A stretch of DNA of 54,548 nucleotides, taken from NCBI GenBank assembly GCA_964413085.1, contig CAYPRI010000002.1, positions 7,373-61,920 of the forward strand, in the 5' to 3' direction. Below, piece by piece: positions 1 through 54,548 of the stretch. The position numbers and the translations under genes were made by a program. Within the stretch, counting starts at the first letter, position 1. Every line of letters starts with the position of its first letter. The notes under the pieces are model-generated. The model was not told the origin of the DNA. It did no database searches and saw nothing but the letters and a program-made list of their open reading frames with translations. Source of the stretch: an uncultured Dehalococcoidales bacterium. GTDB taxonomy: Bacteria; Chloroflexota; Dehalococcoidia; GIF9; UBA5629.

Positions 1-174
1 CGGTGGGAATTGTTATAGGCATACTCGGCTTGTTTCACGTAATCCCGGTCTAGCCTAACGATAAAGAGGGGAGGAGGATTTCTTAAATTCTGGCATTACT
101 CTTTCTTAGTATTAGAACATTATTTAAGTACGCTGACGGCGGAAATATCATCAAAAGTATAGGAGGAATCATTC

Positions 175-753
175 ATGGACAAATCAGTCAAAGGCACTAA
201 AACAGAGAAGAACCTGCTTACAGCTTTTGCCGGCGAATCTCAGGCAAGAAACAGGTACACTTATTTTGCCAGCGCCGCCAGAAAAGAGGGTTTCGAGCAA
301 ATCTCAGCCATATTCACGGAAACAGCGGATAATGAAAAGGAACACGCCAAGATATTTTTTCAATATCTTGAAGGCGGCGATACCGAAATAACCGCCGCTT
401 ATCCAGCGGGTATGATCAAGGATACAAAATCGAATTTGGAAGCCGCCGCTGCCGGGGAAAATATGGAATGGACAACCATCTACGCAAATTTCGCCAAGGT
501 CGCTAAAGATGAGGGCTTTCCACAGATCGCTAACTCATTCAAACAAATCGCTGAAGTTGAAAAATTTCATGAATCCAGATATAGAAAATTGATAAACAAT
601 GTTGCCAGCGGCCAGGTTTTTAAGAAAAAAACCTCAGTTAAGTGGCATTGCCGAAACTGCGGATATGTTTTCGAGGGCACCGAGGCGCCTAAGGAATGTC
701 CGGCATGTAAGCATCCGCAGGCGTTCTACGAGCTACTGGCAGAGAACTATTAA
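175..753 (+). CDS. rbr: rubrerythrin (N-terminal ferritin-like di-iron domain plus C-terminal rubredoxin-like domain)
   Basis: 192 aa. The N-terminus [24 protein letters not shown] and the EKEHAKIF / [10 protein letters not shown] helices match rubrerythrin di-iron motifs. The C-terminus carries CRNCG...CPACKHP (two CxxC). SD AGGAGG lies about 8 nt upstream of the ATG. Confidence 0.9.
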
Positions 754-796
754 GTCATACTCTGATTTTTTAAATTTCGCCTGTAAAATTCGCATA

Positions 797-825
797 TTCC
801 AGTACTTTATCCACTGTGCTATAAT
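797..825 (+). promoter_or_regulatory. putative sigma-70-type promoter with extended -10 (TGcTATAAT)
   Basis: TATAAT at 820-825 is preceded by TG at 817-818. The -35 (TTCCAG at 797-802) is weak. It sits about 95 nt upstream of the 921 ATG. Confidence 0.3.
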
Positions 826-920
826 GCGACTGGCGGTCGTGGTGTTCCTAGTAACAAGACAGCCGATACCTAGGGGGTAATTCAACTACCTCAGCTTCTG
901 GTCGTAAAGGAGGGTAATTT

Positions 921-1082
921 ATGTTGAGTGCGCCAAAGGGAATTACGTTCTGGATTGCTGTTGCCCTGGCCATAATTGGACTAATCTTCTTCTTTCTACC
1001 AATGGTGGCTGCGTACGCTTTTTGGGTTTTATTAGTCGCATTTATCATCTTGATGCTTGGTAACCTGTTAAAGGGAATGTAG
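921..1082 (+). CDS. small two-TM membrane protein (53 aa), hypothetical
   Basis: Not in the ORF track (under 60 aa). ATG at 921 is preceded by AAGGAGGG. Translation: MLSAPKGITFWIAVALAIIGLIFFFLPMVAAYAFWVLLVAFIILMLGNLLKGM. It replaces the implausible antisense track ORF 848..1048. Confidence 0.55.
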   Translation: MLSAPKGITFWIAVALAIIGLIFFFLPMVAAYAFWVLLVAFIILMLGNLLKGM

Positions 1083-1211
1083 CTGTCAAAGCACCGCTGT
1101 TAATATTTCAGAATATACGCTGACCTTTGTCAGTAAACGCCACGCCGCCAATATACACTAAAGTTTAGTCCATAGTCTGATAGGCTAAGTCAATCATCTG
1201 TAAAGGGGTAC

Positions 1212-1240
1212 TTGACGAATAACTTATCAGATGTGATAAT
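1212..1240 (+). promoter_or_regulatory. putative sigma-70-type promoter
   Basis: TTGACG (1212-1217), a 17-nt spacer, then GATAAT (1235-1240) preceded by TGT. It is about 45 nt upstream of the 1285 ATG. Confidence 0.4.
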
Positions 1241-1284
1241 GTTTTGATAGGAAGTCCCAAAAATAATATAGGAGGTGACCAAGC

Positions 1285-1659
1285 ATGGCAAAAGGCAAGA
1301 CTAACGTTCTGAGCATGGTGGGTTTCTGGGCGTTTATCGTGGGCCTGATAATTGCCCTGGTAGTGGGCATTATGTCCGGTCTAGGTATCGCGCCATCGGC
1401 GTTGATGACCGCTATCATCATCGTCCTGATTATCCTGGGTCTTATCATAGGTTTCCTGAACATAACAGCGTCAGAGATACTGCTCTTCCTGGTGGCAACT
1501 ATCGCATTGATCGTAGTCGGTAATGTGTTTGCGCCGCTGACGACATTAAAAATCGGTGCCATACTCGGCGCTATACTCAGCCTGGTGGCCACGCTGATGG
1601 CTCCGGCCGCTATCATTGCCGCCATCAAAGCCCTGTGGAAAGTCGGCAAACCGGGGTAA
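1285..1659 (+). CDS. integral membrane protein, hypothetical (about 4 TM)
   Basis: 124 aa, almost entirely hydrophobic helices. SD AGGAGGTG lies upstream of the ATG. The antisense track ORF 1227..1649 is rejected. Confidence 0.7.
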   Translation: MAKGKTNVLSMVGFWAFIVGLIIALVVGIMSGLGIAPSALMTAIIIVLIILGLIIGFLNITASEILLFLVATIALIVVGNVFAPLTTLKIGAILGAILSLVATLMAPAAIIAAIKALWKVGKPG

Positions 1660-1743
1660 CTAGTTAAAACAGCAATTGACGATAATTACAAATCACTACG
1701 CAGCATTGCCAAATAATACGTTTGCAACAAGGGGGAAATGCCT

Positions 1744-1902
1744 ATGAGCATATTGCTTATTATAGGTATTGTTATACTGGTTTTGTGGCTGCTCGGATTT
1801 ATCTTTTTCCGCAGCCTGGGATGGTTAATCCATATTGCGCTGATCATAGGACTTATCCTCCTCATCCTCTGGCTGCTGAGGAGCGTGTTCGGTCTCTTCT
1901 AG
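1744..1902 (+). CDS. lmo0937-family-like small membrane protein (52 aa)
   Basis: ATG at 1744 is preceded by AAGGGGGAAA. Translation MSILLIIGIVILVLWLLGFIFFRSLGWLIHIALIIGLILLILWLLRSVFGLF has the LWLLGF...LIH pattern of that family. The track ORF 1722..1910 is in a different frame and looks non-coding. Confidence 0.6.
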   Translation: MSILLIIGIVILVLWLLGFIFFRSLGWLIHIALIIGLILLILWLLRSVFGLF

Positions 1903-1926
1903 TTAATTAGGCTGGAAGAATATCGA

Positions 1927-1970
1927 GGCAGACCAACGTTAATAACTTAATTTCGTTGGTCTGCCTTTTC
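1927..1970 (+). terminator. Rho-independent terminator
   Basis: Perfect 12-bp stem GGCAGACCAACG / CGTTGGTCTGCC (1927-1938 and 1954-1965) followed by TTTTCTATTT. It lies between convergent genes. Confidence 0.6.
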
Positions 1971-1979
1971 TATTTCAAC

Positions 1980-2363
1980 CTACTTGAGCGCCTTCTGCAA
2001 TAACGATTTAACGACATCACCACCTTTGCTCTGGGCAAAAGCCAGAATAATCGGAATAAATTTCCCGATCATCCCGCTGTCCAGTCCCAGTTTGGAGAAG
2101 CCGCCGGCCAGACTGGCTAGATTCCCCAATTGACCAGCACCACCGCCAAGACCGGACGCCAGTTTACCGATACCTCCAAGTACGCCACCGGATTCTGGTG
2201 CAGACTTCATCAGGTCGGTGATGCCGGGCAGAGCGCCAGCTACTTTGCCAAAGTCACCTGCTCCCAACTTCTCCTTTGCCATCTTAAAAATTAGGCCCGA
2301 TCCTCCTTTAGCCGCCTCCTCGCTGACACCCAGATTTTTTACCAACTGCTCCACTAGTTCCAT
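1980..2363 (-). CDS. DUF2780-like protein, hypothetical
   Basis: 127 aa, Gly/Leu/Lys-rich. The pattern LV..L.kqLGVSeeqA.gG.G.l...AKekLg..dF is recalled from DUF2780 proteins. The call rests on motif memory only. Confidence 0.5.
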   Translation of the reverse strand: MELVEQLVKNLGVSEEAAKGGSGLIFKMAKEKLGAGDFGKVAGALPGITDLMKSAPESGGVLGGIGKLASGLGGGAGQLGNLASLAGGFSKLGLDSGMIGKFIPIILAFAQSKGGDVVKSLLQKALK

Positions 2364-2401
2364 GACTACCCTCCTCTACTTATATTTTTACCCAAGAACG
2401 C

Positions 2402-3199
2402 CTAGGCTAACTTAATTTTCTTTATCAGCTGCGAAACCGCCTTGTTAAATCGCGGTTCGAAGAAAAGAAACGGCTGGATGGGATATCTGGTGCCTTTTTC
2501 ATCGGTTTCTTTAAGCCCGGTCAGCAGGTTCTCAAGCCTCGCCGCGGGCACGGCGAAAGCCATTTCATTATCGGCAGCCATGCCAATCTGCCGTTCCCCC
2601 CTGCCCGGGACGATATATCTAGCCTTTCCCGAGATAATCGGCTCTATTAGCTCACCGATACAGGAAAGTCCCAGATGGGCCCGGGATTCTATGGCTCCGC
2701 CTTCAACATAAATCATCGACTGCACCATCCTGGCAATTTGAGCCGGGTTACCGTAGATCAAAATCACATCCGGTTCTGCGATAATGCCGGAATCTATAGG
2801 CGCCACTATAAGGCCTTTGGAATCGAATTTCTTTTCTCCGCTAAAATACGCCTGCTGCTTCAGCGAAGACCTCGCCTTGTCCTTGTTAGCTACGTAACCG
2901 GCGGAAACCATGAAGTCGGCAAGCTCTTCTTCTCGATTCAAGTTACCCAAATTTCCCCAGCCGAAGGCCAGCAGCGCTGCTGCACAGTTGACTTCCTCGG
3001 GCGTCACGGCCAGCGCCATGTTCCATCTTCTGGCTATGGTATTTATCTGGCACAGCGCCATTTTTGTCTTAAACATACTCGGCCTCATAATGCCCTGCGG
3101 AATTTCAGTAACATTTTTAATAAACTTTATGGATAGTGGACGGGTTTCGACTCTCATATATTTGAGCAGAATATCGTTAGCCTCGTTGAAATTTACCAT
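2402..3199 (-). CDS. DUF169-domain protein, hypothetical
   Basis: Start moved to the MVNFNEAN ATG (3199) because GGGGGA sits 7 nt upstream. Length (265 aa) and the early 'RPLSIKFIK' segment resemble DUF169 (COG2043) proteins. Confidence 0.55.
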   Translation of the reverse strand: MVNFNEANDILLKYMRVETRPLSIKFIKNVTEIPQGIMRPSMFKTKMALCQINTIARRWNMALAVTPEEVNCAAALLAFGWGNLGNLNREEELADFMVSAGYVANKDKARSSLKQQAYFSGEKKFDSKGLIVAPIDSGIIAEPDVILIYGNPAQIARMVQSMIYVEGGAIESRAHLGLSCIGELIEPIISGKARYIVPGRGERQIGMAADNEMAFAVPAARLENLLTGLKETDEKGTRYPIQPFLFFEPRFNKAVSQLIKKIKLA

Positions 3200-3371
3200 G
3201 GCAATGTCCCCCAATTTCTGCAGATTTGAGATTTGCAAAATTCATTGTAGCACTCAGTTTCTTTTTTCTCCAATATGCTGGAGCATCAATTTCCATGGAT
3301 AAAAATGTGTGTTCTTCTGGTGAAATCAAGACAGTAAAGCCCTATAATATAGCGTGTAAGACTCATTTAAA

Positions 3372-3740
3372 ATGATCGTCATCGTTCCTCTTGTTTTGGT
3401 GGTCGGCGTTGTGGCATGGCTACTTCGTCCGGGAAGGAGGCCGTCAAACCAGCGCAAAATTGCCATAACGGCCACTGCGATTCCTCCTTTTATTGTAGCC
3501 ATAGTTGCTGTAACCTTTCAGCTGCTGCACAATGCCGCAGGTAGAACCTGGGTATCGGATATAGCCAACACTTGCTTTATTGTCACTGTTAGCATGGTGG
3601 GTCTCGCTATCTTGGCAGTGGTTGGTTTTATTATCACACGGAAGTGGGAAATAGCCAAAGGGATAGGATTCGGTATTTGTATCGGTGTTCTTATATCAGT
3701 TATAGAGTTGGCCTTGCTAGAGCAGCTGGCCGGAATCTAA
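3372..3740 (+). CDS. membrane protein, hypothetical (4 predicted TM)
   Basis: 122 aa with four hydrophobic stretches. No family recognised. Confidence 0.5.
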   Translation: MIVIVPLVLVVGVVAWLLRPGRRPSNQRKIAITATAIPPFIVAIVAVTFQLLHNAAGRTWVSDIANTCFIVTVSMVGLAILAVVGFIITRKWEIAKGIGFGICIGVLISVIELALLEQLAGI

Positions 3741-3807
3741 TAATCGATATTTCTGATGTCAGAGGGTATATCAGTGCCGGTTTCCATTTCTGACTTAAAA
3801 AACAGAG

Positions 3808-4815
3808 CTACCAAAAAGGCACCTTAATGAAGTGGCCAAGCACGAAGTATATGTACAGTATCAGGATTAGCAGAGCTTCCAGTCTAACCAATTTGCTTCC
3901 TGTTGTGATAAATATTTGAACTATTACCCCGCTCAGAATAAGCATGGGGATATCAAAGCGCAGTACATTAGCCGATACGTTAATAGGAACGAGAAGACAG
4001 CAGAAGCCGAGTATGAATAGTGCCGTGAATATATTGGAGGCATATATTTCACCTAGAGTAATATCCGCTTTTTTCTTAGAAACCGCGGCCAGGGCAACTC
4101 CAAGTTCAGGTAGTGAAGTAAGAAATGCAAGGACCAAAACACCCAGAACCAGTTGCGATATGCCGATGCGTTCACTGATATTTTCACCGGAGCGCAGGGC
4201 CAGTTCTGCACCTACTATGATACCCAAAATGGCGAGAACGCCTAAAACGATATGCGGTAATACGTTCCCCGTCCCCCTGACAGATTTTTTACCCGTTGTG
4301 GTCGCTTGCCTGCCCCTTGCGGATCGATTGACCGCATCTTTTACCACCACAAATAGATAGGGGACGTATAGTAGCATAAGCAGAGCCCCGTCAATACGGC
4401 TCAACACACCGTCGGCAGCAAACACCAAAATAACAGCGCTTGAAAGAAGCATCCAGGTGCTTTCCCTCTCCTTTATCTCGGTGCAGATTCTCAGAGGTGA
4501 AATCAAGGCGGCGATAGCAGTAACAAAAGTCAGCGTTAAAAAATTAGCCCCAATGATGTTACCGATGGAAATATCGGATTTTCCTTGAACGGTGGCGAAG
4601 GACGATACGGCAAGTTCCGCCAGGGAGGAAAGTATGCTCACACCCAGTATGGTGATGACTAACTCCTTCACCTTGAAGTAGCGCGCCATCGGCTGGATTT
4701 CGCGGACGACCAGCTCGGAACAAAACCAGAGCAGGAGCATGCCACAAACCAGCACGAACAGCGCAGTAAACCAGTTCATGGCAATGAAATTATTTATAAA
4801 AGATAGAAGCTCCAT
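3808..4815 (-). CDS. Na+/Ca2+ (CaCA, YrbG-like) exchanger
   Basis: 335 aa polytopic protein. It has two alpha-repeat-like motifs (GNIIGANFLTLTFV and GEIYASNIFTALF) separated by a basic cytoplasmic loop. Confidence 0.8.
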   Translation of the reverse strand: MELLSFINNFIAMNWFTALFVLVCGMLLLWFCSELVVREIQPMARYFKVKELVITILGVSILSSLAELAVSSFATVQGKSDISIGNIIGANFLTLTFVTAIAALISPLRICTEIKERESTWMLLSSAVILVFAADGVLSRIDGALLMLLYVPYLFVVVKDAVNRSARGRQATTTGKKSVRGTGNVLPHIVLGVLAILGIIVGAELALRSGENISERIGISQLVLGVLVLAFLTSLPELGVALAAVSKKKADITLGEIYASNIFTALFILGFCCLLVPINVSANVLRFDIPMLILSGVIVQIFITTGSKLVRLEALLILILYIYFVLGHFIKVPFW

Positions 4816-4947
4816 TTAATGTCTCTACCTGCCAGGTAGAATACTTTATTTAAAGACTCGTTTCAAGGCTTATCTTAAACGTTTCCCCAGCCTCCTGAAC
4901 ATAGTATACTTATTGGGACTATGGCTATATAGAACAGGAGTACTAAA

Positions 4948-5922
4948 ATGATAAATGCTGCAATTGTCGGCTACGGAAATCTGGGGAAAGGCGTTAAGCG
5001 CGCTTTGGAGGCCAGTGTTGATATTAAACTGAGCGCTATATTCTCGAGGAGGGTCGACCAGCTTAAAAAAGAAATAAAAGAGGTCCCGGTGCTTGAAACC
5101 CAGAAGTTTTCCCTGCCGAAAGGTCTTAAGATAGACGTGGCTATTTTATGCGGCGGTTCCAAGGAAGATACGCCCATTCAGGGCCCTATTTTTGCCAAGC
5201 AGTTCAATACCGTTGACAGCTTCGATACACATGCCGATATCCCCCGTTATTTCCAGCAAATGGACTCCATAGCCAGGAAGAACGGGCATGTCTCAATTTT
5301 CTCTGCCGGCTGGGACCCGGGCATCTTCTCGCTGGAGCGGGTTCTGGGGGACGCTTTCCTGCCGGATAACCAGAGTTATACATTCTGGGGCCGTGGGGTC
5401 AGCCAGGGACATTCCGACGCCGCCAGAAAGGTCAAAGGCGTCATCGATGCCAGACAATATACACTGCCCATAGATAACGCTATCAATAAGGTCAGGAGTG
5501 GAGAAACTCCGGAATTTTCCAAAAAAGAAATGCATAAGCGACTGGTATATGTTGTGGCTGAGGAAAGCACCGACCGCGAGCGGATAAGAAAAGAGATCGT
5601 AGAAATGCCGAATTACTACGCCGAATACGATACCGAAGTGGTCTTCATTACTAAGGAGGAAATGCTGAAAAGCCACGCCGCCCTGCCCCATGGCGGATTT
5701 GTGCTGACATCCGGATCAACTGGTGAATATAAGCAAATTCTGGAGTATCGGTGCCAGCTGGAGAGCAACCCGGACTTTACCGGCAGCGTCCTGGTAGCCT
5801 GCGCCCGCGCTGCTTTCAGATTGCAGCAGTCCGGGTACAAAGGTGCTTTCACCATGTTGGATGTGCCGCCGGCACTATTCAGTCACCACTCCCCGGACCA
5901 GCTGAGAAGCCACTTTATGTAG
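4948..5922 (+). CDS. ddh: meso-diaminopimelate D-dehydrogenase
   Basis: 324 aa. The N-terminus AIVGYGNLGKGV...IFSRR and overall length match Ddh. SD AGGAG lies upstream. Confidence 0.85.
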   Translation: MINAAIVGYGNLGKGVKRALEASVDIKLSAIFSRRVDQLKKEIKEVPVLETQKFSLPKGLKIDVAILCGGSKEDTPIQGPIFAKQFNTVDSFDTHADIPRYFQQMDSIARKNGHVSIFSAGWDPGIFSLERVLGDAFLPDNQSYTFWGRGVSQGHSDAARKVKGVIDARQYTLPIDNAINKVRSGETPEFSKKEMHKRLVYVVAEESTDRERIRKEIVEMPNYYAEYDTEVVFITKEEMLKSHAALPHGGFVLTSGSTGEYKQILEYRCQLESNPDFTGSVLVACARAAFRLQQSGYKGAFTMLDVPPALFSHHSPDQLRSHFM

Positions 5923-6028
5923 GCGCCATAAACAATGCCTAAAAAACACGCAAAAAATGGCAGCTTGTTTGCATCCTTGAGAGATCCCCTAACAAATTAG
6001 AGCGCTAAAGGAGGCCTTTTATTTTCAA

Positions 6029-6385
6029 ATGGATTACAATATGGTTTCACTTGATTCGTTACCAGCGTATCTGATTGCCAGAATACCCGAGATATCCTTC
6101 CTCCTGTCCACGGTACTGATGTTTTTCGCCAGCGACTATATCATGGAATATCTCCTCAAAAAAAGCCTGAAGAAAATAAATTTCGTTTCCAGAACAATTA
6201 TTTTCCTGTTATATGGACTGATTATTCTTCCTGCGCTATGCACGGCTTGTGCGCTTTTCCTGCAGAATGCGATACTGTACCCATACCAGAGATGGATAGT
6301 GCTGGTATTGCTGGCTTCTTTCTTATTCGTCGGCATCATGCTCAGCATAAGATATAATATGAAAATCAGGTTTAAGGTCAAATGA
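6029..6385 (+). CDS. membrane protein, hypothetical
   Basis: 118 aa with 3-4 hydrophobic helices, in an AT-rich local region. No family recognised. Confidence 0.4.
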   Translation: MDYNMVSLDSLPAYLIARIPEISFLLSTVLMFFASDYIMEYLLKKSLKKINFVSRTIIFLLYGLIILPALCTACALFLQNAILYPYQRWIVLVLLASFLFVGIMLSIRYNMKIRFKVK

Positions 6386-6527
6386 CAGTTATTTTGCATT
6401 CGATGTAGAAATAATGCTGGAAGATGATTGCACTTATGGATTGGTGGGTGTTATAAATATACAGAAGGCCGCGCCTGATTTTAGCATTCGATGACGATCG
6501 TTTTACTATGACTGGACAATTATAGTG

Positions 6528-7673
6528 ATGCGTACCAAATATTTATCTGGGGTCCTGTCCCTGATCATTTTATTTTTCCCTTTCCAGCTTTTAGTCTTTC
6601 AACCCGATACAGTCAGAGCTGCCGGCAGTCGTACATATATTCCGACTGCAGAAATAGAACCGACGTCCGGGCCTATAGGCACGGAGATCACCCTAACCGG
6701 GGCTGGCTTTCGAACCAGCGAGGACGGCATTACCATTACTTATGACGGCGAAATAATTAAGTGCAACTTGATAGCCGATACCATTGGCAACTGGGAAAGC
6801 ACGGCGACGATCCCACCCAGCACTAAAGGGCGCCATACAGTGGGTGTTTTCGGCAGCGATTTTACGCCTAGAGGCGTCGTACGTGACAGTTATTTTGAGG
6901 TGATTCCGGAAATAGGCCTGGTTTCACAAACGTACATCGAACCAATTTCCAGAAAAACGACCATCAAGTTGACGGTAATGGGCACGGGCTTCACCGATAA
7001 TGAGTCAATAAGAATAACTTTTGACGGTCCCGAACTTGCAGCTGCAGTCGCCGACAGCTCAGGCAGTTTTAATGCAGTCTTTGAGGTCCCGCAGGTAAAG
7101 GAAACCAGAGACTACGTGATAGACGCTGCGGGTAGTGACGGCAGTTCTGCTCAGGCAAACTTCTTCGTTGAAAAGTCCCAGCTGCCGGCACCACAGCTAC
7201 TGTCACCTGTGCCGGGGGTAAAGCTTGAGATTTTCAGCTCGCCAATTGATGTGATTTGTGGGCCGGCAAGATACTTGGCAGGGATTTTTAGTTACCCGAG
7301 TGTTTCCACGCCTAAAAGCGTAAAACCGGGGCTGGCCACTTTTGTTTGGACATCGACGGCTGATTCCGGCAATGAAAGTTATGTCCTTGAGATTACCCGT
7401 ACTTATGACCTTGCATCACCCGTAGTTAAAGAGGGGCTAAGCAGTACGTCTTATACTTTATCCGGAGACGATGTTTTAACTCCCGGTGCTTATAGCTGGC
7501 GTGTAAAAACCGTTGATGACGTTGGCTATGAAAGCCAATGGTCGGAAGCCCGGAAATTCGAGGTGATCGGCGTATCTGACCGAGTTCTCACTATTTACAT
7601 AGTTGGACTAATGGTGCTAATCGGTACCTTGGTGTTTGGCATTATAGCCTGGCGGGCAAACAGCCTCAGATGA
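6528..7673 (+). CDS. secreted Ig/IPT-like repeat protein with a C-terminal TM anchor
   Basis: N-terminal signal peptide (LSLIILFFPFQLLVF...VRAAG). Two IPT/TIG-like segments (SGPIGTEITLTGAGF; TIKLTVMGTGF). An Fn3-like module with the YSWRVKTVDD...WSEARKFEV signature. C-terminal TM LTIYIVGLMVLIGTLVFGIIAW. Confidence 0.65.
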   Translation: MRTKYLSGVLSLIILFFPFQLLVFQPDTVRAAGSRTYIPTAEIEPTSGPIGTEITLTGAGFRTSEDGITITYDGEIIKCNLIADTIGNWESTATIPPSTKGRHTVGVFGSDFTPRGVVRDSYFEVIPEIGLVSQTYIEPISRKTTIKLTVMGTGFTDNESIRITFDGPELAAAVADSSGSFNAVFEVPQVKETRDYVIDAAGSDGSSAQANFFVEKSQLPAPQLLSPVPGVKLEIFSSPIDVICGPARYLAGIFSYPSVSTPKSVKPGLATFVWTSTADSGNESYVLEITRTYDLASPVVKEGLSSTSYTLSGDDVLTPGAYSWRVKTVDDVGYESQWSEARKFEVIGVSDRVLTIYIVGLMVLIGTLVFGIIAWRANSLR

Positions 7674-7679
7674 CAAAAG

Positions 7680-8315
7680 TTATCGGCCTGGCTTTCGTCT
7701 CCCGCGATTTTTAGCCTGACTCGCCTTAATTTCCTTCAATACGCGCTCCACAATGATAAAGCATATAGCAATGCCCATGACATCAGCTACCATCATCGCC
7801 GGTATAGCGGTATACGTGGCTTTCAACGCTTCATCAAAAGGACGGGCTATCCCCAGTACAGTCAAGCCGTGGACAAATTCAACGCCGACTGCCAGCAACA
7901 TAGCATGAAAGATACTTACAAGTTTCTTCTTGGCAACAAGGTAAATTAAACCGCCGATTAATCCGGCTAAAATAGTAGCGATGCCGCAGGCAACGGCGCT
8001 AAATCCGCCGAGGAGGATACGGTGTATACCACCGATTAAACCCGCTCCCAGTCCAACCAAGGGACCGGCAACCAATCCGGCAACTAGTGGACCCAGGTCT
8101 CTGATACTACTTATGGCTCCCGAAGGCAAAATAATGCCCGTGTAAGTGCCAAATACGGAAAATCCACCGAATAATAAGATGAAAATGACACTATCATACC
8201 ATCTGGCTTTCTGGACGATTACCCTTCGAACTGATTCGAGCTGGGTAACGAGCTCTATGAAGACATAAATAAAAACCTCTGTAGCTGCAAACAGGGCTAG
8301 AACCTGATGTATCAT
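7680..8315 (-). CDS. stand-alone LytS/YhcK-type 5TM receptor domain protein
   Basis: 211 aa. GPLVAGLVAGPLVGLGAGLIGGIHRILLGGFSAVACGIATILAGLIGG resembles the 5TMR-LYT sensor domain. No kinase or output domain follows, only a short basic tail. SD GAGGA lies upstream. Confidence 0.55.
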   Translation of the reverse strand: MIHQVLALFAATEVFIYVFIELVTQLESVRRVIVQKARWYDSVIFILLFGGFSVFGTYTGIILPSGAISSIRDLGPLVAGLVAGPLVGLGAGLIGGIHRILLGGFSAVACGIATILAGLIGGLIYLVAKKKLVSIFHAMLLAVGVEFVHGLTVLGIARPFDEALKATYTAIPAMMVADVMGIAICFIIVERVLKEIKASQAKNRGRRKPGR

Positions 8316-8430
8316 TTTTCATCCTCACAAATGAAACATAATTTTACCCGGTAAGCCGGATATCGAAGAAATTTAGTTTAGTCGATATTCCGCCTGCTCT
8401 AAATATAGAGCATCCCCGCTGTCAGAGGAC

Positions 8431-8476
8431 TGTTGACAGCGACTGGATTTGAACCAGTGACCAAGGGCTTATGAGT
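8431..8476 (-). pseudogene. 3'-half fragment of tRNA(CAT), from the anticodon loop to the CCA-like end
   Basis: 8437-8476 is 40/40 identical to 9947-9986 of the intact tRNA. 8431-8436 matches 4 of 6. Upstream sequence cannot form a D-arm or a 5' acceptor strand. Confidence 0.8.
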
Positions 8477-8590
8477 TCCTACTTACTTACCGAATTTTAA
8501 GACAAACGATAATATAGGCACAACACCGTGTCTAACGGATGACGTATATGCGAAGTTGGTGTAGGACCGAAGCTGCGATAAACTGACGAA

Positions 8591-8740
8591 CTAAGCCTTT
8601 TTGCCTACCAACGTGATAATACCCCAAACGATTAGGAAGATTCCAACTATCCACTGCAATGCGGAAAACCAGAATAGACAGAGAAGACCGGCCACGATGG
8701 CTATAACGCCCAGCACCCACTTGCTCAGATTAAGTGACAT
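8591..8740 (-). CDS. small two-TM membrane protein (49 aa), hypothetical
   Basis: ATG (complement of 8738-8740) is preceded by AAGGAGGGTG. Translation: MSLNLSKWVLGVIAIVAGLLCLFWFSALQWIVGIFLIVWGIITLVGKKA. It replaces track ORF 8532..8720, which is in another frame. Confidence 0.5.
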   Translation of the reverse strand: MSLNLSKWVLGVIAIVAGLLCLFWFSALQWIVGIFLIVWGIITLVGKKA

Positions 8741-8811
8741 AACTACACCCTCCTTATATTGATTTTATTGATGCCATCAGACATCCTTAAATTAGCTTAT
8801 GAAACAATCTA

Positions 8812-9912
8812 CTATTTCTTACTTATCATGCTCTGGACCGCTGTAATTAGCGCGTTGGCTACCAGAGACCCGGATTGTGATCTATAAGAATCTCCCATAG
8901 GGCTGTTGGAGACAAGGGCATTCACAATTTCTTCCTGATTAACACCGACATTTGATTTGGATTTTTGCTGCGGCTTCTGCTGTGCCTGGCGAAGCAGAGA
9001 ACCTATTATGTCGCTGACGCCTGCGCCAGGCTGTTGCTGCGGTTTCTGCTGACCCTGGCGGATTAGTGACCCTATTATATCGCCTATACCCCCGCCTGGC
9101 TGCTGTTGTTGTTGTGGTTTATGCTGTGCCTGGCGAAGCAGCGAACCTATTATGTCGCCGACGCCTGCGTCTGGCTGTTGCTGCTGTGGTACTTGTTGTG
9201 GTGGTTCCTGCCGTGGCGGAGGCGCACCATTGATGAAGGTCATGTACTCCGCTGGTTCCGCGTCTTCGCTTTCGCCGACGGCGATGTTCCACTTGTATTG
9301 AGTGCCATCATTCATAAAGCCAAGTTTAGTAACGGAGAGGATATCGTTCGCACCCTTAGTGATGCGGTCGGACTCATCTACGACCAACCTATTAAGGTTC
9401 AAACAAATACTGATGCGGCTGGAATTATCTTTAGTCCTCCTAACCGTGAACCAGTACTTGGTTGCTCCCGGTGAGGCTTTCCATCGAAAAGTGATGGATT
9501 TACCAGAGACATAGGAACCGTCAAAGGGTGAGACCATTAAGCCAGCAGATTGCCGTACAGGTGCCTCGCCTACTCCCAATATAGTCGGTATCAGCGTCAT
9601 AACATTGTCGGAATTCATTTGTTTGCCTGCAAATTGCTGGGAGGCCTGTGACAGACCTTTGGCATACAGCTGCGCTGATCCGCTTTTCTGCTGACTCAAT
9701 ACCTCGGCAGCATGCGCTAACTGGCTAGATGGATCTGCCCCCTGTTTTTCCTTCATGGCGTTGCTAATTAGCTGGAAGACGTTAACCATGTTATCCCCGT
9801 GATCATGGTTGTTGGTGTCGGCTTTATTCAGGCTTTCTTTGTTCTGGTTCAGCGTACCGATAACTGACTGAAATAAATTACCCAGATCGATTGGACTTGA
9901 TGGATTAGACAT
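8812..9912 (-). CDS. DAK2-like N-terminal domain protein with an inserted Fn3-like module and Gln-rich tandem repeats
   Basis: 366 aa. The N-terminus NKESLNKADTNNHDHGDNMVNVF and the C-terminus SPMGDSYRSQSGSLVANALITAV resemble a family usually annotated as DAK2 domain-containing. The middle carries FRWKASPGATKYWFTV...YKWNIAV. SD GAAGGGAGGG lies upstream, and the ATG is 28 nt downstream of the tRNA 3' end. Confidence 0.65.
   Translation of the reverse strand: MSNPSSPIDLGNLFQSVIGTLNQNKESLNKADTNNHDHGDNMVNVFQLISNAMKEKQGADPSSQLAHAAEVLSQQKSGSAQLYAKGLSQASQQFAGKQMNSDNVMTLIPTILGVGEAPVRQSAGLMVSPFDGSYVSGKSITFRWKASPGATKYWFTVRRTKDNSSRISICLNLNRLVVDESDRITKGANDILSVTKLGFMNDGTQYKWNIAVGESEDAEPAEYMTFINGAPPPRQEPPQQVPQQQQPDAGVGDIIGSLLRQAQHKPQQQQQPGGGIGDIIGSLIRQGQQKPQQQPGAGVSDIIGSLLRQAQQKPQQKSKSNVGVNQEEIVNALVSNSPMGDSYRSQSGSLVANALITAVQSMISKK
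8965..9186 (-). repeat. three in-frame tandem repeats (about 72-81 nt each)
   Basis: The repeats encode QP(D/G)(A/G)G(V/I)(G/S)DIIGSL(L/I)RQ(A/G)Q(H/Q)KPQQQ. DNA copies are visibly near-identical, for example CCTATTATGTCGC(T/C)GACGCCTGCG. Confidence 0.8.
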
Positions 9913-9940
9913 CTAATTACCCTCCCTTCACCTATTTTTT

Positions 9941-10015
9941 TGGTGGCAGCGACTGGATTTGAACCAGTGACCAAGGGCTTATGAGTCCCCTGCTCTACCA
10001 CTGAGCTACGCTGCC
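9941..10015 (-). tRNA. tRNA with CAT anticodon (elongator Met or lysidine-modified Ile2), CCA encoded
   Basis: The reverse complement folds as a cloverleaf. Acceptor GGCAGCG/CGCTGCC, D stem GCTC/GAGC, anticodon loop CTCATAA, T arm ACTGG-TTCAAAT-CCAGT, then ACCA. G1:C72 is paired, so it is not an initiator. The layout resembles ileX-type tRNAs. There is an A31/G39 mismatch. Confidence 0.9.
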
Positions 10016-10050
10016 ACGGACTTAAAAATTAACACACCACGCGGAGCGTG

Positions 10051-11688
10051 TCAAACCTTCCGTATTTGTTTTGATTTCTTGACAGACCCAGACCTGAAAT
10101 ACTGACCCAATGCGGCCCGGCCCAAATATTCCTGAACCTGCCGGCCCTGCTCTGCCTGGCTCCATTTAAGAAGCCGCCCCATCTCCTGGGCCACTGTCTC
10201 CGCCGCGTCCAGTCCCTGGCACGACATAAGCCCAACCGCGGTCCGGCGAAGCAGAAAATCGGACACGGTCAGTGCGCCTTCCTCTTTGATGCTATGTTCA
10301 ACCTGTGCCAGTATATCCGGACTATGGGCACAGAGGCGCTGCCCGCCGCTTTTTCCCTTAGCCACGATTTTTAGAACCCGCGAAAAACGCGACCCGTAAA
10401 GAGCGGCCAGATGTCTGACGGTGTTCAGTGGTAGCGTGCTTTGCCTGGCAGCCTCAGCCATTTGTTTCTGAGATACGGCCGGTGCTCCCGGCAAAGGCAC
10501 ATCGGCCGTGGTACATTTGGCTTTGACTCCGAGCTTGCGGCAGACCGTATCGACGGTGTCTTTGGCTACGGCGCGGTAGGCAGTTATTTTGCCGCCCAGC
10601 ACAGAGACCAGGCCATCGATGCCGTCCTTTAGTTTGTGGTCGAGCACCCGGTGCTCGCGCGTGATATCGGACGGCCGTTCACCGCCGGAGTGAACCAGCG
10701 AGCGCAATCCGGCAAAGGTATAAATTATGTCCTCCTCCCGCAGCTTAGGGAAGACCTGCTTAAGGCTGGTCAGCATGTAATCCACGTCGGATTTATCAGC
10801 GCAAACGTCATCGAGGTCGCCCCTATAGTCGGTATCTGTGGTGCCTATCAGCGTGTAGTCCAGCCAAGGCATAACGAAGAAAAGCCTGCCGTCAACGGGA
10901 GAAAATAACACCAGCCCTTTCTGGGTCAATTTGGGAGTCAGCAAATGTATGCCCTTTGTGCGGCGGACAGTGCTCGCAGGGCTGCCACGCAGTAGATCCC
11001 TGACACAATCTACCCAGTGGCCGGCGGCATTGACTACCAGCCGCGATTTAACTTTATAGGTCTCTCCGGTCAGACAGTCCCGGACTTGTATACCTGCCAC
11101 ATCGTTGCCGCTTCTTAGAAAACCGATAAGCTCACCATGATTGGCAATGGTGGCGCCGTTTTCCGCGGCGCTGAGCACATTCTCGATGCCTAGCCGTTCC
11201 GTAAACGGGGCCTGGCAATCATAATACATGAAAGCCCCTCTCAGCCCCTTAAGCTCATCCAGTTCAGGCTCTATTTCCAGCACCTCGCGCTTTGAAAGGT
11301 GCTGCTGAGACGGTAACGACCTGCCTGAGGCCATCACGTCGTACATGCGCACGCCTATACCCAGAGCTACATCGTAGTAAAGGTTGGGTACGGGTATAAT
11401 GAACGGGAAGGGATGCACCAGATGTGGTGCAATTTTCAACAGGACTTCCCTCTCCAGCAGGTCCTGACGTACCAGGTGAAACTCCAGCATCCTGAGATAA
11501 CGCAGCCCGCCGTGAATCAAGCGCGATGAACGGGATGTGGTGCCATAGCCAAAGTCTTCTTTTTCGATAAGCAGTGTCTTAATACCGCGCAGAGAGGCAT
11601 CACGGGCAACGCCGGTGCCGATAATGCCGCCGCCCACCACAATCAGGTCGAATTTTTCCCTAGCGATGGCATCCAAATCTCTTTTCAT
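10051..11688 (-). CDS. glpD: FAD-dependent glycerol-3-phosphate dehydrogenase (GlpD/GlpA family)
   Basis: Start set at MKRDLDAIAREKFDLIVVGGGIIGTG (Rossmann GxGxxG) with SD GGAGAAG. The track ORF's 94-aa N-terminal extension overlaps glpK and is Pro/Arg-rich noise. The protein is 545 aa and the gene lies immediately downstream of glpK. Confidence 0.85.
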   Translation of the reverse strand: MKRDLDAIAREKFDLIVVGGGIIGTGVARDASLRGIKTLLIEKEDFGYGTTSRSSRLIHGGLRYLRMLEFHLVRQDLLEREVLLKIAPHLVHPFPFIIPVPNLYYDVALGIGVRMYDVMASGRSLPSQQHLSKREVLEIEPELDELKGLRGAFMYYDCQAPFTERLGIENVLSAAENGATIANHGELIGFLRSGNDVAGIQVRDCLTGETYKVKSRLVVNAAGHWVDCVRDLLRGSPASTVRRTKGIHLLTPKLTQKGLVLFSPVDGRLFFVMPWLDYTLIGTTDTDYRGDLDDVCADKSDVDYMLTSLKQVFPKLREEDIIYTFAGLRSLVHSGGERPSDITREHRVLDHKLKDGIDGLVSVLGGKITAYRAVAKDTVDTVCRKLGVKAKCTTADVPLPGAPAVSQKQMAEAARQSTLPLNTVRHLAALYGSRFSRVLKIVAKGKSGGQRLCAHSPDILAQVEHSIKEEGALTVSDFLLRRTAVGLMSCQGLDAAETVAQEMGRLLKWSQAEQGRQVQEYLGRAALGQYFRSGSVKKSKQIRKV

Positions 11689-11765
11689 GATCTTCTCCGA
11701 TTGATAATCTATTTCACCCTCACCCTGACCCTCTTCCATCAAGGGAGAGGGAAATGGTGGATTAC

Positions 11766-11784
11766 AGAGGGGCTTCGCCCCTCT
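11766..11784 (-). other. GC-rich hairpin in the glpK-glpD spacer
   Basis: AGAGGGGC-TTC-GCCCCTCT forms a perfect 8-bp stem. A second imperfect CCCTCT...AGAGGG pairing lies nearby. No U-tract follows on the transcribed strand. Confidence 0.3.
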
Positions 11785-11797
11785 TATACTCCCGAAC

Positions 11798-13297
11798 TTA
11801 TTCGGCCCAGCCGCGGGCCCGTTCCACGGCTCTTTTCCAGCCGGCGTAGAGGGCTTCCCTCTGGTCGTCAGACATCTTCGGCTCGTAGGTCTTGGCGACC
11901 TTCCACATACGGCTGAGCTGGTCCGTGTCCTGCCACATGCCAACTGCCAAACCAGCCAGGTAGGCGGCACCCAGAGACGTGGTCTCGGCTATGGCTGCCG
12001 GCTGTATGGGTATGCCGAGTATATCGGCTTGAAACTGCATCATGAGCGAATTAGCCGTGCCGCCGCCGTCGACGCGCAGCACCGGCAGTTTGAGGCCGGC
12101 TTCGGCAACCATGGCGTCGGCCACATCCCTTACCTGGTAGGCGATGGCCTCCAGCGTAGCTCTGGCTAAATGTCCTCCGGTGGTGCCTCGAGTCAGTCCA
12201 ACGATGGCGCCGCGCGCATACATATCCCAGTAGGGAGCGCCCAGGCCCACGAACGCCGGCACAAAGTAAACGCCGCCGTTGTCGGTAACCGACCGCGCTA
12301 ATGTTTCGCTTTCGCCGGCGCTTTTTATCAGGCGCAAGCCATCGCGCAGCCACTGAACGGCAGCGCCAGTAATAAAGACGCTTCCTTCCATGGCGTAGGC
12401 GACTTTGCCTCCCAGACCCCAGGCCACGGTGGTAAGCAGTCCTTTTTCAGAATGTATCGGCCTTTCCCCCGTGTTCAGCAGTATGAAAGAACCTGTGCCG
12501 TAGGTATTCTTGGCCATGCCCGGCTGGTAGCACGCCTGGCCGAACAGCGCCGCCTGCTGGTCTCCGGCGATGCCGGCCACGGGAATGCGGGCATCGCCCA
12601 GTAGTCCGGAAGCGGTTTCCCCATAAACCTGACTTGAAGGCACGGCTTTGGGCAGGACTGGTTCAGGAATATTCAGACTGGTTAATAGCTCCTTGTCCCA
12701 TTCCAGATTATTGATATTAAACAGCATGGTGCGGGAGGCATTGCTGTAGTCGGTGATATGTACGGCGCCGTCGGTCAGGTTCCACACCAGCCAGCTATCG
12801 ACGGTGCCGAAGAGAAAGTCGCCGTTCTCGGCACGGCGCTGGCCATCGGGCACGTTGTCCAGAATCCATCGCAGTTTAGTGCCGGAGAAATAGGCATCGA
12901 TTAGCAGGCCGGTCTTATTACGGACGGGCTCAACCATGCCCTGCTGCTTGAGGTCTTCACAAATGTGGGCCGTACGGCGGCACTGCCAGACGACTGCGTT
13001 GCTCACGGGCTTACCGGTGCGGCGGTCCCAGACGACGGTCGTCTCCCGCTGGTTGGTTATGCCCAATCCTTTTATCTGGGATGCCGTCGCCCCCGCCTGC
13101 TGCATGGCTTCTTTGGCCACGGCTAGGGAGGTCTGGAAAATTTCTACGGGGTCATGCTCCACCCAGCCGGGCTTGGGATAAATCTGGCGTATCTCACGGT
13201 CGGCGCTGGAAACTACCTGCCCCGACTCACCGAATAATAAAGCTGCGCTTCCCGTGGTCCCCTGGTCGATAACGAGAATATAGCTTTTGGCTGGCAT
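11798..13297 (-). CDS. glpK: glycerol kinase
   Basis: 499 aa. [30 protein letters not shown] and [10 protein letters not shown] are canonical FGGY/GlpK motifs. Confidence 0.95.
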
Positions 13298-13388
13298 AAG
13301 CGATATCCGACTACAAAACCAAAACAGTATAACACAAGTCTAAACTGGCTAATAGCCTCGCGGGTCGTTTGATTAAACTACGACCACC

Positions 13389-14825
13389 GTGCTACGCTTT
13401 AAAACAATACCAATGGTAAGGCCTTTCGTCTTAATAAATACGAATATCACGCGACCGCCGGTCACTCCGGTAGGCCTGGAATACGTGGCTGAAACATTAA
13501 ACCAGGCAGGAATCCCGATTAACATCATCGACCTGGCTTTTGAAGCCGATTGGCATGAAGCAATCAGAAGCCGGCTTAACGGTATCGAACCACTGGCCGT
13601 CGGGATTGGCGTACGCAATATAGACGATTCTTCTTTTGTTTCTAAAAAGTCGTTTTTACCCTGGATTAAAGAGGTTGTAGCGGAGGCCAAGAAATACACC
13701 GAAGCACCAATTGTACTGGGCGGCGTTGGCTTTTCAGTTATGCCGGCCGCGGTTCTGGAGGCCGTCAACGCCGATATGGGCATATACGGCGACGGTGAAG
13801 AGGCAGCGCTGCGTCTGGTTAGGTCGCTTATCGCCGGAGACAACGTTTCGACCGTACCCGGTATCGCTTACCGGCGCAATGGCAAAGTGGTTTGCAATCC
13901 AAGGCTGGACGTTGACCTCAATCGTCTGCCACATCCCCGCCGCAGACTGTTCGACAATCGAAAATATGAGCGGCTGGGAGCCATGGTCGGGGTAGAAACA
14001 AAGCTGGGCTGTGCGGAAGCCTGCATTTTCTGTGCCGACCCCATAGCCAAAGGGAAAAGGGCGCGGCTGAGGCCGCCCGATATTGTAGTCCAGGAAATTC
14101 AGGACCTTATTGAGCAGGGCATATCCTGGCTGCATTTCTGCGACAGCGAGTTCAACCTGCCCGTAAAACACGCCAAAGAGATTTGCCGAGCTATTATCAG
14201 CAAAAGATTGAGTGACAAGCTCAGATGGTATAGCTATTGCTCGCCGATTTCACTTGACAAGGAGCTGGCCAAGCTTATGAAACGCTCAGGTTGTGCCGGC
14301 GTTAACTTCGGCGTTGATTCCCTGTGCGATGAACAGCTGCTACGGTTGGGCAGAAGGCACAATTTAAAAGACGTTGCGGAACTGGTGCGTATACTTCGCC
14401 AGGAAGACATAAACTTCATGTTCGACCTGCTTTTAGGCGGGCCGGGGGAGACTGAGCAAACGGTAGGCGCAACCATCAACAAAATAAAAGAGTTGGATGT
14501 GCCTCTCACCGGCATATCTGTCGGCGTCCGCGTCTATCCGGACACTCCTTTAGGTAAGGCTGTGGCTACCGGCTTTAACCGTCGGGGGCTCCATCCCAGA
14601 TCGATTTCGCCTTCCCGGCCGGTCTATTATTTATCTCCTCAGCTGGTCAACAGGCCGTTAGAACTGGTACAAAGCCTTGTTGCCGATGACGCCCGTTTTT
14701 TGTTCCTGGCGGCGCCTTCGGATAAGGAAAGCTACAACTACGCTGGCGATGAATTTCTGTGCCGGCTGATAGAAGAAGGCCAGCGGGGAGCCTACTGGGA
14801 TATCATCCGGCGAGCAAAAGGGTAA
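13389..14825 (+). CDS. B12-binding-domain radical SAM protein
   Basis: The N-terminal segment is cobalamin-binding-like (VLINTNITRPPVTPVGLEYVAETL). CAEACIFC is a CX3CX2C motif. The start is uncertain: GTG 13389 or ATG 13413, neither with a clear SD. Confidence 0.75.
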   Translation: MLRFKTIPMVRPFVLINTNITRPPVTPVGLEYVAETLNQAGIPINIIDLAFEADWHEAIRSRLNGIEPLAVGIGVRNIDDSSFVSKKSFLPWIKEVVAEAKKYTEAPIVLGGVGFSVMPAAVLEAVNADMGIYGDGEEAALRLVRSLIAGDNVSTVPGIAYRRNGKVVCNPRLDVDLNRLPHPRRRLFDNRKYERLGAMVGVETKLGCAEACIFCADPIAKGKRARLRPPDIVVQEIQDLIEQGISWLHFCDSEFNLPVKHAKEICRAIISKRLSDKLRWYSYCSPISLDKELAKLMKRSGCAGVNFGVDSLCDEQLLRLGRRHNLKDVAELVRILRQEDINFMFDLLLGGPGETEQTVGATINKIKELDVPLTGISVGVRVYPDTPLGKAVATGFNRRGLHPRSISPSRPVYYLSPQLVNRPLELVQSLVADDARFLFLAAPSDKESYNYAGDEFLCRLIEEGQRGAYWDIIRRAKG

Positions 14826-14841
14826 CCATAAAGGAGCAGTT

Positions 14842-15171
14842 TTACTTTTCTTCCAGTGCCTCCATGGCGATGCAGCTATGAGCCAATCCGCCGCCGGCAC
14901 GCAGAGACGCCGCCACGAATATCGCCTCGGCCACTTCTCCTTCTGATGCACCGGCCGCTTTCGCTTTTTGGGTATGCGCCTCAATGCAGTAGGGGCACTG
15001 GGTAACGTGTGCGCAGGCCAGGGCAATCAGCTCCTTAACCTTTACGCTTAGGTTTCCCTCGGCGAAGACCTTGCCGTCGAAATTCATAAAAGCCTGCAAA
15101 ATTTCAGGTTTCAACTGGTACAGCTTACCCAGCTTGGAGACGGCGTCTTTGCGATAGTGACATTCAGCCAT
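14842..15171 (-). CDS. carboxymuconolactone decarboxylase / AhpD-like family protein
   Basis: 109 aa with the CPYCIEAH (CxxC) core typical of AhpD-like proteins. SD GAGGAG lies upstream. Confidence 0.8.
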   Translation of the reverse strand: MAECHYRKDAVSKLGKLYQLKPEILQAFMNFDGKVFAEGNLSVKVKELIALACAHVTQCPYCIEAHTQKAKAAGASEGEVAEAIFVAASLRAGGGLAHSCIAMEALEEK

Positions 15172-15214
15172 GTTAAACTCCTCTTCGAAAAATAATAACT
15201 TCGGTCAGGAAAAC

Positions 15215-16051
15215 TTATCGGAGGTGCTTCGTCAGCCAGTTCTCCATATCGACGAAGACCTGCTCGCGGTCGGGCTCGTTACATATTTCGTGATAGCAGT
15301 CATCGTAGATTTTTAACGTCTTGTCCTTTGAGCCGGCCCGGTCATAAAGCAGTATGCTGCCGCGTGGGTCGGACAACCGGTCTGCCATGCCGTGCATAAT
15401 CAATAAGGGCAGCTTTATCCCGGGCATCCCGTCGGGCAGCTGTTTCCACATCCTGGCTAGTTCGGCACCGGTCCGGGCAGGAATTTTGCCGCGAAATACC
15501 AGCGGATCGTTGACATAGGCATCGACGACGGATTCATCCCGGCTGATAAGTGAAGCGTCGAGTAGAGTAACTCCCATTTTAGGGGCCAGCGCCGATACTA
15601 TTCCGGCCATAGCCAGCAGTGCCGGTGAAACACCGGGTGCTGACACCAGGCTTGAGCCGGAAACCATTAGGCCAGCCAGTTCGTCTTGATGTTCGATGGC
15701 GTAGGCAACGGCTATGGTACCGCCCAGGCTGTGGCCGAAAAGAAAAATCTTGGCATTTTTATTTTCTTTTTTAACCTTATCGAAGAATGTTCTGAGGTCA
15801 ATCAGGTAATCATTAAAGTTGTCGACGTAGGCACGTATACCCTCCGATTTGCCGTGGCCGCGATGGTCGGGGGCGTAGACGGCATAGCCCTTGGGGACGA
15901 AGTAATTGACCAGGTTCTTGTAGCGTCCGCTGTGCTCAGCCAGCCCGTGCGCCACCAGTATTACAGCCCTGGGTTTTTTATCAGGCAGCCAGCACTGATA
16001 GTAAAGCTTGAGCCCTTTGTATCCGGTGAATCTACCCTCTTTGTGCTTCAT
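15215..16051 (-). CDS. alpha/beta hydrolase (lysophospholipase / monoacylglycerol lipase-like)
   Basis: 278 aa. HGLAEHSGRY, nucleophile elbow GHSLGG, and a C-terminal D...H. SD AAGGTGG lies upstream. Confidence 0.8.
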   Translation of the reverse strand: MKHKEGRFTGYKGLKLYYQCWLPDKKPRAVILVAHGLAEHSGRYKNLVNYFVPKGYAVYAPDHRGHGKSEGIRAYVDNFNDYLIDLRTFFDKVKKENKNAKIFLFGHSLGGTIAVAYAIEHQDELAGLMVSGSSLVSAPGVSPALLAMAGIVSALAPKMGVTLLDASLISRDESVVDAYVNDPLVFRGKIPARTGAELARMWKQLPDGMPGIKLPLLIMHGMADRLSDPRGSILLYDRAGSKDKTLKIYDDCYHEICNEPDREQVFVDMENWLTKHLR

Positions 16052-16301
16052 AATCCACCACCTTATTTAATTGTTAATATCTTTAGCCACCGTCAAAATG
16101 GGCGAAACAATTTCAGTAACCGGAGATTTAATTCCTCCGGGTCTTAAGACCCGCCAGGAGATACATAAACGGTATAAGAAATATCCACAACAGCCATAGA
16201 GCGTAAAAGACAGCCCAGTCCCATTTCTTCGTCTTCATAACGTACTACATTAATACTTCGGCAGAAGATGTGTCAAGTAGCCGGTGCACGGCATCCAGTC
16301 G

Positions 16302-17459
16302 TTAAGATAATTGGTAAAGTATAGAGTACATATAGCGATAGAACTGGGCGGCCTCGGCAATGACATGGTGGAGATTGGAGATGCGCGCCTTTAATAAGTC
16401 TTCAATGCTGACGTGATAGAAATGGCGAAAAATCCTGAAGTAAATTATATTCTTCCCGTCGATGGCGTCAAGCAGTTTGGTCGATTCCACCCAGGGTATA
16501 ACATCGTCATTGAAAGTGTGGATAATAGCGATTTTGGTGCCGTACTTGCCGATTTTGGTATGAGGCGACAGACTATCGAGCGTCCGCCGCAGTTTCGGGT
16601 CGAGCTTTGGCCACAGAACCTTTACCTTGCCCGGATCTCGATTTGAAAGCAGTTCCCAGGTTGCCTGTCCGGAAGCCGAGAGACGGCTCTTTGTAGACCT
16701 ATCCTTCTGGCCATCCAGCATTTGCTGGAGGCAAGCCCTGTCTCCAGCATCCGGTGTCAGCTCGACCAGCCACCTGGGTGCTTCCTGTATCAGCAGGTCG
16801 CGCGGTTTCCACGGCTTGGCCTCCTTGTCTTCTATGTATTGAAGTGCCATAACCGCCTGCAACCATTCATTGATATCGTAGAAGCCACCCCAGCAGGTGA
16901 TAACCGTCACATCCTTTTTTACGTCCTCATTGGCGGCCGCCAGGAAAACCAGCGGCGCGCTGAGGCAGACGCCCATGAGACCTATCTTCCCGTTGCAGCA
17001 ATCAAGTGCCGAGAGGTATTTGACGCCAGCCACGAGCGCGTCGATATCGTTCTGATGCAGCCTGAGCCGGTTTAAATTTTCCAGCTGCGGTACCAGCGAG
17101 ATAAAGCCGGCCTTAGCCAGACTCTGCCCGCCGAACCTCAGCGCTCTATCGTCTTTTCCGCCCTTAATGGCGCCGTGGGCCAGTATCAGCGCAGGATGAC
17201 GTTTTTTATCAGCGGGACGATAGAGATTGGCCTGAATATCTCGCCTGCCGCAACGAAAGGTAATCTCATCAACCGTCACGTCGCCCGGCACGTCGCCGGT
17301 ATTCTTTTTATAGCTGATGCCCAGGCTGACGATGGTGCCCAGGGTTCTTAGACCGACCCTTACCGGCTTCGACAGAAAGAATATTGCCAGCGAAGCCGCC
17401 ACTACTAGAGCTATCGATATCCACAGCCAGTTACTTATTAAAAATTGAAGCATCGGCAC
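16302..17459 (-). CDS. membrane-anchored alpha/beta-fold (dienelactone hydrolase-like) protein
   Basis: 385 aa with an N-terminal TM. The hydrolase-like core has GVCLSA at the expected nucleophile position (Cys, as in DLH). This is a weak family call. Confidence 0.45.
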   Translation of the reverse strand: MPMLQFLISNWLWISIALVVAASLAIFFLSKPVRVGLRTLGTIVSLGISYKKNTGDVPGDVTVDEITFRCGRRDIQANLYRPADKKRHPALILAHGAIKGGKDDRALRFGGQSLAKAGFISLVPQLENLNRLRLHQNDIDALVAGVKYLSALDCCNGKIGLMGVCLSAPLVFLAAANEDVKKDVTVITCWGGFYDINEWLQAVMALQYIEDKEAKPWKPRDLLIQEAPRWLVELTPDAGDRACLQQMLDGQKDRSTKSRLSASGQATWELLSNRDPGKVKVLWPKLDPKLRRTLDSLSPHTKIGKYGTKIAIIHTFNDDVIPWVESTKLLDAIDGKNIIYFRIFRHFYHVSIEDLLKARISNLHHVIAEAAQFYRYMYSILYQLS

Positions 17460-17639
17460 ACCGGTGACTAACTTTAGTTATCCAGTCTATTTTTGTCAAA
17501 CTTGGCTCGCGTATTTAATGACCAAAACGTAGTTTGGCGGTTTATCGGCTGCTGTGCTATATTTCACCCAGACAGACATTTCTCTGTCCGGTTCGCTAAG
17601 CTGAGATAGCAATAGTCTTTGAAGGGAGGGGTAAAAATC

Positions 17640-20156
17640 ATGACCACCACCATACCTGAAAAACCACGGTATACCATCAAGGAGCCTAAGAATCTTTCGC
17701 CTCGAATCAAATGGCTCCGCGATTATTACTTCCAGGGCCTGAACCGCAAATGGAACAACGAGTTTACCGGATGGACCACCGGGACTCCCTGGGACTTCCA
17801 GTTTCAGGAAGGCCAGTACTACATAGTCCCGGAGACCTATGCCTTCTTTTCCACTTTCACCGGCGCCTTTAAACAGACGGCCGGGAAAGTAAAACTCCAC
17901 GACGACTTTTGGAAGTGGTCGCTGCCCGAACGCCATGCCTGGTTTATCAAAGAAGTCATGGTTCATTACATGCCCCATGAGATTCTTCCCGGCGACCTGA
18001 TTGCCGGCGGGCGCTTCAACCTCCAGGCTTCTACCTGCCTTAATGAAAAGGAAGCAATGAGGTACCGGAGGATGGTCTATGGCAAGAAGGGCGTCAGGGC
18101 AGCCATACTCTGGCTGCATAATCACGGTTACGGGAATGTCGGAGCAACCAGTGGCCATCTTATACCCGATTATGCGGCAGTCATCGAAAAAGGCTGGAAA
18201 AGCATTTATGCTGATATTGAACGTTACTATAATGCGCTGCCGGAAAGTGAGAAGAGGCATAAGAGGGGCGCGCAGTTAAGGGCGATGCTGACCGCAGCCA
18301 CTATGGCCCAGGACGTAGCCGCAAGGTACAGCCAGCTCTGTGCCGACCTTGCCTCCCATGAACCAGACACTGCCAGAAAGAGCGAACTGCTTCAGATGTC
18401 GGATATATTGAAAAAAGTGCCTTGGGAGCCGGCACAAAACTTCTGGCAGGGGGTGCAGTCCCTGTGGCTGACTCATATGCTGGTTATGAGCGATGAAAGC
18501 TACCCCGGACCAGGGCTTTCATTCGGTCGCGTCGACCAGTACCTTTACCCGCTGTGGCAAAAATCTATTAATGAGGGCATGGACAGAGAATTCGGTAAAG
18601 ACATATTGAAGTGCTTCTGGATTCATTGCAATACCGCTTACGACGCTATGATTCGCACCGGCGGCAACCAGGGCATTACCTCCGGCTTCGGCCAGGTCGT
18701 GACCTTATCAGGCATGGGACCGGATGGCAAAGATATGACCAACGACCTCACCTACGCCATGCTCGAAGTCATCGACGAACTAACGCCCATTCTGGAGCCG
18801 AAACCAAACATCAGGCTGCACAGAAATACGCCCGACCAGCTTTACGACAAAGTCATAGACATGATTTCATCATCTCAGGGTGCGCCGTTCCTGATAAACT
18901 TCGATGAACGCTCTATAGCCGGCATGATGCTTGAGGCTAAAAAAGCCGGAGTGGAACAGCTGGTCAATCGGGGCAATGTTTACGATTATGCCCCGGTGGG
19001 ATGCCTGGAAAACACCATGTGCGGCAACGACCGCTCGGGCACAGTTGATATTAACCTGAACCTTCTTAAAGCGGTTGAGCTGGCGCTTACCGGCGGTTAT
19101 GACCTGATTCCGTACACCGATCCTATGGCGGGCAAAACGGAACCTCGCAGATTATTCGGTTGGCCCACGGGTAATGCGCAACGTTTCAGAACCTGGGAAG
19201 AGTTCTGGAACGCCTATATCAAACAGACTAAATTTATTATTAAAAAGATTGCTGACCTTTACGGCAGAACGGACGAAGTCAGGGCTAAATTCCTACCGAC
19301 CCCTTATCTGTCATGCCTAGTCGAAGGCTGCACTGAAAAAGGCAAAGATATTAACGAAGGCGGTGCCAGGTTGAGCTTCACCACCCTTGAGACGGTGACC
19401 TACGGTACGACGGTGGATTCTTTACTGGCCATAAAATACCTCGTCTTCGATAACAAGATTTGCACCATGAAAGAGCTGATAGATGCGCTTAAAGCCAACT
19501 GGGTTGGGTACGAAGTGCTGCAGGCTCAGGCACAGAACAAGGCACCAAAATATGGCAGGGACGACGACGCAGCTGACGAAATAGGAAAAAAGGTGATGGA
19601 ATTGTGGACGGAAGAAACCTGGAAATATAAATCAAAACCTACCGGCAAGCAGTTCCGTCCCGGCATGCTTAGCTGGAACTACTGGATTTCCGATGGTTAT
19701 GTCCTGCCTGCAAGCCCCGATGGCAGGACAAAGGGCAAATTTTTATCTAACGCCATCTGCCCATCAAACGGCGCGGATATAAACGGGCCCACGGCTAACG
19801 TCAATTCAGTGGGTAAGGTTATCGGAGGTAAAGACGCCGGCGGCAAAGGAGATTGGCTGGAATTCTATAACCTGCTGCCGAATGGTGCCAGCCACACCAT
19901 AACCTTCAATCCGTCGCTTATCCGTGACCCGGAACACAAGAAAAAATTTAAAGCATTTCTGCGCGGTTATCTGGAAAACGGAGGTACCTGCCTGCAGATA
20001 AATATGATCAACGCCGATATGCTGCGGGACGCGCAGAAAAATCCGGAAAACTACAGGCATTTACTGGTACGCGTTACCGGCTACAACGCTTATTTCACCG
20101 CCATCGGCAGAGAGCTGCAGAACGAAATCATAGCCCGCGAAAGCCATCAGATTTAA
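17640..20156 (+). CDS. glycyl radical enzyme, PFL2 / dehydratase-lyase type, substrate unknown
   Basis: 838 aa from the ATG at 17640 (SD GAAGGGAGGGG). The C-terminal glycyl-radical loop is LLVRVTGYNAYF, with the Gly codon at 20079-20081. The thiyl loop is VGCLEN (Cys codon 19002-19004, with Glu two residues later), as in CutC/glycerol-dehydratase-type GREs. Confidence 0.9.
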   Translation: MTTTIPEKPRYTIKEPKNLSPRIKWLRDYYFQGLNRKWNNEFTGWTTGTPWDFQFQEGQYYIVPETYAFFSTFTGAFKQTAGKVKLHDDFWKWSLPERHAWFIKEVMVHYMPHEILPGDLIAGGRFNLQASTCLNEKEAMRYRRMVYGKKGVRAAILWLHNHGYGNVGATSGHLIPDYAAVIEKGWKSIYADIERYYNALPESEKRHKRGAQLRAMLTAATMAQDVAARYSQLCADLASHEPDTARKSELLQMSDILKKVPWEPAQNFWQGVQSLWLTHMLVMSDESYPGPGLSFGRVDQYLYPLWQKSINEGMDREFGKDILKCFWIHCNTAYDAMIRTGGNQGITSGFGQVVTLSGMGPDGKDMTNDLTYAMLEVIDELTPILEPKPNIRLHRNTPDQLYDKVIDMISSSQGAPFLINFDERSIAGMMLEAKKAGVEQLVNRGNVYDYAPVGCLENTMCGNDRSGTVDINLNLLKAVELALTGGYDLIPYTDPMAGKTEPRRLFGWPTGNAQRFRTWEEFWNAYIKQTKFIIKKIADLYGRTDEVRAKFLPTPYLSCLVEGCTEKGKDINEGGARLSFTTLETVTYGTTVDSLLAIKYLVFDNKICTMKELIDALKANWVGYEVLQAQAQNKAPKYGRDDDAADEIGKKVMELWTEETWKYKSKPTGKQFRPGMLSWNYWISDGYVLPASPDGRTKGKFLSNAICPSNGADINGPTANVNSVGKVIGGKDAGGKGDWLEFYNLLPNGASHTITFNPSLIRDPEHKKKFKAFLRGYLENGGTCLQINMINADMLRDAQKNPENYRHLLVRVTGYNAYFTAIGRELQNEIIARESHQI

Positions 20157-20170
20157 CAAGGCCGTTTAAT

Positions 20171-21193
20171 ATGGGAACTGACATCGTTGACCGGGCAACA
20201 GTAGAAGCCACAGCTACGACCGGTACAGTCAAGGAAGGGACTGGATGTATACTGCATTTGCAGAGATTCTCTACAGAAGATGGCCCGGGTATACGCACTA
20301 CCGTATTTTTCAAAGGCTGCCCCCTCAACTGCCTCTGGTGCCACAATCCTGAAAGTATATTGGCTACACCTCAAATACAGTGGCTTGAAAACCGGTGTAT
20401 AGGCTGCGGTACCTGTGTAAAGACATGCCCCAAGCATTGCCTTACCAGGACGGAACAGAGAGTTGTTATCGACCGTAAGCTATGTAACGGCTGCGGCGAT
20501 TGCGCCGCGGCCTGCCCGGCAAACGCCATGGAGCTACTGGGCAAGACAGCGACTGTGGATTCGCTTTCCCATGAACTAGTGAAAGACCTGGTGTTTTTTG
20601 AGACATCGGGCGGCGGTGTTACTCTTTCTGGCGGCGAACCGCTTCTGCAGCCGGATTTCTCAGCACGGCTGCTCCAGAAACTCAAAGGAAATGGAATCAA
20701 CACCGCCATCGACACCTGCGGATTGTGCTCGACAAGCTCTCTGGATAAAGTGATACCTTATATCGACGTGGTGCTGTTCGATTTAAAAGAGATGGGCGCC
20801 GAAAAACACCGGGCCTTCACGGGGCAGCATAATCAAAGGATTCTGGAGAACCTCCTGTACATCCGCGATTATATCCGGAATAATGCCCCGAAAACAGTGC
20901 TATGGATTAGGACTCCACTTATCCCCGGTGCTACAGCCAGGCCGGATAACATAAGCGGCATCGGGACTTTTATCGCTAGAAAACTGGGCGGCATCGCACA
21001 GCGCTGGGAACTTTTAGCCTTTAATAACCTATGCCGCGACAAATATCGGAGGTTAGACATCGACTGGCAATATGCTGCAACTCCACTAATGACAGAAGAA
21101 ATGGTGTTTGATATGGAAAATCTTGCTAAAAAGTCCGGGGTGAATCCTGATATCGTTTTCGCCACGGGCCCCACCAAGGTTGAAGATTTATAG
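20171..21193 (+). CDS. glycyl-radical enzyme activating protein (radical SAM with two auxiliary 4Fe-4S motifs)
   Basis: CPLNCLWCHNPE (CX3CX2C), plus CIGCGTCVKTCP and CNGCGDCAAACP ferredoxin-type motifs, plus GGVTLSGGEP. It starts 14 nt after the GRE stop. Confidence 0.9.
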   Translation: MGTDIVDRATVEATATTGTVKEGTGCILHLQRFSTEDGPGIRTTVFFKGCPLNCLWCHNPESILATPQIQWLENRCIGCGTCVKTCPKHCLTRTEQRVVIDRKLCNGCGDCAAACPANAMELLGKTATVDSLSHELVKDLVFFETSGGGVTLSGGEPLLQPDFSARLLQKLKGNGINTAIDTCGLCSTSSLDKVIPYIDVVLFDLKEMGAEKHRAFTGQHNQRILENLLYIRDYIRNNAPKTVLWIRTPLIPGATARPDNISGIGTFIARKLGGIAQRWELLAFNNLCRDKYRRLDIDWQYAATPLMTEEMVFDMENLAKKSGVNPDIVFATGPTKVEDL

Positions 21194-21204
21194 AGGAGAT
21201 GTCC

Positions 21205-22062
21205 ATGATTAAAAGACCAGAAGTTCATAAGTCTTTTTCCGAATCTGATATTAAAAGTTTTGAACCGGAGATGAAAGTGGGTCTTTTGGCCACCATAAAC
21301 CAGGAAGGCCTGCCGCATATTACCCTGCTTTCCTCGCTTTGCGCCAGCTCGCCCACTGGGCTTGTCTTCGGCCAGTTCTCCGAGGGCTTAAGTAAAATGC
21401 ATATTAGAAAAAATACGAAGGTCGGATTTCTCATTTTGACGCTGGACAGAAATACCTGGCGGGGCAAGGCAAACTTCACTCACATTGAAAGAGGCGGCCG
21501 GGAATTCGACATGTTCAATAATATGCCCATGTTCCGCTATAACTCTTATTTCGGCATACACACGGTTTACTACTTTGACCTGGTAGAGCAGTACGGTAAA
21601 CAGCCGCTGCCCATGGGGAGCGTTGTACAGGCCGCTCTGAAAACCATAGCAGCAAAGATTTTGTCTCGCCAGAAACCAGGTGCGGAGATACTTAACCCCT
21701 GGGCAAAACAGCTCATTGATAAAATCTCCAATCTGAAATTTCTTTCGTATATTACAAAGGATGGTTACCCCGTTATTATCCCTGTCATCCAGGCACAAAC
21801 TTCGGGCACTGAGAATTTAATCTTTGCGGCTTCGGCATTCAAGGAAGAAATCGAGGCTGTACCCGCGAACACAAGCATGGCATTTTTCTGCATGTCTTTC
21901 GATATGGAGGATGTACTTCTCAGGGGCGTCTATAAAGGTATACAAAAAATAGGCGGTGTGTACTGCGGCAATATTCTGGTCGACTGGGTCTATAGCCCCA
22001 TGCCACCAAAGCCTCAGCAGATTTATCCCGAAATCAAGCTGGATGCAATTACCAGCTTTTAA
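21205..22062 (+). CDS. tandem split-barrel (pyridoxamine 5'-phosphate oxidase-like, FMN-binding-like) protein
   Basis: Two halves each carry the 'ATvnxxGxP' signature (VGLLATINQEGLPHITLL; LSYITKDGYPVIIPV). The ATG at 21205 is preferred over 21199 because of SD AGAGGAG spacing. It starts 11 nt after the activase stop. Confidence 0.5.
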   Translation: MIKRPEVHKSFSESDIKSFEPEMKVGLLATINQEGLPHITLLSSLCASSPTGLVFGQFSEGLSKMHIRKNTKVGFLILTLDRNTWRGKANFTHIERGGREFDMFNNMPMFRYNSYFGIHTVYYFDLVEQYGKQPLPMGSVVQAALKTIAAKILSRQKPGAEILNPWAKQLIDKISNLKFLSYITKDGYPVIIPVIQAQTSGTENLIFAASAFKEEIEAVPANTSMAFFCMSFDMEDVLLRGVYKGIQKIGGVYCGNILVDWVYSPMPPKPQQIYPEIKLDAITSF

Positions 22063-22071
22063 TCGACGGCT

Positions 22072-22866
22072 TTACCCGACCGTTAAAAATCTTTTGTTAC
22101 CGCTAAACGCCTGAACTATTATTTCACGGGTAAAAGGCACAACCTTACTATTCAGGTGCACTTCATCAGCTGCATATTCTTTCTTCATGAAGCCTTTTTC
22201 GTCGGCAGCAATGGACTGCATGTCAATGAATGGGACACAGTTTTTCCGACAAAACCCACGCAGCTTTTCATTGAACAATCGGGATATTTCACTCCTCTGT
22301 TCTGGACTTCCCAGAAACGGCAGATCAGATTCAAAATCTTTTTCCGCTGCCGGCGGTATGCCGTGAACCGATACGGCAAATCCTGCATCTTTTAACCTCA
22401 TAATCGTTTGTCCGTATCTCTCAACTGTGTTATCTATGAGGTCTTCGATGCTCCTCTTTCTCTTTTTTTTCTCGTACTGAAGATAAATATGTACCCTGGA
22501 GTCTATTTCGCCGAAAACCAGCAGCAGGACGTCCCTCTCTTTGTTTATTGTCGGTAGAAATGAATTCAAATATTTCTTGGACTGCGAGAGGCTATCATCT
22601 TTGTTTAAATTATAGGCGGTTGCCTGAGATATATGGTGTAGTAAAAAAGGTGTCCTGAACAAGAAAGGCCTCAGATGACTATCGCCAATTAGATGGATTA
22701 TGGCTCGATTTTGTCGGTCTGCCCGCCAGCCCAGTAGCGCATTAAATATGCACAGCCACGGATACTTTAAAATGACATCGGCCCAGCTGAAGTAGATTGA
22801 GCCCTGTCTTTGTAAAGCCTCTCTCAGACGGCCTTTAACTTCCGGAAAAATCACTTTTCCCCCCAT
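22072..22866 (-). CDS. SGNH/GDSL-like hydrolase family protein, hypothetical
   Basis: 264 aa. Block-I-like IGDSH, block-III-like FGEID, block-V-like DEVHLN. The gene is AT-rich relative to its neighbours. Confidence 0.4.
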   Translation of the reverse strand: MGGKVIFPEVKGRLREALQRQGSIYFSWADVILKYPWLCIFNALLGWRADRQNRAIIHLIGDSHLRPFLFRTPFLLHHISQATAYNLNKDDSLSQSKKYLNSFLPTINKERDVLLLVFGEIDSRVHIYLQYEKKKRKRSIEDLIDNTVERYGQTIMRLKDAGFAVSVHGIPPAAEKDFESDLPFLGSPEQRSEISRLFNEKLRGFCRKNCVPFIDMQSIAADEKGFMKKEYAADEVHLNSKVVPFTREIIVQAFSGNKRFLTVG

Positions 22867-22983
22867 GGGTTCAAACTAAATCTAGAATTGCTTTACTTTA
22901 CCATTGGCTTACTAAAATTTTCAATCGAAGCGACGGAAACGGACGAAATCTGCAGATAAGATACGAGAATATTTGCGGGCCTC

Positions 22984-24228
22984 TTAGAAGGTAAAACCTT
23001 TTTGGGTGAATACCTTAATGCAGGCGTCTACGGCCTCCGGACAGTAGAGCACGCCTCTTTGCTGTAAGATTTCTAAAAGAGATTCTTCAATGCTGAGGGC
23101 CGGACGGTAGGGTCGATGCGAGGCCATAGCCTCGACAACATCAGCCACGCTAATTATCTTGGCCTCTATTAGAATCTCATCGCCGGAAAGCCCATATGGA
23201 TACCCCGAGCCGTTCATACGTTCATGGTGTTGAAGGACGATTTGGGCGACTGGCCAGGGAAACTCGATAGTACTTAGCAGGTCGTAGCCTACCTGTGCGT
23301 GGTCCTTTACTAGGTTGATTTCATTTTGTCTCAGTCGGCCCGGCCGGCTCAGAATCTCTGCAGGCACATATATCTTACCGATGTCATGCAGCGTGCCCGC
23401 AACGCGTATGCCCTCTATCTGTTTTTCGGAAAGTCCCAGCTCCCTACCTATGGAACAGGCTAGCTTGGCTACACGGTGCTGATGGCCGGCGGTGTACGGG
23501 TCTCTAATCTCAGTGGTTAAGGCCACGGCGTTGATTGCGCCTTCGATCGCCCTTTGTAATCTTAGCGAGGTCTGCTTTAGCTCTTCCGCCGTCCGCTTGC
23601 GCTCACTAATATCACCGACCGCGCTCACTATAAGCTTCCGCCCCTTTGAATCGATTATGAGACTGCTGACCTCTACAGGGACCGGATTTTTATCTCTTCC
23701 CACGTGGAGCGATTCGTACGTAAGCTGCCCCTTCTCCATCAACTCGGCAATTTTCGCTTCAACCATCTTCATCTGCTCGGGAGCATTAAGCTCATAAAGA
23801 TTCAGCCTCAGCAACTCTTCTTCATCGTACCCATAAAACCGGCAAGCGCGGCCATTGGCGTAAACGCATTTGCCATTCAAATCATGAACCATAATAGAAT
23901 CCGTAGTAGCGGCAAAAAGCTGAGCATAAAATTCCACTCGTTCCTTCAATAATTTCTGCCTACTACTGACACGAAGCAAGTACCACGAGACAATGGCCCC
24001 AGGTATGAGAAGAATTGTCAGTATAAGCACAAAAACCTTGATAAACGTCAGCCCGCCATTTACTTGAAGATATTGGGGAGAAACGAAGGGCACGGCCCTA
24101 TAATAGAATAAGGTCAAAACCAGGACGCTTAATGCTGCAACAGACAAGAAAATGGTGATTAATAATTCCAGTATTTGCCCGCGAAAATTTAGGCCTTTTG
24201 GAAATATTAATTGCGGCTTTAGGCTCAC
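22984..24228 (-). CDS. membrane-anchored PAS-domain HD-GYP phosphodiesterase
   Basis: Two N-terminal TM helices and one PAS segment. HD-GYP motifs: HDIGKIYVP and HHERMNGSGYPYGL. Confidence 0.85.
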   Translation of the reverse strand: MSLKPQLIFPKGLNFRGQILELLITIFLSVAALSVLVLTLFYYRAVPFVSPQYLQVNGGLTFIKVFVLILTILLIPGAIVSWYLLRVSSRQKLLKERVEFYAQLFAATTDSIMVHDLNGKCVYANGRACRFYGYDEEELLRLNLYELNAPEQMKMVEAKIAELMEKGQLTYESLHVGRDKNPVPVEVSSLIIDSKGRKLIVSAVGDISERKRTAEELKQTSLRLQRAIEGAINAVALTTEIRDPYTAGHQHRVAKLACSIGRELGLSEKQIEGIRVAGTLHDIGKIYVPAEILSRPGRLRQNEINLVKDHAQVGYDLLSTIEFPWPVAQIVLQHHERMNGSGYPYGLSGDEILIEAKIISVADVVEAMASHRPYRPALSIEESLLEILQQRGVLYCPEAVDACIKVFTQKGFTF

Positions 24229-24410
24229 TGAAATCCTTTTCAGGTTATCGACAATATTATCACTAAATTTAATAGATGGTCAACGATAAATGCAACCGTT
24301 TTATAGCTTCCGTCCACATAATTTTAAAAAAGTTTTTAAATTTTTCTTATCAAGCATAGAAAGTGTTTGTCGTTATGCCTGTCAAGTATTGTAAGGTGGA
24401 AATCGTCATA

Positions 24411-24605
24411 TTATAAACCCGTAAGTTCCAAGCTTTCCCAGCCTGTTGCCCTAAAGGAATAGCCAGGGGCATCGGCCGATAGGTCAGAATCGAAGTAGAC
24501 TGCGGTTTTCCATTGCTCGGCGTGATGACCAAGAGGTCCGCCGAAGAGTTTGGCCTGAGCATTGGACGAAAAATAACGGCCAGCTCCAGGGATACAGCGG
24601 TGCAC
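24411..24605 (-). CDS. possible small protein (64 aa), hypothetical
   Basis: GTG-initiated ORF 25 nt downstream of the MBL-hydrolase stop. Third-position bias looks coding-like. No SD and no family recognised. Confidence 0.25.
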   Translation of the reverse strand: MHRCIPGAGRYFSSNAQAKLFGGPLGHHAEQWKTAVYFDSDLSADAPGYSFRATGWESLELTGL

Positions 24606-24629
24606 GTTATTAAGAGATGGGCTTAACGG

Positions 24630-25757
24630 CTACAAATAAGAGCCCAGGGTGTCCAAACAATTGTTTGTTCCGGTAGCGATAACGACGTCTTTGCTACCCG
24701 CCCGCCAGCTAATATCACCGCATTCCTCCATAACTTCGATATGTGCTCTGACTTCGTTTTCAGCCAGCAATTGGCCTGTCCCCTTTAACCGTGAAGGAGG
24801 GAAATGCTTCGCCACAATCTCCTTTATGTCGGTGGGCTTACTGCCTATGATTTCTAATATATCCCGACAGCGGTCAATATGAAACTGGATAATCTCTCTG
24901 GCCCGCTGCCCACCGTCAAGCAGGTTGAACTGACCATTATAAAAAAGCCGATGTGCCGGAAAGGTAGCCTCAAAAGGTCGATTACTAAAGCGGGCTACCT
25001 TGCTTAGAGACCTGATGAAATTGATTAAACCGTAAATAGAGTTAGACTGGCGATATGATTGCGGCAAAATCTTGACATTGACTTTGAATTCAGCCGATAG
25101 AGAAGGGTGGGCCGTGATTTCCGGAAGCACGGTATCCCCGGTAAAGATGATTTCGTCTTCAAGAACCACACAAATTGAGTCGGGAGTATGCCCGGGAGTG
25201 AACAAGAACTTGAGGCCATTCTCAGACAGTATCTGGTTATCCTGAACAGTAACATCCACCTTCACCACACTTCTCTTACGGTGATATGGCAAACAGTCCT
25301 TGTAGAACTTTTCGGGCATGACACAGAGGCGACAGGAACCGGGGAACTCAGGATGCGGCACGTCGTCGTTCGCCTCCAGGTGATAAGAAATCATCGATGG
25401 ATAGAGCTCGTGAGCTATTAGTTCAGCCTTGGCTGCCGATAGTATTTCAGCTACGTTGCCGTCGTGGTCCTCGTGGCAGTGGCTGATGATTACCCTGTCG
25501 ATATCCGAAAGTTTTTTACCGGTCGCGGTCAGTAATGAGCTGAGAATCTCGAAGTTGCCCAGTCTTCCGGTATCGATTAGCGTTGTTTTCCGCCCGGCAA
25601 TCAGGTAACACCAGGTAGGTCCAAGGTCCCAGTCGGCGTCAGCATATATATTGGGTACGGCCATACCGAAGATATCCGTTCCTCGGGTAGTTTTATAACG
25701 GATGACCATGCCCTCACCGTTGCCCTTATCCCTGATAATTATGTCCGGTGTATTCAT
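24630..25757 (-). CDS. MBL-fold metallo-hydrolase
   Basis: 375 aa with HCHEDHDG (HxHxDH) and downstream His/Asp ligands. Confidence 0.8.
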   Translation of the reverse strand: MNTPDIIIRDKGNGEGMVIRYKTTRGTDIFGMAVPNIYADADWDLGPTWCYLIAGRKTTLIDTGRLGNFEILSSLLTATGKKLSDIDRVIISHCHEDHDGNVAEILSAAKAELIAHELYPSMISYHLEANDDVPHPEFPGSCRLCVMPEKFYKDCLPYHRKRSVVKVDVTVQDNQILSENGLKFLFTPGHTPDSICVVLEDEIIFTGDTVLPEITAHPSLSAEFKVNVKILPQSYRQSNSIYGLINFIRSLSKVARFSNRPFEATFPAHRLFYNGQFNLLDGGQRAREIIQFHIDRCRDILEIIGSKPTDIKEIVAKHFPPSRLKGTGQLLAENEVRAHIEVMEECGDISWRAGSKDVVIATGTNNCLDTLGSYL

Positions 25758-25798
25758 ATCTTAATGGCGTGGAGACAATATCTGCGAAACCATCCGCC

Positions 25799-26143
25799 TC
25801 ATTGCTCCACTTCAATGCTCTCGACGTATGACTCCTGTCCCTTAATTACGTCGAGACCGGTGCCTTGGCAATTAGGACAGACCCAGACGGAGTCATTGGG
25901 ATTGAATACCGTCTGGCAATTCCGGCAGCGTAGCTCCACGGGTACCTGTTTAAAATCAAGAATTGCCTCTTCAGCCACGTTACCTTTTTTAAGAAAATCA
26001 AAGTAAAACTGTACGCAATCGCTGACCACCCCTGACAGCTCACCGATAACCAGATTTATTTTAGTGACCTTCCTGGCATCAGCCGCCCTGGCCTGGGTCA
26101 AGACTATATCCATAATGCTTTGTGTTATAGAGAGCTCGTGCAT
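25799..26143 (-). CDS. hypA: hydrogenase nickel-incorporation protein HypA
   Basis: Canonical MHELSITQSI N-terminus (start moved to 26143). Zn site CRNC...CPNC. 114 aa. Confidence 0.9.
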   Translation of the reverse strand: MHELSITQSIMDIVLTQARAADARKVTKINLVIGELSGVVSDCVQFYFDFLKKGNVAEEAILDFKQVPVELRCRNCQTVFNPNDSVWVCPNCQGTGLDVIKGQESYVESIEVEQ

Positions 26144-26329
26144 GATAACCAACCATATAACGACGTAATGACAATCTACGAATTATAGGCTTTTTACATA
26201 TGATTTTTCAAAGACTTAGCGTGGCTGTTCTTGACAAAATAAAGCGGAGACGCTAAAGTTCCTAGCCATCTGCGCGGCTTGCAATTTGTAGTCTATTTTC
26301 AGCGGGATTCGATATCTTGGAGTAGTCAG

Positions 26330-27328
26330 ATGTTAATTGCTGTAGATGCAATGGGCGGTGACTACGCCCCCAGAGAGGTCATCAAGGGTGCCATTGAAGC
26401 AGCCAGGGAATTCCCCGTAGAGATCGCTCTCATCGGTAACAAACCTGTAATCGAGATGCTGCTCCGGCGTTATTCCAGAAAGCTGAACATTTCCATAGTC
26501 GAAGCCAGCCAGGTCGTCGAGATGGACGAAGACCCGGTGCAGGGAGTCCAGAACAAACCCGATTCTTCGCTATGTGTCGGCGCCAGGATGGTCAAAGACG
26601 GTACTGCTGATGGCTTTGTTTCTGCCGGCAGCACTGGCGCAGTAGTGGTCGCTTCATTTCTTAACCTGAAGATGGTGCCGGGTATCGAACGTTTAGCGAT
26701 ATGTGCGGTGGCCTACCTCAATCAGCCGCAACCCAGCCTGATTATCGATTGTGGTGTCAATGTCAACTGCCGCCCCATCTTTCTGGTACAGTTCGCCCAA
26801 CTGGCGACTATTCTGGCGAGAAACGTTATCAGCATAGAATCGCCGCGAGTGGGCTTGTTAAACGTCGGCGAAGAGGAATTAAAAGGCAATACGCTGGCCA
26901 GGGACACATACCAACTTATGAAAAAGACCGACCTGAATTTCATCGGTAACATAGAAGGTTTTGATGTATTGCAGGGTAAAGCCGATGTCATAGTTACCGA
27001 TGGTTTCACCGGTAATGTACTGGTAAAGACAATAGAAGGCTATTCTCAGGTGATACAGAGTTTGCTGGAGATGGGGGAAACAGCCAAAATCGACCGCTAC
27101 CTGACGGGCGCTGCCCTTTCTCAATACGTACAGCTACAGGCAACAGTGAAAAATCTGGACTATAAAGAGTACGGAGGAGCCTGTCTACTGGGGCTGGAGG
27201 GAAATGTTGTCATAGCACACGGCCGCAGCCGGGCTAAAGCCATCACCAGCGCCATCTACCTGGCCTATCATGCCGCCAGGCAGGGAATCGTCGAAGCCAT
27301 TAAAAACAGCTGTTACGCCTCGGAATAG
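26330..27328 (+). CDS. plsX: phosphate:acyl-ACP acyltransferase PlsX
   Basis: MLIAVDAMGGDYAP N-terminus (ATG 26330), FVSAGSTGA, and HGRS near the C-terminus. Confidence 0.9.
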   Translation: MLIAVDAMGGDYAPREVIKGAIEAAREFPVEIALIGNKPVIEMLLRRYSRKLNISIVEASQVVEMDEDPVQGVQNKPDSSLCVGARMVKDGTADGFVSAGSTGAVVVASFLNLKMVPGIERLAICAVAYLNQPQPSLIIDCGVNVNCRPIFLVQFAQLATILARNVISIESPRVGLLNVGEEELKGNTLARDTYQLMKKTDLNFIGNIEGFDVLQGKADVIVTDGFTGNVLVKTIEGYSQVIQSLLEMGETAKIDRYLTGAALSQYVQLQATVKNLDYKEYGGACLLGLEGNVVIAHGRSRAKAITSAIYLAYHAARQGIVEAIKNSCYASE

Positions 27329-27386
27329 CGATTGTATATTTAAATTACACTCAATAATTCATAAGAGTCAGAAAAGGGGTAAAAAC

Positions 27387-27716
27387 ATTTCAATAATAAA
27401 GTTGGAGCCGGGCGTAAGCCAGGTTATCAAATCTTTACTTGCCGATACAGATATTCAAAGACCTATCCGCATTGAACTCAATTTTAGCGGATGTTGCGAT
27501 TCTGCTCTGTGCCTGCGTATTGACGCCGTCTCCAACAGTGACTTGAGCCTCGAATCTGACGGCCTTATTTTCGTCATTGACCCTGCCACTTATCGGCTCG
27601 TGGGTGAAGTGACCATTTCCTATGTTGACAGACCAAGCAGAAAAGGATTTGTGCTGAAATCCAGCAAGCCGATAGGTGAGTGGGACGGATTCGGTGCTAG
27701 CAGCATTAAATTTTAG
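27387..27716 (+). CDS. IscA/HesB-fold-like protein lacking the C-terminal Cys pair; start codon uncertain (ATT 27387 or TTG 27402)
   Basis: (M)SIIKLEPGVSQVIKSLL...IRIELNFSGCCDSALCLRID...DGLIFVIDPATYRLV parallels the IscA layout (MSITLSD...LRLGV.TSGCSG...). It ends EWDGFGASS instead of CGCG. SD AAGGGG sits 7 nt before the ATT, and there is no in-frame ATG or GTG. Confidence 0.45.
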   Translation: MSIIKLEPGVSQVIKSLLADTDIQRPIRIELNFSGCCDSALCLRIDAVSNSDLSLESDGLIFVIDPATYRLVGEVTISYVDRPSRKGFVLKSSKPIGEWDGFGASSIKF

Positions 27717-27766
27717 CTTACTAGCAAATATTAACACTAATAATTTAAATTAGGAGGAGGATTCAA

Positions 27767-30427
27767 ATGGAGCAGTATAAACTATTTATCGATGGCGAAT
27801 TTGTGGACGCAGCCAGCGGAAATACCTTCGAGACGATTGACCCGGGCACCGAAGCACCCATTGCGACAGTGGCACAGGCTGGAAAGTCTGACGCGGAGAA
27901 CGCTATTGCCGCAGCACGTAAGGCATTCGACAAAGGAGAATGGAGCGGACTTACCCCGGCAGCTCGTATGGCCAAAATCCAGGACTTTGCCGACCAGATT
28001 GCACAGCAAGGTCTGCGCCTGGCTACAACCGAATCCATGAACACAGGTCAGGTAATTTCACTGGCTAAATTCATGCCTTTAGTCAGTATTACTTTTCTAC
28101 GTAATCTAAGCCTGGCAGCGGCCACAAAATTTCCGTGGGAGGAAGAAATTCCTGTATCAGGCAATGCTTTTGCACCGGCCCGCGAATATATCCGCAGGGA
28201 GCCGATTGGAGTATGCGTTGGCATTGCCCCCTGGAACTATCCAATGTACATTGCAATCTGGAAAATTACACCTGCCCTGTGCATGGGAAATACCATAGTT
28301 CTAAAACCAGCTTCTTACACTCCTCTAACCGCGATTATAATGGCAGAAGCTGCCAAGGCGGCCGGCATACCTGATGGCGTGTTCAATGTAATCGCCGGCC
28401 CAGGTGGAGAGCTCGGCGAGATTCTCTGCACCCATCCAGACGTGGATAAGATAGCCTTCACTGGCAGCACAGAAGTCGGTCGCCAAATCATGAGTCTGGC
28501 GTCAGGTACCGTTAAAAAGGTCACGCTCGAGTTGGGCGGCAAGTCAGCTAATATCATACTTGACAATGCCGACATGGACCTGGCAGTAGATGGCGCTACC
28601 TTCGGCAATTTCTTCCATCAGGGACAGGTTTGTTCGTCGGGTTCACGTGTACTGGTCTCATCAAAGATTTATGATGAATTTCTGGAAAAGATGAAAAAAC
28701 GGGCGGAATCTCTCCGCGTCGGATATCAGCTGGACCCGATATCTCATATGGGTCCACTTATCAGCAAACAGCAATTAGCCACGGTTGAAAACTACGTGAA
28801 GATAGGGAAAGATGAGGGCGCGGAGCTAATCACGGGTGGCAAACGTGTAGAAGCGACAGGTATAAAGGGAGGATATTACTACGCTCCAACCATCTTTGCC
28901 AACGTCAATAACAAGATGCGCATCGCCCAGGAGGAGATCTTCGGTCCTGTTGCATCCATCATTAAATTCGACAGTGATGAAGAAGCCGTGGAAATAGCCA
29001 ATGATTCCATTTATGGCCTGGCGGGCGGAGTTTTTTCAACCAACACGGCCAGAGCTGAACGTATAGCCCACCAAGTCCGTACCGGAACAATGTATATTAA
29101 TAATTACCACATCTTTTCCGATTACTGTCCCTTCGGCGGCTATAAGCAATCCGGATTGGGCCGCGAATTCGGTCTGGAAAGCCTGCACGAATACACACAA
29201 GTCAAGCGGATACATGTTAACTCTATGGCAGACGCCAAAACCAATATGAACTTCCAGCTTTTATCGGACTACAAGAAAGTAGACGGTTTTGGATACAACT
29301 GCCCGACTGGTGTAGTTGCCGGCCATGGGGCGCTGGCTTCAATCAGCAAGGCGGTTGTCGACCTCGGCTGCCGCAGGGCTTTGATTCTTACCGACCCTGG
29401 CGTTAAAAAAGCGGGGCTCGCCGAACTGGTCAAAAACGCACTTGCCGATTTCTATGTCGGCATGTACGATAATATTCCGTCGGACCCCGACCTGGAAACA
29501 GTGGATGCGGCCACTGCTGTAGCCAGCGAGCTGAAAGCAGACTGCATCGTCAGTGTCGGCGGCGGCAGCGTAATGGATACCGCTAAAGGCGCTTGCGTAA
29601 CCTTGAAGAGCGGCGGCAAGGCCAATGACCATCTGAACTTTCTGGTGCTCACAGAACCTCAGACCCCTCACATAGCAGTTCCAACAACCGCGGGAACGGG
29701 CAGCGAGGTAACAAATGTGGCGGTGCTGACCAGCAAGAGTGCGGGACGCAAACTCTTCATTGTCGACCGGCGAATAATGCCCGATGTGGCTATTCTCGAC
29801 CCGCGTTTCACCATGTCCCTGCCCAAAGAAATGACGGTTAGTACGGCTATGGACGCCATGACACATGCCATTGAAGCCATGACCAGTACCATGGCTAATC
29901 CCATCTGTGACGGCATGGCCCTGCAGGCCATTCGTTTAATTAATGAGAACCTGCCCCTGGTAGTGGCCGATGGCAAGAATGAGAAGGCACGGCTCAATAT
30001 GCAGATAGCGGCCACCATGGCGGGCTGGGCATTTACCATTGCGCAGGTCGGTCTGGCTCACGGCATGGCTCATACCCTGGGAGCTTTACATCACGTGCCG
30101 CACGGGGTAGCCTGTGGCATCGTGCTTCCCAAGGTTATGAGGTACAACGTCGACCACTCTGCCGACAAGCTGGCTAATGTAGCACAAGCCCTGGGAGTTA
30201 ACACCAGCGGTATGACGCAGCATGATGCCGCCCTGGCGGCTGCTGATGCTGTGGAAGCCCTAATGAAAAAAGTGGGACATCCGATGCAACTTCGTGAAGT
30301 GGGGGTACCTGAAGAGAACCTTCCCATATGCGCTTTTCACGCCATCGCCGATACCGCAGTACTTTTTAATGGGCGCCCCGTAAATGACCCGAACGAAGTA
30401 CTTCAGCTTTATACGCAGGTTTATTAA
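27767..30427 (+). CDS. fusion protein: NAD(P)-dependent non-acylating-type aldehyde dehydrogenase (N-terminal) and iron-containing (type III) alcohol dehydrogenase (C-terminal)
   Basis: 886 aa. The ALDH half has FIDGEFV, WNYP, ELGGKSA and the catalytic GQVCSSGSR. The linker is near aa 490-510 (about nt 29240-29300). The Fe-ADH half has GGGSVMDTAKG and His-rich metal ligands (HAIEAMTS, HGMAHTLGALHHVPHG). Strong SD AGGAGGAGG. Confidence 0.85.
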   Translation: MEQYKLFIDGEFVDAASGNTFETIDPGTEAPIATVAQAGKSDAENAIAAARKAFDKGEWSGLTPAARMAKIQDFADQIAQQGLRLATTESMNTGQVISLAKFMPLVSITFLRNLSLAAATKFPWEEEIPVSGNAFAPAREYIRREPIGVCVGIAPWNYPMYIAIWKITPALCMGNTIVLKPASYTPLTAIIMAEAAKAAGIPDGVFNVIAGPGGELGEILCTHPDVDKIAFTGSTEVGRQIMSLASGTVKKVTLELGGKSANIILDNADMDLAVDGATFGNFFHQGQVCSSGSRVLVSSKIYDEFLEKMKKRAESLRVGYQLDPISHMGPLISKQQLATVENYVKIGKDEGAELITGGKRVEATGIKGGYYYAPTIFANVNNKMRIAQEEIFGPVASIIKFDSDEEAVEIANDSIYGLAGGVFSTNTARAERIAHQVRTGTMYINNYHIFSDYCPFGGYKQSGLGREFGLESLHEYTQVKRIHVNSMADAKTNMNFQLLSDYKKVDGFGYNCPTGVVAGHGALASISKAVVDLGCRRALILTDPGVKKAGLAELVKNALADFYVGMYDNIPSDPDLETVDAATAVASELKADCIVSVGGGSVMDTAKGACVTLKSGGKANDHLNFLVLTEPQTPHIAVPTTAGTGSEVTNVAVLTSKSAGRKLFIVDRRIMPDVAILDPRFTMSLPKEMTVSTAMDAMTHAIEAMTSTMANPICDGMALQAIRLINENLPLVVADGKNEKARLNMQIAATMAGWAFTIAQVGLAHGMAHTLGALHHVPHGVACGIVLPKVMRYNVDHSADKLANVAQALGVNTSGMTQHDAALAAADAVEALMKKVGHPMQLREVGVPEENLPICAFHAIADTAVLFNGRPVNDPNEVLQLYTQVY

Positions 30428-30481
30428 AAGAAAATAGGTACTGTTAGAAAAAATGTAATCGCGTGCGGAATTAGTGAGCCA

Positions 30482-31060
30482 TCAGGGCTTTATTGGCGCT
30501 ACTTTGATCTGGAAATTTTTTATAATCATAAGCAATATCAGAATCAAGGGATAAAAGACCAAGATAAGCGGTCCCGTGTGGAGGATATATTGTGCAATTA
30601 AGATGCCGGTAATGACAGCAATCAATATTACCGTGCCTAAACCCGATTTTTTAGTGGTAAAATAGATTATCCCGCCCACCGCTACAGCGATTAAAGTCTG
30701 CCACCACGCCACCGCGACCAGAACTCCGTACGTTGTGGTAGCACCTAGGCCACCCCTGAACTTCAGGAAAAGCGGCCAGTTGTGGCCGGCTACTGCCATA
30801 AAGCCGGCAGCTAGTATAATAGGCAAGGAATCGGTGAGCAGCCCAGCAAACACGACTGCCAGCACACCCATGCCCACATCCAGGACCACAACAAGTAAAA
30901 AGGGGAGGACACCAAGTTTTCTGTGAACTACCGAAGCGCTTATCCTTCCGTCTGGTTCCGACCTGATATCTATTTTCCCAATAAGACGGGCGACGAGAAA
31001 GGCGGATGGAAAAGAACCTAATAGATAACCAAGGACAACCGCAGCAATATTAGCTACCAA
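30482..31060 (-). CDS. plsY: glycerol-3-phosphate acyltransferase PlsY
   Basis: GSFPSAFLVARL and HNWPLFLKFRGGLGATT motifs. The TTG start at 31060 has SD AAGGAAG 6 nt upstream. It overlaps the degV stop by 11 nt. Confidence 0.85.
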   Translation of the reverse strand: MVANIAAVVLGYLLGSFPSAFLVARLIGKIDIRSEPDGRISASVVHRKLGVLPFLLVVVLDVGMGVLAVVFAGLLTDSLPIILAAGFMAVAGHNWPLFLKFRGGLGATTTYGVLVAVAWWQTLIAVAVGGIIYFTTKKSGLGTVILIAVITGILIAQYILHTGPLILVFYPLILILLMIIKNFQIKVAPIKP

Positions 31061-31922
31061 GTTTGTCTTCCTTGTAGTATGCGAGTGCCAGGGTGCCAGG
31101 ACCGGTAGCATAACCCATCATCGGGCTGAAGTCGGTAATGAAAATCTCTACGCAATTAAAATTGGCCACTACCATCTCTTTAAGCTTTTCAGCTTCTTCC
31201 AGTGCTTCAGCGTGCATCACTGCTACGTGCGCGGGCTCTGTCTTGCTGACGTCGATACTCATCATCTGAAGCATCTTTTTCATGCCGTTCTGTTTATTTC
31301 TGGCAGCGCCAGCTAAACGGATGCTTCCATTGACTCCCGTTAGCACAGGTCTAATAGAGAGCATGGAACCCAGGTCAGAGGCAACTTTCGGAATTCTACC
31401 TGTCCTGTAAACAAAACGGATGGTCTCCAGAAGCCCGATAAATTTTACTCGCTCCCTGATGCCGTTGGCAATAGCAACTACATCCTTGAACGATATACCC
31501 CTAGCAGCAGCCCTGGCAGCCGCTAGAACAATCAGTCCTTCGGCAGCCGCTACAGTCCGGCTATCCATGACTTCGACTGCCGTTTGAGGCGATTCGTCTT
31601 TGAATACGTCCCTGGCCGCAAGCGCGCTGGAGTAAAACATGCTCAGCTTCGAAGATATGGTCACGACGAGTATATTCCGAACTGACCTAGCCAGTTCCCT
31701 GTAGGCTTCAATATAATCCTCCGGCGAAGGTGCCGACGTTTTCCAGAATTCAGGAGCTTTTTCCAGCAGCTCGTACGCCTTCTCCGAGCTCAGTTCTATT
31801 AAATCGCGATAAACGTGTTCGTTAAAAAATACGTTAGCCGGAACGATTTTAATTTGATAACGTTCCCGCTGATCCGCTGGAATGCACGAGATGCTGTCAG
31901 CAATGATAGCCGTGTCCATCAA
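31050..31922 (-). CDS. DegV-family fatty-acid-binding protein
   Basis: 290 aa. The N-terminus is typical of DegV (AIIADSISCIP). Length and layout fit DegV. It sits directly upstream of plsY. Confidence 0.8.
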   Translation of the reverse strand: MMDTAIIADSISCIPADQRERYQIKIVPANVFFNEHVYRDLIELSSEKAYELLEKAPEFWKTSAPSPEDYIEAYRELARSVRNILVVTISSKLSMFYSSALAARDVFKDESPQTAVEVMDSRTVAAAEGLIVLAAARAAARGISFKDVVAIANGIRERVKFIGLLETIRFVYRTGRIPKVASDLGSMLSIRPVLTGVNGSIRLAGAARNKQNGMKKMLQMMSIDVSKTEPAHVAVMHAEALEEAEKLKEMVVANFNCVEIFITDFSPMMGYATGPGTLALAYYKEDKLGS

Positions 31923-32151
31923 TATGTCTCCACCAGTAAATCGGAGGGGTACATCGGATAACTAGGTTATCCTAACACGCGATGGAATCAGTGTCAATCA
32001 TATTTAGCTTAGCACATCATTCAGGCCGCACATTAACAGTGTTTGTTAAAAAGCCCATAAAGTCCACCTGGCAAAGGTGCTATTTTTACCAGAAAATCAG
32101 CTTCGTTCGTATTTGCTACAGATACGAATTTAAAGTAAAATTCATCTGTTA

Positions 32152-34455
32152 ATGGCTAAAGTTGAAACCACAGAATTAGCCCGGATCAGCGTTCGGGGAG
32201 TCGTCCAGGGAGTAGGCTTCAGACCTTTCGTCTTCCAGTTAGCTACCAGACATGGCCTTAAAGGCTGGGTTTGTAATACCTCCGAAGACGTGAAGATAGA
32301 AGTACAGGGTGACAGCCATAACCTGGAACGCTTTGTATCCGAACTTCAGCAAAAAGCACCACCGCTGGCCCGCATTGAGAACATCGCTGTTACTTATCAC
32401 CCGCCAGTGGACTACACCAGCTTTGAGATCCGCCACAGCATAGCCGAAGAGGGTAAATACCAGTTGGTATCTCCGGATATCGCCACCTGTCAGCCGTGCC
32501 AAAGCGAAGTTTTCAATCCTAAAGACAGACGCTATCGCTATCCATTTACCAACTGCACCAATTGTGGCCCGCGGTTCACCATAATAGAGGATATACCTTA
32601 TGACCGCCCCAAGACGACGATGCGCTCTTTTACCATGTGTCCTGTTTGCCAGGCAGAATATGACAATCCGATGGATCGCCGCTTTCACGCCCAGCCTAAC
32701 GCCTGCCCCAAATGCGGTCCCAGGCTGGAATTGCTCGACGCCAGGGGAAATCATGTTGAAACCACAGACGCCGTTGCTTCTGCCAGCCGGCTTTTCGAAG
32801 AGGGGAAAATAATCGCCGTCAAAGGACTTGGCGGATTCCTTCTGGCCTGCGACGCCGCCAGTGATAAGGCTGTACAGCTCCTGCGCCGCAGGAAAAGGCG
32901 TCCTTTCAAGCCGCTAGCTGTAATGGTAGCTGATTTAAATGAAGCCAAGAAATATTGTCGGGTGTCCGAGGCAGAGGAAAAACTTCTGACATCGCCGCAA
33001 AGTCCTATCGTGTTGATGCCCTGGAAGCCCGAGTCCGGGCTATGCCGCTCCGTGGCTCCCAATTTGAAATACCTCGGCCTAATGCTGCCTTACACGCCCA
33101 TGCACCACCTGCTGCTCAGGGAGTCGAAATTGCCCCTAGTGATGACCAGTGGCAACATCAGCGAAGAGCCCATCTGCAAGGACAACAATGAAGCCGTGCT
33201 TCGTCTCTCTGGAATCGCCGACTATTTTCTGGTCCATAATCGCGATATATACGCCAGATATGATGACAGCGTAACCATCGTTGAGAGAGGTGAAGTCCAA
33301 CTGACCCGCAGGGCACGGGGCTACGCTCCTTTCCCAATCCACCTTCCATTTCAAGCCAAACAGGCACTCGGTTACGGCGCCGAAGAAAAGAACACCTTTT
33401 GTTTGACCAGGGACAATTACGCTTTCGTCAGCCAGCACATTGGGAACATGGAAAATATGGAAACCATGGAGCACTTCGAAAACACGCTGGCTCTATATAA
33501 AAAGCTGTTCCGTATCGAACCTGAAATCATTGGCTACGACCTGCATCCCGAGTACCTTTCCACCAAATTCGCCCTCGAGCTGGGTGGTCAATTTAGCAAT
33601 CTTAAACTTGTTCCCGTGCAGCACCATCATGCTCATATCGTCAGCTGCATGGCTGATAATAAAATCGATTCTCCGGTTATCGGTGTAGCTCTGGACGGGA
33701 CCGGCTATGGCAGCGATGGTCGAATCTGGGGCGGCGAATTTATGGTGGCTGACTATAAGAATTTCCAGAGGCTGGGACATTTAGAGTATTTGCCACTGCC
33801 CGGTGGAGCCGCCGCTATAAAAAGGCCGTACCGGACTGCCATCGGGTATCTGATCAAATTGCTGGGCGAAAATTCACTCAGTTCTAGAATGGCATTCTTG
33901 AAACAGGTCGACGCAGTTGAAATCGACCTCATAAAAAGGCAACTCCAGACCGGTCTCAACTCGCCGGTGAACTCCAGCATGGGGCGTCTGTTCGATGCCG
34001 TTTCAGCTCTGACAGGCATCAGAGGCGAAATAGATTACGAAGGCCAGGCAGCTGTTGAGCTTGAGATGACAGCCTACGAAAGCACGGATGAAGTTGGAGA
34101 TAAGGCCTATCCGTATTCTATAATGCAAAGTAACGGCGAAAAAATAATTCAGCTCAAAGAGCTGCTCTCAGCCATGGTCGAAGACTTATACAAAGGCGCA
34201 TCTAAATCGTTGATAGCAGCCAAGTTTCACAACACGGCAGCCCACATGATATTTGACATGTGTCGGTTGATAGCCAAGGAGACGAGCATCAGTCAGGTGG
34301 CTTTGAGCGGAGGCGTTTTTCAGAACCGATTGTTGTTTCGCAAAGTGATACCGCTACTAGAATCTGCCGGCTTTTCAGTGCTTGTCCATCGACAGGTGCC
34401 GTGCAATGATGGCGGCATTTCCCTGGGCCAGGCTGTCATCGCTAATTTCAGTTGA
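32152..34455 (+). CDS. hypF: [NiFe]-hydrogenase maturation carbamoyltransferase HypF
   Basis: 767 aa. Acylphosphatase domain (VRGVVQGVGFRPF), two CxxC...CxxC zinc fingers (CQPC..CTNCGPRF; CPVC..CPKCGPR), a YrdC-like domain and a Kae1-like domain. Confidence 0.95.
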   Translation: MAKVETTELARISVRGVVQGVGFRPFVFQLATRHGLKGWVCNTSEDVKIEVQGDSHNLERFVSELQQKAPPLARIENIAVTYHPPVDYTSFEIRHSIAEEGKYQLVSPDIATCQPCQSEVFNPKDRRYRYPFTNCTNCGPRFTIIEDIPYDRPKTTMRSFTMCPVCQAEYDNPMDRRFHAQPNACPKCGPRLELLDARGNHVETTDAVASASRLFEEGKIIAVKGLGGFLLACDAASDKAVQLLRRRKRRPFKPLAVMVADLNEAKKYCRVSEAEEKLLTSPQSPIVLMPWKPESGLCRSVAPNLKYLGLMLPYTPMHHLLLRESKLPLVMTSGNISEEPICKDNNEAVLRLSGIADYFLVHNRDIYARYDDSVTIVERGEVQLTRRARGYAPFPIHLPFQAKQALGYGAEEKNTFCLTRDNYAFVSQHIGNMENMETMEHFENTLALYKKLFRIEPEIIGYDLHPEYLSTKFALELGGQFSNLKLVPVQHHHAHIVSCMADNKIDSPVIGVALDGTGYGSDGRIWGGEFMVADYKNFQRLGHLEYLPLPGGAAAIKRPYRTAIGYLIKLLGENSLSSRMAFLKQVDAVEIDLIKRQLQTGLNSPVNSSMGRLFDAVSALTGIRGEIDYEGQAAVELEMTAYESTDEVGDKAYPYSIMQSNGEKIIQLKELLSAMVEDLYKGASKSLIAAKFHNTAAHMIFDMCRLIAKETSISQVALSGGVFQNRLLFRKVIPLLESAGFSVLVHRQVPCNDGGISLGQAVIANFS

Positions 34456-34465
34456 GAGGAAGAAT

Positions 34466-34684
34466 ATGTGTCTAGCTGTCCCGGTTAAGGTTGTAGCCAT
34501 AGAAGGTAACGAGGCCGATGTGGAAATCGGCGGCGTAAGACGTCGCGTCAGTATAGTGCTGACGCCGGAAGCTAAAGTTGGCGACTACGTCCTGCTCCAC
34601 ACCGGTTATGCCATAAACGTCATCAACGAAGCTGAGGCGCAAGAGACCTTGAAGATTTTGGAAGAGATGGCCAGCTTAGAATGA
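34466..34684 (+). CDS. hypC: hydrogenase assembly chaperone HypC
   Basis: Canonical MCLAVPVKV N-terminus. 72 aa. SD GAGAGGAAG. ATGA overlap with hypD. Confidence 0.9.
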   Translation: MCLAVPVKVVAIEGNEADVEIGGVRRRVSIVLTPEAKVGDYVLLHTGYAINVINEAEAQETLKILEEMASLE

Positions 34685-35766
34685 AGTTTATTGACGAGTT
34701 TCGTGACGTCGAGCTGGCAGAAAAAGTAATAGCCAGAATTAAACTGCTTTCCACCAGGTCTGCCAGGTTAATGGAGTTCTGCGGCGGTCATACCGTTTCC
34801 ATCATGAGGAGCGGCCTCCGCCAGCTATTACCGCCCGGCGTAGAAATGCTGTCCGGCCCCGGCTGTCCGGTATGCGTCACCTCCAATGCCGACATCGACA
34901 AAGCCATCGCACTGGCCGTCCTGCCCGATGTTATCATCACCACCTTCGGCGATATGATGAAAGTGCCCGGCAGCTATTCCAGCCTGCAGCAAGCCAGGGC
35001 TAATGAAGCTGATATACGCATCGTTTATTCCACTCTTGACGCGCTGCAAATAGCCAAAAGCAATCCCACGAAGTCGGTAATATTTATCGGGATCGGCTTC
35101 GAGACCACGGCGCCGACCATCGCCGCTTCTATACTTCAGGCTGAAAACGAAGGCATCAAAAACTACTATGTTCTTTGTTTATCTAAATTGTGCCCACCGA
35201 TAATGAAAACCCTGCTTGATCTGGGAGAAATCAAGCTCGATGGCATCATCTGCCCCGGGCACGTCAGCGTCATCATCGGCTCTCATCCTTACGAATTCAT
35301 ACCCCGCGATTACGGCGTCGCCTGCGTTATCTCCGGCTTCGAGCCGCTGGATATACTTCTCTCAGTGGAAATGCTGGTTAAGCAAATCGAAACCGACAAA
35401 CCAAAGGTGGAGATAGCCTATAGAAGGGGTGTCACTCCTCAGGGCAACAAGACGGCGTTAGCCCTGATGGATCAGGTTTTCGAAGTCGGTAGCGCCGATT
35501 GGCGTGGGATAGGGGTTGTACCAGCAAGCGGGTTGATAATAAGCAAGAAATTCGAGCGCTTCGACGCCGAGAAAGCCTTTTCCATAACTACCCCGCCTGC
35601 AAAGGAACCGAAGGGATGCATCTGCGGCGATATTCTTCGAGGCGTGAAAATCCCACTCGACTGCAAACTGTTCCGCAAGGCATGTACGCCGGAACACCCG
35701 GTTGGGCCCTGTATGGTTTCCTCAGAGGGTTCCTGCGCCGCCTATAATCAGTACGAGGCTGAATAA
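34681..35766 (+). CDS. hypD: hydrogenase maturation factor HypD
   Basis: 361 aa with EFCGGHT, GPGCPVCV and FETT motifs. Confidence 0.95.
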   Translation: MKFIDEFRDVELAEKVIARIKLLSTRSARLMEFCGGHTVSIMRSGLRQLLPPGVEMLSGPGCPVCVTSNADIDKAIALAVLPDVIITTFGDMMKVPGSYSSLQQARANEADIRIVYSTLDALQIAKSNPTKSVIFIGIGFETTAPTIAASILQAENEGIKNYYVLCLSKLCPPIMKTLLDLGEIKLDGIICPGHVSVIIGSHPYEFIPRDYGVACVISGFEPLDILLSVEMLVKQIETDKPKVEIAYRRGVTPQGNKTALALMDQVFEVGSADWRGIGVVPASGLIISKKFERFDAEKAFSITTPPAKEPKGCICGDILRGVKIPLDCKLFRKACTPEHPVGPCMVSSEGSCAAYNQYEAE

Positions 35767-36773
35767 TGGATGACGAAACTATCTTGCTGGCCCATGGCAG
35801 CGGCAGCCGTCTCAGCCATGACCTAATTGAAAAAAACTTCCTGCCATCGCTGACTAATCCGCTGTTAGCCAGGCTCGATGATTCAGCCGTTTTCGACCTT
35901 AGCGGCCGCCTCGCATTCACCACAGACAGCTATGTAGTTAGTCCTATTTTCTTCCCAGGTGGCGATATAGGCAAGCTGGCCGTCTGCGGCACAGTCAATG
36001 ATTTGTCCATGAGCGGCGCTGCACCGCTTTATTTGAGCCTGTCTTTCATAATAGAAGAAGGCCTCACCCTGGGTGAACTGAAAAAAGTGGTCGCTTCCGT
36101 AAAAGCTGCCGCTGAAGAAGCTGGTGTTAAGGTGGTCACCGGCGATACCAAGGTGGTGAACCGCGGCAGCGCCGACAAGCTGTTCATCAACACTGCAGGC
36201 ATCGGCGTTATACCGCCGGATGTCGACATATCCGGAGCCAATGCCAAGGCAGGCGACAAGATTATTCTAAGCGGCACCATCGGCGACCACGGCATTGCCG
36301 TGATGAGTCAGCGGGAAGGTCTTAAGTTCTCTGTGCCGGTACAAAGCGATTGCGCTCCGCTAAACAAACTGGTGTCGGACATGCTTCAAGCCTCCCGACA
36401 TATACATTGCCTGCGAGACCCGACCCGTGGCGGCCTGGCCACCACACTCAATGAATTCGCCAGACAATCAGGCATCGGCATCAGGATAGAAGAGGACAAG
36501 ATACCCATTCACGATGGTGTACGTGGCGCCTGCGAGCTTCTCGGATTCGACCCACTTTATGTCGCCAACGAAGGCAAGCTGGTAGCTGTAGTTCCGCCTG
36601 ATGATGCTCAGAAGATTCTGACTAAAATGAAGCGCAATAAATACGGCGCCGATTCCGCGGTCATCGGCGAGGTCACTGCCGACCACAAGGGCAGGGTAAT
36701 ACTGAAGACACGGCTCGGTGCCTCCCGCATACTGGACATGCTCAGCGGCGAGCTGCTGCCCCGCATTTGCTAG
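35766..36773 (+). CDS. hypE: hydrogenase maturation factor HypE
   Basis: 335 aa, AIR-synthase-like fold, C-terminal PRIC motif. The start overlaps the hypD stop (TAATG). Confidence 0.95.
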   Translation: MDDETILLAHGSGSRLSHDLIEKNFLPSLTNPLLARLDDSAVFDLSGRLAFTTDSYVVSPIFFPGGDIGKLAVCGTVNDLSMSGAAPLYLSLSFIIEEGLTLGELKKVVASVKAAAEEAGVKVVTGDTKVVNRGSADKLFINTAGIGVIPPDVDISGANAKAGDKIILSGTIGDHGIAVMSQREGLKFSVPVQSDCAPLNKLVSDMLQASRHIHCLRDPTRGGLATTLNEFARQSGIGIRIEEDKIPIHDGVRGACELLGFDPLYVANEGKLVAVVPPDDAQKILTKMKRNKYGADSAVIGEVTADHKGRVILKTRLGASRILDMLSGELLPRIC

Positions 36774-36817
36774 GCCCGGCAATTTCTCGCCCTGAAATTA
36801 AAACACGATTCTATTAG

Positions 36818-39800
36818 TTAATACCACTGCTGACGTCGCCTGTAAACCAATATCACCAAGCATAGCAACAGAGCAATAACGATAGTGGCCGCTGTAAGTG
36901 CCGGGCCTGCACGCGGATCCCGGTCCTGTCTGGCACCGGCCTTAAGTATTACGAAGCTCCCATTCTTATCCCCAACACTGACGTTATAAGTGCCCGGTTG
37001 GGACTTTGTTACAGTAAACCTAACGGGATACGCTGAGCCCGGACTGACCTCAACCGTCCTTTGTTGCTCCATCCTACCGTTTACGACAAGGACAACATTG
37101 TAACTTCCGCTTGAGCCGCCGTTGTTGGTTAAATTGGCTAAGATTGTTACTGGTTTTCCGGCCTGTGCCTGGCTGGGATTGACGCTGACGTTATTAAGGC
37201 GCACATCAGGCGGCGGCAGTTGCTGTGGTTTCGCAGGCGATGGAGAAACTCGCCGTGGTGTGCGCAGCTCTGACGGGGTTGACTGCCGATTTGGAACCAG
37301 TATGGCTAGCTGTATCGGAGGTCCCCCCGGGTCGACTATCATTCTGTTGGCAATTCCGTCTGTATCACCCACGCCCCCGTCAGTCAGCTGGATGATGATG
37401 ACGTTATCATTATGGCTGAGAATGGGAATCTGATACCAGCCTATATCTTCCTGGTATTTCCAGTATTGCACACCTTCCGGTAAGGGTGAAGGGAAGGTGA
37501 TGGTTATGGTGGCCGTGGCCCCCGGATCGATAACCGTTATATCAAAGGCAAATAATCCGTGGGGGAAGCCAACCCCATCCGGCTTTCCCTCCGTGGGTAA
37601 TGTGCCTTCGGCTATAGCCGTCAGGTTGGTGATAATACCGATATCCGATGAAAAGGTAACCATGCCGGTACCCGTGGCTGAGGCCACAGATGCCACAGAC
37701 GGCGGTGCTTTGCCTATAGTAAAGCTTTGAGTGGCCGACCATGGACTGCGGATGATATCTCCCTCCACTGAGCCTACAGCTCTTAACCGCCAGAAATACT
37801 TATGGCCGCATTTCGGCTCAAGAGGCGGCAGGGAAATGGTCGGTTCCAGACCGATGGCTGGCATGTTGGGAGTGATGCCCAGGACGTTTAACACAGCATC
37901 TGGCAGCGTGCCGACCCAGCCTGGAGAATTTTCTACAATTGCGGGTATGCCGCCGGGAGGTATCAAGAGACTAGGGCTGACGTTATCAGATGGCTGATAC
38001 CACGGGTTACTCCAGACGCCGGTAGTAAAATCGGCATCTTCGGCAATTTGAAGCTCATAGAATTTTTCGAAGCAGCCTGGCATCCAGCTCAGGCTAAACA
38101 TGGGCGGTCTGTGCGTGGCGGGGTCACAGGTGATTGACATCACTTCCATTGACTGCGGGGTGGCTAAGGCCAGGCAGTCCGTATACGTCCATAGCTGGCC
38201 AGCACTGGCCTGCGGATTGTAATCTCTGTCATCTACGAAATACAACGGTGTGGCCTGCCATGTCTGCCCCTCGGAAAGCTTAAGCGAATTAGGTTGCAGT
38301 CCCAGGCGAACTGAGAAATCTGACAGGTCCGAGATAAGCGCATCCCATTCACCGTTATCTCCGGGTATACTCACAGCCGGATTAAGTGTACGCTCCACAA
38401 ATAAAGGATTAGCTGCGTACAGCGGTCCTTTGGAGCTGGTTGCCAGGCCGCAATAGCCCAGCTGCAGCGGTTTGAGGTCTGTCCATTGGCCGAAGGCGGG
38501 CAGCGTATTTCGATAAATTGAGCCGCCTGGATTTTGCTGAGTCGCTGCATAAATGACTCCGTTAGCGGCGAAGTTACTATCGAAGGCAACCAGCATGTTA
38601 CCCGAGTTCAATGTTTCGTTAATGGGCATAAAAGACCCGGCGGCATCGGCAGAATAAGACACCGGATAACTTGATGATGTGCTGCCGCCAACCAGTACCT
38701 TGCCCTCGGGCACGGCAGCAATTGAATAGCCCGCGCCCAGTCCACAGTCAATGGAGGGGAAGGAGGAACTCCATGCGACACCCATATATACCATCTTCTG
38801 TACCATTCCGCTTGAATTGAGGAAATACATAGTACTTCTGGACTCAAAGCAGAAATCCTGAATCGAACCTCTAGGCATTAACATCGCCCAGTAGTCGCCA
38901 TAGTCCGGTGACCAGGCAGCCAGGCCGTGAGGTAAGCTGCTGCCCGGATCGTAAACTCCCCAGGCCACAAGCTCTCCGGTTTTGTCGTCATATGCCGCCG
39001 TCCTGAGCAGCGCTATATTCGTTTGCTGATCGGCGCAGGAGAAGCTAGTATTATGAGTAAATACTCTCTCCCAGATAGTACCCACAGGTGCTGATATAAA
39101 AGGCGTTACAACTTCCGAATTGCTGCTGGAGCGCCACACGCTATCGAAACCGGTGCAACCGCCGCCGGCGACATCGGCTTTATTAATCGATGCCAGATAT
39201 ACCGTGGATGAATCAGCGGATGGAGCCACGTCGGTCAGCTTGTCTATCCTGGTGTCTATCAGCCCGATCTGGTTCCAGGTCTCGCCGTTATTGCGCGACA
39301 GACTGAGAGCCGATTCGTCGAGGGCAACGCTGGTTCTCAACGCCGACGGCCAGCGACCGGAGCCAAGAGCAGTGTTGACTCCGCCGTTCCTGAAATCGGC
39401 TGAACTTGTGCCGCAGTAGGCCCAGCCGCCAGTCGTCCAGGCTACCTGAGCATTGCCGTAGCCGCCTTTATCAATTGCAGTGCAATTACCCTGCGCCGCC
39501 GCGCCAGTTGCTGGCTTCAGTGCCGGATACCAGACAGGAATTGGATAGGATGTAGGTGAATCGGTAAACCAGGTTGGTACAGCAGCCTGGCAGGGATAAC
39601 CCAGTATCTCACCGGCCATCAGCTTACCCGCGGCGTAGTTGCCGAAATAGGCGATGCTGCAGATGGATTTATCAGCAATTCCCGAAGTATCCATAAGCGC
39701 ATAAACGCTAGAATCATCTATTCTGAATATGCCGTCTCGCGCAGTGCTGGCTTTAGTCGCCGCACCAAAAGAATTGAGGCTGATATAGGCACGGCGCAGC

Positions 39801-42800
39801 GACTGACCGTTGAAATCACGAGGTAATTCCAGGTCGGCATTGACAATGGTTGTCGCCTCTGGTGAAGCCGCAGATAGTGCCACAGGGTCTTTGACCTCGA
39901 TTCCGGGCAATGCAAAGACCCAGTTTGTAATATCATTAAATGCCGGGGCAAGGTCCCTCACGGCAATGTCGTAGTAGGTCGCATTATCGGTGCAATATAC
40001 AACTGCCAGGGAACCGTCGACAGGATAACTGGGGGAGAACCTCAGCGCCAGTATATCCGCATTGCTGGGAGCCGCCGTCTGAAGCTTCCACGAATTAGAG
40101 CTGGCAGTCTGCAGAACCCAGAGCCGGAAAGCTCCCGGCGCGCCGTCACGTACACCTACGGCCATGTCACTACCATTTCCGTAGTCCTTGGAAATATCGA
40201 TGGCGCCGATAAGAGCTCCTCCCGAAACATCTGAAAAGCTGGTGGATTCCCATGTCGCACCGCCATCCGTTGTCATCCAGACCTCAGCGGGGTCTGACGA
40301 AGCAACCGAACCGGTAACAACGGCTACCGTGTCAGTGTTATCGGGAGCTACGGCCACATCCCAGACGAACTGGTTGGCTTCTGGAGTGCCTGCAGATGTC
40401 ATGGCTGCGTGGAGCGCTGCATCAGGTGTATCGGTCCACACGGTGCCAAGATTCGATGATTTTCTTATCGCTTTGGCTGGCGTATCGACCGCCCATATAG
40501 TAGCCGCGTCTGGGGCCACAGCTATTTTGTTAACCTCTGAAGGCGATATTATTTCCCCTCCAACACTGGGTGTATTTATGGTGTGCCACTGGGTTTCACC
40601 GGGCTCTATCACCGGCGTAGGTGTTGGTCCGACGTCCCAGAACACTCTGACGCCCCTAGCTTTCAGTGCCGGAATATATTCGTCGATGGAAATCTGGCTT
40701 AATGGGTTGCCCATTAGATAAAGGTAATCACCATACGTGAGTCCTATGCCATCAATGAGCGGCTTGATATCTACTATCTGATTATTGTTTACGTCAAGCC
40801 AGGATAGTGTAATCAAGTCGGCAACCGGAGAAATATTACTTATCTGATTATTCGATAAATAGAGATAGGCAAGACTGGTCAGCCCGGACAACGGGGTGAG
40901 GTCGTTTATCTGGTTCGAAACCAGATAAAGGTTTCTCAGGTTTATCAGTCCCGAGATAGGCGTTAGATCGCTAATCTCATTGGAATCTAATCCAAGCTCA
41001 TAGAGATTAATCAGTCCTGCTACAGGAGTTAAGTCGCTTATCTGGTTAGACCCCAACCCCAATGCGGTCAGATTTATCAATCCAGCCAGGGGAGTCACGT
41101 CGCTAATCTGGTTAGAACCCAGCGATAGCCAGCTGAGGTTTGTAAGCCCCGCCAGGGGAGTCAGGTCGCTTATCTGATTTGAACCCAGATCGAGGCTGAT
41201 CAGGTTGGTCAGTCCGCTCAGCGGCGCTAAGCTGCCTATCTGATTGCCGTAAAGATAAAGACTGTGGAGGTTAGTTAAACCTGAAATTCCCGTGAGACTA
41301 CTCACCTGGTTGTATCGCAGATACAATTCGCTTAGGATGGTGAGATTTGCGAGTGGAGTTAGGTCGCTTATCTGATTGGAGTTGAGCCCAATCAAAGTCA
41401 AATTAGTCAGCCCTGCAAGAGGCGTCAGGTCATTTATCTGGTTATTATCAAGATATAACGACTGCAGATTGGACAGTCCAGTCAACGGAGCTAGATTGCT
41501 AATCTGGTTACTGTCCAATTTGAGGCCGGAAAGTTCGGTCAGACCCGATAAAGGACTCAGCTCGCTTATCTGGTTGGAGCTCAGCCCAATCCAGGTCAGG
41601 TTAGTCAGCCCCGACAGAGGAGCCAGATTACTGATCTGGTTATTGCTTAAATCCAGCCCTCCCCAGCCACTGCCTAGTTTAGTTAATCCTGATAAGGGGG
41701 TCAGGTCGCTTATCTGATTGTTATATAAACCGAGCCAGGTCAAATTAATGCAGTATTCCAGCCCGGATAGATTTACGATTCCTCTGCCACCCGCGTTTAG
41801 GTATATCAAAGCCGCAAGCTCGGAAGAATGTATATCACCCGACGGTTTGTCTAAAGTATCCCGTATGGCGGCTTCCAGGTTGGCATCTGGAAAGGTGACC
41901 AACACCGGGTCATCCCAGGCCACAATTACGCCTCTGGCCTGAAGTGCCGGAATATACGTATCGACAGAAGTCTGGCTTAGTGGATTGCCGTTCAACCACA
42001 CGATATCGTCGGTGGCCAGTCCTGAGTTATTTACCAGAGGCTCGATATCGCTTATCTGGTTATCCCGCAGGTCAAGCTGATTAAGGTTAGTGCAATATTC
42101 AAGTCCACTAAGGTTTATTATTCCTCTGTTGGAAGCATTCAAGTTCCACAAATTTGCCAGTTCAGTTGATTTAATAATACCGGTCGGTTTGTTCAAAGCT
42201 TCCCTGACGGCAGCCTCAAGGTTGGCATCGGGGAAATTCACCGCCACACAACCGTCCCAAACCACGTTAACGCCTCTGGCCTGCAACGCCGGAATATATA
42301 CGTTAGCTGAAGTCTGGTTCAATGCATTGCCATTCAACCATACGATGTCATACTCCGCCAGCCCCGGATTATTTACCAGCGGCTGGATATCGCTTATCTC
42401 ATTATTTTCCAGAGACAGCCCAGTTAGGTTAGTCAGGCCCGCCAGAGAAGTCAGGTGGCTTATCTGGTTATTGTTCAAATGTAACCAGACAAGGGTAGTC
42501 ATACCAGCCACTGGTGAAATATCGCTTATCTGGTTATTGCCAAGGTCAAGCCAGAAAAGGTTGCTGAGTCCTGCCAGCAACGAAATATCGCTTATCTGAT
42601 TGAAGTTCAGAGCGAGTTGTTGGAGGTTGGCCAATCCAGCAAGTGGAGCTAACTGGTTGCCTATCTGGTTAGAATTCAGATAGAGGCTCCTCAGGTTTGT
42701 CATTCCCCCGATTAGCGTCAGGTCGCTTATATGGTTAGAGCTGAGGTCCAGCGTTTGGAGACCGGTCAATCCTGTCAACGGAACCAAATTGTTGTCCATT

Positions 42801-44221
42801 AGATTAGAGGCGAGGCCCAGGTACTGCAGGTTTGTCATTCCCGCTAACTGAGATATGTCACTTATCTGGTTATTCCCCAGATCGACTCCATAGAGATTGT
42901 TCAGCCCGGTCAGAGGAGCCAATTGATTGCCTATCTGGTTAGAATTAAGAGACAGCCAGTTGAGATTGGTCAATCCGGCCAAGGGCGATATATCGGTTAT
43001 CTGATTACTATAAAAATTGAGCTGGTTAAGGGATATCAGCCCCGATAAAGGAGTCAAGTCGCTTATTTGATTGTTGCCGGCATCGATTGATTTGAGGCTG
43101 GTCAACCCGGCCAAAGGTGACAAATTGATGATCTGGTTGGAACCAAGACCCAGCCACTGAAGGCTGGGTAGGCCCGCCAATGGGGTGAGGTCGCTTATCT
43201 GGTTATTGTACATATACAGGTTCTGTAGGTTTACTAGGCCAGCCAATGGGGTCAGGTCACTTATCTGGTTAGAGCCAGCATCGAGTTCTACCAGACCGGT
43301 CAGACTGGCTAGAGGAGTCAGGTTGTTTATCTGGTTACCGCCTATACGGAGTATCTGGAGGTTAGTCAGTCCGCTCAATGGCGATAAGTCGCTTATCTGG
43401 TTACTCCACATGGTGAGCGCCTGCAGACTGGTCAAGCCCGCCAGTGTGGTGAGGTCACTGATCTGATTGGAGCCCAGGCCCAGCGACTGGAGATTGACCA
43501 ATCCAGCTAGAGGTGTAATATCATTTATCTGGTTATTGCCCAGCTCCAGTACGGTAAGATTGGTCAGGCCTGACAACGGGGTCAAGTCACTTATCTGATT
43601 AGGGGATAAAGTAAGAAAGGTAAGGCTGGTCAGGCCAGCAATAGCGGACAGGTCGCTTATCTGGTTGGAGCCCAGATAAAGCTGGTCAAGATTGGCCAGT
43701 CCATCCAGGGGGGTCAGATCGCTTATCTGGTTACTGCTCAGATCTACGCGCATAAGACCAATGAGACCGGCCAACGGACTCAGGTCGCTTATCTGGTTAT
43801 TGTAAATAAGCAGCTCGGTCATGTTAATCAATCCTGCTAACGGAGTCAGGTCGTTTATCCGATTACTGCCCAAATTCATAAAGTTGAGGGCGGTGAGCCC
43901 TGCCAACGGGGTCAGGTTGCTGATCCGATTATTGTACAAAGATAGCGAGGTCAGGTTGACACAATATTCGAGTCCAGAAAGGTCCACAATTCCTCTACTA
44001 TCGGCAGAGAAATTGGTCAGTCCGGCAAGCTCGGAAGCATAAATATCGCCGGACGGTTTGCCCAGAGCGTCCCGGATGGCTGCCTCTAGATTGGCATCGG
44101 GAAAGGTGACCACCGTATCCGCCCGAGCCAAGCCCAAAGGCATAGCTAAACCTGCCAGCCCCAGAATTAACAGGAACACCATAACCACGGAGAAGCATTT
44201 CCAGGCTCCCAATTTAGTCAT
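36818..44221 (-). CDS. giant cell-surface protein: signal peptide, three LRR modules, Asp-box beta-propeller region, Fn3-like, Ig-like and CARDB-like domains, C-terminal TM anchor
   Basis: 2467 aa from the ATG at 44221 (SD AAGGGGG 5 nt upstream; the track start at 44239 is 6 codons earlier). There are dozens of 22-residue LxxLxLxxNQISDLxPLAGLTNL repeats. Asp-boxes: TTDGGATWES, SRNNGETWNQ. The CARDB-like segment is VSVNPSQAQAGKPVTILANLTNNGGSSGSYNVVL. The C-terminus is TAATIVIALLLCLVILVYRRRQQWY. Confidence 0.85.
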   Translation of the reverse strand: MTKLGAWKCFSVVMVFLLILGLAGLAMPLGLARADTVVTFPDANLEAAIRDALGKPSGDIYASELAGLTNFSADSRGIVDLSGLEYCVNLTSLSLYNNRISNLTPLAGLTALNFMNLGSNRINDLTPLAGLINMTELLIYNNQISDLSPLAGLIGLMRVDLSSNQISDLTPLDGLANLDQLYLGSNQISDLSAIAGLTSLTFLTLSPNQISDLTPLSGLTNLTVLELGNNQINDITPLAGLVNLQSLGLGSNQISDLTTLAGLTSLQALTMWSNQISDLSPLSGLTNLQILRIGGNQINNLTPLASLTGLVELDAGSNQISDLTPLAGLVNLQNLYMYNNQISDLTPLAGLPSLQWLGLGSNQIINLSPLAGLTSLKSIDAGNNQISDLTPLSGLISLNQLNFYSNQITDISPLAGLTNLNWLSLNSNQIGNQLAPLTGLNNLYGVDLGNNQISDISQLAGMTNLQYLGLASNLMDNNLVPLTGLTGLQTLDLSSNHISDLTLIGGMTNLRSLYLNSNQIGNQLAPLAGLANLQQLALNFNQISDISLLAGLSNLFWLDLGNNQISDISPVAGMTTLVWLHLNNNQISHLTSLAGLTNLTGLSLENNEISDIQPLVNNPGLAEYDIVWLNGNALNQTSANVYIPALQARGVNVVWDGCVAVNFPDANLEAAVREALNKPTGIIKSTELANLWNLNASNRGIINLSGLEYCTNLNQLDLRDNQISDIEPLVNNSGLATDDIVWLNGNPLSQTSVDTYIPALQARGVIVAWDDPVLVTFPDANLEAAIRDTLDKPSGDIHSSELAALIYLNAGGRGIVNLSGLEYCINLTWLGLYNNQISDLTPLSGLTKLGSGWGGLDLSNNQISNLAPLSGLTNLTWIGLSSNQISELSPLSGLTELSGLKLDSNQISNLAPLTGLSNLQSLYLDNNQINDLTPLAGLTNLTLIGLNSNQISDLTPLANLTILSELYLRYNQVSSLTGISGLTNLHSLYLYGNQIGSLAPLSGLTNLISLDLGSNQISDLTPLAGLTNLSWLSLGSNQISDVTPLAGLINLTALGLGSNQISDLTPVAGLINLYELGLDSNEISDLTPISGLINLRNLYLVSNQINDLTPLSGLTSLAYLYLSNNQISNISPVADLITLSWLDVNNNQIVDIKPLIDGIGLTYGDYLYLMGNPLSQISIDEYIPALKARGVRVFWDVGPTPTPVIEPGETQWHTINTPSVGGEIISPSEVNKIAVAPDAATIWAVDTPAKAIRKSSNLGTVWTDTPDAALHAAMTSAGTPEANQFVWDVAVAPDNTDTVAVVTGSVASSDPAEVWMTTDGGATWESTSFSDVSGGALIGAIDISKDYGNGSDMAVGVRDGAPGAFRLWVLQTASSNSWKLQTAAPSNADILALRFSPSYPVDGSLAVVYCTDNATYYDIAVRDLAPAFNDITNWVFALPGIEVKDPVALSAASPEATTIVNADLELPRDFNGQSLRRAYISLNSFGAATKASTARDGIFRIDDSSVYALMDTSGIADKSICSIAYFGNYAAGKLMAGEILGYPCQAAVPTWFTDSPTSYPIPVWYPALKPATGAAAQGNCTAIDKGGYGNAQVAWTTGGWAYCGTSSADFRNGGVNTALGSGRWPSALRTSVALDESALSLSRNNGETWNQIGLIDTRIDKLTDVAPSADSSTVYLASINKADVAGGGCTGFDSVWRSSSNSEVVTPFISAPVGTIWERVFTHNTSFSCADQQTNIALLRTAAYDDKTGELVAWGVYDPGSSLPHGLAAWSPDYGDYWAMLMPRGSIQDFCFESRSTMYFLNSSGMVQKMVYMGVAWSSSFPSIDCGLGAGYSIAAVPEGKVLVGGSTSSSYPVSYSADAAGSFMPINETLNSGNMLVAFDSNFAANGVIYAATQQNPGGSIYRNTLPAFGQWTDLKPLQLGYCGLATSSKGPLYAANPLFVERTLNPAVSIPGDNGEWDALISDLSDFSVRLGLQPNSLKLSEGQTWQATPLYFVDDRDYNPQASAGQLWTYTDCLALATPQSMEVMSITCDPATHRPPMFSLSWMPGCFEKFYELQIAEDADFTTGVWSNPWYQPSDNVSPSLLIPPGGIPAIVENSPGWVGTLPDAVLNVLGITPNMPAIGLEPTISLPPLEPKCGHKYFWRLRAVGSVEGDIIRSPWSATQSFTIGKAPPSVASVASATGTGMVTFSSDIGIITNLTAIAEGTLPTEGKPDGVGFPHGLFAFDITVIDPGATATITITFPSPLPEGVQYWKYQEDIGWYQIPILSHNDNVIIIQLTDGGVGDTDGIANRMIVDPGGPPIQLAILVPNRQSTPSELRTPRRVSPSPAKPQQLPPPDVRLNNVSVNPSQAQAGKPVTILANLTNNGGSSGSYNVVLVVNGRMEQQRTVEVSPGSAYPVRFTVTKSQPGTYNVSVGDKNGSFVILKAGARQDRDPRAGPALTAATIVIALLLCLVILVYRRRQQWY
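40640..44119 (-). repeat. degenerate 66-nt (22-codon) tandem periodicity encoding the LRR arrays, in three modules
   Basis: The core GTC(G/A)CTTATCTGGTT recurs on the + strand about every 66 nt. Conserved cap cassettes (FPDANLEAA(I/V)R...LSGLEYC.NL) lie near 44100, 42240 and 41900. Conserved tails (YIPAL(Q/K)ARGV.V.WD) lie near 42270, 41930 and 40650. Confidence 0.85.
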
Positions 44222-44621
44222 GTCTGCCCCCTTAACCATTATTAATATGTAATATAAAGCGATCAGGTGAGTGCCACAGTTGGCTTGGCTTCGCTCTCTG
44301 TTTTCTGACTTATAAATACAGATACCATTTTGAAAGACGGGAGTTATTCACCGTATGCCGGCCCGCTTTATATGATGGCTGCCCATTATATTCTTATACG
44401 ATTTATGTTGCGATGTTCGAAGTCGAAGAAAGTATACCCTCTACGTTCAAGTGTGTCAATAGGTTTCAAAGCTAATTCCGATTAGAAATACGGCATTGAC
44501 TTCACCCCCCAGTAAAGGATTATTAAACCTAGCCAGCTAAATAGTCGGAAATTGTAGGCTCATTTACGTATAAACCTTTGATTGGGGTTCTTCGTTTCTA
44601 GTTTTGAAAGGAGGTCTCCAC

Positions 44622-44762
44622 ATGCAAGCATACTGTGTTAAGTGCCGCACTAAAAGAGAGATGGGCAATCCCAGGTCCGTCAAGATGAAGAATGGCAAGC
44701 CCGCGACGCAGGGCACCTGCCCCAAATGCGGCACCAGAATGTTCCGGATAGGACAGGGGTAA
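44622..44762 (+). CDS. DUF5679-like zinc-ribbon protein (46 aa)
   Basis: Not in the ORF track. SD GAAAGGAGG lies upstream of the ATG. Translation MQAYCVKCRTKREMGNPRSVKMKNGKPATQGTCPKCGTRMFRIGQG has CxxC...CxxC and the MFRIG tail of that family. Confidence 0.65.
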   Translation: MQAYCVKCRTKREMGNPRSVKMKNGKPATQGTCPKCGTRMFRIGQG

Positions 44763-44787
44763 ATATCCGGGCCGCTGTAAATGACTG

Positions 44788-44824
44788 AAGCTGGGTTTCT
44801 CCAAGATACCCAGCTTCTTGTTTA
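44788..44824 (+). terminator. Rho-independent terminator between convergent genes
   Basis: GAAGCTGGGT (44788-44797) and ACCCAGCTTC (44808-44817) form a 10-bp perfect stem, followed by TTGTTTA. Confidence 0.55.
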
Positions 44825-44848
44825 TGGTCACAATTCTTTACGCATACT

Positions 44849-46951
44849 TCATGCTTCAGGACGGACTTCGTCGACGAGTTCGCAGCGGCCATAAAATCGG
44901 CAGGTATCACGGCCGTTATCCTTGGCCTGGTACATGGCGTTATCCGCATTCTTTAATAAAACTTCAATTTCTTTTCCGTCATCGGGGTAAACTGCAATAC
45001 CTATGCTCGTGGTTATCTTGAGCCGGTGGCCATCGAAAATTAATGGCTCCTGAAACATATCCAGTATTCTTTGTGCCAGCTTGGCGGCATCGTTTGGGCT
45101 GGAAATTTGAGGCAGCACCAGAACGAACTCATCCCCTCCAATGCGCGAAATGGTGTCGCTCTTACGCGTGACGCTGGTGAGCCGCTCAGCAACAGCTTTT
45201 AATAGCTCATCGCCTACGGAGTGTCCCATGGTATCATTGATAACTTTAAATTTGTCCAGGTCAAGCATGAGTACGGCCAGACGGTTACCGCTGCGCCGCG
45301 ACAGCGCCAATCCTATCGTCAGCCGGTCGCTAAGCAAACTCCTGTTGGGCAGGCCAGTTAAAGAGTCATGTGTGGCCATATCTGTCAGTTTTTGCTCGAA
45401 TTGCTTTCGCTGAGTAACGTCGCGGCTGACTGCCCGGAATCCCATAATCTTTCCCGACTTGTCACGCAAAGGCGAAACAGAATTTTCCACGAATATCTGC
45501 GTCCCGTCTTTCCTGACCGTAGCAAAAGGATAAGATTTCAACGGCTGGCCCGTCTTGTAGACTTTATTCCACGCCCTGTACACTCCTTTTACGTCTTCCT
45601 TTGGCACATAAACTCGATAGTTACTTCCAATCAATTCCTGTTCTGTGTAGCCGAACTGGCGGCAAGCTGCCCTGTTAACGAACTTGATATTGCCGGCGAG
45701 GTCCACCTCGTAGTAGCCTTCTTCAATCTCGGCGAGTATCGTCCGGTACCGCTCTTCGGACTGCTTTAAGGCCTCCTCCATCCGAACTCGTTCAGTAACG
45801 TCATGGCTAACTCCACGAAATCCAACTACCTCGCCCTTCTCACTACATAGCGGGAAAGCTGATAGTTCACCCACACCATCGCTGCTATCCTTGCGTATGA
45901 ATTTGAAGGTAAGTGCCCGAATTGGATGACCTGTAACATAAACCTGATTGAAAGCCTCATAAATTCTTTTGTGGTCTTCAGGAGCGGTGGTAACTTTGTG
46001 GTTCATACCGATGAGCTCCTCCGGCGTGTAAGCCACGCTACGGCAGAAGGCATCGTTTACAAAAGTATAATGTCCTCCCAGGTCAACCTCAAAATAGTCG
46101 TCGTGCGTTTCGTCCATGATAGTCCTGAATCTTTCTTCCGACCGTCTTAACGTTTCCTCCATCCGCATGCGTTCGGTAATATCTCGGCCGACTGCACAAA
46201 ATCCGATTATTTGCCCTTCTTGATTTCGCCGAGCCCGAACTGACAGTTCAGCGATTTCTGTGGTACCATCTTTTCTTAAAAGATGATAAGAAAGGCCTTT
46301 GAGTGGCTTACCCGTCTGGTAGACAGTATGGAAGTCACTATACATGGCATTGGCATCTTCCTCAGCCACAACAACCCGATAGTTCATACCCGTCAGTTCC
46401 TCTTGGGAATATCTTAAAGCCCGGCACATTGCATCATTGACGAAAGTAAAACTACCATCGAGCCCGGTTTCTAAATAGGTATCCTCCATCTCCTCCACCA
46501 TCATCCGGTATCTCTCCGCCGACTTCGCCAGGGCCTGTTCCGCCTGTTTCCGTTCCGTGATGTCCATGAAGCTGCCCACAGCTGACCGCTTGCCCCCATA
46601 CTCAATAGACGTTAGCCTTTCCAGAACCCAGATTATTCCGCCGTCTTTCCTAATAAATCGGTACTCATAGGGAAATGAACGGCCTGCTTTCAGGCTCTCG
46701 ATTGCCTGCTTCCGGACAACCTCCCTATCGTCTGGATGTACCAGGTCGAGGGCATAAAGGCCCAGCAGCTCTGACTCCGTGTAGCCGGTTAATTCCAGAA
46801 ACAGCGAGTTGATGTAGTAAAATCTTCCATCCTGGATAATATATATTCCGGTGCCGGCGCACCGAATTAGAGCTTGCGCCAGCTCTTCAGAACCATTCAC
46901 TCTGGCCTTGTTTTGTTTAACCATGTTTCTCATCTCTGAATGACTCAACAA
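44849..46951 (-). CDS. multi-PAS diguanylate cyclase (GGDEF)
   Basis: About four PAS/PAC units (repeated RSEERFR / QSEERYR linkers and DITER/DVTER boundaries). The C-terminal GGDEF domain has RIGGDEFVLVL. The exact start is uncertain: TTG 46951, ATG 46933 or ATG 46924. Confidence 0.85.
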   Translation of the reverse strand: MLSHSEMRNMVKQNKARVNGSEELAQALIRCAGTGIYIIQDGRFYYINSLFLELTGYTESELLGLYALDLVHPDDREVVRKQAIESLKAGRSFPYEYRFIRKDGGIIWVLERLTSIEYGGKRSAVGSFMDITERKQAEQALAKSAERYRMMVEEMEDTYLETGLDGSFTFVNDAMCRALRYSQEELTGMNYRVVVAEEDANAMYSDFHTVYQTGKPLKGLSYHLLRKDGTTEIAELSVRARRNQEGQIIGFCAVGRDITERMRMEETLRRSEERFRTIMDETHDDYFEVDLGGHYTFVNDAFCRSVAYTPEELIGMNHKVTTAPEDHKRIYEAFNQVYVTGHPIRALTFKFIRKDSSDGVGELSAFPLCSEKGEVVGFRGVSHDVTERVRMEEALKQSEERYRTILAEIEEGYYEVDLAGNIKFVNRAACRQFGYTEQELIGSNYRVYVPKEDVKGVYRAWNKVYKTGQPLKSYPFATVRKDGTQIFVENSVSPLRDKSGKIMGFRAVSRDVTQRKQFEQKLTDMATHDSLTGLPNRSLLSDRLTIGLALSRRSGNRLAVLMLDLDKFKVINDTMGHSVGDELLKAVAERLTSVTRKSDTISRIGGDEFVLVLPQISSPNDAAKLAQRILDMFQEPLIFDGHRLKITTSIGIAVYPDDGKEIEVLLKNADNAMYQAKDNGRDTCRFYGRCELVDEVRPEA

Positions 46952-47208
46952 TCTTTACGTAAGTTATCGCTAAATTAACTTAACTTAGTATATAGACCGA
47001 TACAGTCTCAAGTGAATAGCCCATAGGTAATTTTATGTCTGGCAAATTGGTACCTGGTACTGCGGGTAATTGAACAAACGATGCCGCCTGAATTTCACAA
47101 TTTTGTAACTTTTAATTCCGCAATTTGATGACTTTTTAATCTTGAACCTGATACTATTGACATAATAGTCATACTCATACAAACAGGTGACAGATGAGGA
47201 GAGTTCAG

Positions 47209-49059
47209 GTGAAAAAAATATTGTTTCTACTTATGATAATATTCCTTCTCGGTGCTGGCTGCGTGCCGACTCCACCTACCGTTGTTAGCTTCAGCGTCAG
47301 CCCTTCGACCATTACAGCGGGGCAGTTAGCTACGCTGACCTGGGCCGTAAATAACGCCAGTTTGGTAAAAATAAACCCTTTTTCCGGCAACCAGTATCCA
47401 AGCGGTAGCACCGTTGTATCGCCGCCTGCCACTACAACCTATGTTTTAATTGCTTCAAATGCGTTTGGCTCTATAACGGCAACAGCCTTGCTTACTGTAA
47501 ACATACCTGCCGAAACAAGCCCCAACGAGGGAGTGGCGCCTTCTTCCGCCGAACCGACCATAAATAGTCTCACGGTTGCTCCATCATCTATTAACATGGG
47601 CGACTCAGCAACGCTTCAATGGGACGTCACCGGCGCCACCTCAGTATTCATCGAGCCTGATATAGGCTATGTGCCGCTATCGGGAAACCAGCTTGTTTCT
47701 CCATCGTACACTACCGACTACGTGCTGACAGCCAGCAACGCGAATAATACGGTTACTTCATCAGCGACGTTAACCATCAATCCATATATACCTTACAGTC
47801 CATCTTACCCGGTTCCTTATCCATCAGCGCCGTTGGGCGCACTGCCTCTCATCAATTTTTTCGATATCAACCCGCCGGTCATTAATGCTGGCAGCTCGGC
47901 AACCATTCAGTGGGATGTCGGCAACGCAGATAATGTCTTCATAGACAACGGCATCGGTGATGTGCCTCTATCGAGCAGTATGACAATAACTCCCTCAGCT
48001 ACAACTGCTTACACAATCACGGCGTCGAACATATATGGCTCGGCTACTTCACTGGCAACCGTTGTAGTTAATCCACCGGCCGGTGCGGCCGCCATACTAA
48101 CCTTCTCGGCTACTCCGAGCAATATAACTGCGGGTAACTCTTCGACATTTCAGTGGAATGTTATCGGAGCCACTTCAGTCTCTATCAATCAGGGCATAGG
48201 CGCCGTGCCATTATCGGGAACAAAATCGGTATCGCCTAACGTTACGACGACATATACGTTGACGGCGATGAACGGTGCTGGCTCAGTTATGGCTTCCACT
48301 ACGGTAAATGTGGCTCCGCCAGCCGGGACACCTTTTATTATCAGTTTCACTTCAAACCCGAGCAGCATAACTGCCGGGCACTCCTCACTGCTGCAGTGGA
48401 CTGTAGCCGGTGCTACCTCGGTTTCCATCGATCAGGGCATCGGCGTTGTACCACTATCCGGAAGCCGATTGGTATCACCTGTTGCCAACACCGTATATAC
48501 CTTAACGGCAACAAATAGTTCGGGCTCCGTTAGCGCTTCGACCGCAGTAACCATAACCCAGTCCACTGCGCTGCCGGTAATACTGCGCTTCTCTGTATAT
48601 CCCACCAGCATTGTCCCTGGCGGTTTTGCCACACTACAGTGGCAGGTAGGCGGAGCCACGTCCGTTTCCATAGACCAGGGCGTAGGTGCCGTAGCCCCGG
48701 ATGGAGAACTTAAGGTGTCCCCGGCATATACAAAGACATATACCTTGACGGCCACGAATGACTCCGGCTCTGCTACCGCCTCCGTTACCGTGACTGTAAT
48801 TACGGTTACGGGCCGGCCATTTATTAACCTGTTCTCCGCCAGCCCGACCGTCATTCCATTTGGTGGGAAAACCACTCTCAAATGGCAGGTTACCGGAGCT
48901 ACTTCAATTACCATCACTCCGGGCGTCGGCACGGTGTCCGACTCGGGTACCAAGCAAGTCAGCCCAGACCGGACGACAGCCTATATACTTACCGCCCGAA
49001 ACAGTGCCGGCGTCACCACGCATACGGCTCTGGTCACGGTGACCTTTGAACCAAAATAG
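47209..49059 (+). CDS. lipoprotein with seven tandem Ig-like (about 90-aa) domains
   Basis: The GTG at 47209 (SD GAGGAG 7 nt upstream) gives MKKILFLLMIIFLLGAGC, a lipobox L-G-A-G-C. There are seven repeats of the pattern (S/A)TLQW.V.GATSV.I..GIG.VP.SG...VSP..TT.YTLTA.N..GS. Confidence 0.75.
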   Translation: MKKILFLLMIIFLLGAGCVPTPPTVVSFSVSPSTITAGQLATLTWAVNNASLVKINPFSGNQYPSGSTVVSPPATTTYVLIASNAFGSITATALLTVNIPAETSPNEGVAPSSAEPTINSLTVAPSSINMGDSATLQWDVTGATSVFIEPDIGYVPLSGNQLVSPSYTTDYVLTASNANNTVTSSATLTINPYIPYSPSYPVPYPSAPLGALPLINFFDINPPVINAGSSATIQWDVGNADNVFIDNGIGDVPLSSSMTITPSATTAYTITASNIYGSATSLATVVVNPPAGAAAILTFSATPSNITAGNSSTFQWNVIGATSVSINQGIGAVPLSGTKSVSPNVTTTYTLTAMNGAGSVMASTTVNVAPPAGTPFIISFTSNPSSITAGHSSLLQWTVAGATSVSIDQGIGVVPLSGSRLVSPVANTVYTLTATNSSGSVSASTAVTITQSTALPVILRFSVYPTSIVPGGFATLQWQVGGATSVSIDQGVGAVAPDGELKVSPAYTKTYTLTATNDSGSATASVTVTVITVTGRPFINLFSASPTVIPFGGKTTLKWQVTGATSITITPGVGTVSDSGTKQVSPDRTTAYILTARNSAGVTTHTALVTVTFEPK

Positions 49060-49100
49060 GTCTAAATATAAGCCGCCGGTAATCCCCGTTCTCTGCCTAT

Positions 49101-49129
49101 TTGCACAAATTGCCATAAACGTGTAAAAT
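49101..49129 (+). promoter_or_regulatory. putative sigma-70-type promoter for the hydrogenase block
   Basis: TTGCAC (49101-49106), a 17-nt spacer, then TAAAAT (49124-49129). It is about 58 nt upstream of the 49187 ATG. Confidence 0.35.
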
Positions 49130-49186
49130 CTGCGGTTGGCAGTTCCGGGCATTTCTTAGCAGTTCTTCTCATTGAAAGGGGGTAAA

Positions 49187-50083
49187 ATGCCTAAGGCAAA
49201 CGTTCAAGAAATTCCGATTGTCTGGATACAGGCGGGAACCTGCACCGGATGTTCGGTATCAGTCCTCAATTCTGTCAGCCCAACCATCAAAAATGTCCTC
49301 ATCGACGATGTCGTCCCCGGAAAACATGTTAACCTCAAATTCCAGGCAACCGTAATGGCCGGCGAAGGCGATGCCGTCATTCAGGTGCTGGAAAATGTTC
49401 CGAAAACGAATAAAGGCGGCTATGTGCTGGTTGTCGAAGGCGCCGTTCCCACTAAAGACGGCGGTGCTTATGGTTCGCTGGGCGAGAAAAATGACAAGCC
49501 TGTACCTATGGCGGAACGCGTCGAAGCCCTGGCCAAAGACGCCATGGCAATCTTGGCTCTCGGCACCTGCGCTACCTTCGGCGGCATTGCTGCCGGCAAG
49601 CCCAATCCCGGGGGATACATGGGTGTCGACAAATTTCTCAAATCCCGCAACATAGACAAACCGCTGATTAATATCCCCGGTTGCCCACCCCACCCGGACT
49701 GGTTTATCGGAAGCGTCGCCTCCGTGCTCCTCTTCGGCTTACCCAAGCCCCGGGAACTGGACGAGCTAAAACGTCCCAAGGTTTTCTATGGGAATCTAAT
49801 CCACGAGAACTGCCCGCGAAGAGCTTACTTCGATGAAGGCAAATTCGCTAAAAGATTCGGCGAGCCCGGCTGCCTCAACGAGCTGGGGTGCAAAGGGCCG
49901 GTGACGCATGCGGATTGCCCGATTAGACTGTGGAACCACGGCACGAGCTGGTGTATCGGGGCTGGGTCGCCCTGCATCGGCTGCTGCGAGCCGGGATTCC
50001 CAGATTTGGTGGCACCCTTCTATAAGAAATTAGACGATGCCAATATGCCCATGATAGGTAAATTGCCGGGAAAGGAGAAATAA
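49187..50083 (+). CDS. [NiFe]-hydrogenase small subunit, no Tat signal peptide
   Basis: The ATG at 49187 (SD AAAGGGGG) gives MPKANVQEIPIVWIQAGTCTGCSVS. Proximal cluster motifs: GTCATFGG, PGCPPHP. Medial and distal motifs: HENCPRR, GCLNELGCKGP, CPIRLWN, WCIGAGSPCIGCCEPGF. No RRxF motif occurs even in the longest ORF, which starts at 49172. Confidence 0.9.
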   Translation: MPKANVQEIPIVWIQAGTCTGCSVSVLNSVSPTIKNVLIDDVVPGKHVNLKFQATVMAGEGDAVIQVLENVPKTNKGGYVLVVEGAVPTKDGGAYGSLGEKNDKPVPMAERVEALAKDAMAILALGTCATFGGIAAGKPNPGGYMGVDKFLKSRNIDKPLINIPGCPPHPDWFIGSVASVLLFGLPKPRELDELKRPKVFYGNLIHENCPRRAYFDEGKFAKRFGEPGCLNELGCKGPVTHADCPIRLWNHGTSWCIGAGSPCIGCCEPGFPDLVAPFYKKLDDANMPMIGKLPGKEK

Positions 50084-50086
50084 AAG

Positions 50087-51646
50087 TTGAGCAAGATTGT
50101 TGTCGACCCCATTACCCGGATTGAAGGACACCTCAAAATTGAAGTTACTACCGAGAACGGTGTGGTTAAAGATGCGCACAGTTCAGGCATGATGTTTAGG
50201 GGCATTGAACTGATACTGAAAGGCAGAGACCCGCGCGATGCGCAAAGATACACGCAGCGTATTTGCGGTGTCTGCCCTACCAGTCATTCCATAGCCTCGA
50301 CTCTAAACCTGGATAGTGCTTTTGGCATATCAGACAAGATACCTGATAATGGCCGAATTGTTCGCAATCTGATTCTCGGTGCAGCTCACATCGCCGACCA
50401 CATCCTTCACTTTTATCACCTGGCCGCTCTCGACTATGTCGATGTTACCAAGGTAGCGGGATATACCGGCAATGACCCCGCTCTGAACTCGATAAAGGCA
50501 TTCATCCAGAGGGGCGAGCTGGCCCCATTCGTCCCCCGTTATGAGGGCGATTACCGGCTTAGCGACCAAGTAAACATAGCAGCCACAGCCAACTACGTAA
50601 AAGCCCTGGAAATGAGGCGCAAGGCTCAGGAGATGCTGGTTGTTTTTGGTGGCAAAATGCCTCACAACATGGCAGTTATGCCCGGCGGCGTCACCGAAAC
50701 AGTCACCGTCGATAAAATAGCCTCTTTCTTGTGGAGGCTCAATGAACTGAGGGATTTCATCGATAATGTTTATATCCCCGACGTATTAGCGGTGGCCGCA
50801 GCTTATCCCGATTATTTCGAAATCGGCGCCGGCTGTGGAAACCTGCTGTCTTATGGGAGCTTCGACCTCGAAAGCACAAATCCGGACTATACTAAAAGGA
50901 AGAGACTGTTAAAGCAGGGGACGGTTTCAACTGTCCTCAAGCTCGGCCCCGTGGATACCAACAAAATTCTGGAGTATGTCAAACACTCCTGGTACGCGGA
51001 CTCAAGTACAGGAAAGCATCCCTCACACGGAGTGACGGAGCCTCAGCACGATAAGAAGAGTGCTTACTCCTGGGCTAAAGCCCCCCGTTACGATGGAAAA
51101 GTCTACGAGGTCGGCCCCCTGGCCCGTGTAGTGGCTACTTATGCCAGCGGTGAACCCACGGTAAAAAAGCTGGTTGATTCCGTGCTTTCTCAGTTCAAAG
51201 CCAGTCCCAAGGCACTTTTCTCAGTACTCGGCCGCCATGCTGCCCGAGCTCTTTATACTAAATTTGTAGCCGACTCCATGCCCGGATGGCTACTCCAGTT
51301 GAAACCCGGTGAACCCGCTTACATAGATTATCAGATACCCGATGAGTCTTCCGGAATGGGATTGGTCGATGCCGCCAGAGGCGCCCTGGGCCACTGGGTT
51401 GAGATAAAAGACAAGAAAATCGCCAACTACCAGTGCGTGGTCCCGAGTACCTGGAATTTGGGCCCTCGAGATGATAAAGGGCAGCCGGGTCCCGTGGAGC
51501 AGGCGCTTATCGGAACCAAGATAAAGGACGAAAGCAATCCTTATGAGATCGGACGCATCGTTCGCTCCTTCGACCCCTGCCTTGCTTGCGCCATCCATGT
51601 CATTACGCCAAAAGGACGAACTCTTGGAATATACAAAGTCAGTTAA
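50087..51646 (+). CDS. [NiFe]-hydrogenase large subunit
   Basis: TTG start with SD AAGGAG. RIEGH, the N-terminal ligand motif RICGVCPTSH, and the C-terminal motif DPCLACAIH followed by a 15-aa cleavable extension (VITPKGRTLGIYKVS). The motifs are group 1/2-like rather than group 3 (DPCxSC). Confidence 0.9.
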   Translation: MSKIVVDPITRIEGHLKIEVTTENGVVKDAHSSGMMFRGIELILKGRDPRDAQRYTQRICGVCPTSHSIASTLNLDSAFGISDKIPDNGRIVRNLILGAAHIADHILHFYHLAALDYVDVTKVAGYTGNDPALNSIKAFIQRGELAPFVPRYEGDYRLSDQVNIAATANYVKALEMRRKAQEMLVVFGGKMPHNMAVMPGGVTETVTVDKIASFLWRLNELRDFIDNVYIPDVLAVAAAYPDYFEIGAGCGNLLSYGSFDLESTNPDYTKRKRLLKQGTVSTVLKLGPVDTNKILEYVKHSWYADSSTGKHPSHGVTEPQHDKKSAYSWAKAPRYDGKVYEVGPLARVVATYASGEPTVKKLVDSVLSQFKASPKALFSVLGRHAARALYTKFVADSMPGWLLQLKPGEPAYIDYQIPDESSGMGLVDAARGALGHWVEIKDKKIANYQCVVPSTWNLGPRDDKGQPGPVEQALIGTKIKDESNPYEIGRIVRSFDPCLACAIHVITPKGRTLGIYKVS

Positions 51647-52142
51647 TAATGAAACACGTAGCTGTACTGCGAGAATCTCAGTTCTAGGAGTCGGTAACCT
51701 GTTGCTTAAAGACGAGGGTATAGGCGTTCATCTGGTCCAAAAATTGGCCGAGGTTACAAATGATTCTAATATCAACATAGTCGATGCCGGCACCTGCCCT
51801 GACTTTTTATCATTGGTAGAAGATAATTTAGACAAACTAATCATAGTTGATGCCGTTAGAAACGGAGACACGCCGGGAACCATTTACCGGTTTGACTTCG
51901 ATGTGGTAGATCTGGAGGGCGCGCCGCCCTTCTCCATCCACGACGTCGGAGTAGTGGACAGCTTAAGAACCATGGCTTTATTCAATAAACAGCCGAAGTC
52001 TACAATCGTTATCGGCATCGAGCCCGAGACAATCGACTTCGGTCTCGAGCTTTCACCGGCAGTTAAAGAGAAACTACCCAAAATTATCGATTTAGTTCTC
52101 AAGGAGATCGAGGAAACCACAGCTATGGAGGTAGACAAATGA
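51624..52142 (+). CDS. hydrogenase maturation endopeptidase (HybD/HoxM-like); start uncertain
   Basis: ISVLGVGNLLLKDEGIGVHLV is the canonical N-terminal region, and IVDAV follows. No ATG or GTG exists in frame. The nearest in-frame start is TTG at 51624 (SD AAAGGA 7 nt upstream), overlapping the large-subunit gene by 23 nt. Confidence 0.7.
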   Translation: MEYTKSVNNETRSCTARISVLGVGNLLLKDEGIGVHLVQKLAEVTNDSNINIVDAGTCPDFLSLVEDNLDKLIIVDAVRNGDTPGTIYRFDFDVVDLEGAPPFSIHDVGVVDSLRTMALFNKQPKSTIVIGIEPETIDFGLELSPAVKEKLPKIIDLVLKEIEETTAMEVDK

Positions 52143-52825
52143 TAATATCTGAATTGAAGCCCTTTCTGGAAATTATTGGCTATTTAGAAAAGGATAAGAA
52201 AGTATTTATAGTCGGCTGCAAGGGTTGTGCCGAGGTCTGCCAGACCGGCGACGAACCGCAGGTGCTCGATATGATGCGCAAGCTGGAGCAGGAAGGCAAG
52301 ACCGTCACCGGCCACTGTGTGGTCGATTTCCTGTGCGATAAAGCACTGATTAAGACCAGGTTGTTTCCCCACGAGGATGAGATAAATGCCGCAGATTCAC
52401 TGCTGGTTATGACCTGCGGCATCGGGGTCCAGGCCACGGCCGCGGTGGTAAATAAGCTGGTACATCCCGCGGCCAACACGGTCAATGTAGGCGGCGTGGG
52501 CGGGACCTGGAGGGGCAGCGAGCGCTGCCGGGAATGTGGCGACTGTGTCCTTGACCTGACCGGCGGAATTTGCCCCTTAACCGCCTGCACCAAATGGCTG
52601 ATCAACGGGCCATGTGGCGGCGCCAAGAACGGCAGATGCGAGGTTGAGCCGGACGTGCGTGATTGTGGCTGGCACCTGATTTACGAAAGATTGAAGAAAC
52701 TGGGGCAGCTGGACAAGATGCGGACGGTGGCGCCACAGGTCAAGAACTATGCCAGGATGCAGCCGCCGAAGACGCTCAGGTCCAGCATCATGTGGGCGCT
52801 GGAGCATCAGGAAACAAAGGTCTAG
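52139..52825 (+). CDS. metV: MetV-like protein (methylene-THF reductase C-terminal-domain / Cys-rich FeS-Zn subunit)
   Basis: 228 aa. CRECGDCVLDLTGGICPLTACTKWLINGPCGG...GRCEV....CGW matches the MTHFR_C/MetV signature. There is an ATGA overlap with the protease stop. SD GGAGGT lies upstream. Confidence 0.8.
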   Translation: MIISELKPFLEIIGYLEKDKKVFIVGCKGCAEVCQTGDEPQVLDMMRKLEQEGKTVTGHCVVDFLCDKALIKTRLFPHEDEINAADSLLVMTCGIGVQATAAVVNKLVHPAANTVNVGGVGGTWRGSERCRECGDCVLDLTGGICPLTACTKWLINGPCGGAKNGRCEVEPDVRDCGWHLIYERLKKLGQLDKMRTVAPQVKNYARMQPPKTLRSSIMWALEHQETKV

Positions 52826-52851
52826 CTATTCTTGAAGGAGGAAAAACAGAG

Positions 52852-53718
52852 ATGAGTCTGCGTGAAAAACTTCAGAACGGCAAGTTCGTAGTCACCGCTG
52901 AAATCGGTCCAGCCAAGGGCGTGGATATACACGAGTTTAATGAAAATGCTGACTTGCTTAAAAATAGAGTGGATGCAGTCAACTGCACCGACCAGCAGAG
53001 CGCCGTCATGAGATTGGGGTCGCTGGCCGCCTGCCATTTGCTGAAGCAAAAAGGCGTCGAGCCGGTGTTCCAGATGACCTGCCGCGACCGGAACCGGATA
53101 GCACTGCAGTCGGACTTACTTAATGCCTATGTCATGGGCATAGAAAACGTTCTGTGCCTCACCGGTGACTACGTCACGCTGGGAGACCATCCCGACGCCA
53201 GACCGGTATTCGACCTGGATTCTGTTTCGTTGTTATATGCAGCCCGGCAATTGGAGGCAGGCAAAGACCTGGCTGGCAAAGAATTGAAAGGTAATCCCAA
53301 GTTTTTCCTTGGCGCCTGCGTCACGCCGTGCGCCGACCCGGTTGAACCGCAGCTAATTAAGATGGAGAGGAAGGTAAAGGCGGGGGCGCAGTTCTTCCAG
53401 ACCCAGGCCGTCTATGAACCCAAAGCTTTCGAAGCCTTTATGAAAGAAGCCAAAAAATTCGGCGTGCCGGTTCTGGTGGGCATCGTGGTGCTGAGGTCTG
53501 CTGGTATGGCCAAGTTTATGAATAAGAACGTCGCCGGTATACATGTCCCCGATGACCTTATCGATGAGATGGACAAAGCCGAAAACAAGTTGCAGAAGGG
53601 CATTGAGATAGCCGCCCGTCTCATAGATGAGATGAAGGGCATGTGCCAGGGCACTCACATAATGGCTATCGGCCTGGAATCAAAGGTCCCCGCGATTCTC
53701 GACGCCGCCAAGCTGTAG
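52852..53718 (+). CDS. metF: methylenetetrahydrofolate reductase, acetogen MetF type
   Basis: The ATG at 52852 (SD GAAGGAGG) gives MSLREKLQNGKFVVTAEIGPAKG...QMTCRDRNRIALQSDLL...FFQTQAVYE...CQGTHIMAIG, closely matching the Moorella-type MetF pattern. The track ORF's upstream extension overlaps metV and is rejected. Confidence 0.85.
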   Translation: MSLREKLQNGKFVVTAEIGPAKGVDIHEFNENADLLKNRVDAVNCTDQQSAVMRLGSLAACHLLKQKGVEPVFQMTCRDRNRIALQSDLLNAYVMGIENVLCLTGDYVTLGDHPDARPVFDLDSVSLLYAARQLEAGKDLAGKELKGNPKFFLGACVTPCADPVEPQLIKMERKVKAGAQFFQTQAVYEPKAFEAFMKEAKKFGVPVLVGIVVLRSAGMAKFMNKNVAGIHVPDDLIDEMDKAENKLQKGIEIAARLIDEMKGMCQGTHIMAIGLESKVPAILDAAKL

Positions 53719-53737
53719 AAGTAAAATAAAGGCAGAG

Positions 53738-54517
53738 ATGCGAATAGTACGCTTTTCTGCTGGCGGTAGGGCCAAATACGGCATATTAGCCGGCAATGTC
53801 ATACGCGGAATATACGGCAATACTTGCTCGCATCTCGGCCATTTAAACAGCCCGTCCATACTGGACGGCAGCAAATTCTCTCTTAATGATATCCGCCTGC
53901 TTTCGCCGTGCAGGCCTTCCAAGATAGTCTGTCTAGGACTGAACTACCGCAGCCATATCGAGGAGATGAAGTTGCCCATGCCTTCGGTGCCGCTCATCTT
54001 CCTCAAGCCGTCAACGGCAGTTATCGGTCCTGAGGATAAAATCGTTCTGCCCCAGGGCTGGCAGCGCATCGACTACGAAGGCGAGCTGGGCGTGGTCATC
54101 GGCAAAAAGGCCAAAAATATTTCGGAGGAAAAGGCCAGGGAATATGTGCTTGGCTACACCTGTGTCAACGACGTTTCGGACCGCCATGCCCAGGCGGCTG
54201 ACGGACAGTGGACCAGGGCCAAAGGCTACGACACCTTCGCTCCAATAGGCCCCTGGATAGAGACCGAAGTCGAGCCGGACAATCTGAAACTTGAAACGTA
54301 TCTTAATGGTGAGCTGCGCCAGTCGGCATCCACCAGCGATCTGCTTTTCGGTATACCCAAGCTCATCAATTTCATCTCCGGTGTCATGACGCTGCTACCC
54401 GGCGACGTCATCGCCACAGGCACACCGTCGGGCGTAGGGCCCATGAACCCCGGGGATATAATTGAAATAAAAATAGAGAAAATCGGTGCGCTGAAAAATT
54501 TCGTCGTCGCTCCCTGA
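53738..54517 (+). CDS. fumarylacetoacetate hydrolase (FAH) family protein
   Basis: 259 aa. IVCLGLNY, EGELGVVIGKKA and CVNDVSDR are typical of FAH / 2-keto-4-pentenoate hydratase-like enzymes. It starts 19 nt after the metF stop. Confidence 0.85.
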   Translation: MRIVRFSAGGRAKYGILAGNVIRGIYGNTCSHLGHLNSPSILDGSKFSLNDIRLLSPCRPSKIVCLGLNYRSHIEEMKLPMPSVPLIFLKPSTAVIGPEDKIVLPQGWQRIDYEGELGVVIGKKAKNISEEKAREYVLGYTCVNDVSDRHAQAADGQWTRAKGYDTFAPIGPWIETEVEPDNLKLETYLNGELRQSASTSDLLFGIPKLINFISGVMTLLPGDVIATGTPSGVGPMNPGDIIEIKIEKIGALKNFVVAP

Positions 54518-54548
54518 TTGGTCTCTGTTTTACGCTCAACCTAACGTT

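Follow-up and report, generated by a model that had tools for sequence, protein, structure and literature searches.

A Tat-less [NiFe]-hydrogenase encoded with MetV-MetF in an uncultured Dehalococcoidales bacterium: a candidate H2:methylene-tetrahydrofolate oxidoreductase

A review of methylene-tetrahydrofolate (methylene-THF) reductases (MTHFR) recognises types I-IV only and calls the electron donor of the MetVF enzymes unresolved (PMC8760232). The locus described here raises the question of whether H2 itself could be such a donor. The window, i.e. the whole stretch of DNA analysed, comprises 54,548 nucleotides from an uncultured Dehalococcoidales bacterium (GCA_964413085.1, contig CAYPRI010000002.1). 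Within it the genes for the small and large subunits of a [NiFe]-hydrogenase, a maturation protease, MetV and MetF follow one another head to tail (49187-53718). The initial annotation had listed six co-directional genes at 49187-54517; all are present on the positive strand, with identities given by Pfam and NCBIfam. The features are:

49187..50083, + strand: [NiFe]-hydrogenase small subunit, 298 aa (PF01058 + PF14720)
50087..51646, + strand: [NiFe]-hydrogenase large subunit, 519 aa (PF00374, E=4e-164; NF033181)
51624..52142, start uncertain, + strand: hydrogenase maturation endopeptidase, HycI/HybD family (PF01750; TIGR00072, 132 bits)
52139..52825, + strand: MetV, Cys-rich FeS/Zn subunit of MetVF-type methylene-THF reductase, 228 aa (PF12225)
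52852..53718, + strand: MetF, catalytic flavoprotein subunit of methylene-THF reductase, 288 aa (PF02219, full length)
53738..54517, + strand: fumarylacetoacetate-hydrolase-family (FAH) gene (PF01557)
49100..49129, + strand: candidate operon promoter TTTGCA-18-TAAAAT, from a consensus scan, ~58 nt 5' of the small-subunit start
32152-34455, + strand: hypF, [NiFe] cofactor maturation (Pfam HypF domain)
34466-34684, + strand: hypC, [NiFe] cofactor maturation (N-terminus MCLAVP)
34681-35766, + strand: hypD, [NiFe] cofactor maturation (Pfam HypD domain)
35766-36773, + strand: hypE, [NiFe] cofactor maturation (Pfam AIRS domain)

The tight packing claimed for the block is borne out when the DNA is read. 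Only 3 nt lie between the TAA stop of the small subunit and the TTG at which the large subunit begins; the protease gene ends and metV begins within one ATGA (52139-52142), GGAGG lying 6-7 nt 5' of the metV start; the 26 nt between metV and metF hold metF's own SD, GAAGGAGGA; and metF lies 19 nt from the FAH gene. Overlap of the protease gene with the large subunit from TTG 51624 is plausible (AAGGA 8 nt 5', 23-nt overlap), but ATG 51597 is a possible start too. The public call for this gene, at TTG 51702, was rejected as too short because it omits the conserved ISVLGVGN motif aligned by TIGR00072. As had been noted, no junction carries a terminator-like hairpin in a terminator scan; one weak terminator-like site falls within metV (52309-52325), and shuffled sequence gives more sites in total. 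Promoter-like sites number 9 in the region vs 4.4 +/- 2.3 in shuffles by the consensus scan, so the site at 49100..49129 is weak evidence and is listed as a candidate only.

All six reading frames are real, but the conserved module has five genes rather than six because FAH is lineage-specific. It is found 3' of metF only in closer relatives (~83% or more large-subunit identity, plus locus L086), with other genes in that position elsewhere. FAH is thus outside the conserved module, and may be co-transcribed with it. The hypFCDE genes lie 12 kb 5' of the hydrogenase block in the same window; in many relatives hyp genes directly adjoin the small-subunit gene.

By PDB and NCBIfam similarity the hydrogenase is closest to group 1a/1b. 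Of the earlier 'group 1/2-type' assignment, group 1 stands, both subunits being nearest Desulfovibrio-type 1a/1b enzymes, and group 2 does not. The large subunit scores 728 bits against NF033181 (cut-off 600), and its best PDB matches (465-478 bits) are to Desulfovibrio enzymes of groups 1b/1a, the mature chains of which stop at query residue 504; a 15-residue C-terminal extension continues past His504. Its ligand motifs had been read correctly as RICGVCPTSH (Cys60/Cys63) and DPCLACAIH (Cys498/Cys501/His504), with Cys60, Cys63, Cys498 and Cys501 as the Ni ligands. The small subunit has ligands for three FeS clusters in a [NiFeSe]-type pattern and lacks a membrane anchor at its C-terminus. It aligns from mature residue 6 with its best PDB match, Desulfomicrobium baculatum 1cc1_S (255 bits), and from model position 47 with the hydA model. 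Consistent with the proposal that it starts without a twin-arginine signal, an in-frame TAG at 49157 allows at most 9 codons 5' of the ATG.

Sensory group 2b enzymes have neither a C-terminal extension nor a dedicated protease. The large subunit here keeps both, the latter as its own endopeptidase gene, and resembles group 1a/1b rather than group 2. The sensory (group 2b-like) class considered in the initial annotation is therefore not supported, and it is most improbable that the enzyme is an H2 sensor controlling metVF or Wood-Ljungdahl expression. The signalling partners in that scheme would be a histidine kinase and a response regulator interleaved with metV and metF at some loci: at deltaproteobacterial, Anaerolineae and some Chloroflexota loci metV and metF do flank a gene for a cNMP-binding histidine kinase, and one for a receiver protein follows metF. 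However, both are absent from the window and from most loci, and the same pair also flanks metF in an Hdr-linked cluster that has no hydrogenase (PMC5736913).

In the sequences compared, absence of the Tat signal coincides with MetV linkage. Within the clade 72 small subunits were examined, and none has a twin-arginine motif or space for one. Large subunits linked to MetVF form a monophyletic group (94% NJ bootstrap) nested among Tat-bearing periplasmic hydrogenases, the nearest relatives outside the clade being 50-63% identical. Both outgroup small subunits whose N-termini were read (L091 and L103) have Tat signals, and other small subunits there, at 336-369 aa, are of a length consistent with a signal peptide. 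Operons of the outgroup encode a HybA-like protein, cytochrome b or cytochrome c3. The block in the window has, as was claimed, no cytochrome b, HybA-like or Hdr/MvhD partner, and encodes MetV-MetF instead. A second Tat-less lineage (52% identity) shows the order fchA-folD-small-large-protease-metV.

The recurrence of this synteny, which the initial annotation had put forward as a check, is evident in other genomes. Loci were scanned with peptide patterns from the query and the best 80 of 339 matches were kept; these are species-level genomes with large subunits 69-95% identical to that of the window, more distant clade members being sampled through a few representatives only. With at least 1.3 kb of contig 3' of the large subunit, 71 of the 80 loci were judgeable. 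Among these best matches metV is in the cluster at 71 of 71, directly downstream on the same strand at 67 and directly upstream of the small subunit at four, and metF is also present at 61 of the 62 loci with enough sequence. The carriers found, all uncultured MAGs or metagenome contigs, include Dehalococcoidia, Anaerolineae, and Desulfobacterota-type and Nitrospirota-type MAGs, and the genes flanking the module are unrelated between lineages. Spacing across the clade is short: the median is -4 nt from protease to metV (30 nt or less in 59 of 61), 20 nt from large subunit to metV at loci that have no protease gene, and 25 nt from metV to metF. In the reverse direction, three look-ups that began from MetV returned 70-75% identical homologues, all 3' of small, large and HycI genes. 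Hydrogenase-adjacent MetVs have a median identity of 59% to each other and ~40% to second MetV copies. The pairwise identities of large subunits and their adjacent MetVs are correlated (Spearman 0.69), in support of a probable co-inheritance of the two.

Such synteny could reflect Wood-Ljungdahl co-expression without a complex, the Tat-less hydrogenase reducing a diffusible carrier (ferredoxin, flavodoxin or similar) that feeds MetVF and other enzymes. The module does sit among pathway genes not thought to form one complex, and type II MetVF can take electrons from reduced ferredoxin in vitro (PMC8760232). Nevertheless this is unlikely: the adjacency is specific to metV and is kept, stop/start overlaps included, when all other neighbours change and other pathway genes vary; relatives of the hydrogenase encode a direct redox partner within the same operon; and transfer from H2 to ferredoxin is endergonic at environmental H2.

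Tat loss and the constant adjacency of metV suggest that H2 powers folate reduction directly, and the five genes probably encode a soluble cytoplasmic H2:methylene-THF oxidoreductase. H2 would be oxidised in the cytoplasm by the group-1a/1b-type hydrogenase lacking its export signal. Electrons would pass through the three small-subunit FeS clusters to the FeS centres of MetV, the proposed adaptor between the distal cluster of the small subunit and MetF, and then to the MetF flavin, where methylene-THF would be reduced to methyl-THF. In these operons metV adjoins the hydrogenase structural genes, the place at which periplasmic relatives have the gene for an electron acceptor (cytochrome b, cytochrome c3 or HybA-like). 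We infer a single transcript, a physical complex, reaction in this direction and the absence of bifurcation; the genes are presumably 'translationally coupled' and the enzymes 'directly wired', as first described.

The potentials of the couples (E0') are -414 mV for H+/H2 and -200 mV for methylene/methyl-THF, from which Delta G0' is calculated as ~-41 kJ/mol, or ~-13 kJ/mol at 1 Pa H2. The reaction would be exergonic and probably not energy-conserving in itself, H2 electrons being taken directly for the one pathway step still favourable at low ambient H2. In acetogen bioenergetics the most exergonic pathway step is usually expected to conserve energy; direct coupling conserves none there, and this was counted against the oxidoreductase reading.

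The same complex might instead bifurcate electrons after the model of MvhADG-HdrABC, two H2 being oxidised and methylene-THF reduction driving that of ferredoxin, with energy conserved by Rnf or Ech. The ~-41 kJ/mol would otherwise be wasted, acetogen models need an MTHFR that does not consume ferredoxin and preferably bifurcates (PMC8760232), and HdrA/GltD-like or NuoEF-like genes occur near some loci. These genes, however, accompany the second metVF pair and occur neither in the window nor at most Dehalococcoidia loci. A bifurcating flavoprotein of the HdrA, NuoF or EtfAB type is missing from the conserved core, whose sole flavin site is in MetF; no bifurcation was seen in purified MetVF with the donors that were tried (PMC8760232); and the ~-13 kJ/mol available at 1 Pa H2 is too little for ferredoxin reduction. 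Bifurcation is thus doubtful.

It is also improbable that the module runs in reverse, oxidising methyl-THF and evolving H2 while syntrophs and sulfate reducers oxidise acetate or methyl groups, with that H2 used by partners or a periplasmic hydrogenase. Some carriers are MAGs labelled as Syntrophobacteraceae, Syntrophaceae and Thermodesulfovibrionales, groups with oxidative pathway users, and [NiFeSe]-like enzymes produce H2 well. But the hydrogenase's relatives are uptake hydrogenases, and equilibrium with the -200 mV couple is reached, as calculated from standard potentials, at ~0.006 Pa H2, far under typical syntrophic or sulfidogenic thresholds. Moreover, methyl-THF oxidation is the recognised bottleneck and is thought to require energy input (PMC10689502).

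The proposed oxidoreductase can be compared with four known systems. With periplasmic group 1a/1b [NiFe]/[NiFeSe] uptake hydrogenases (Desulfovibrio/Desulfomicrobium Hys/Hyn; Dehalococcoides Hup type; NF033181) there is full-length homology in both subunits, together with shared L1/L2 Ni-binding motifs, three clusters with the [NiFeSe]-type Cys pattern in the small subunit, the large-subunit C-terminal extension, a HybD/HycI-type protease and nearby hyp genes. Unlike them, the MetVF-linked clade lacks the Tat signal throughout and a membrane anchor, and has MetV-MetF in the operon in place of a cytochrome c3, cytochrome b or HybA partner; the window's enzyme further differs in that its active site has Cys, not Sec. 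With acetogen MetVF types II-IV (MetVF alone; MetVF-RnfC2; MetVF-HdrABC-MvhD) it shares the adjacency of MetF (PF02219) and MetV (PF12225), the conserved MetV cysteines and, in many carriers, the Wood-Ljungdahl context, but the input module is a heterodimeric [NiFe]-hydrogenase and not RnfC2 or HdrABC-MvhD. MvhADG-HdrABC (group 3c) likewise joins a cytoplasmic [NiFe]-hydrogenase through an FeS adaptor to a reductase complex, such docking being proposed here; the large subunit matches Mvh over the N-terminal ~118 residues only (113 bits), and, unlike that system, the module core has no MvhD or HdrA and bifurcation is without support. The hydrogen-dependent CO2 reductase (HDCR) of Acetobacterium woodii and Thermoanaerobacter kivui combines an [FeFe]-hydrogenase with formate dehydrogenase and acts on CO2/formate. 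It is a functional analogy only, in that a hydrogenase is FeS-wired directly to a C1-reducing Wood-Ljungdahl enzyme with no diffusible carrier; HDCR is unrelated in sequence to the MetVF part. The hydrogenase-MetVF arrangement, new to the initial annotation, is also absent from the MTHFR type review (PMC8760232), and full-text literature searches found no description of it; it would be a fifth MTHFR complex type.

The module often lies within Wood-Ljungdahl clusters, beside fhs, folD, acsD/cooC, acsE/acsCD/CODH genes and a DUF3786 gene with a formate-dehydrogenase fusion; 3' of it the window's own contig has FAH, thyA and a methyltransferase gene, not acs. Many genomes have a second metVF pair with other partners, and the hydrogenase-MetVF module may therefore be conditional rather than the main route. 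About 11 of 13 MetV Cys positions are conserved in hydrogenase-linked and second copies alike. A structure model of MetV is confident in the N-terminal domain only and found no informative structural neighbour. In some loci the second pairs adjoin NuoEFG-like, HdrA/GltD-like or MvhD-fused input modules, and there MetV acts as an adaptor for interchangeable electron-input modules.

The module and the gene that follows it are laid out as listed here, with the hyp genes found in the same window.

49187-50083, forward strand, [NiFe]-hydrogenase small subunit (ORF listing; PF01058 and PF14720)
50087-51646, forward strand, [NiFe]-hydrogenase large subunit (ORF listing and family searches)
stop at 52142, forward strand, HycI/HybD-type maturation protease (ORF listing and family searches)
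52139-52825, forward strand, MetV (PF12225, residues 110-201)
52852-53718, forward strand, MetF (PF02219, residues 3-286)
53738-54517, forward strand, FAH-family gene (family search)
32152-36773, forward strand, hypF, hypC, hypD and hypE

The six co-directional genes described in the initial annotation were all recovered by ORF listing and family searches, and the junctions, read from the DNA, are as it stated. The small and large subunit genes are separated by 3 nt, the protease stop and the metV start share an ATGA preceded by GGAGG, the 26-nt spacer between metV and metF holds GAAGGAGGA, and metF lies 19 nt from the FAH gene. The protease most likely starts within the large-subunit gene, at TTG 51624 or ATG 51597, and thus overlaps it; the public start call at 51702 was rejected because it loses the conserved motif ISVLGVGN. 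Also set aside was a TTG-started ORF of 351 aa (52663-53718), which is the metF frame run upstream across metV; the SD-bearing start is ATG 52852. Consistent with the earlier report of no terminator, a scan placed zero terminator-like sites in any of the junctions. A promoter-like site lies at 49100-49129, in a promoter scan that was weakly above background. An Rfam scan was negative for riboswitches and other RNAs around the operon, its sole match in the window being a tRNA-Met.

Close homologues of the large subunit number in the hundreds, and every one comes from uncultured Dehalococcoidia or Chloroflexota. With one genome scanned per GTDB species, 339 relatives were recovered; the best 80 of these (69-95% identity) were retained, and their loci were compared by tblastn with the six proteins of the window; 71 loci, with at least 1.3 kb of contig past the large subunit, were informative. 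The hydrogenase-metV-metF synteny, which the initial annotation had proposed as a check, is conserved: among these best 80 of 339, metV was found at 71/71 informative loci, directly downstream on the same strand in 67 and directly upstream of the small subunit in 4, and metF was present in 61 of the 62 loci with enough sequence. Spacing is tight across loci, with medians of -4 nt from protease to metV, 20 nt from large subunit to metV at loci with no protease gene in between, and 25 nt from metV to metF. A search begun from MetV gave the same picture, as 3/3 homologues (70-75%, long contigs) sit after small subunit, large subunit and HycI. A 581-kb contig that bears an 83%-identical homologue carries these five genes too, amid wholly different flanks and without FAH. 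The FAH gene, previously counted as a sixth member of the module, is kept in close relatives only and was therefore dropped from it. Carriers are mostly Dehalococcoidia, with Anaerolineae and MAGs labelled deltaproteobacterial, Syntrophobacteraceae, Syntrophaceae, Thermodesulfobacteriota, Thermodesulfovibrionales and Actinomycetota. For several of these, contigs of 0.6-6 Mb make a binning artefact unlikely. A second homologue search for a cultured carrier, using a Thermodesulfobacteriota large subunit as query, returned MAG proteins only.

The large subunit carries the Ni-binding motifs RICGVCPTSH (L1) and DPCLACAIH (L2) and is, judged by PDB and NCBIfam similarity and a rough neighbour-joining tree of unnamed representatives, a group 1 enzyme, a/b-like. 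It scores 728 bits against the equivalog model NF033181 (cut-off 600), and its closest PDB enzymes are the group 1b/1a periplasmic hydrogenases of Desulfovibrio, at 465-478 bits over residues 3-504. The group 2a enzyme Huc reaches 208 bits (large) and 133 bits (small) versus group 1 scores of 478 and 255 bits. Enzymes of groups 3a, 3c and 3d match the large subunit at its N-terminus only. A group 3c Mvh-type enzyme was rejected, as only about 118 N-terminal residues match MvhA (113 bits) and the VhuA model gives 103 bits, far below its cut-off of 800. Mature PDB chains stop at His504, and the window protein runs 15 aa further; together with the adjoining endopeptidase gene, this extension indicates normal C-terminal processing. 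The same two features count against a sensory enzyme. H2 sensing (group 2b-like), a rival reading that the initial annotation had named as a refuting outcome, was rejected on the extension, the protease gene of its own and the higher group 1 than group 2 scores.

The three-cluster small subunit reported earlier was borne out by PF01058 plus PF14720 and by the cluster Cys/His positions, which without exception align with those of the [NiFeSe] small subunit from Desulfomicrobium baculatum. A proximal, a medial and a distal cluster with the [NiFeSe]-type Cys pattern are therefore expected. Like the other small subunits of its clade, it ends in a conserved tail, FPDxxxPxYxKxxxxx(L/M)PxIG (window 50020-50083; L005-L085 among the loci looked up), which runs about 19 residues past the end of the Dm. 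baculatum crystal-structure chain. MetV may dock on this tail; on the MetV side, the clade-specific residues F23, A31, K54, D63, H109 and W124 are candidates for the interface.

No respiratory partner (cytochrome b, cytochrome c3 or HybA-type) was found in the window block, in line with the earlier reading for cytochrome b and HybA, nor in any of the best 80 of 339 loci. The claimed lack of a twin-arginine signal also stands: an in-frame TAG lies 30 nt 5' of the small-subunit ATG, the protein aligns with the hydA model from model position 47, past the signal region, and its alignment with the mature Dm. baculatum chain begins at residue 6 of the latter. A twin-arginine (RRxF) motif, or space for one, occurs in 0/72 main-clade small subunits, the main clade being the MetVF-linked hydrogenases whose large subunits are 69-95% identical to that of the window. 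The nearest relatives outside it came from searching 50%-identity representatives exhaustively, and their contexts were then looked up.

P0316, 63% identical to the window large subunit: large subunit, HycI, small subunit, HybA-like poly-ferredoxin
L103, 60%: RRKFLQ Tat motif on the small subunit
P0319, 58%: cytochrome b in context
P0320, 51%: cytochrome b in context
P0322, 50%: cytochrome c3 genes on the flanks

The small subunit of P0316 is 384 aa long, with an RREFLQ Tat motif and a C-terminal TM helix, and every representative tested belongs to NF033181. Neighbour-joining places 12 diverse large subunits with MetVF linkage in one clade (94% bootstrap), nested among these periplasmic types. 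In these comparisons Tat loss and MetV linkage coincide. A further lineage, P0318 (52% large-subunit identity), has the order fchA-folD-small-large-protease-metV and a Tat-less small subunit of 277 aa whose start coincides with the folD stop. It falls outside the main clade in the rough tree, which suggests that the switch may have taken place twice, once in the main clade and once in this fchA-folD-linked clade. The loci with this order are L093 (2462-6418), L094, L099 and L100 (1-1679), where fchA is FTCD_C and the contigs stop short of the metF position.

MetF adjoins MetV in the window, and about 11 of 13 MetV Cys positions are kept across 72 hydrogenase-adjacent and 26 second copies. Identity of the large subunit co-varies with that of the adjacent MetV (Spearman 0.69). 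A rival account of the linkage is co-expression alone, with electrons passing via a diffusible carrier. As reported earlier for Hdr/MvhD, neither HdrABC and MvhD nor RnfC2 genes occur in the window block or its 10-kb flanks, and assignment to type III (MetVF-RnfC2) or type IV (MetVF-HdrABC-MvhD) MTHFR was rejected on this basis. Many loci carry a second metVF pair, whose MetV is about 40% identical, and the Hdr/MvhD/NuoEF-like genes of other loci go with that pair. Input modules beside second pairs are NuoG-N/NuoE/NuoF-like proteins, a ~1400-aa HdrA/GltD-like fusion and a 698-aa MetV fusion. MetV thus behaves as an adaptor feeding MetF, and the hydrogenase would behave as one of several interchangeable input modules acting through it.

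The 698-aa protein (L034 9032-11128; also L043) joins a GltD-like NAD(P)H oxidoreductase, a 2x[4Fe-4S] ferredoxin, MvhD/FlpD and MetV, and by its domains would unite the input module and the adaptor of an MTHFR on a single polypeptide; at L034 a histidine kinase gene and then the second metF follow. At L033 (11657-16947) and L036 the module is followed by NuoG-N-terminal-like, NuoE-like and NuoF-like genes, second metV, histidine kinase and second metF, which looks like a tandem of H2-type and NADH-type MTHFR. A cNMP-binding histidine kinase gene lies between metV and metF, with a single-domain response regulator gene after metF, at L048 (10059-12790). The same layout, regulator included, occurs at L044, L049, L051, L058, L060, L062, L064, L066, L067 and L069, with deltaproteobacteria, Anaerolineae and some of the Chloroflexota as carriers; a similar phoBR-flanked metF is reported from the Hdr-linked cluster of DscP3 (PMC5736913). 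The AlphaFold model of MetV (pLDDT 73.6) is confident solely in an N-terminal Rossmann-like domain, Foldseek against PDB gave generic alpha/beta matches only, and the PDB holds no sequences related to MetV.

The best-supported reading of the module product is a soluble H2:methylene-THF oxidoreductase, in a case built wholly on comparative genomics of uncultured organisms. Electrons released at the NiFe site would cross the proximal, medial and distal clusters, enter the FeS centres of MetV and continue via the MetF flavin to methylene-THF. The calculated Delta G0' is about -41 kJ/mol (standard potentials -414 and -200 mV). With H2 at 1 Pa, the calculation puts the H+/H2 couple at about -266 mV and the reaction still at about -13 kJ/mol. 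Reverse operation of the module is a rival that would require H2 near 0.006 Pa (calculated), and uptake is thus the likely direction. Bifurcation to ferredoxin by the same complex is a further rival, against which stands the small energy surplus that environmental H2 would leave for it or for ion pumping. Methylene-THF reduction is the only step of the Wood-Ljungdahl pathway that H2 can still drive directly at about 1 Pa, and these energetics bear on H2 + CO2 use by abundant subsurface Dehalococcoidia.

Types I-IV (II-IV being MetVF alone, MetVF-RnfC2 and MetVF-HdrABC-MvhD) are the only ones in a review of MTHFRs, which treats the electron donor of MetVF as unresolved and notes that ferredoxin works in vitro, yet makes the ATP balance with H2 + CO2 negative (PMC8760232). 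In Sporomusa ovata, H2-dependent methylene-THF reduction is membrane-mediated through Hdr/MvhD (PMC9430772), and marine Chloroflexi have Hdr-linked clusters (PMC5736913); of the published arrangements found, these two come nearest. Papers on marine and aquifer Chloroflexi, Acetothermia and Actinobacteria of serpentinising systems, ANME and Sporomusa describe Hdr/MvhD-linked or membrane-mediated arrangements only. In the searchable full-text literature no paper was found that describes a [NiFe]-hydrogenase-metVF operon, and an earlier mention in subscription-only works is possible. The comparisons incline modestly toward a fifth, undescribed MTHFR class, a soluble [NiFe]-hydrogenase:MetVF complex that would reduce methylene-THF directly with H2. 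It would descend from a periplasmic respiratory uptake hydrogenase that lost its Tat signal and swapped its cytochrome/HybA partner for MetV, and would be widespread in uncultured subsurface Dehalococcoidia, Desulfobacterota-type and Nitrospirota-type MAGs. What would be new is MetVF as partner of a group 1 hydrogenase and a hydrogenase as input module of MetVF. If true, the fifth class would add a cytoplasmic offshoot to the otherwise periplasmic group 1a/1b. It would also supply the electron partner missing from 'orphan' group 1 hydrogenases of fermentative/acetogenic Chloroflexota, and so explain the Chloroflexi group 1 hydrogenases without canonical electron partner noted by Hug et al. (PMC3971608). 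As the donor module is encoded in the operon, a defined five-gene system is open to direct test of the MetVF donor question. By analogy with HDCR, the module could also find use as a biocatalyst that reduces C1 compounds with H2.

Wood-Ljungdahl clusters enclose the module in many lineages, and the following arrangements were seen.

L070 type: acsD, NuoE-like, NuoF-like, cooC, module, DUF3786, 1366-aa formate-dehydrogenase fusion
L073 type: fhs, sometimes folD, module
L076: folD, module
L086: hypFCDE, module, FAH, response regulator, acsE/acsCD-like genes, CODH

This gene context alone supports THF as the predicted MTHFR substrate. The ~1366-aa fusion (L070 12371-16471; L061, L083, L085) combines a 2Fe-2S domain, a GltD-like flavoprotein and a molybdopterin formate-dehydrogenase-like domain.

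FAH follows metF in closer relatives only, and on the parent contig (L001 14555-15890) it is succeeded by ThyA and a class I methyltransferase. Thymidylate synthase ThyA is a consumer of methylene-THF. The identical large-subunit protein is found on four JGI contigs, where thyA and the methyltransferase continue the block. Upstream, about 12 kb (window 36818-49059) lies between hypE and the small-subunit gene; many relatives have hypFCDE immediately next to that gene. This interval and the set of fermentative anaerobe genes at 10051-30427 hold the following.

36818-44239, reverse strand, 2473-aa leucine-rich-repeat surface protein
about 44622-44762, forward strand, 46-aa DUF5679 ORF
44849-46951, reverse strand, 700-aa multi-PAS/GGDEF-type signalling protein
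47194-49059, forward strand, 621-aa Ig-like-repeat protein
10051-13297, glycerol kinase and glycerol-3-phosphate dehydrogenase
13389-14825, B12-binding radical SAM protein
17619-21193, glycyl-radical enzyme and activase
26279-27328, PlsX
27767-30427, bifunctional AdhE

G+C is 0.53-0.56 at window 10001-16000 versus about 0.47 on both sides. The tRNA-Met (9941-10015, reverse strand) lies at the edge of this high-G+C region, which may be an island boundary.
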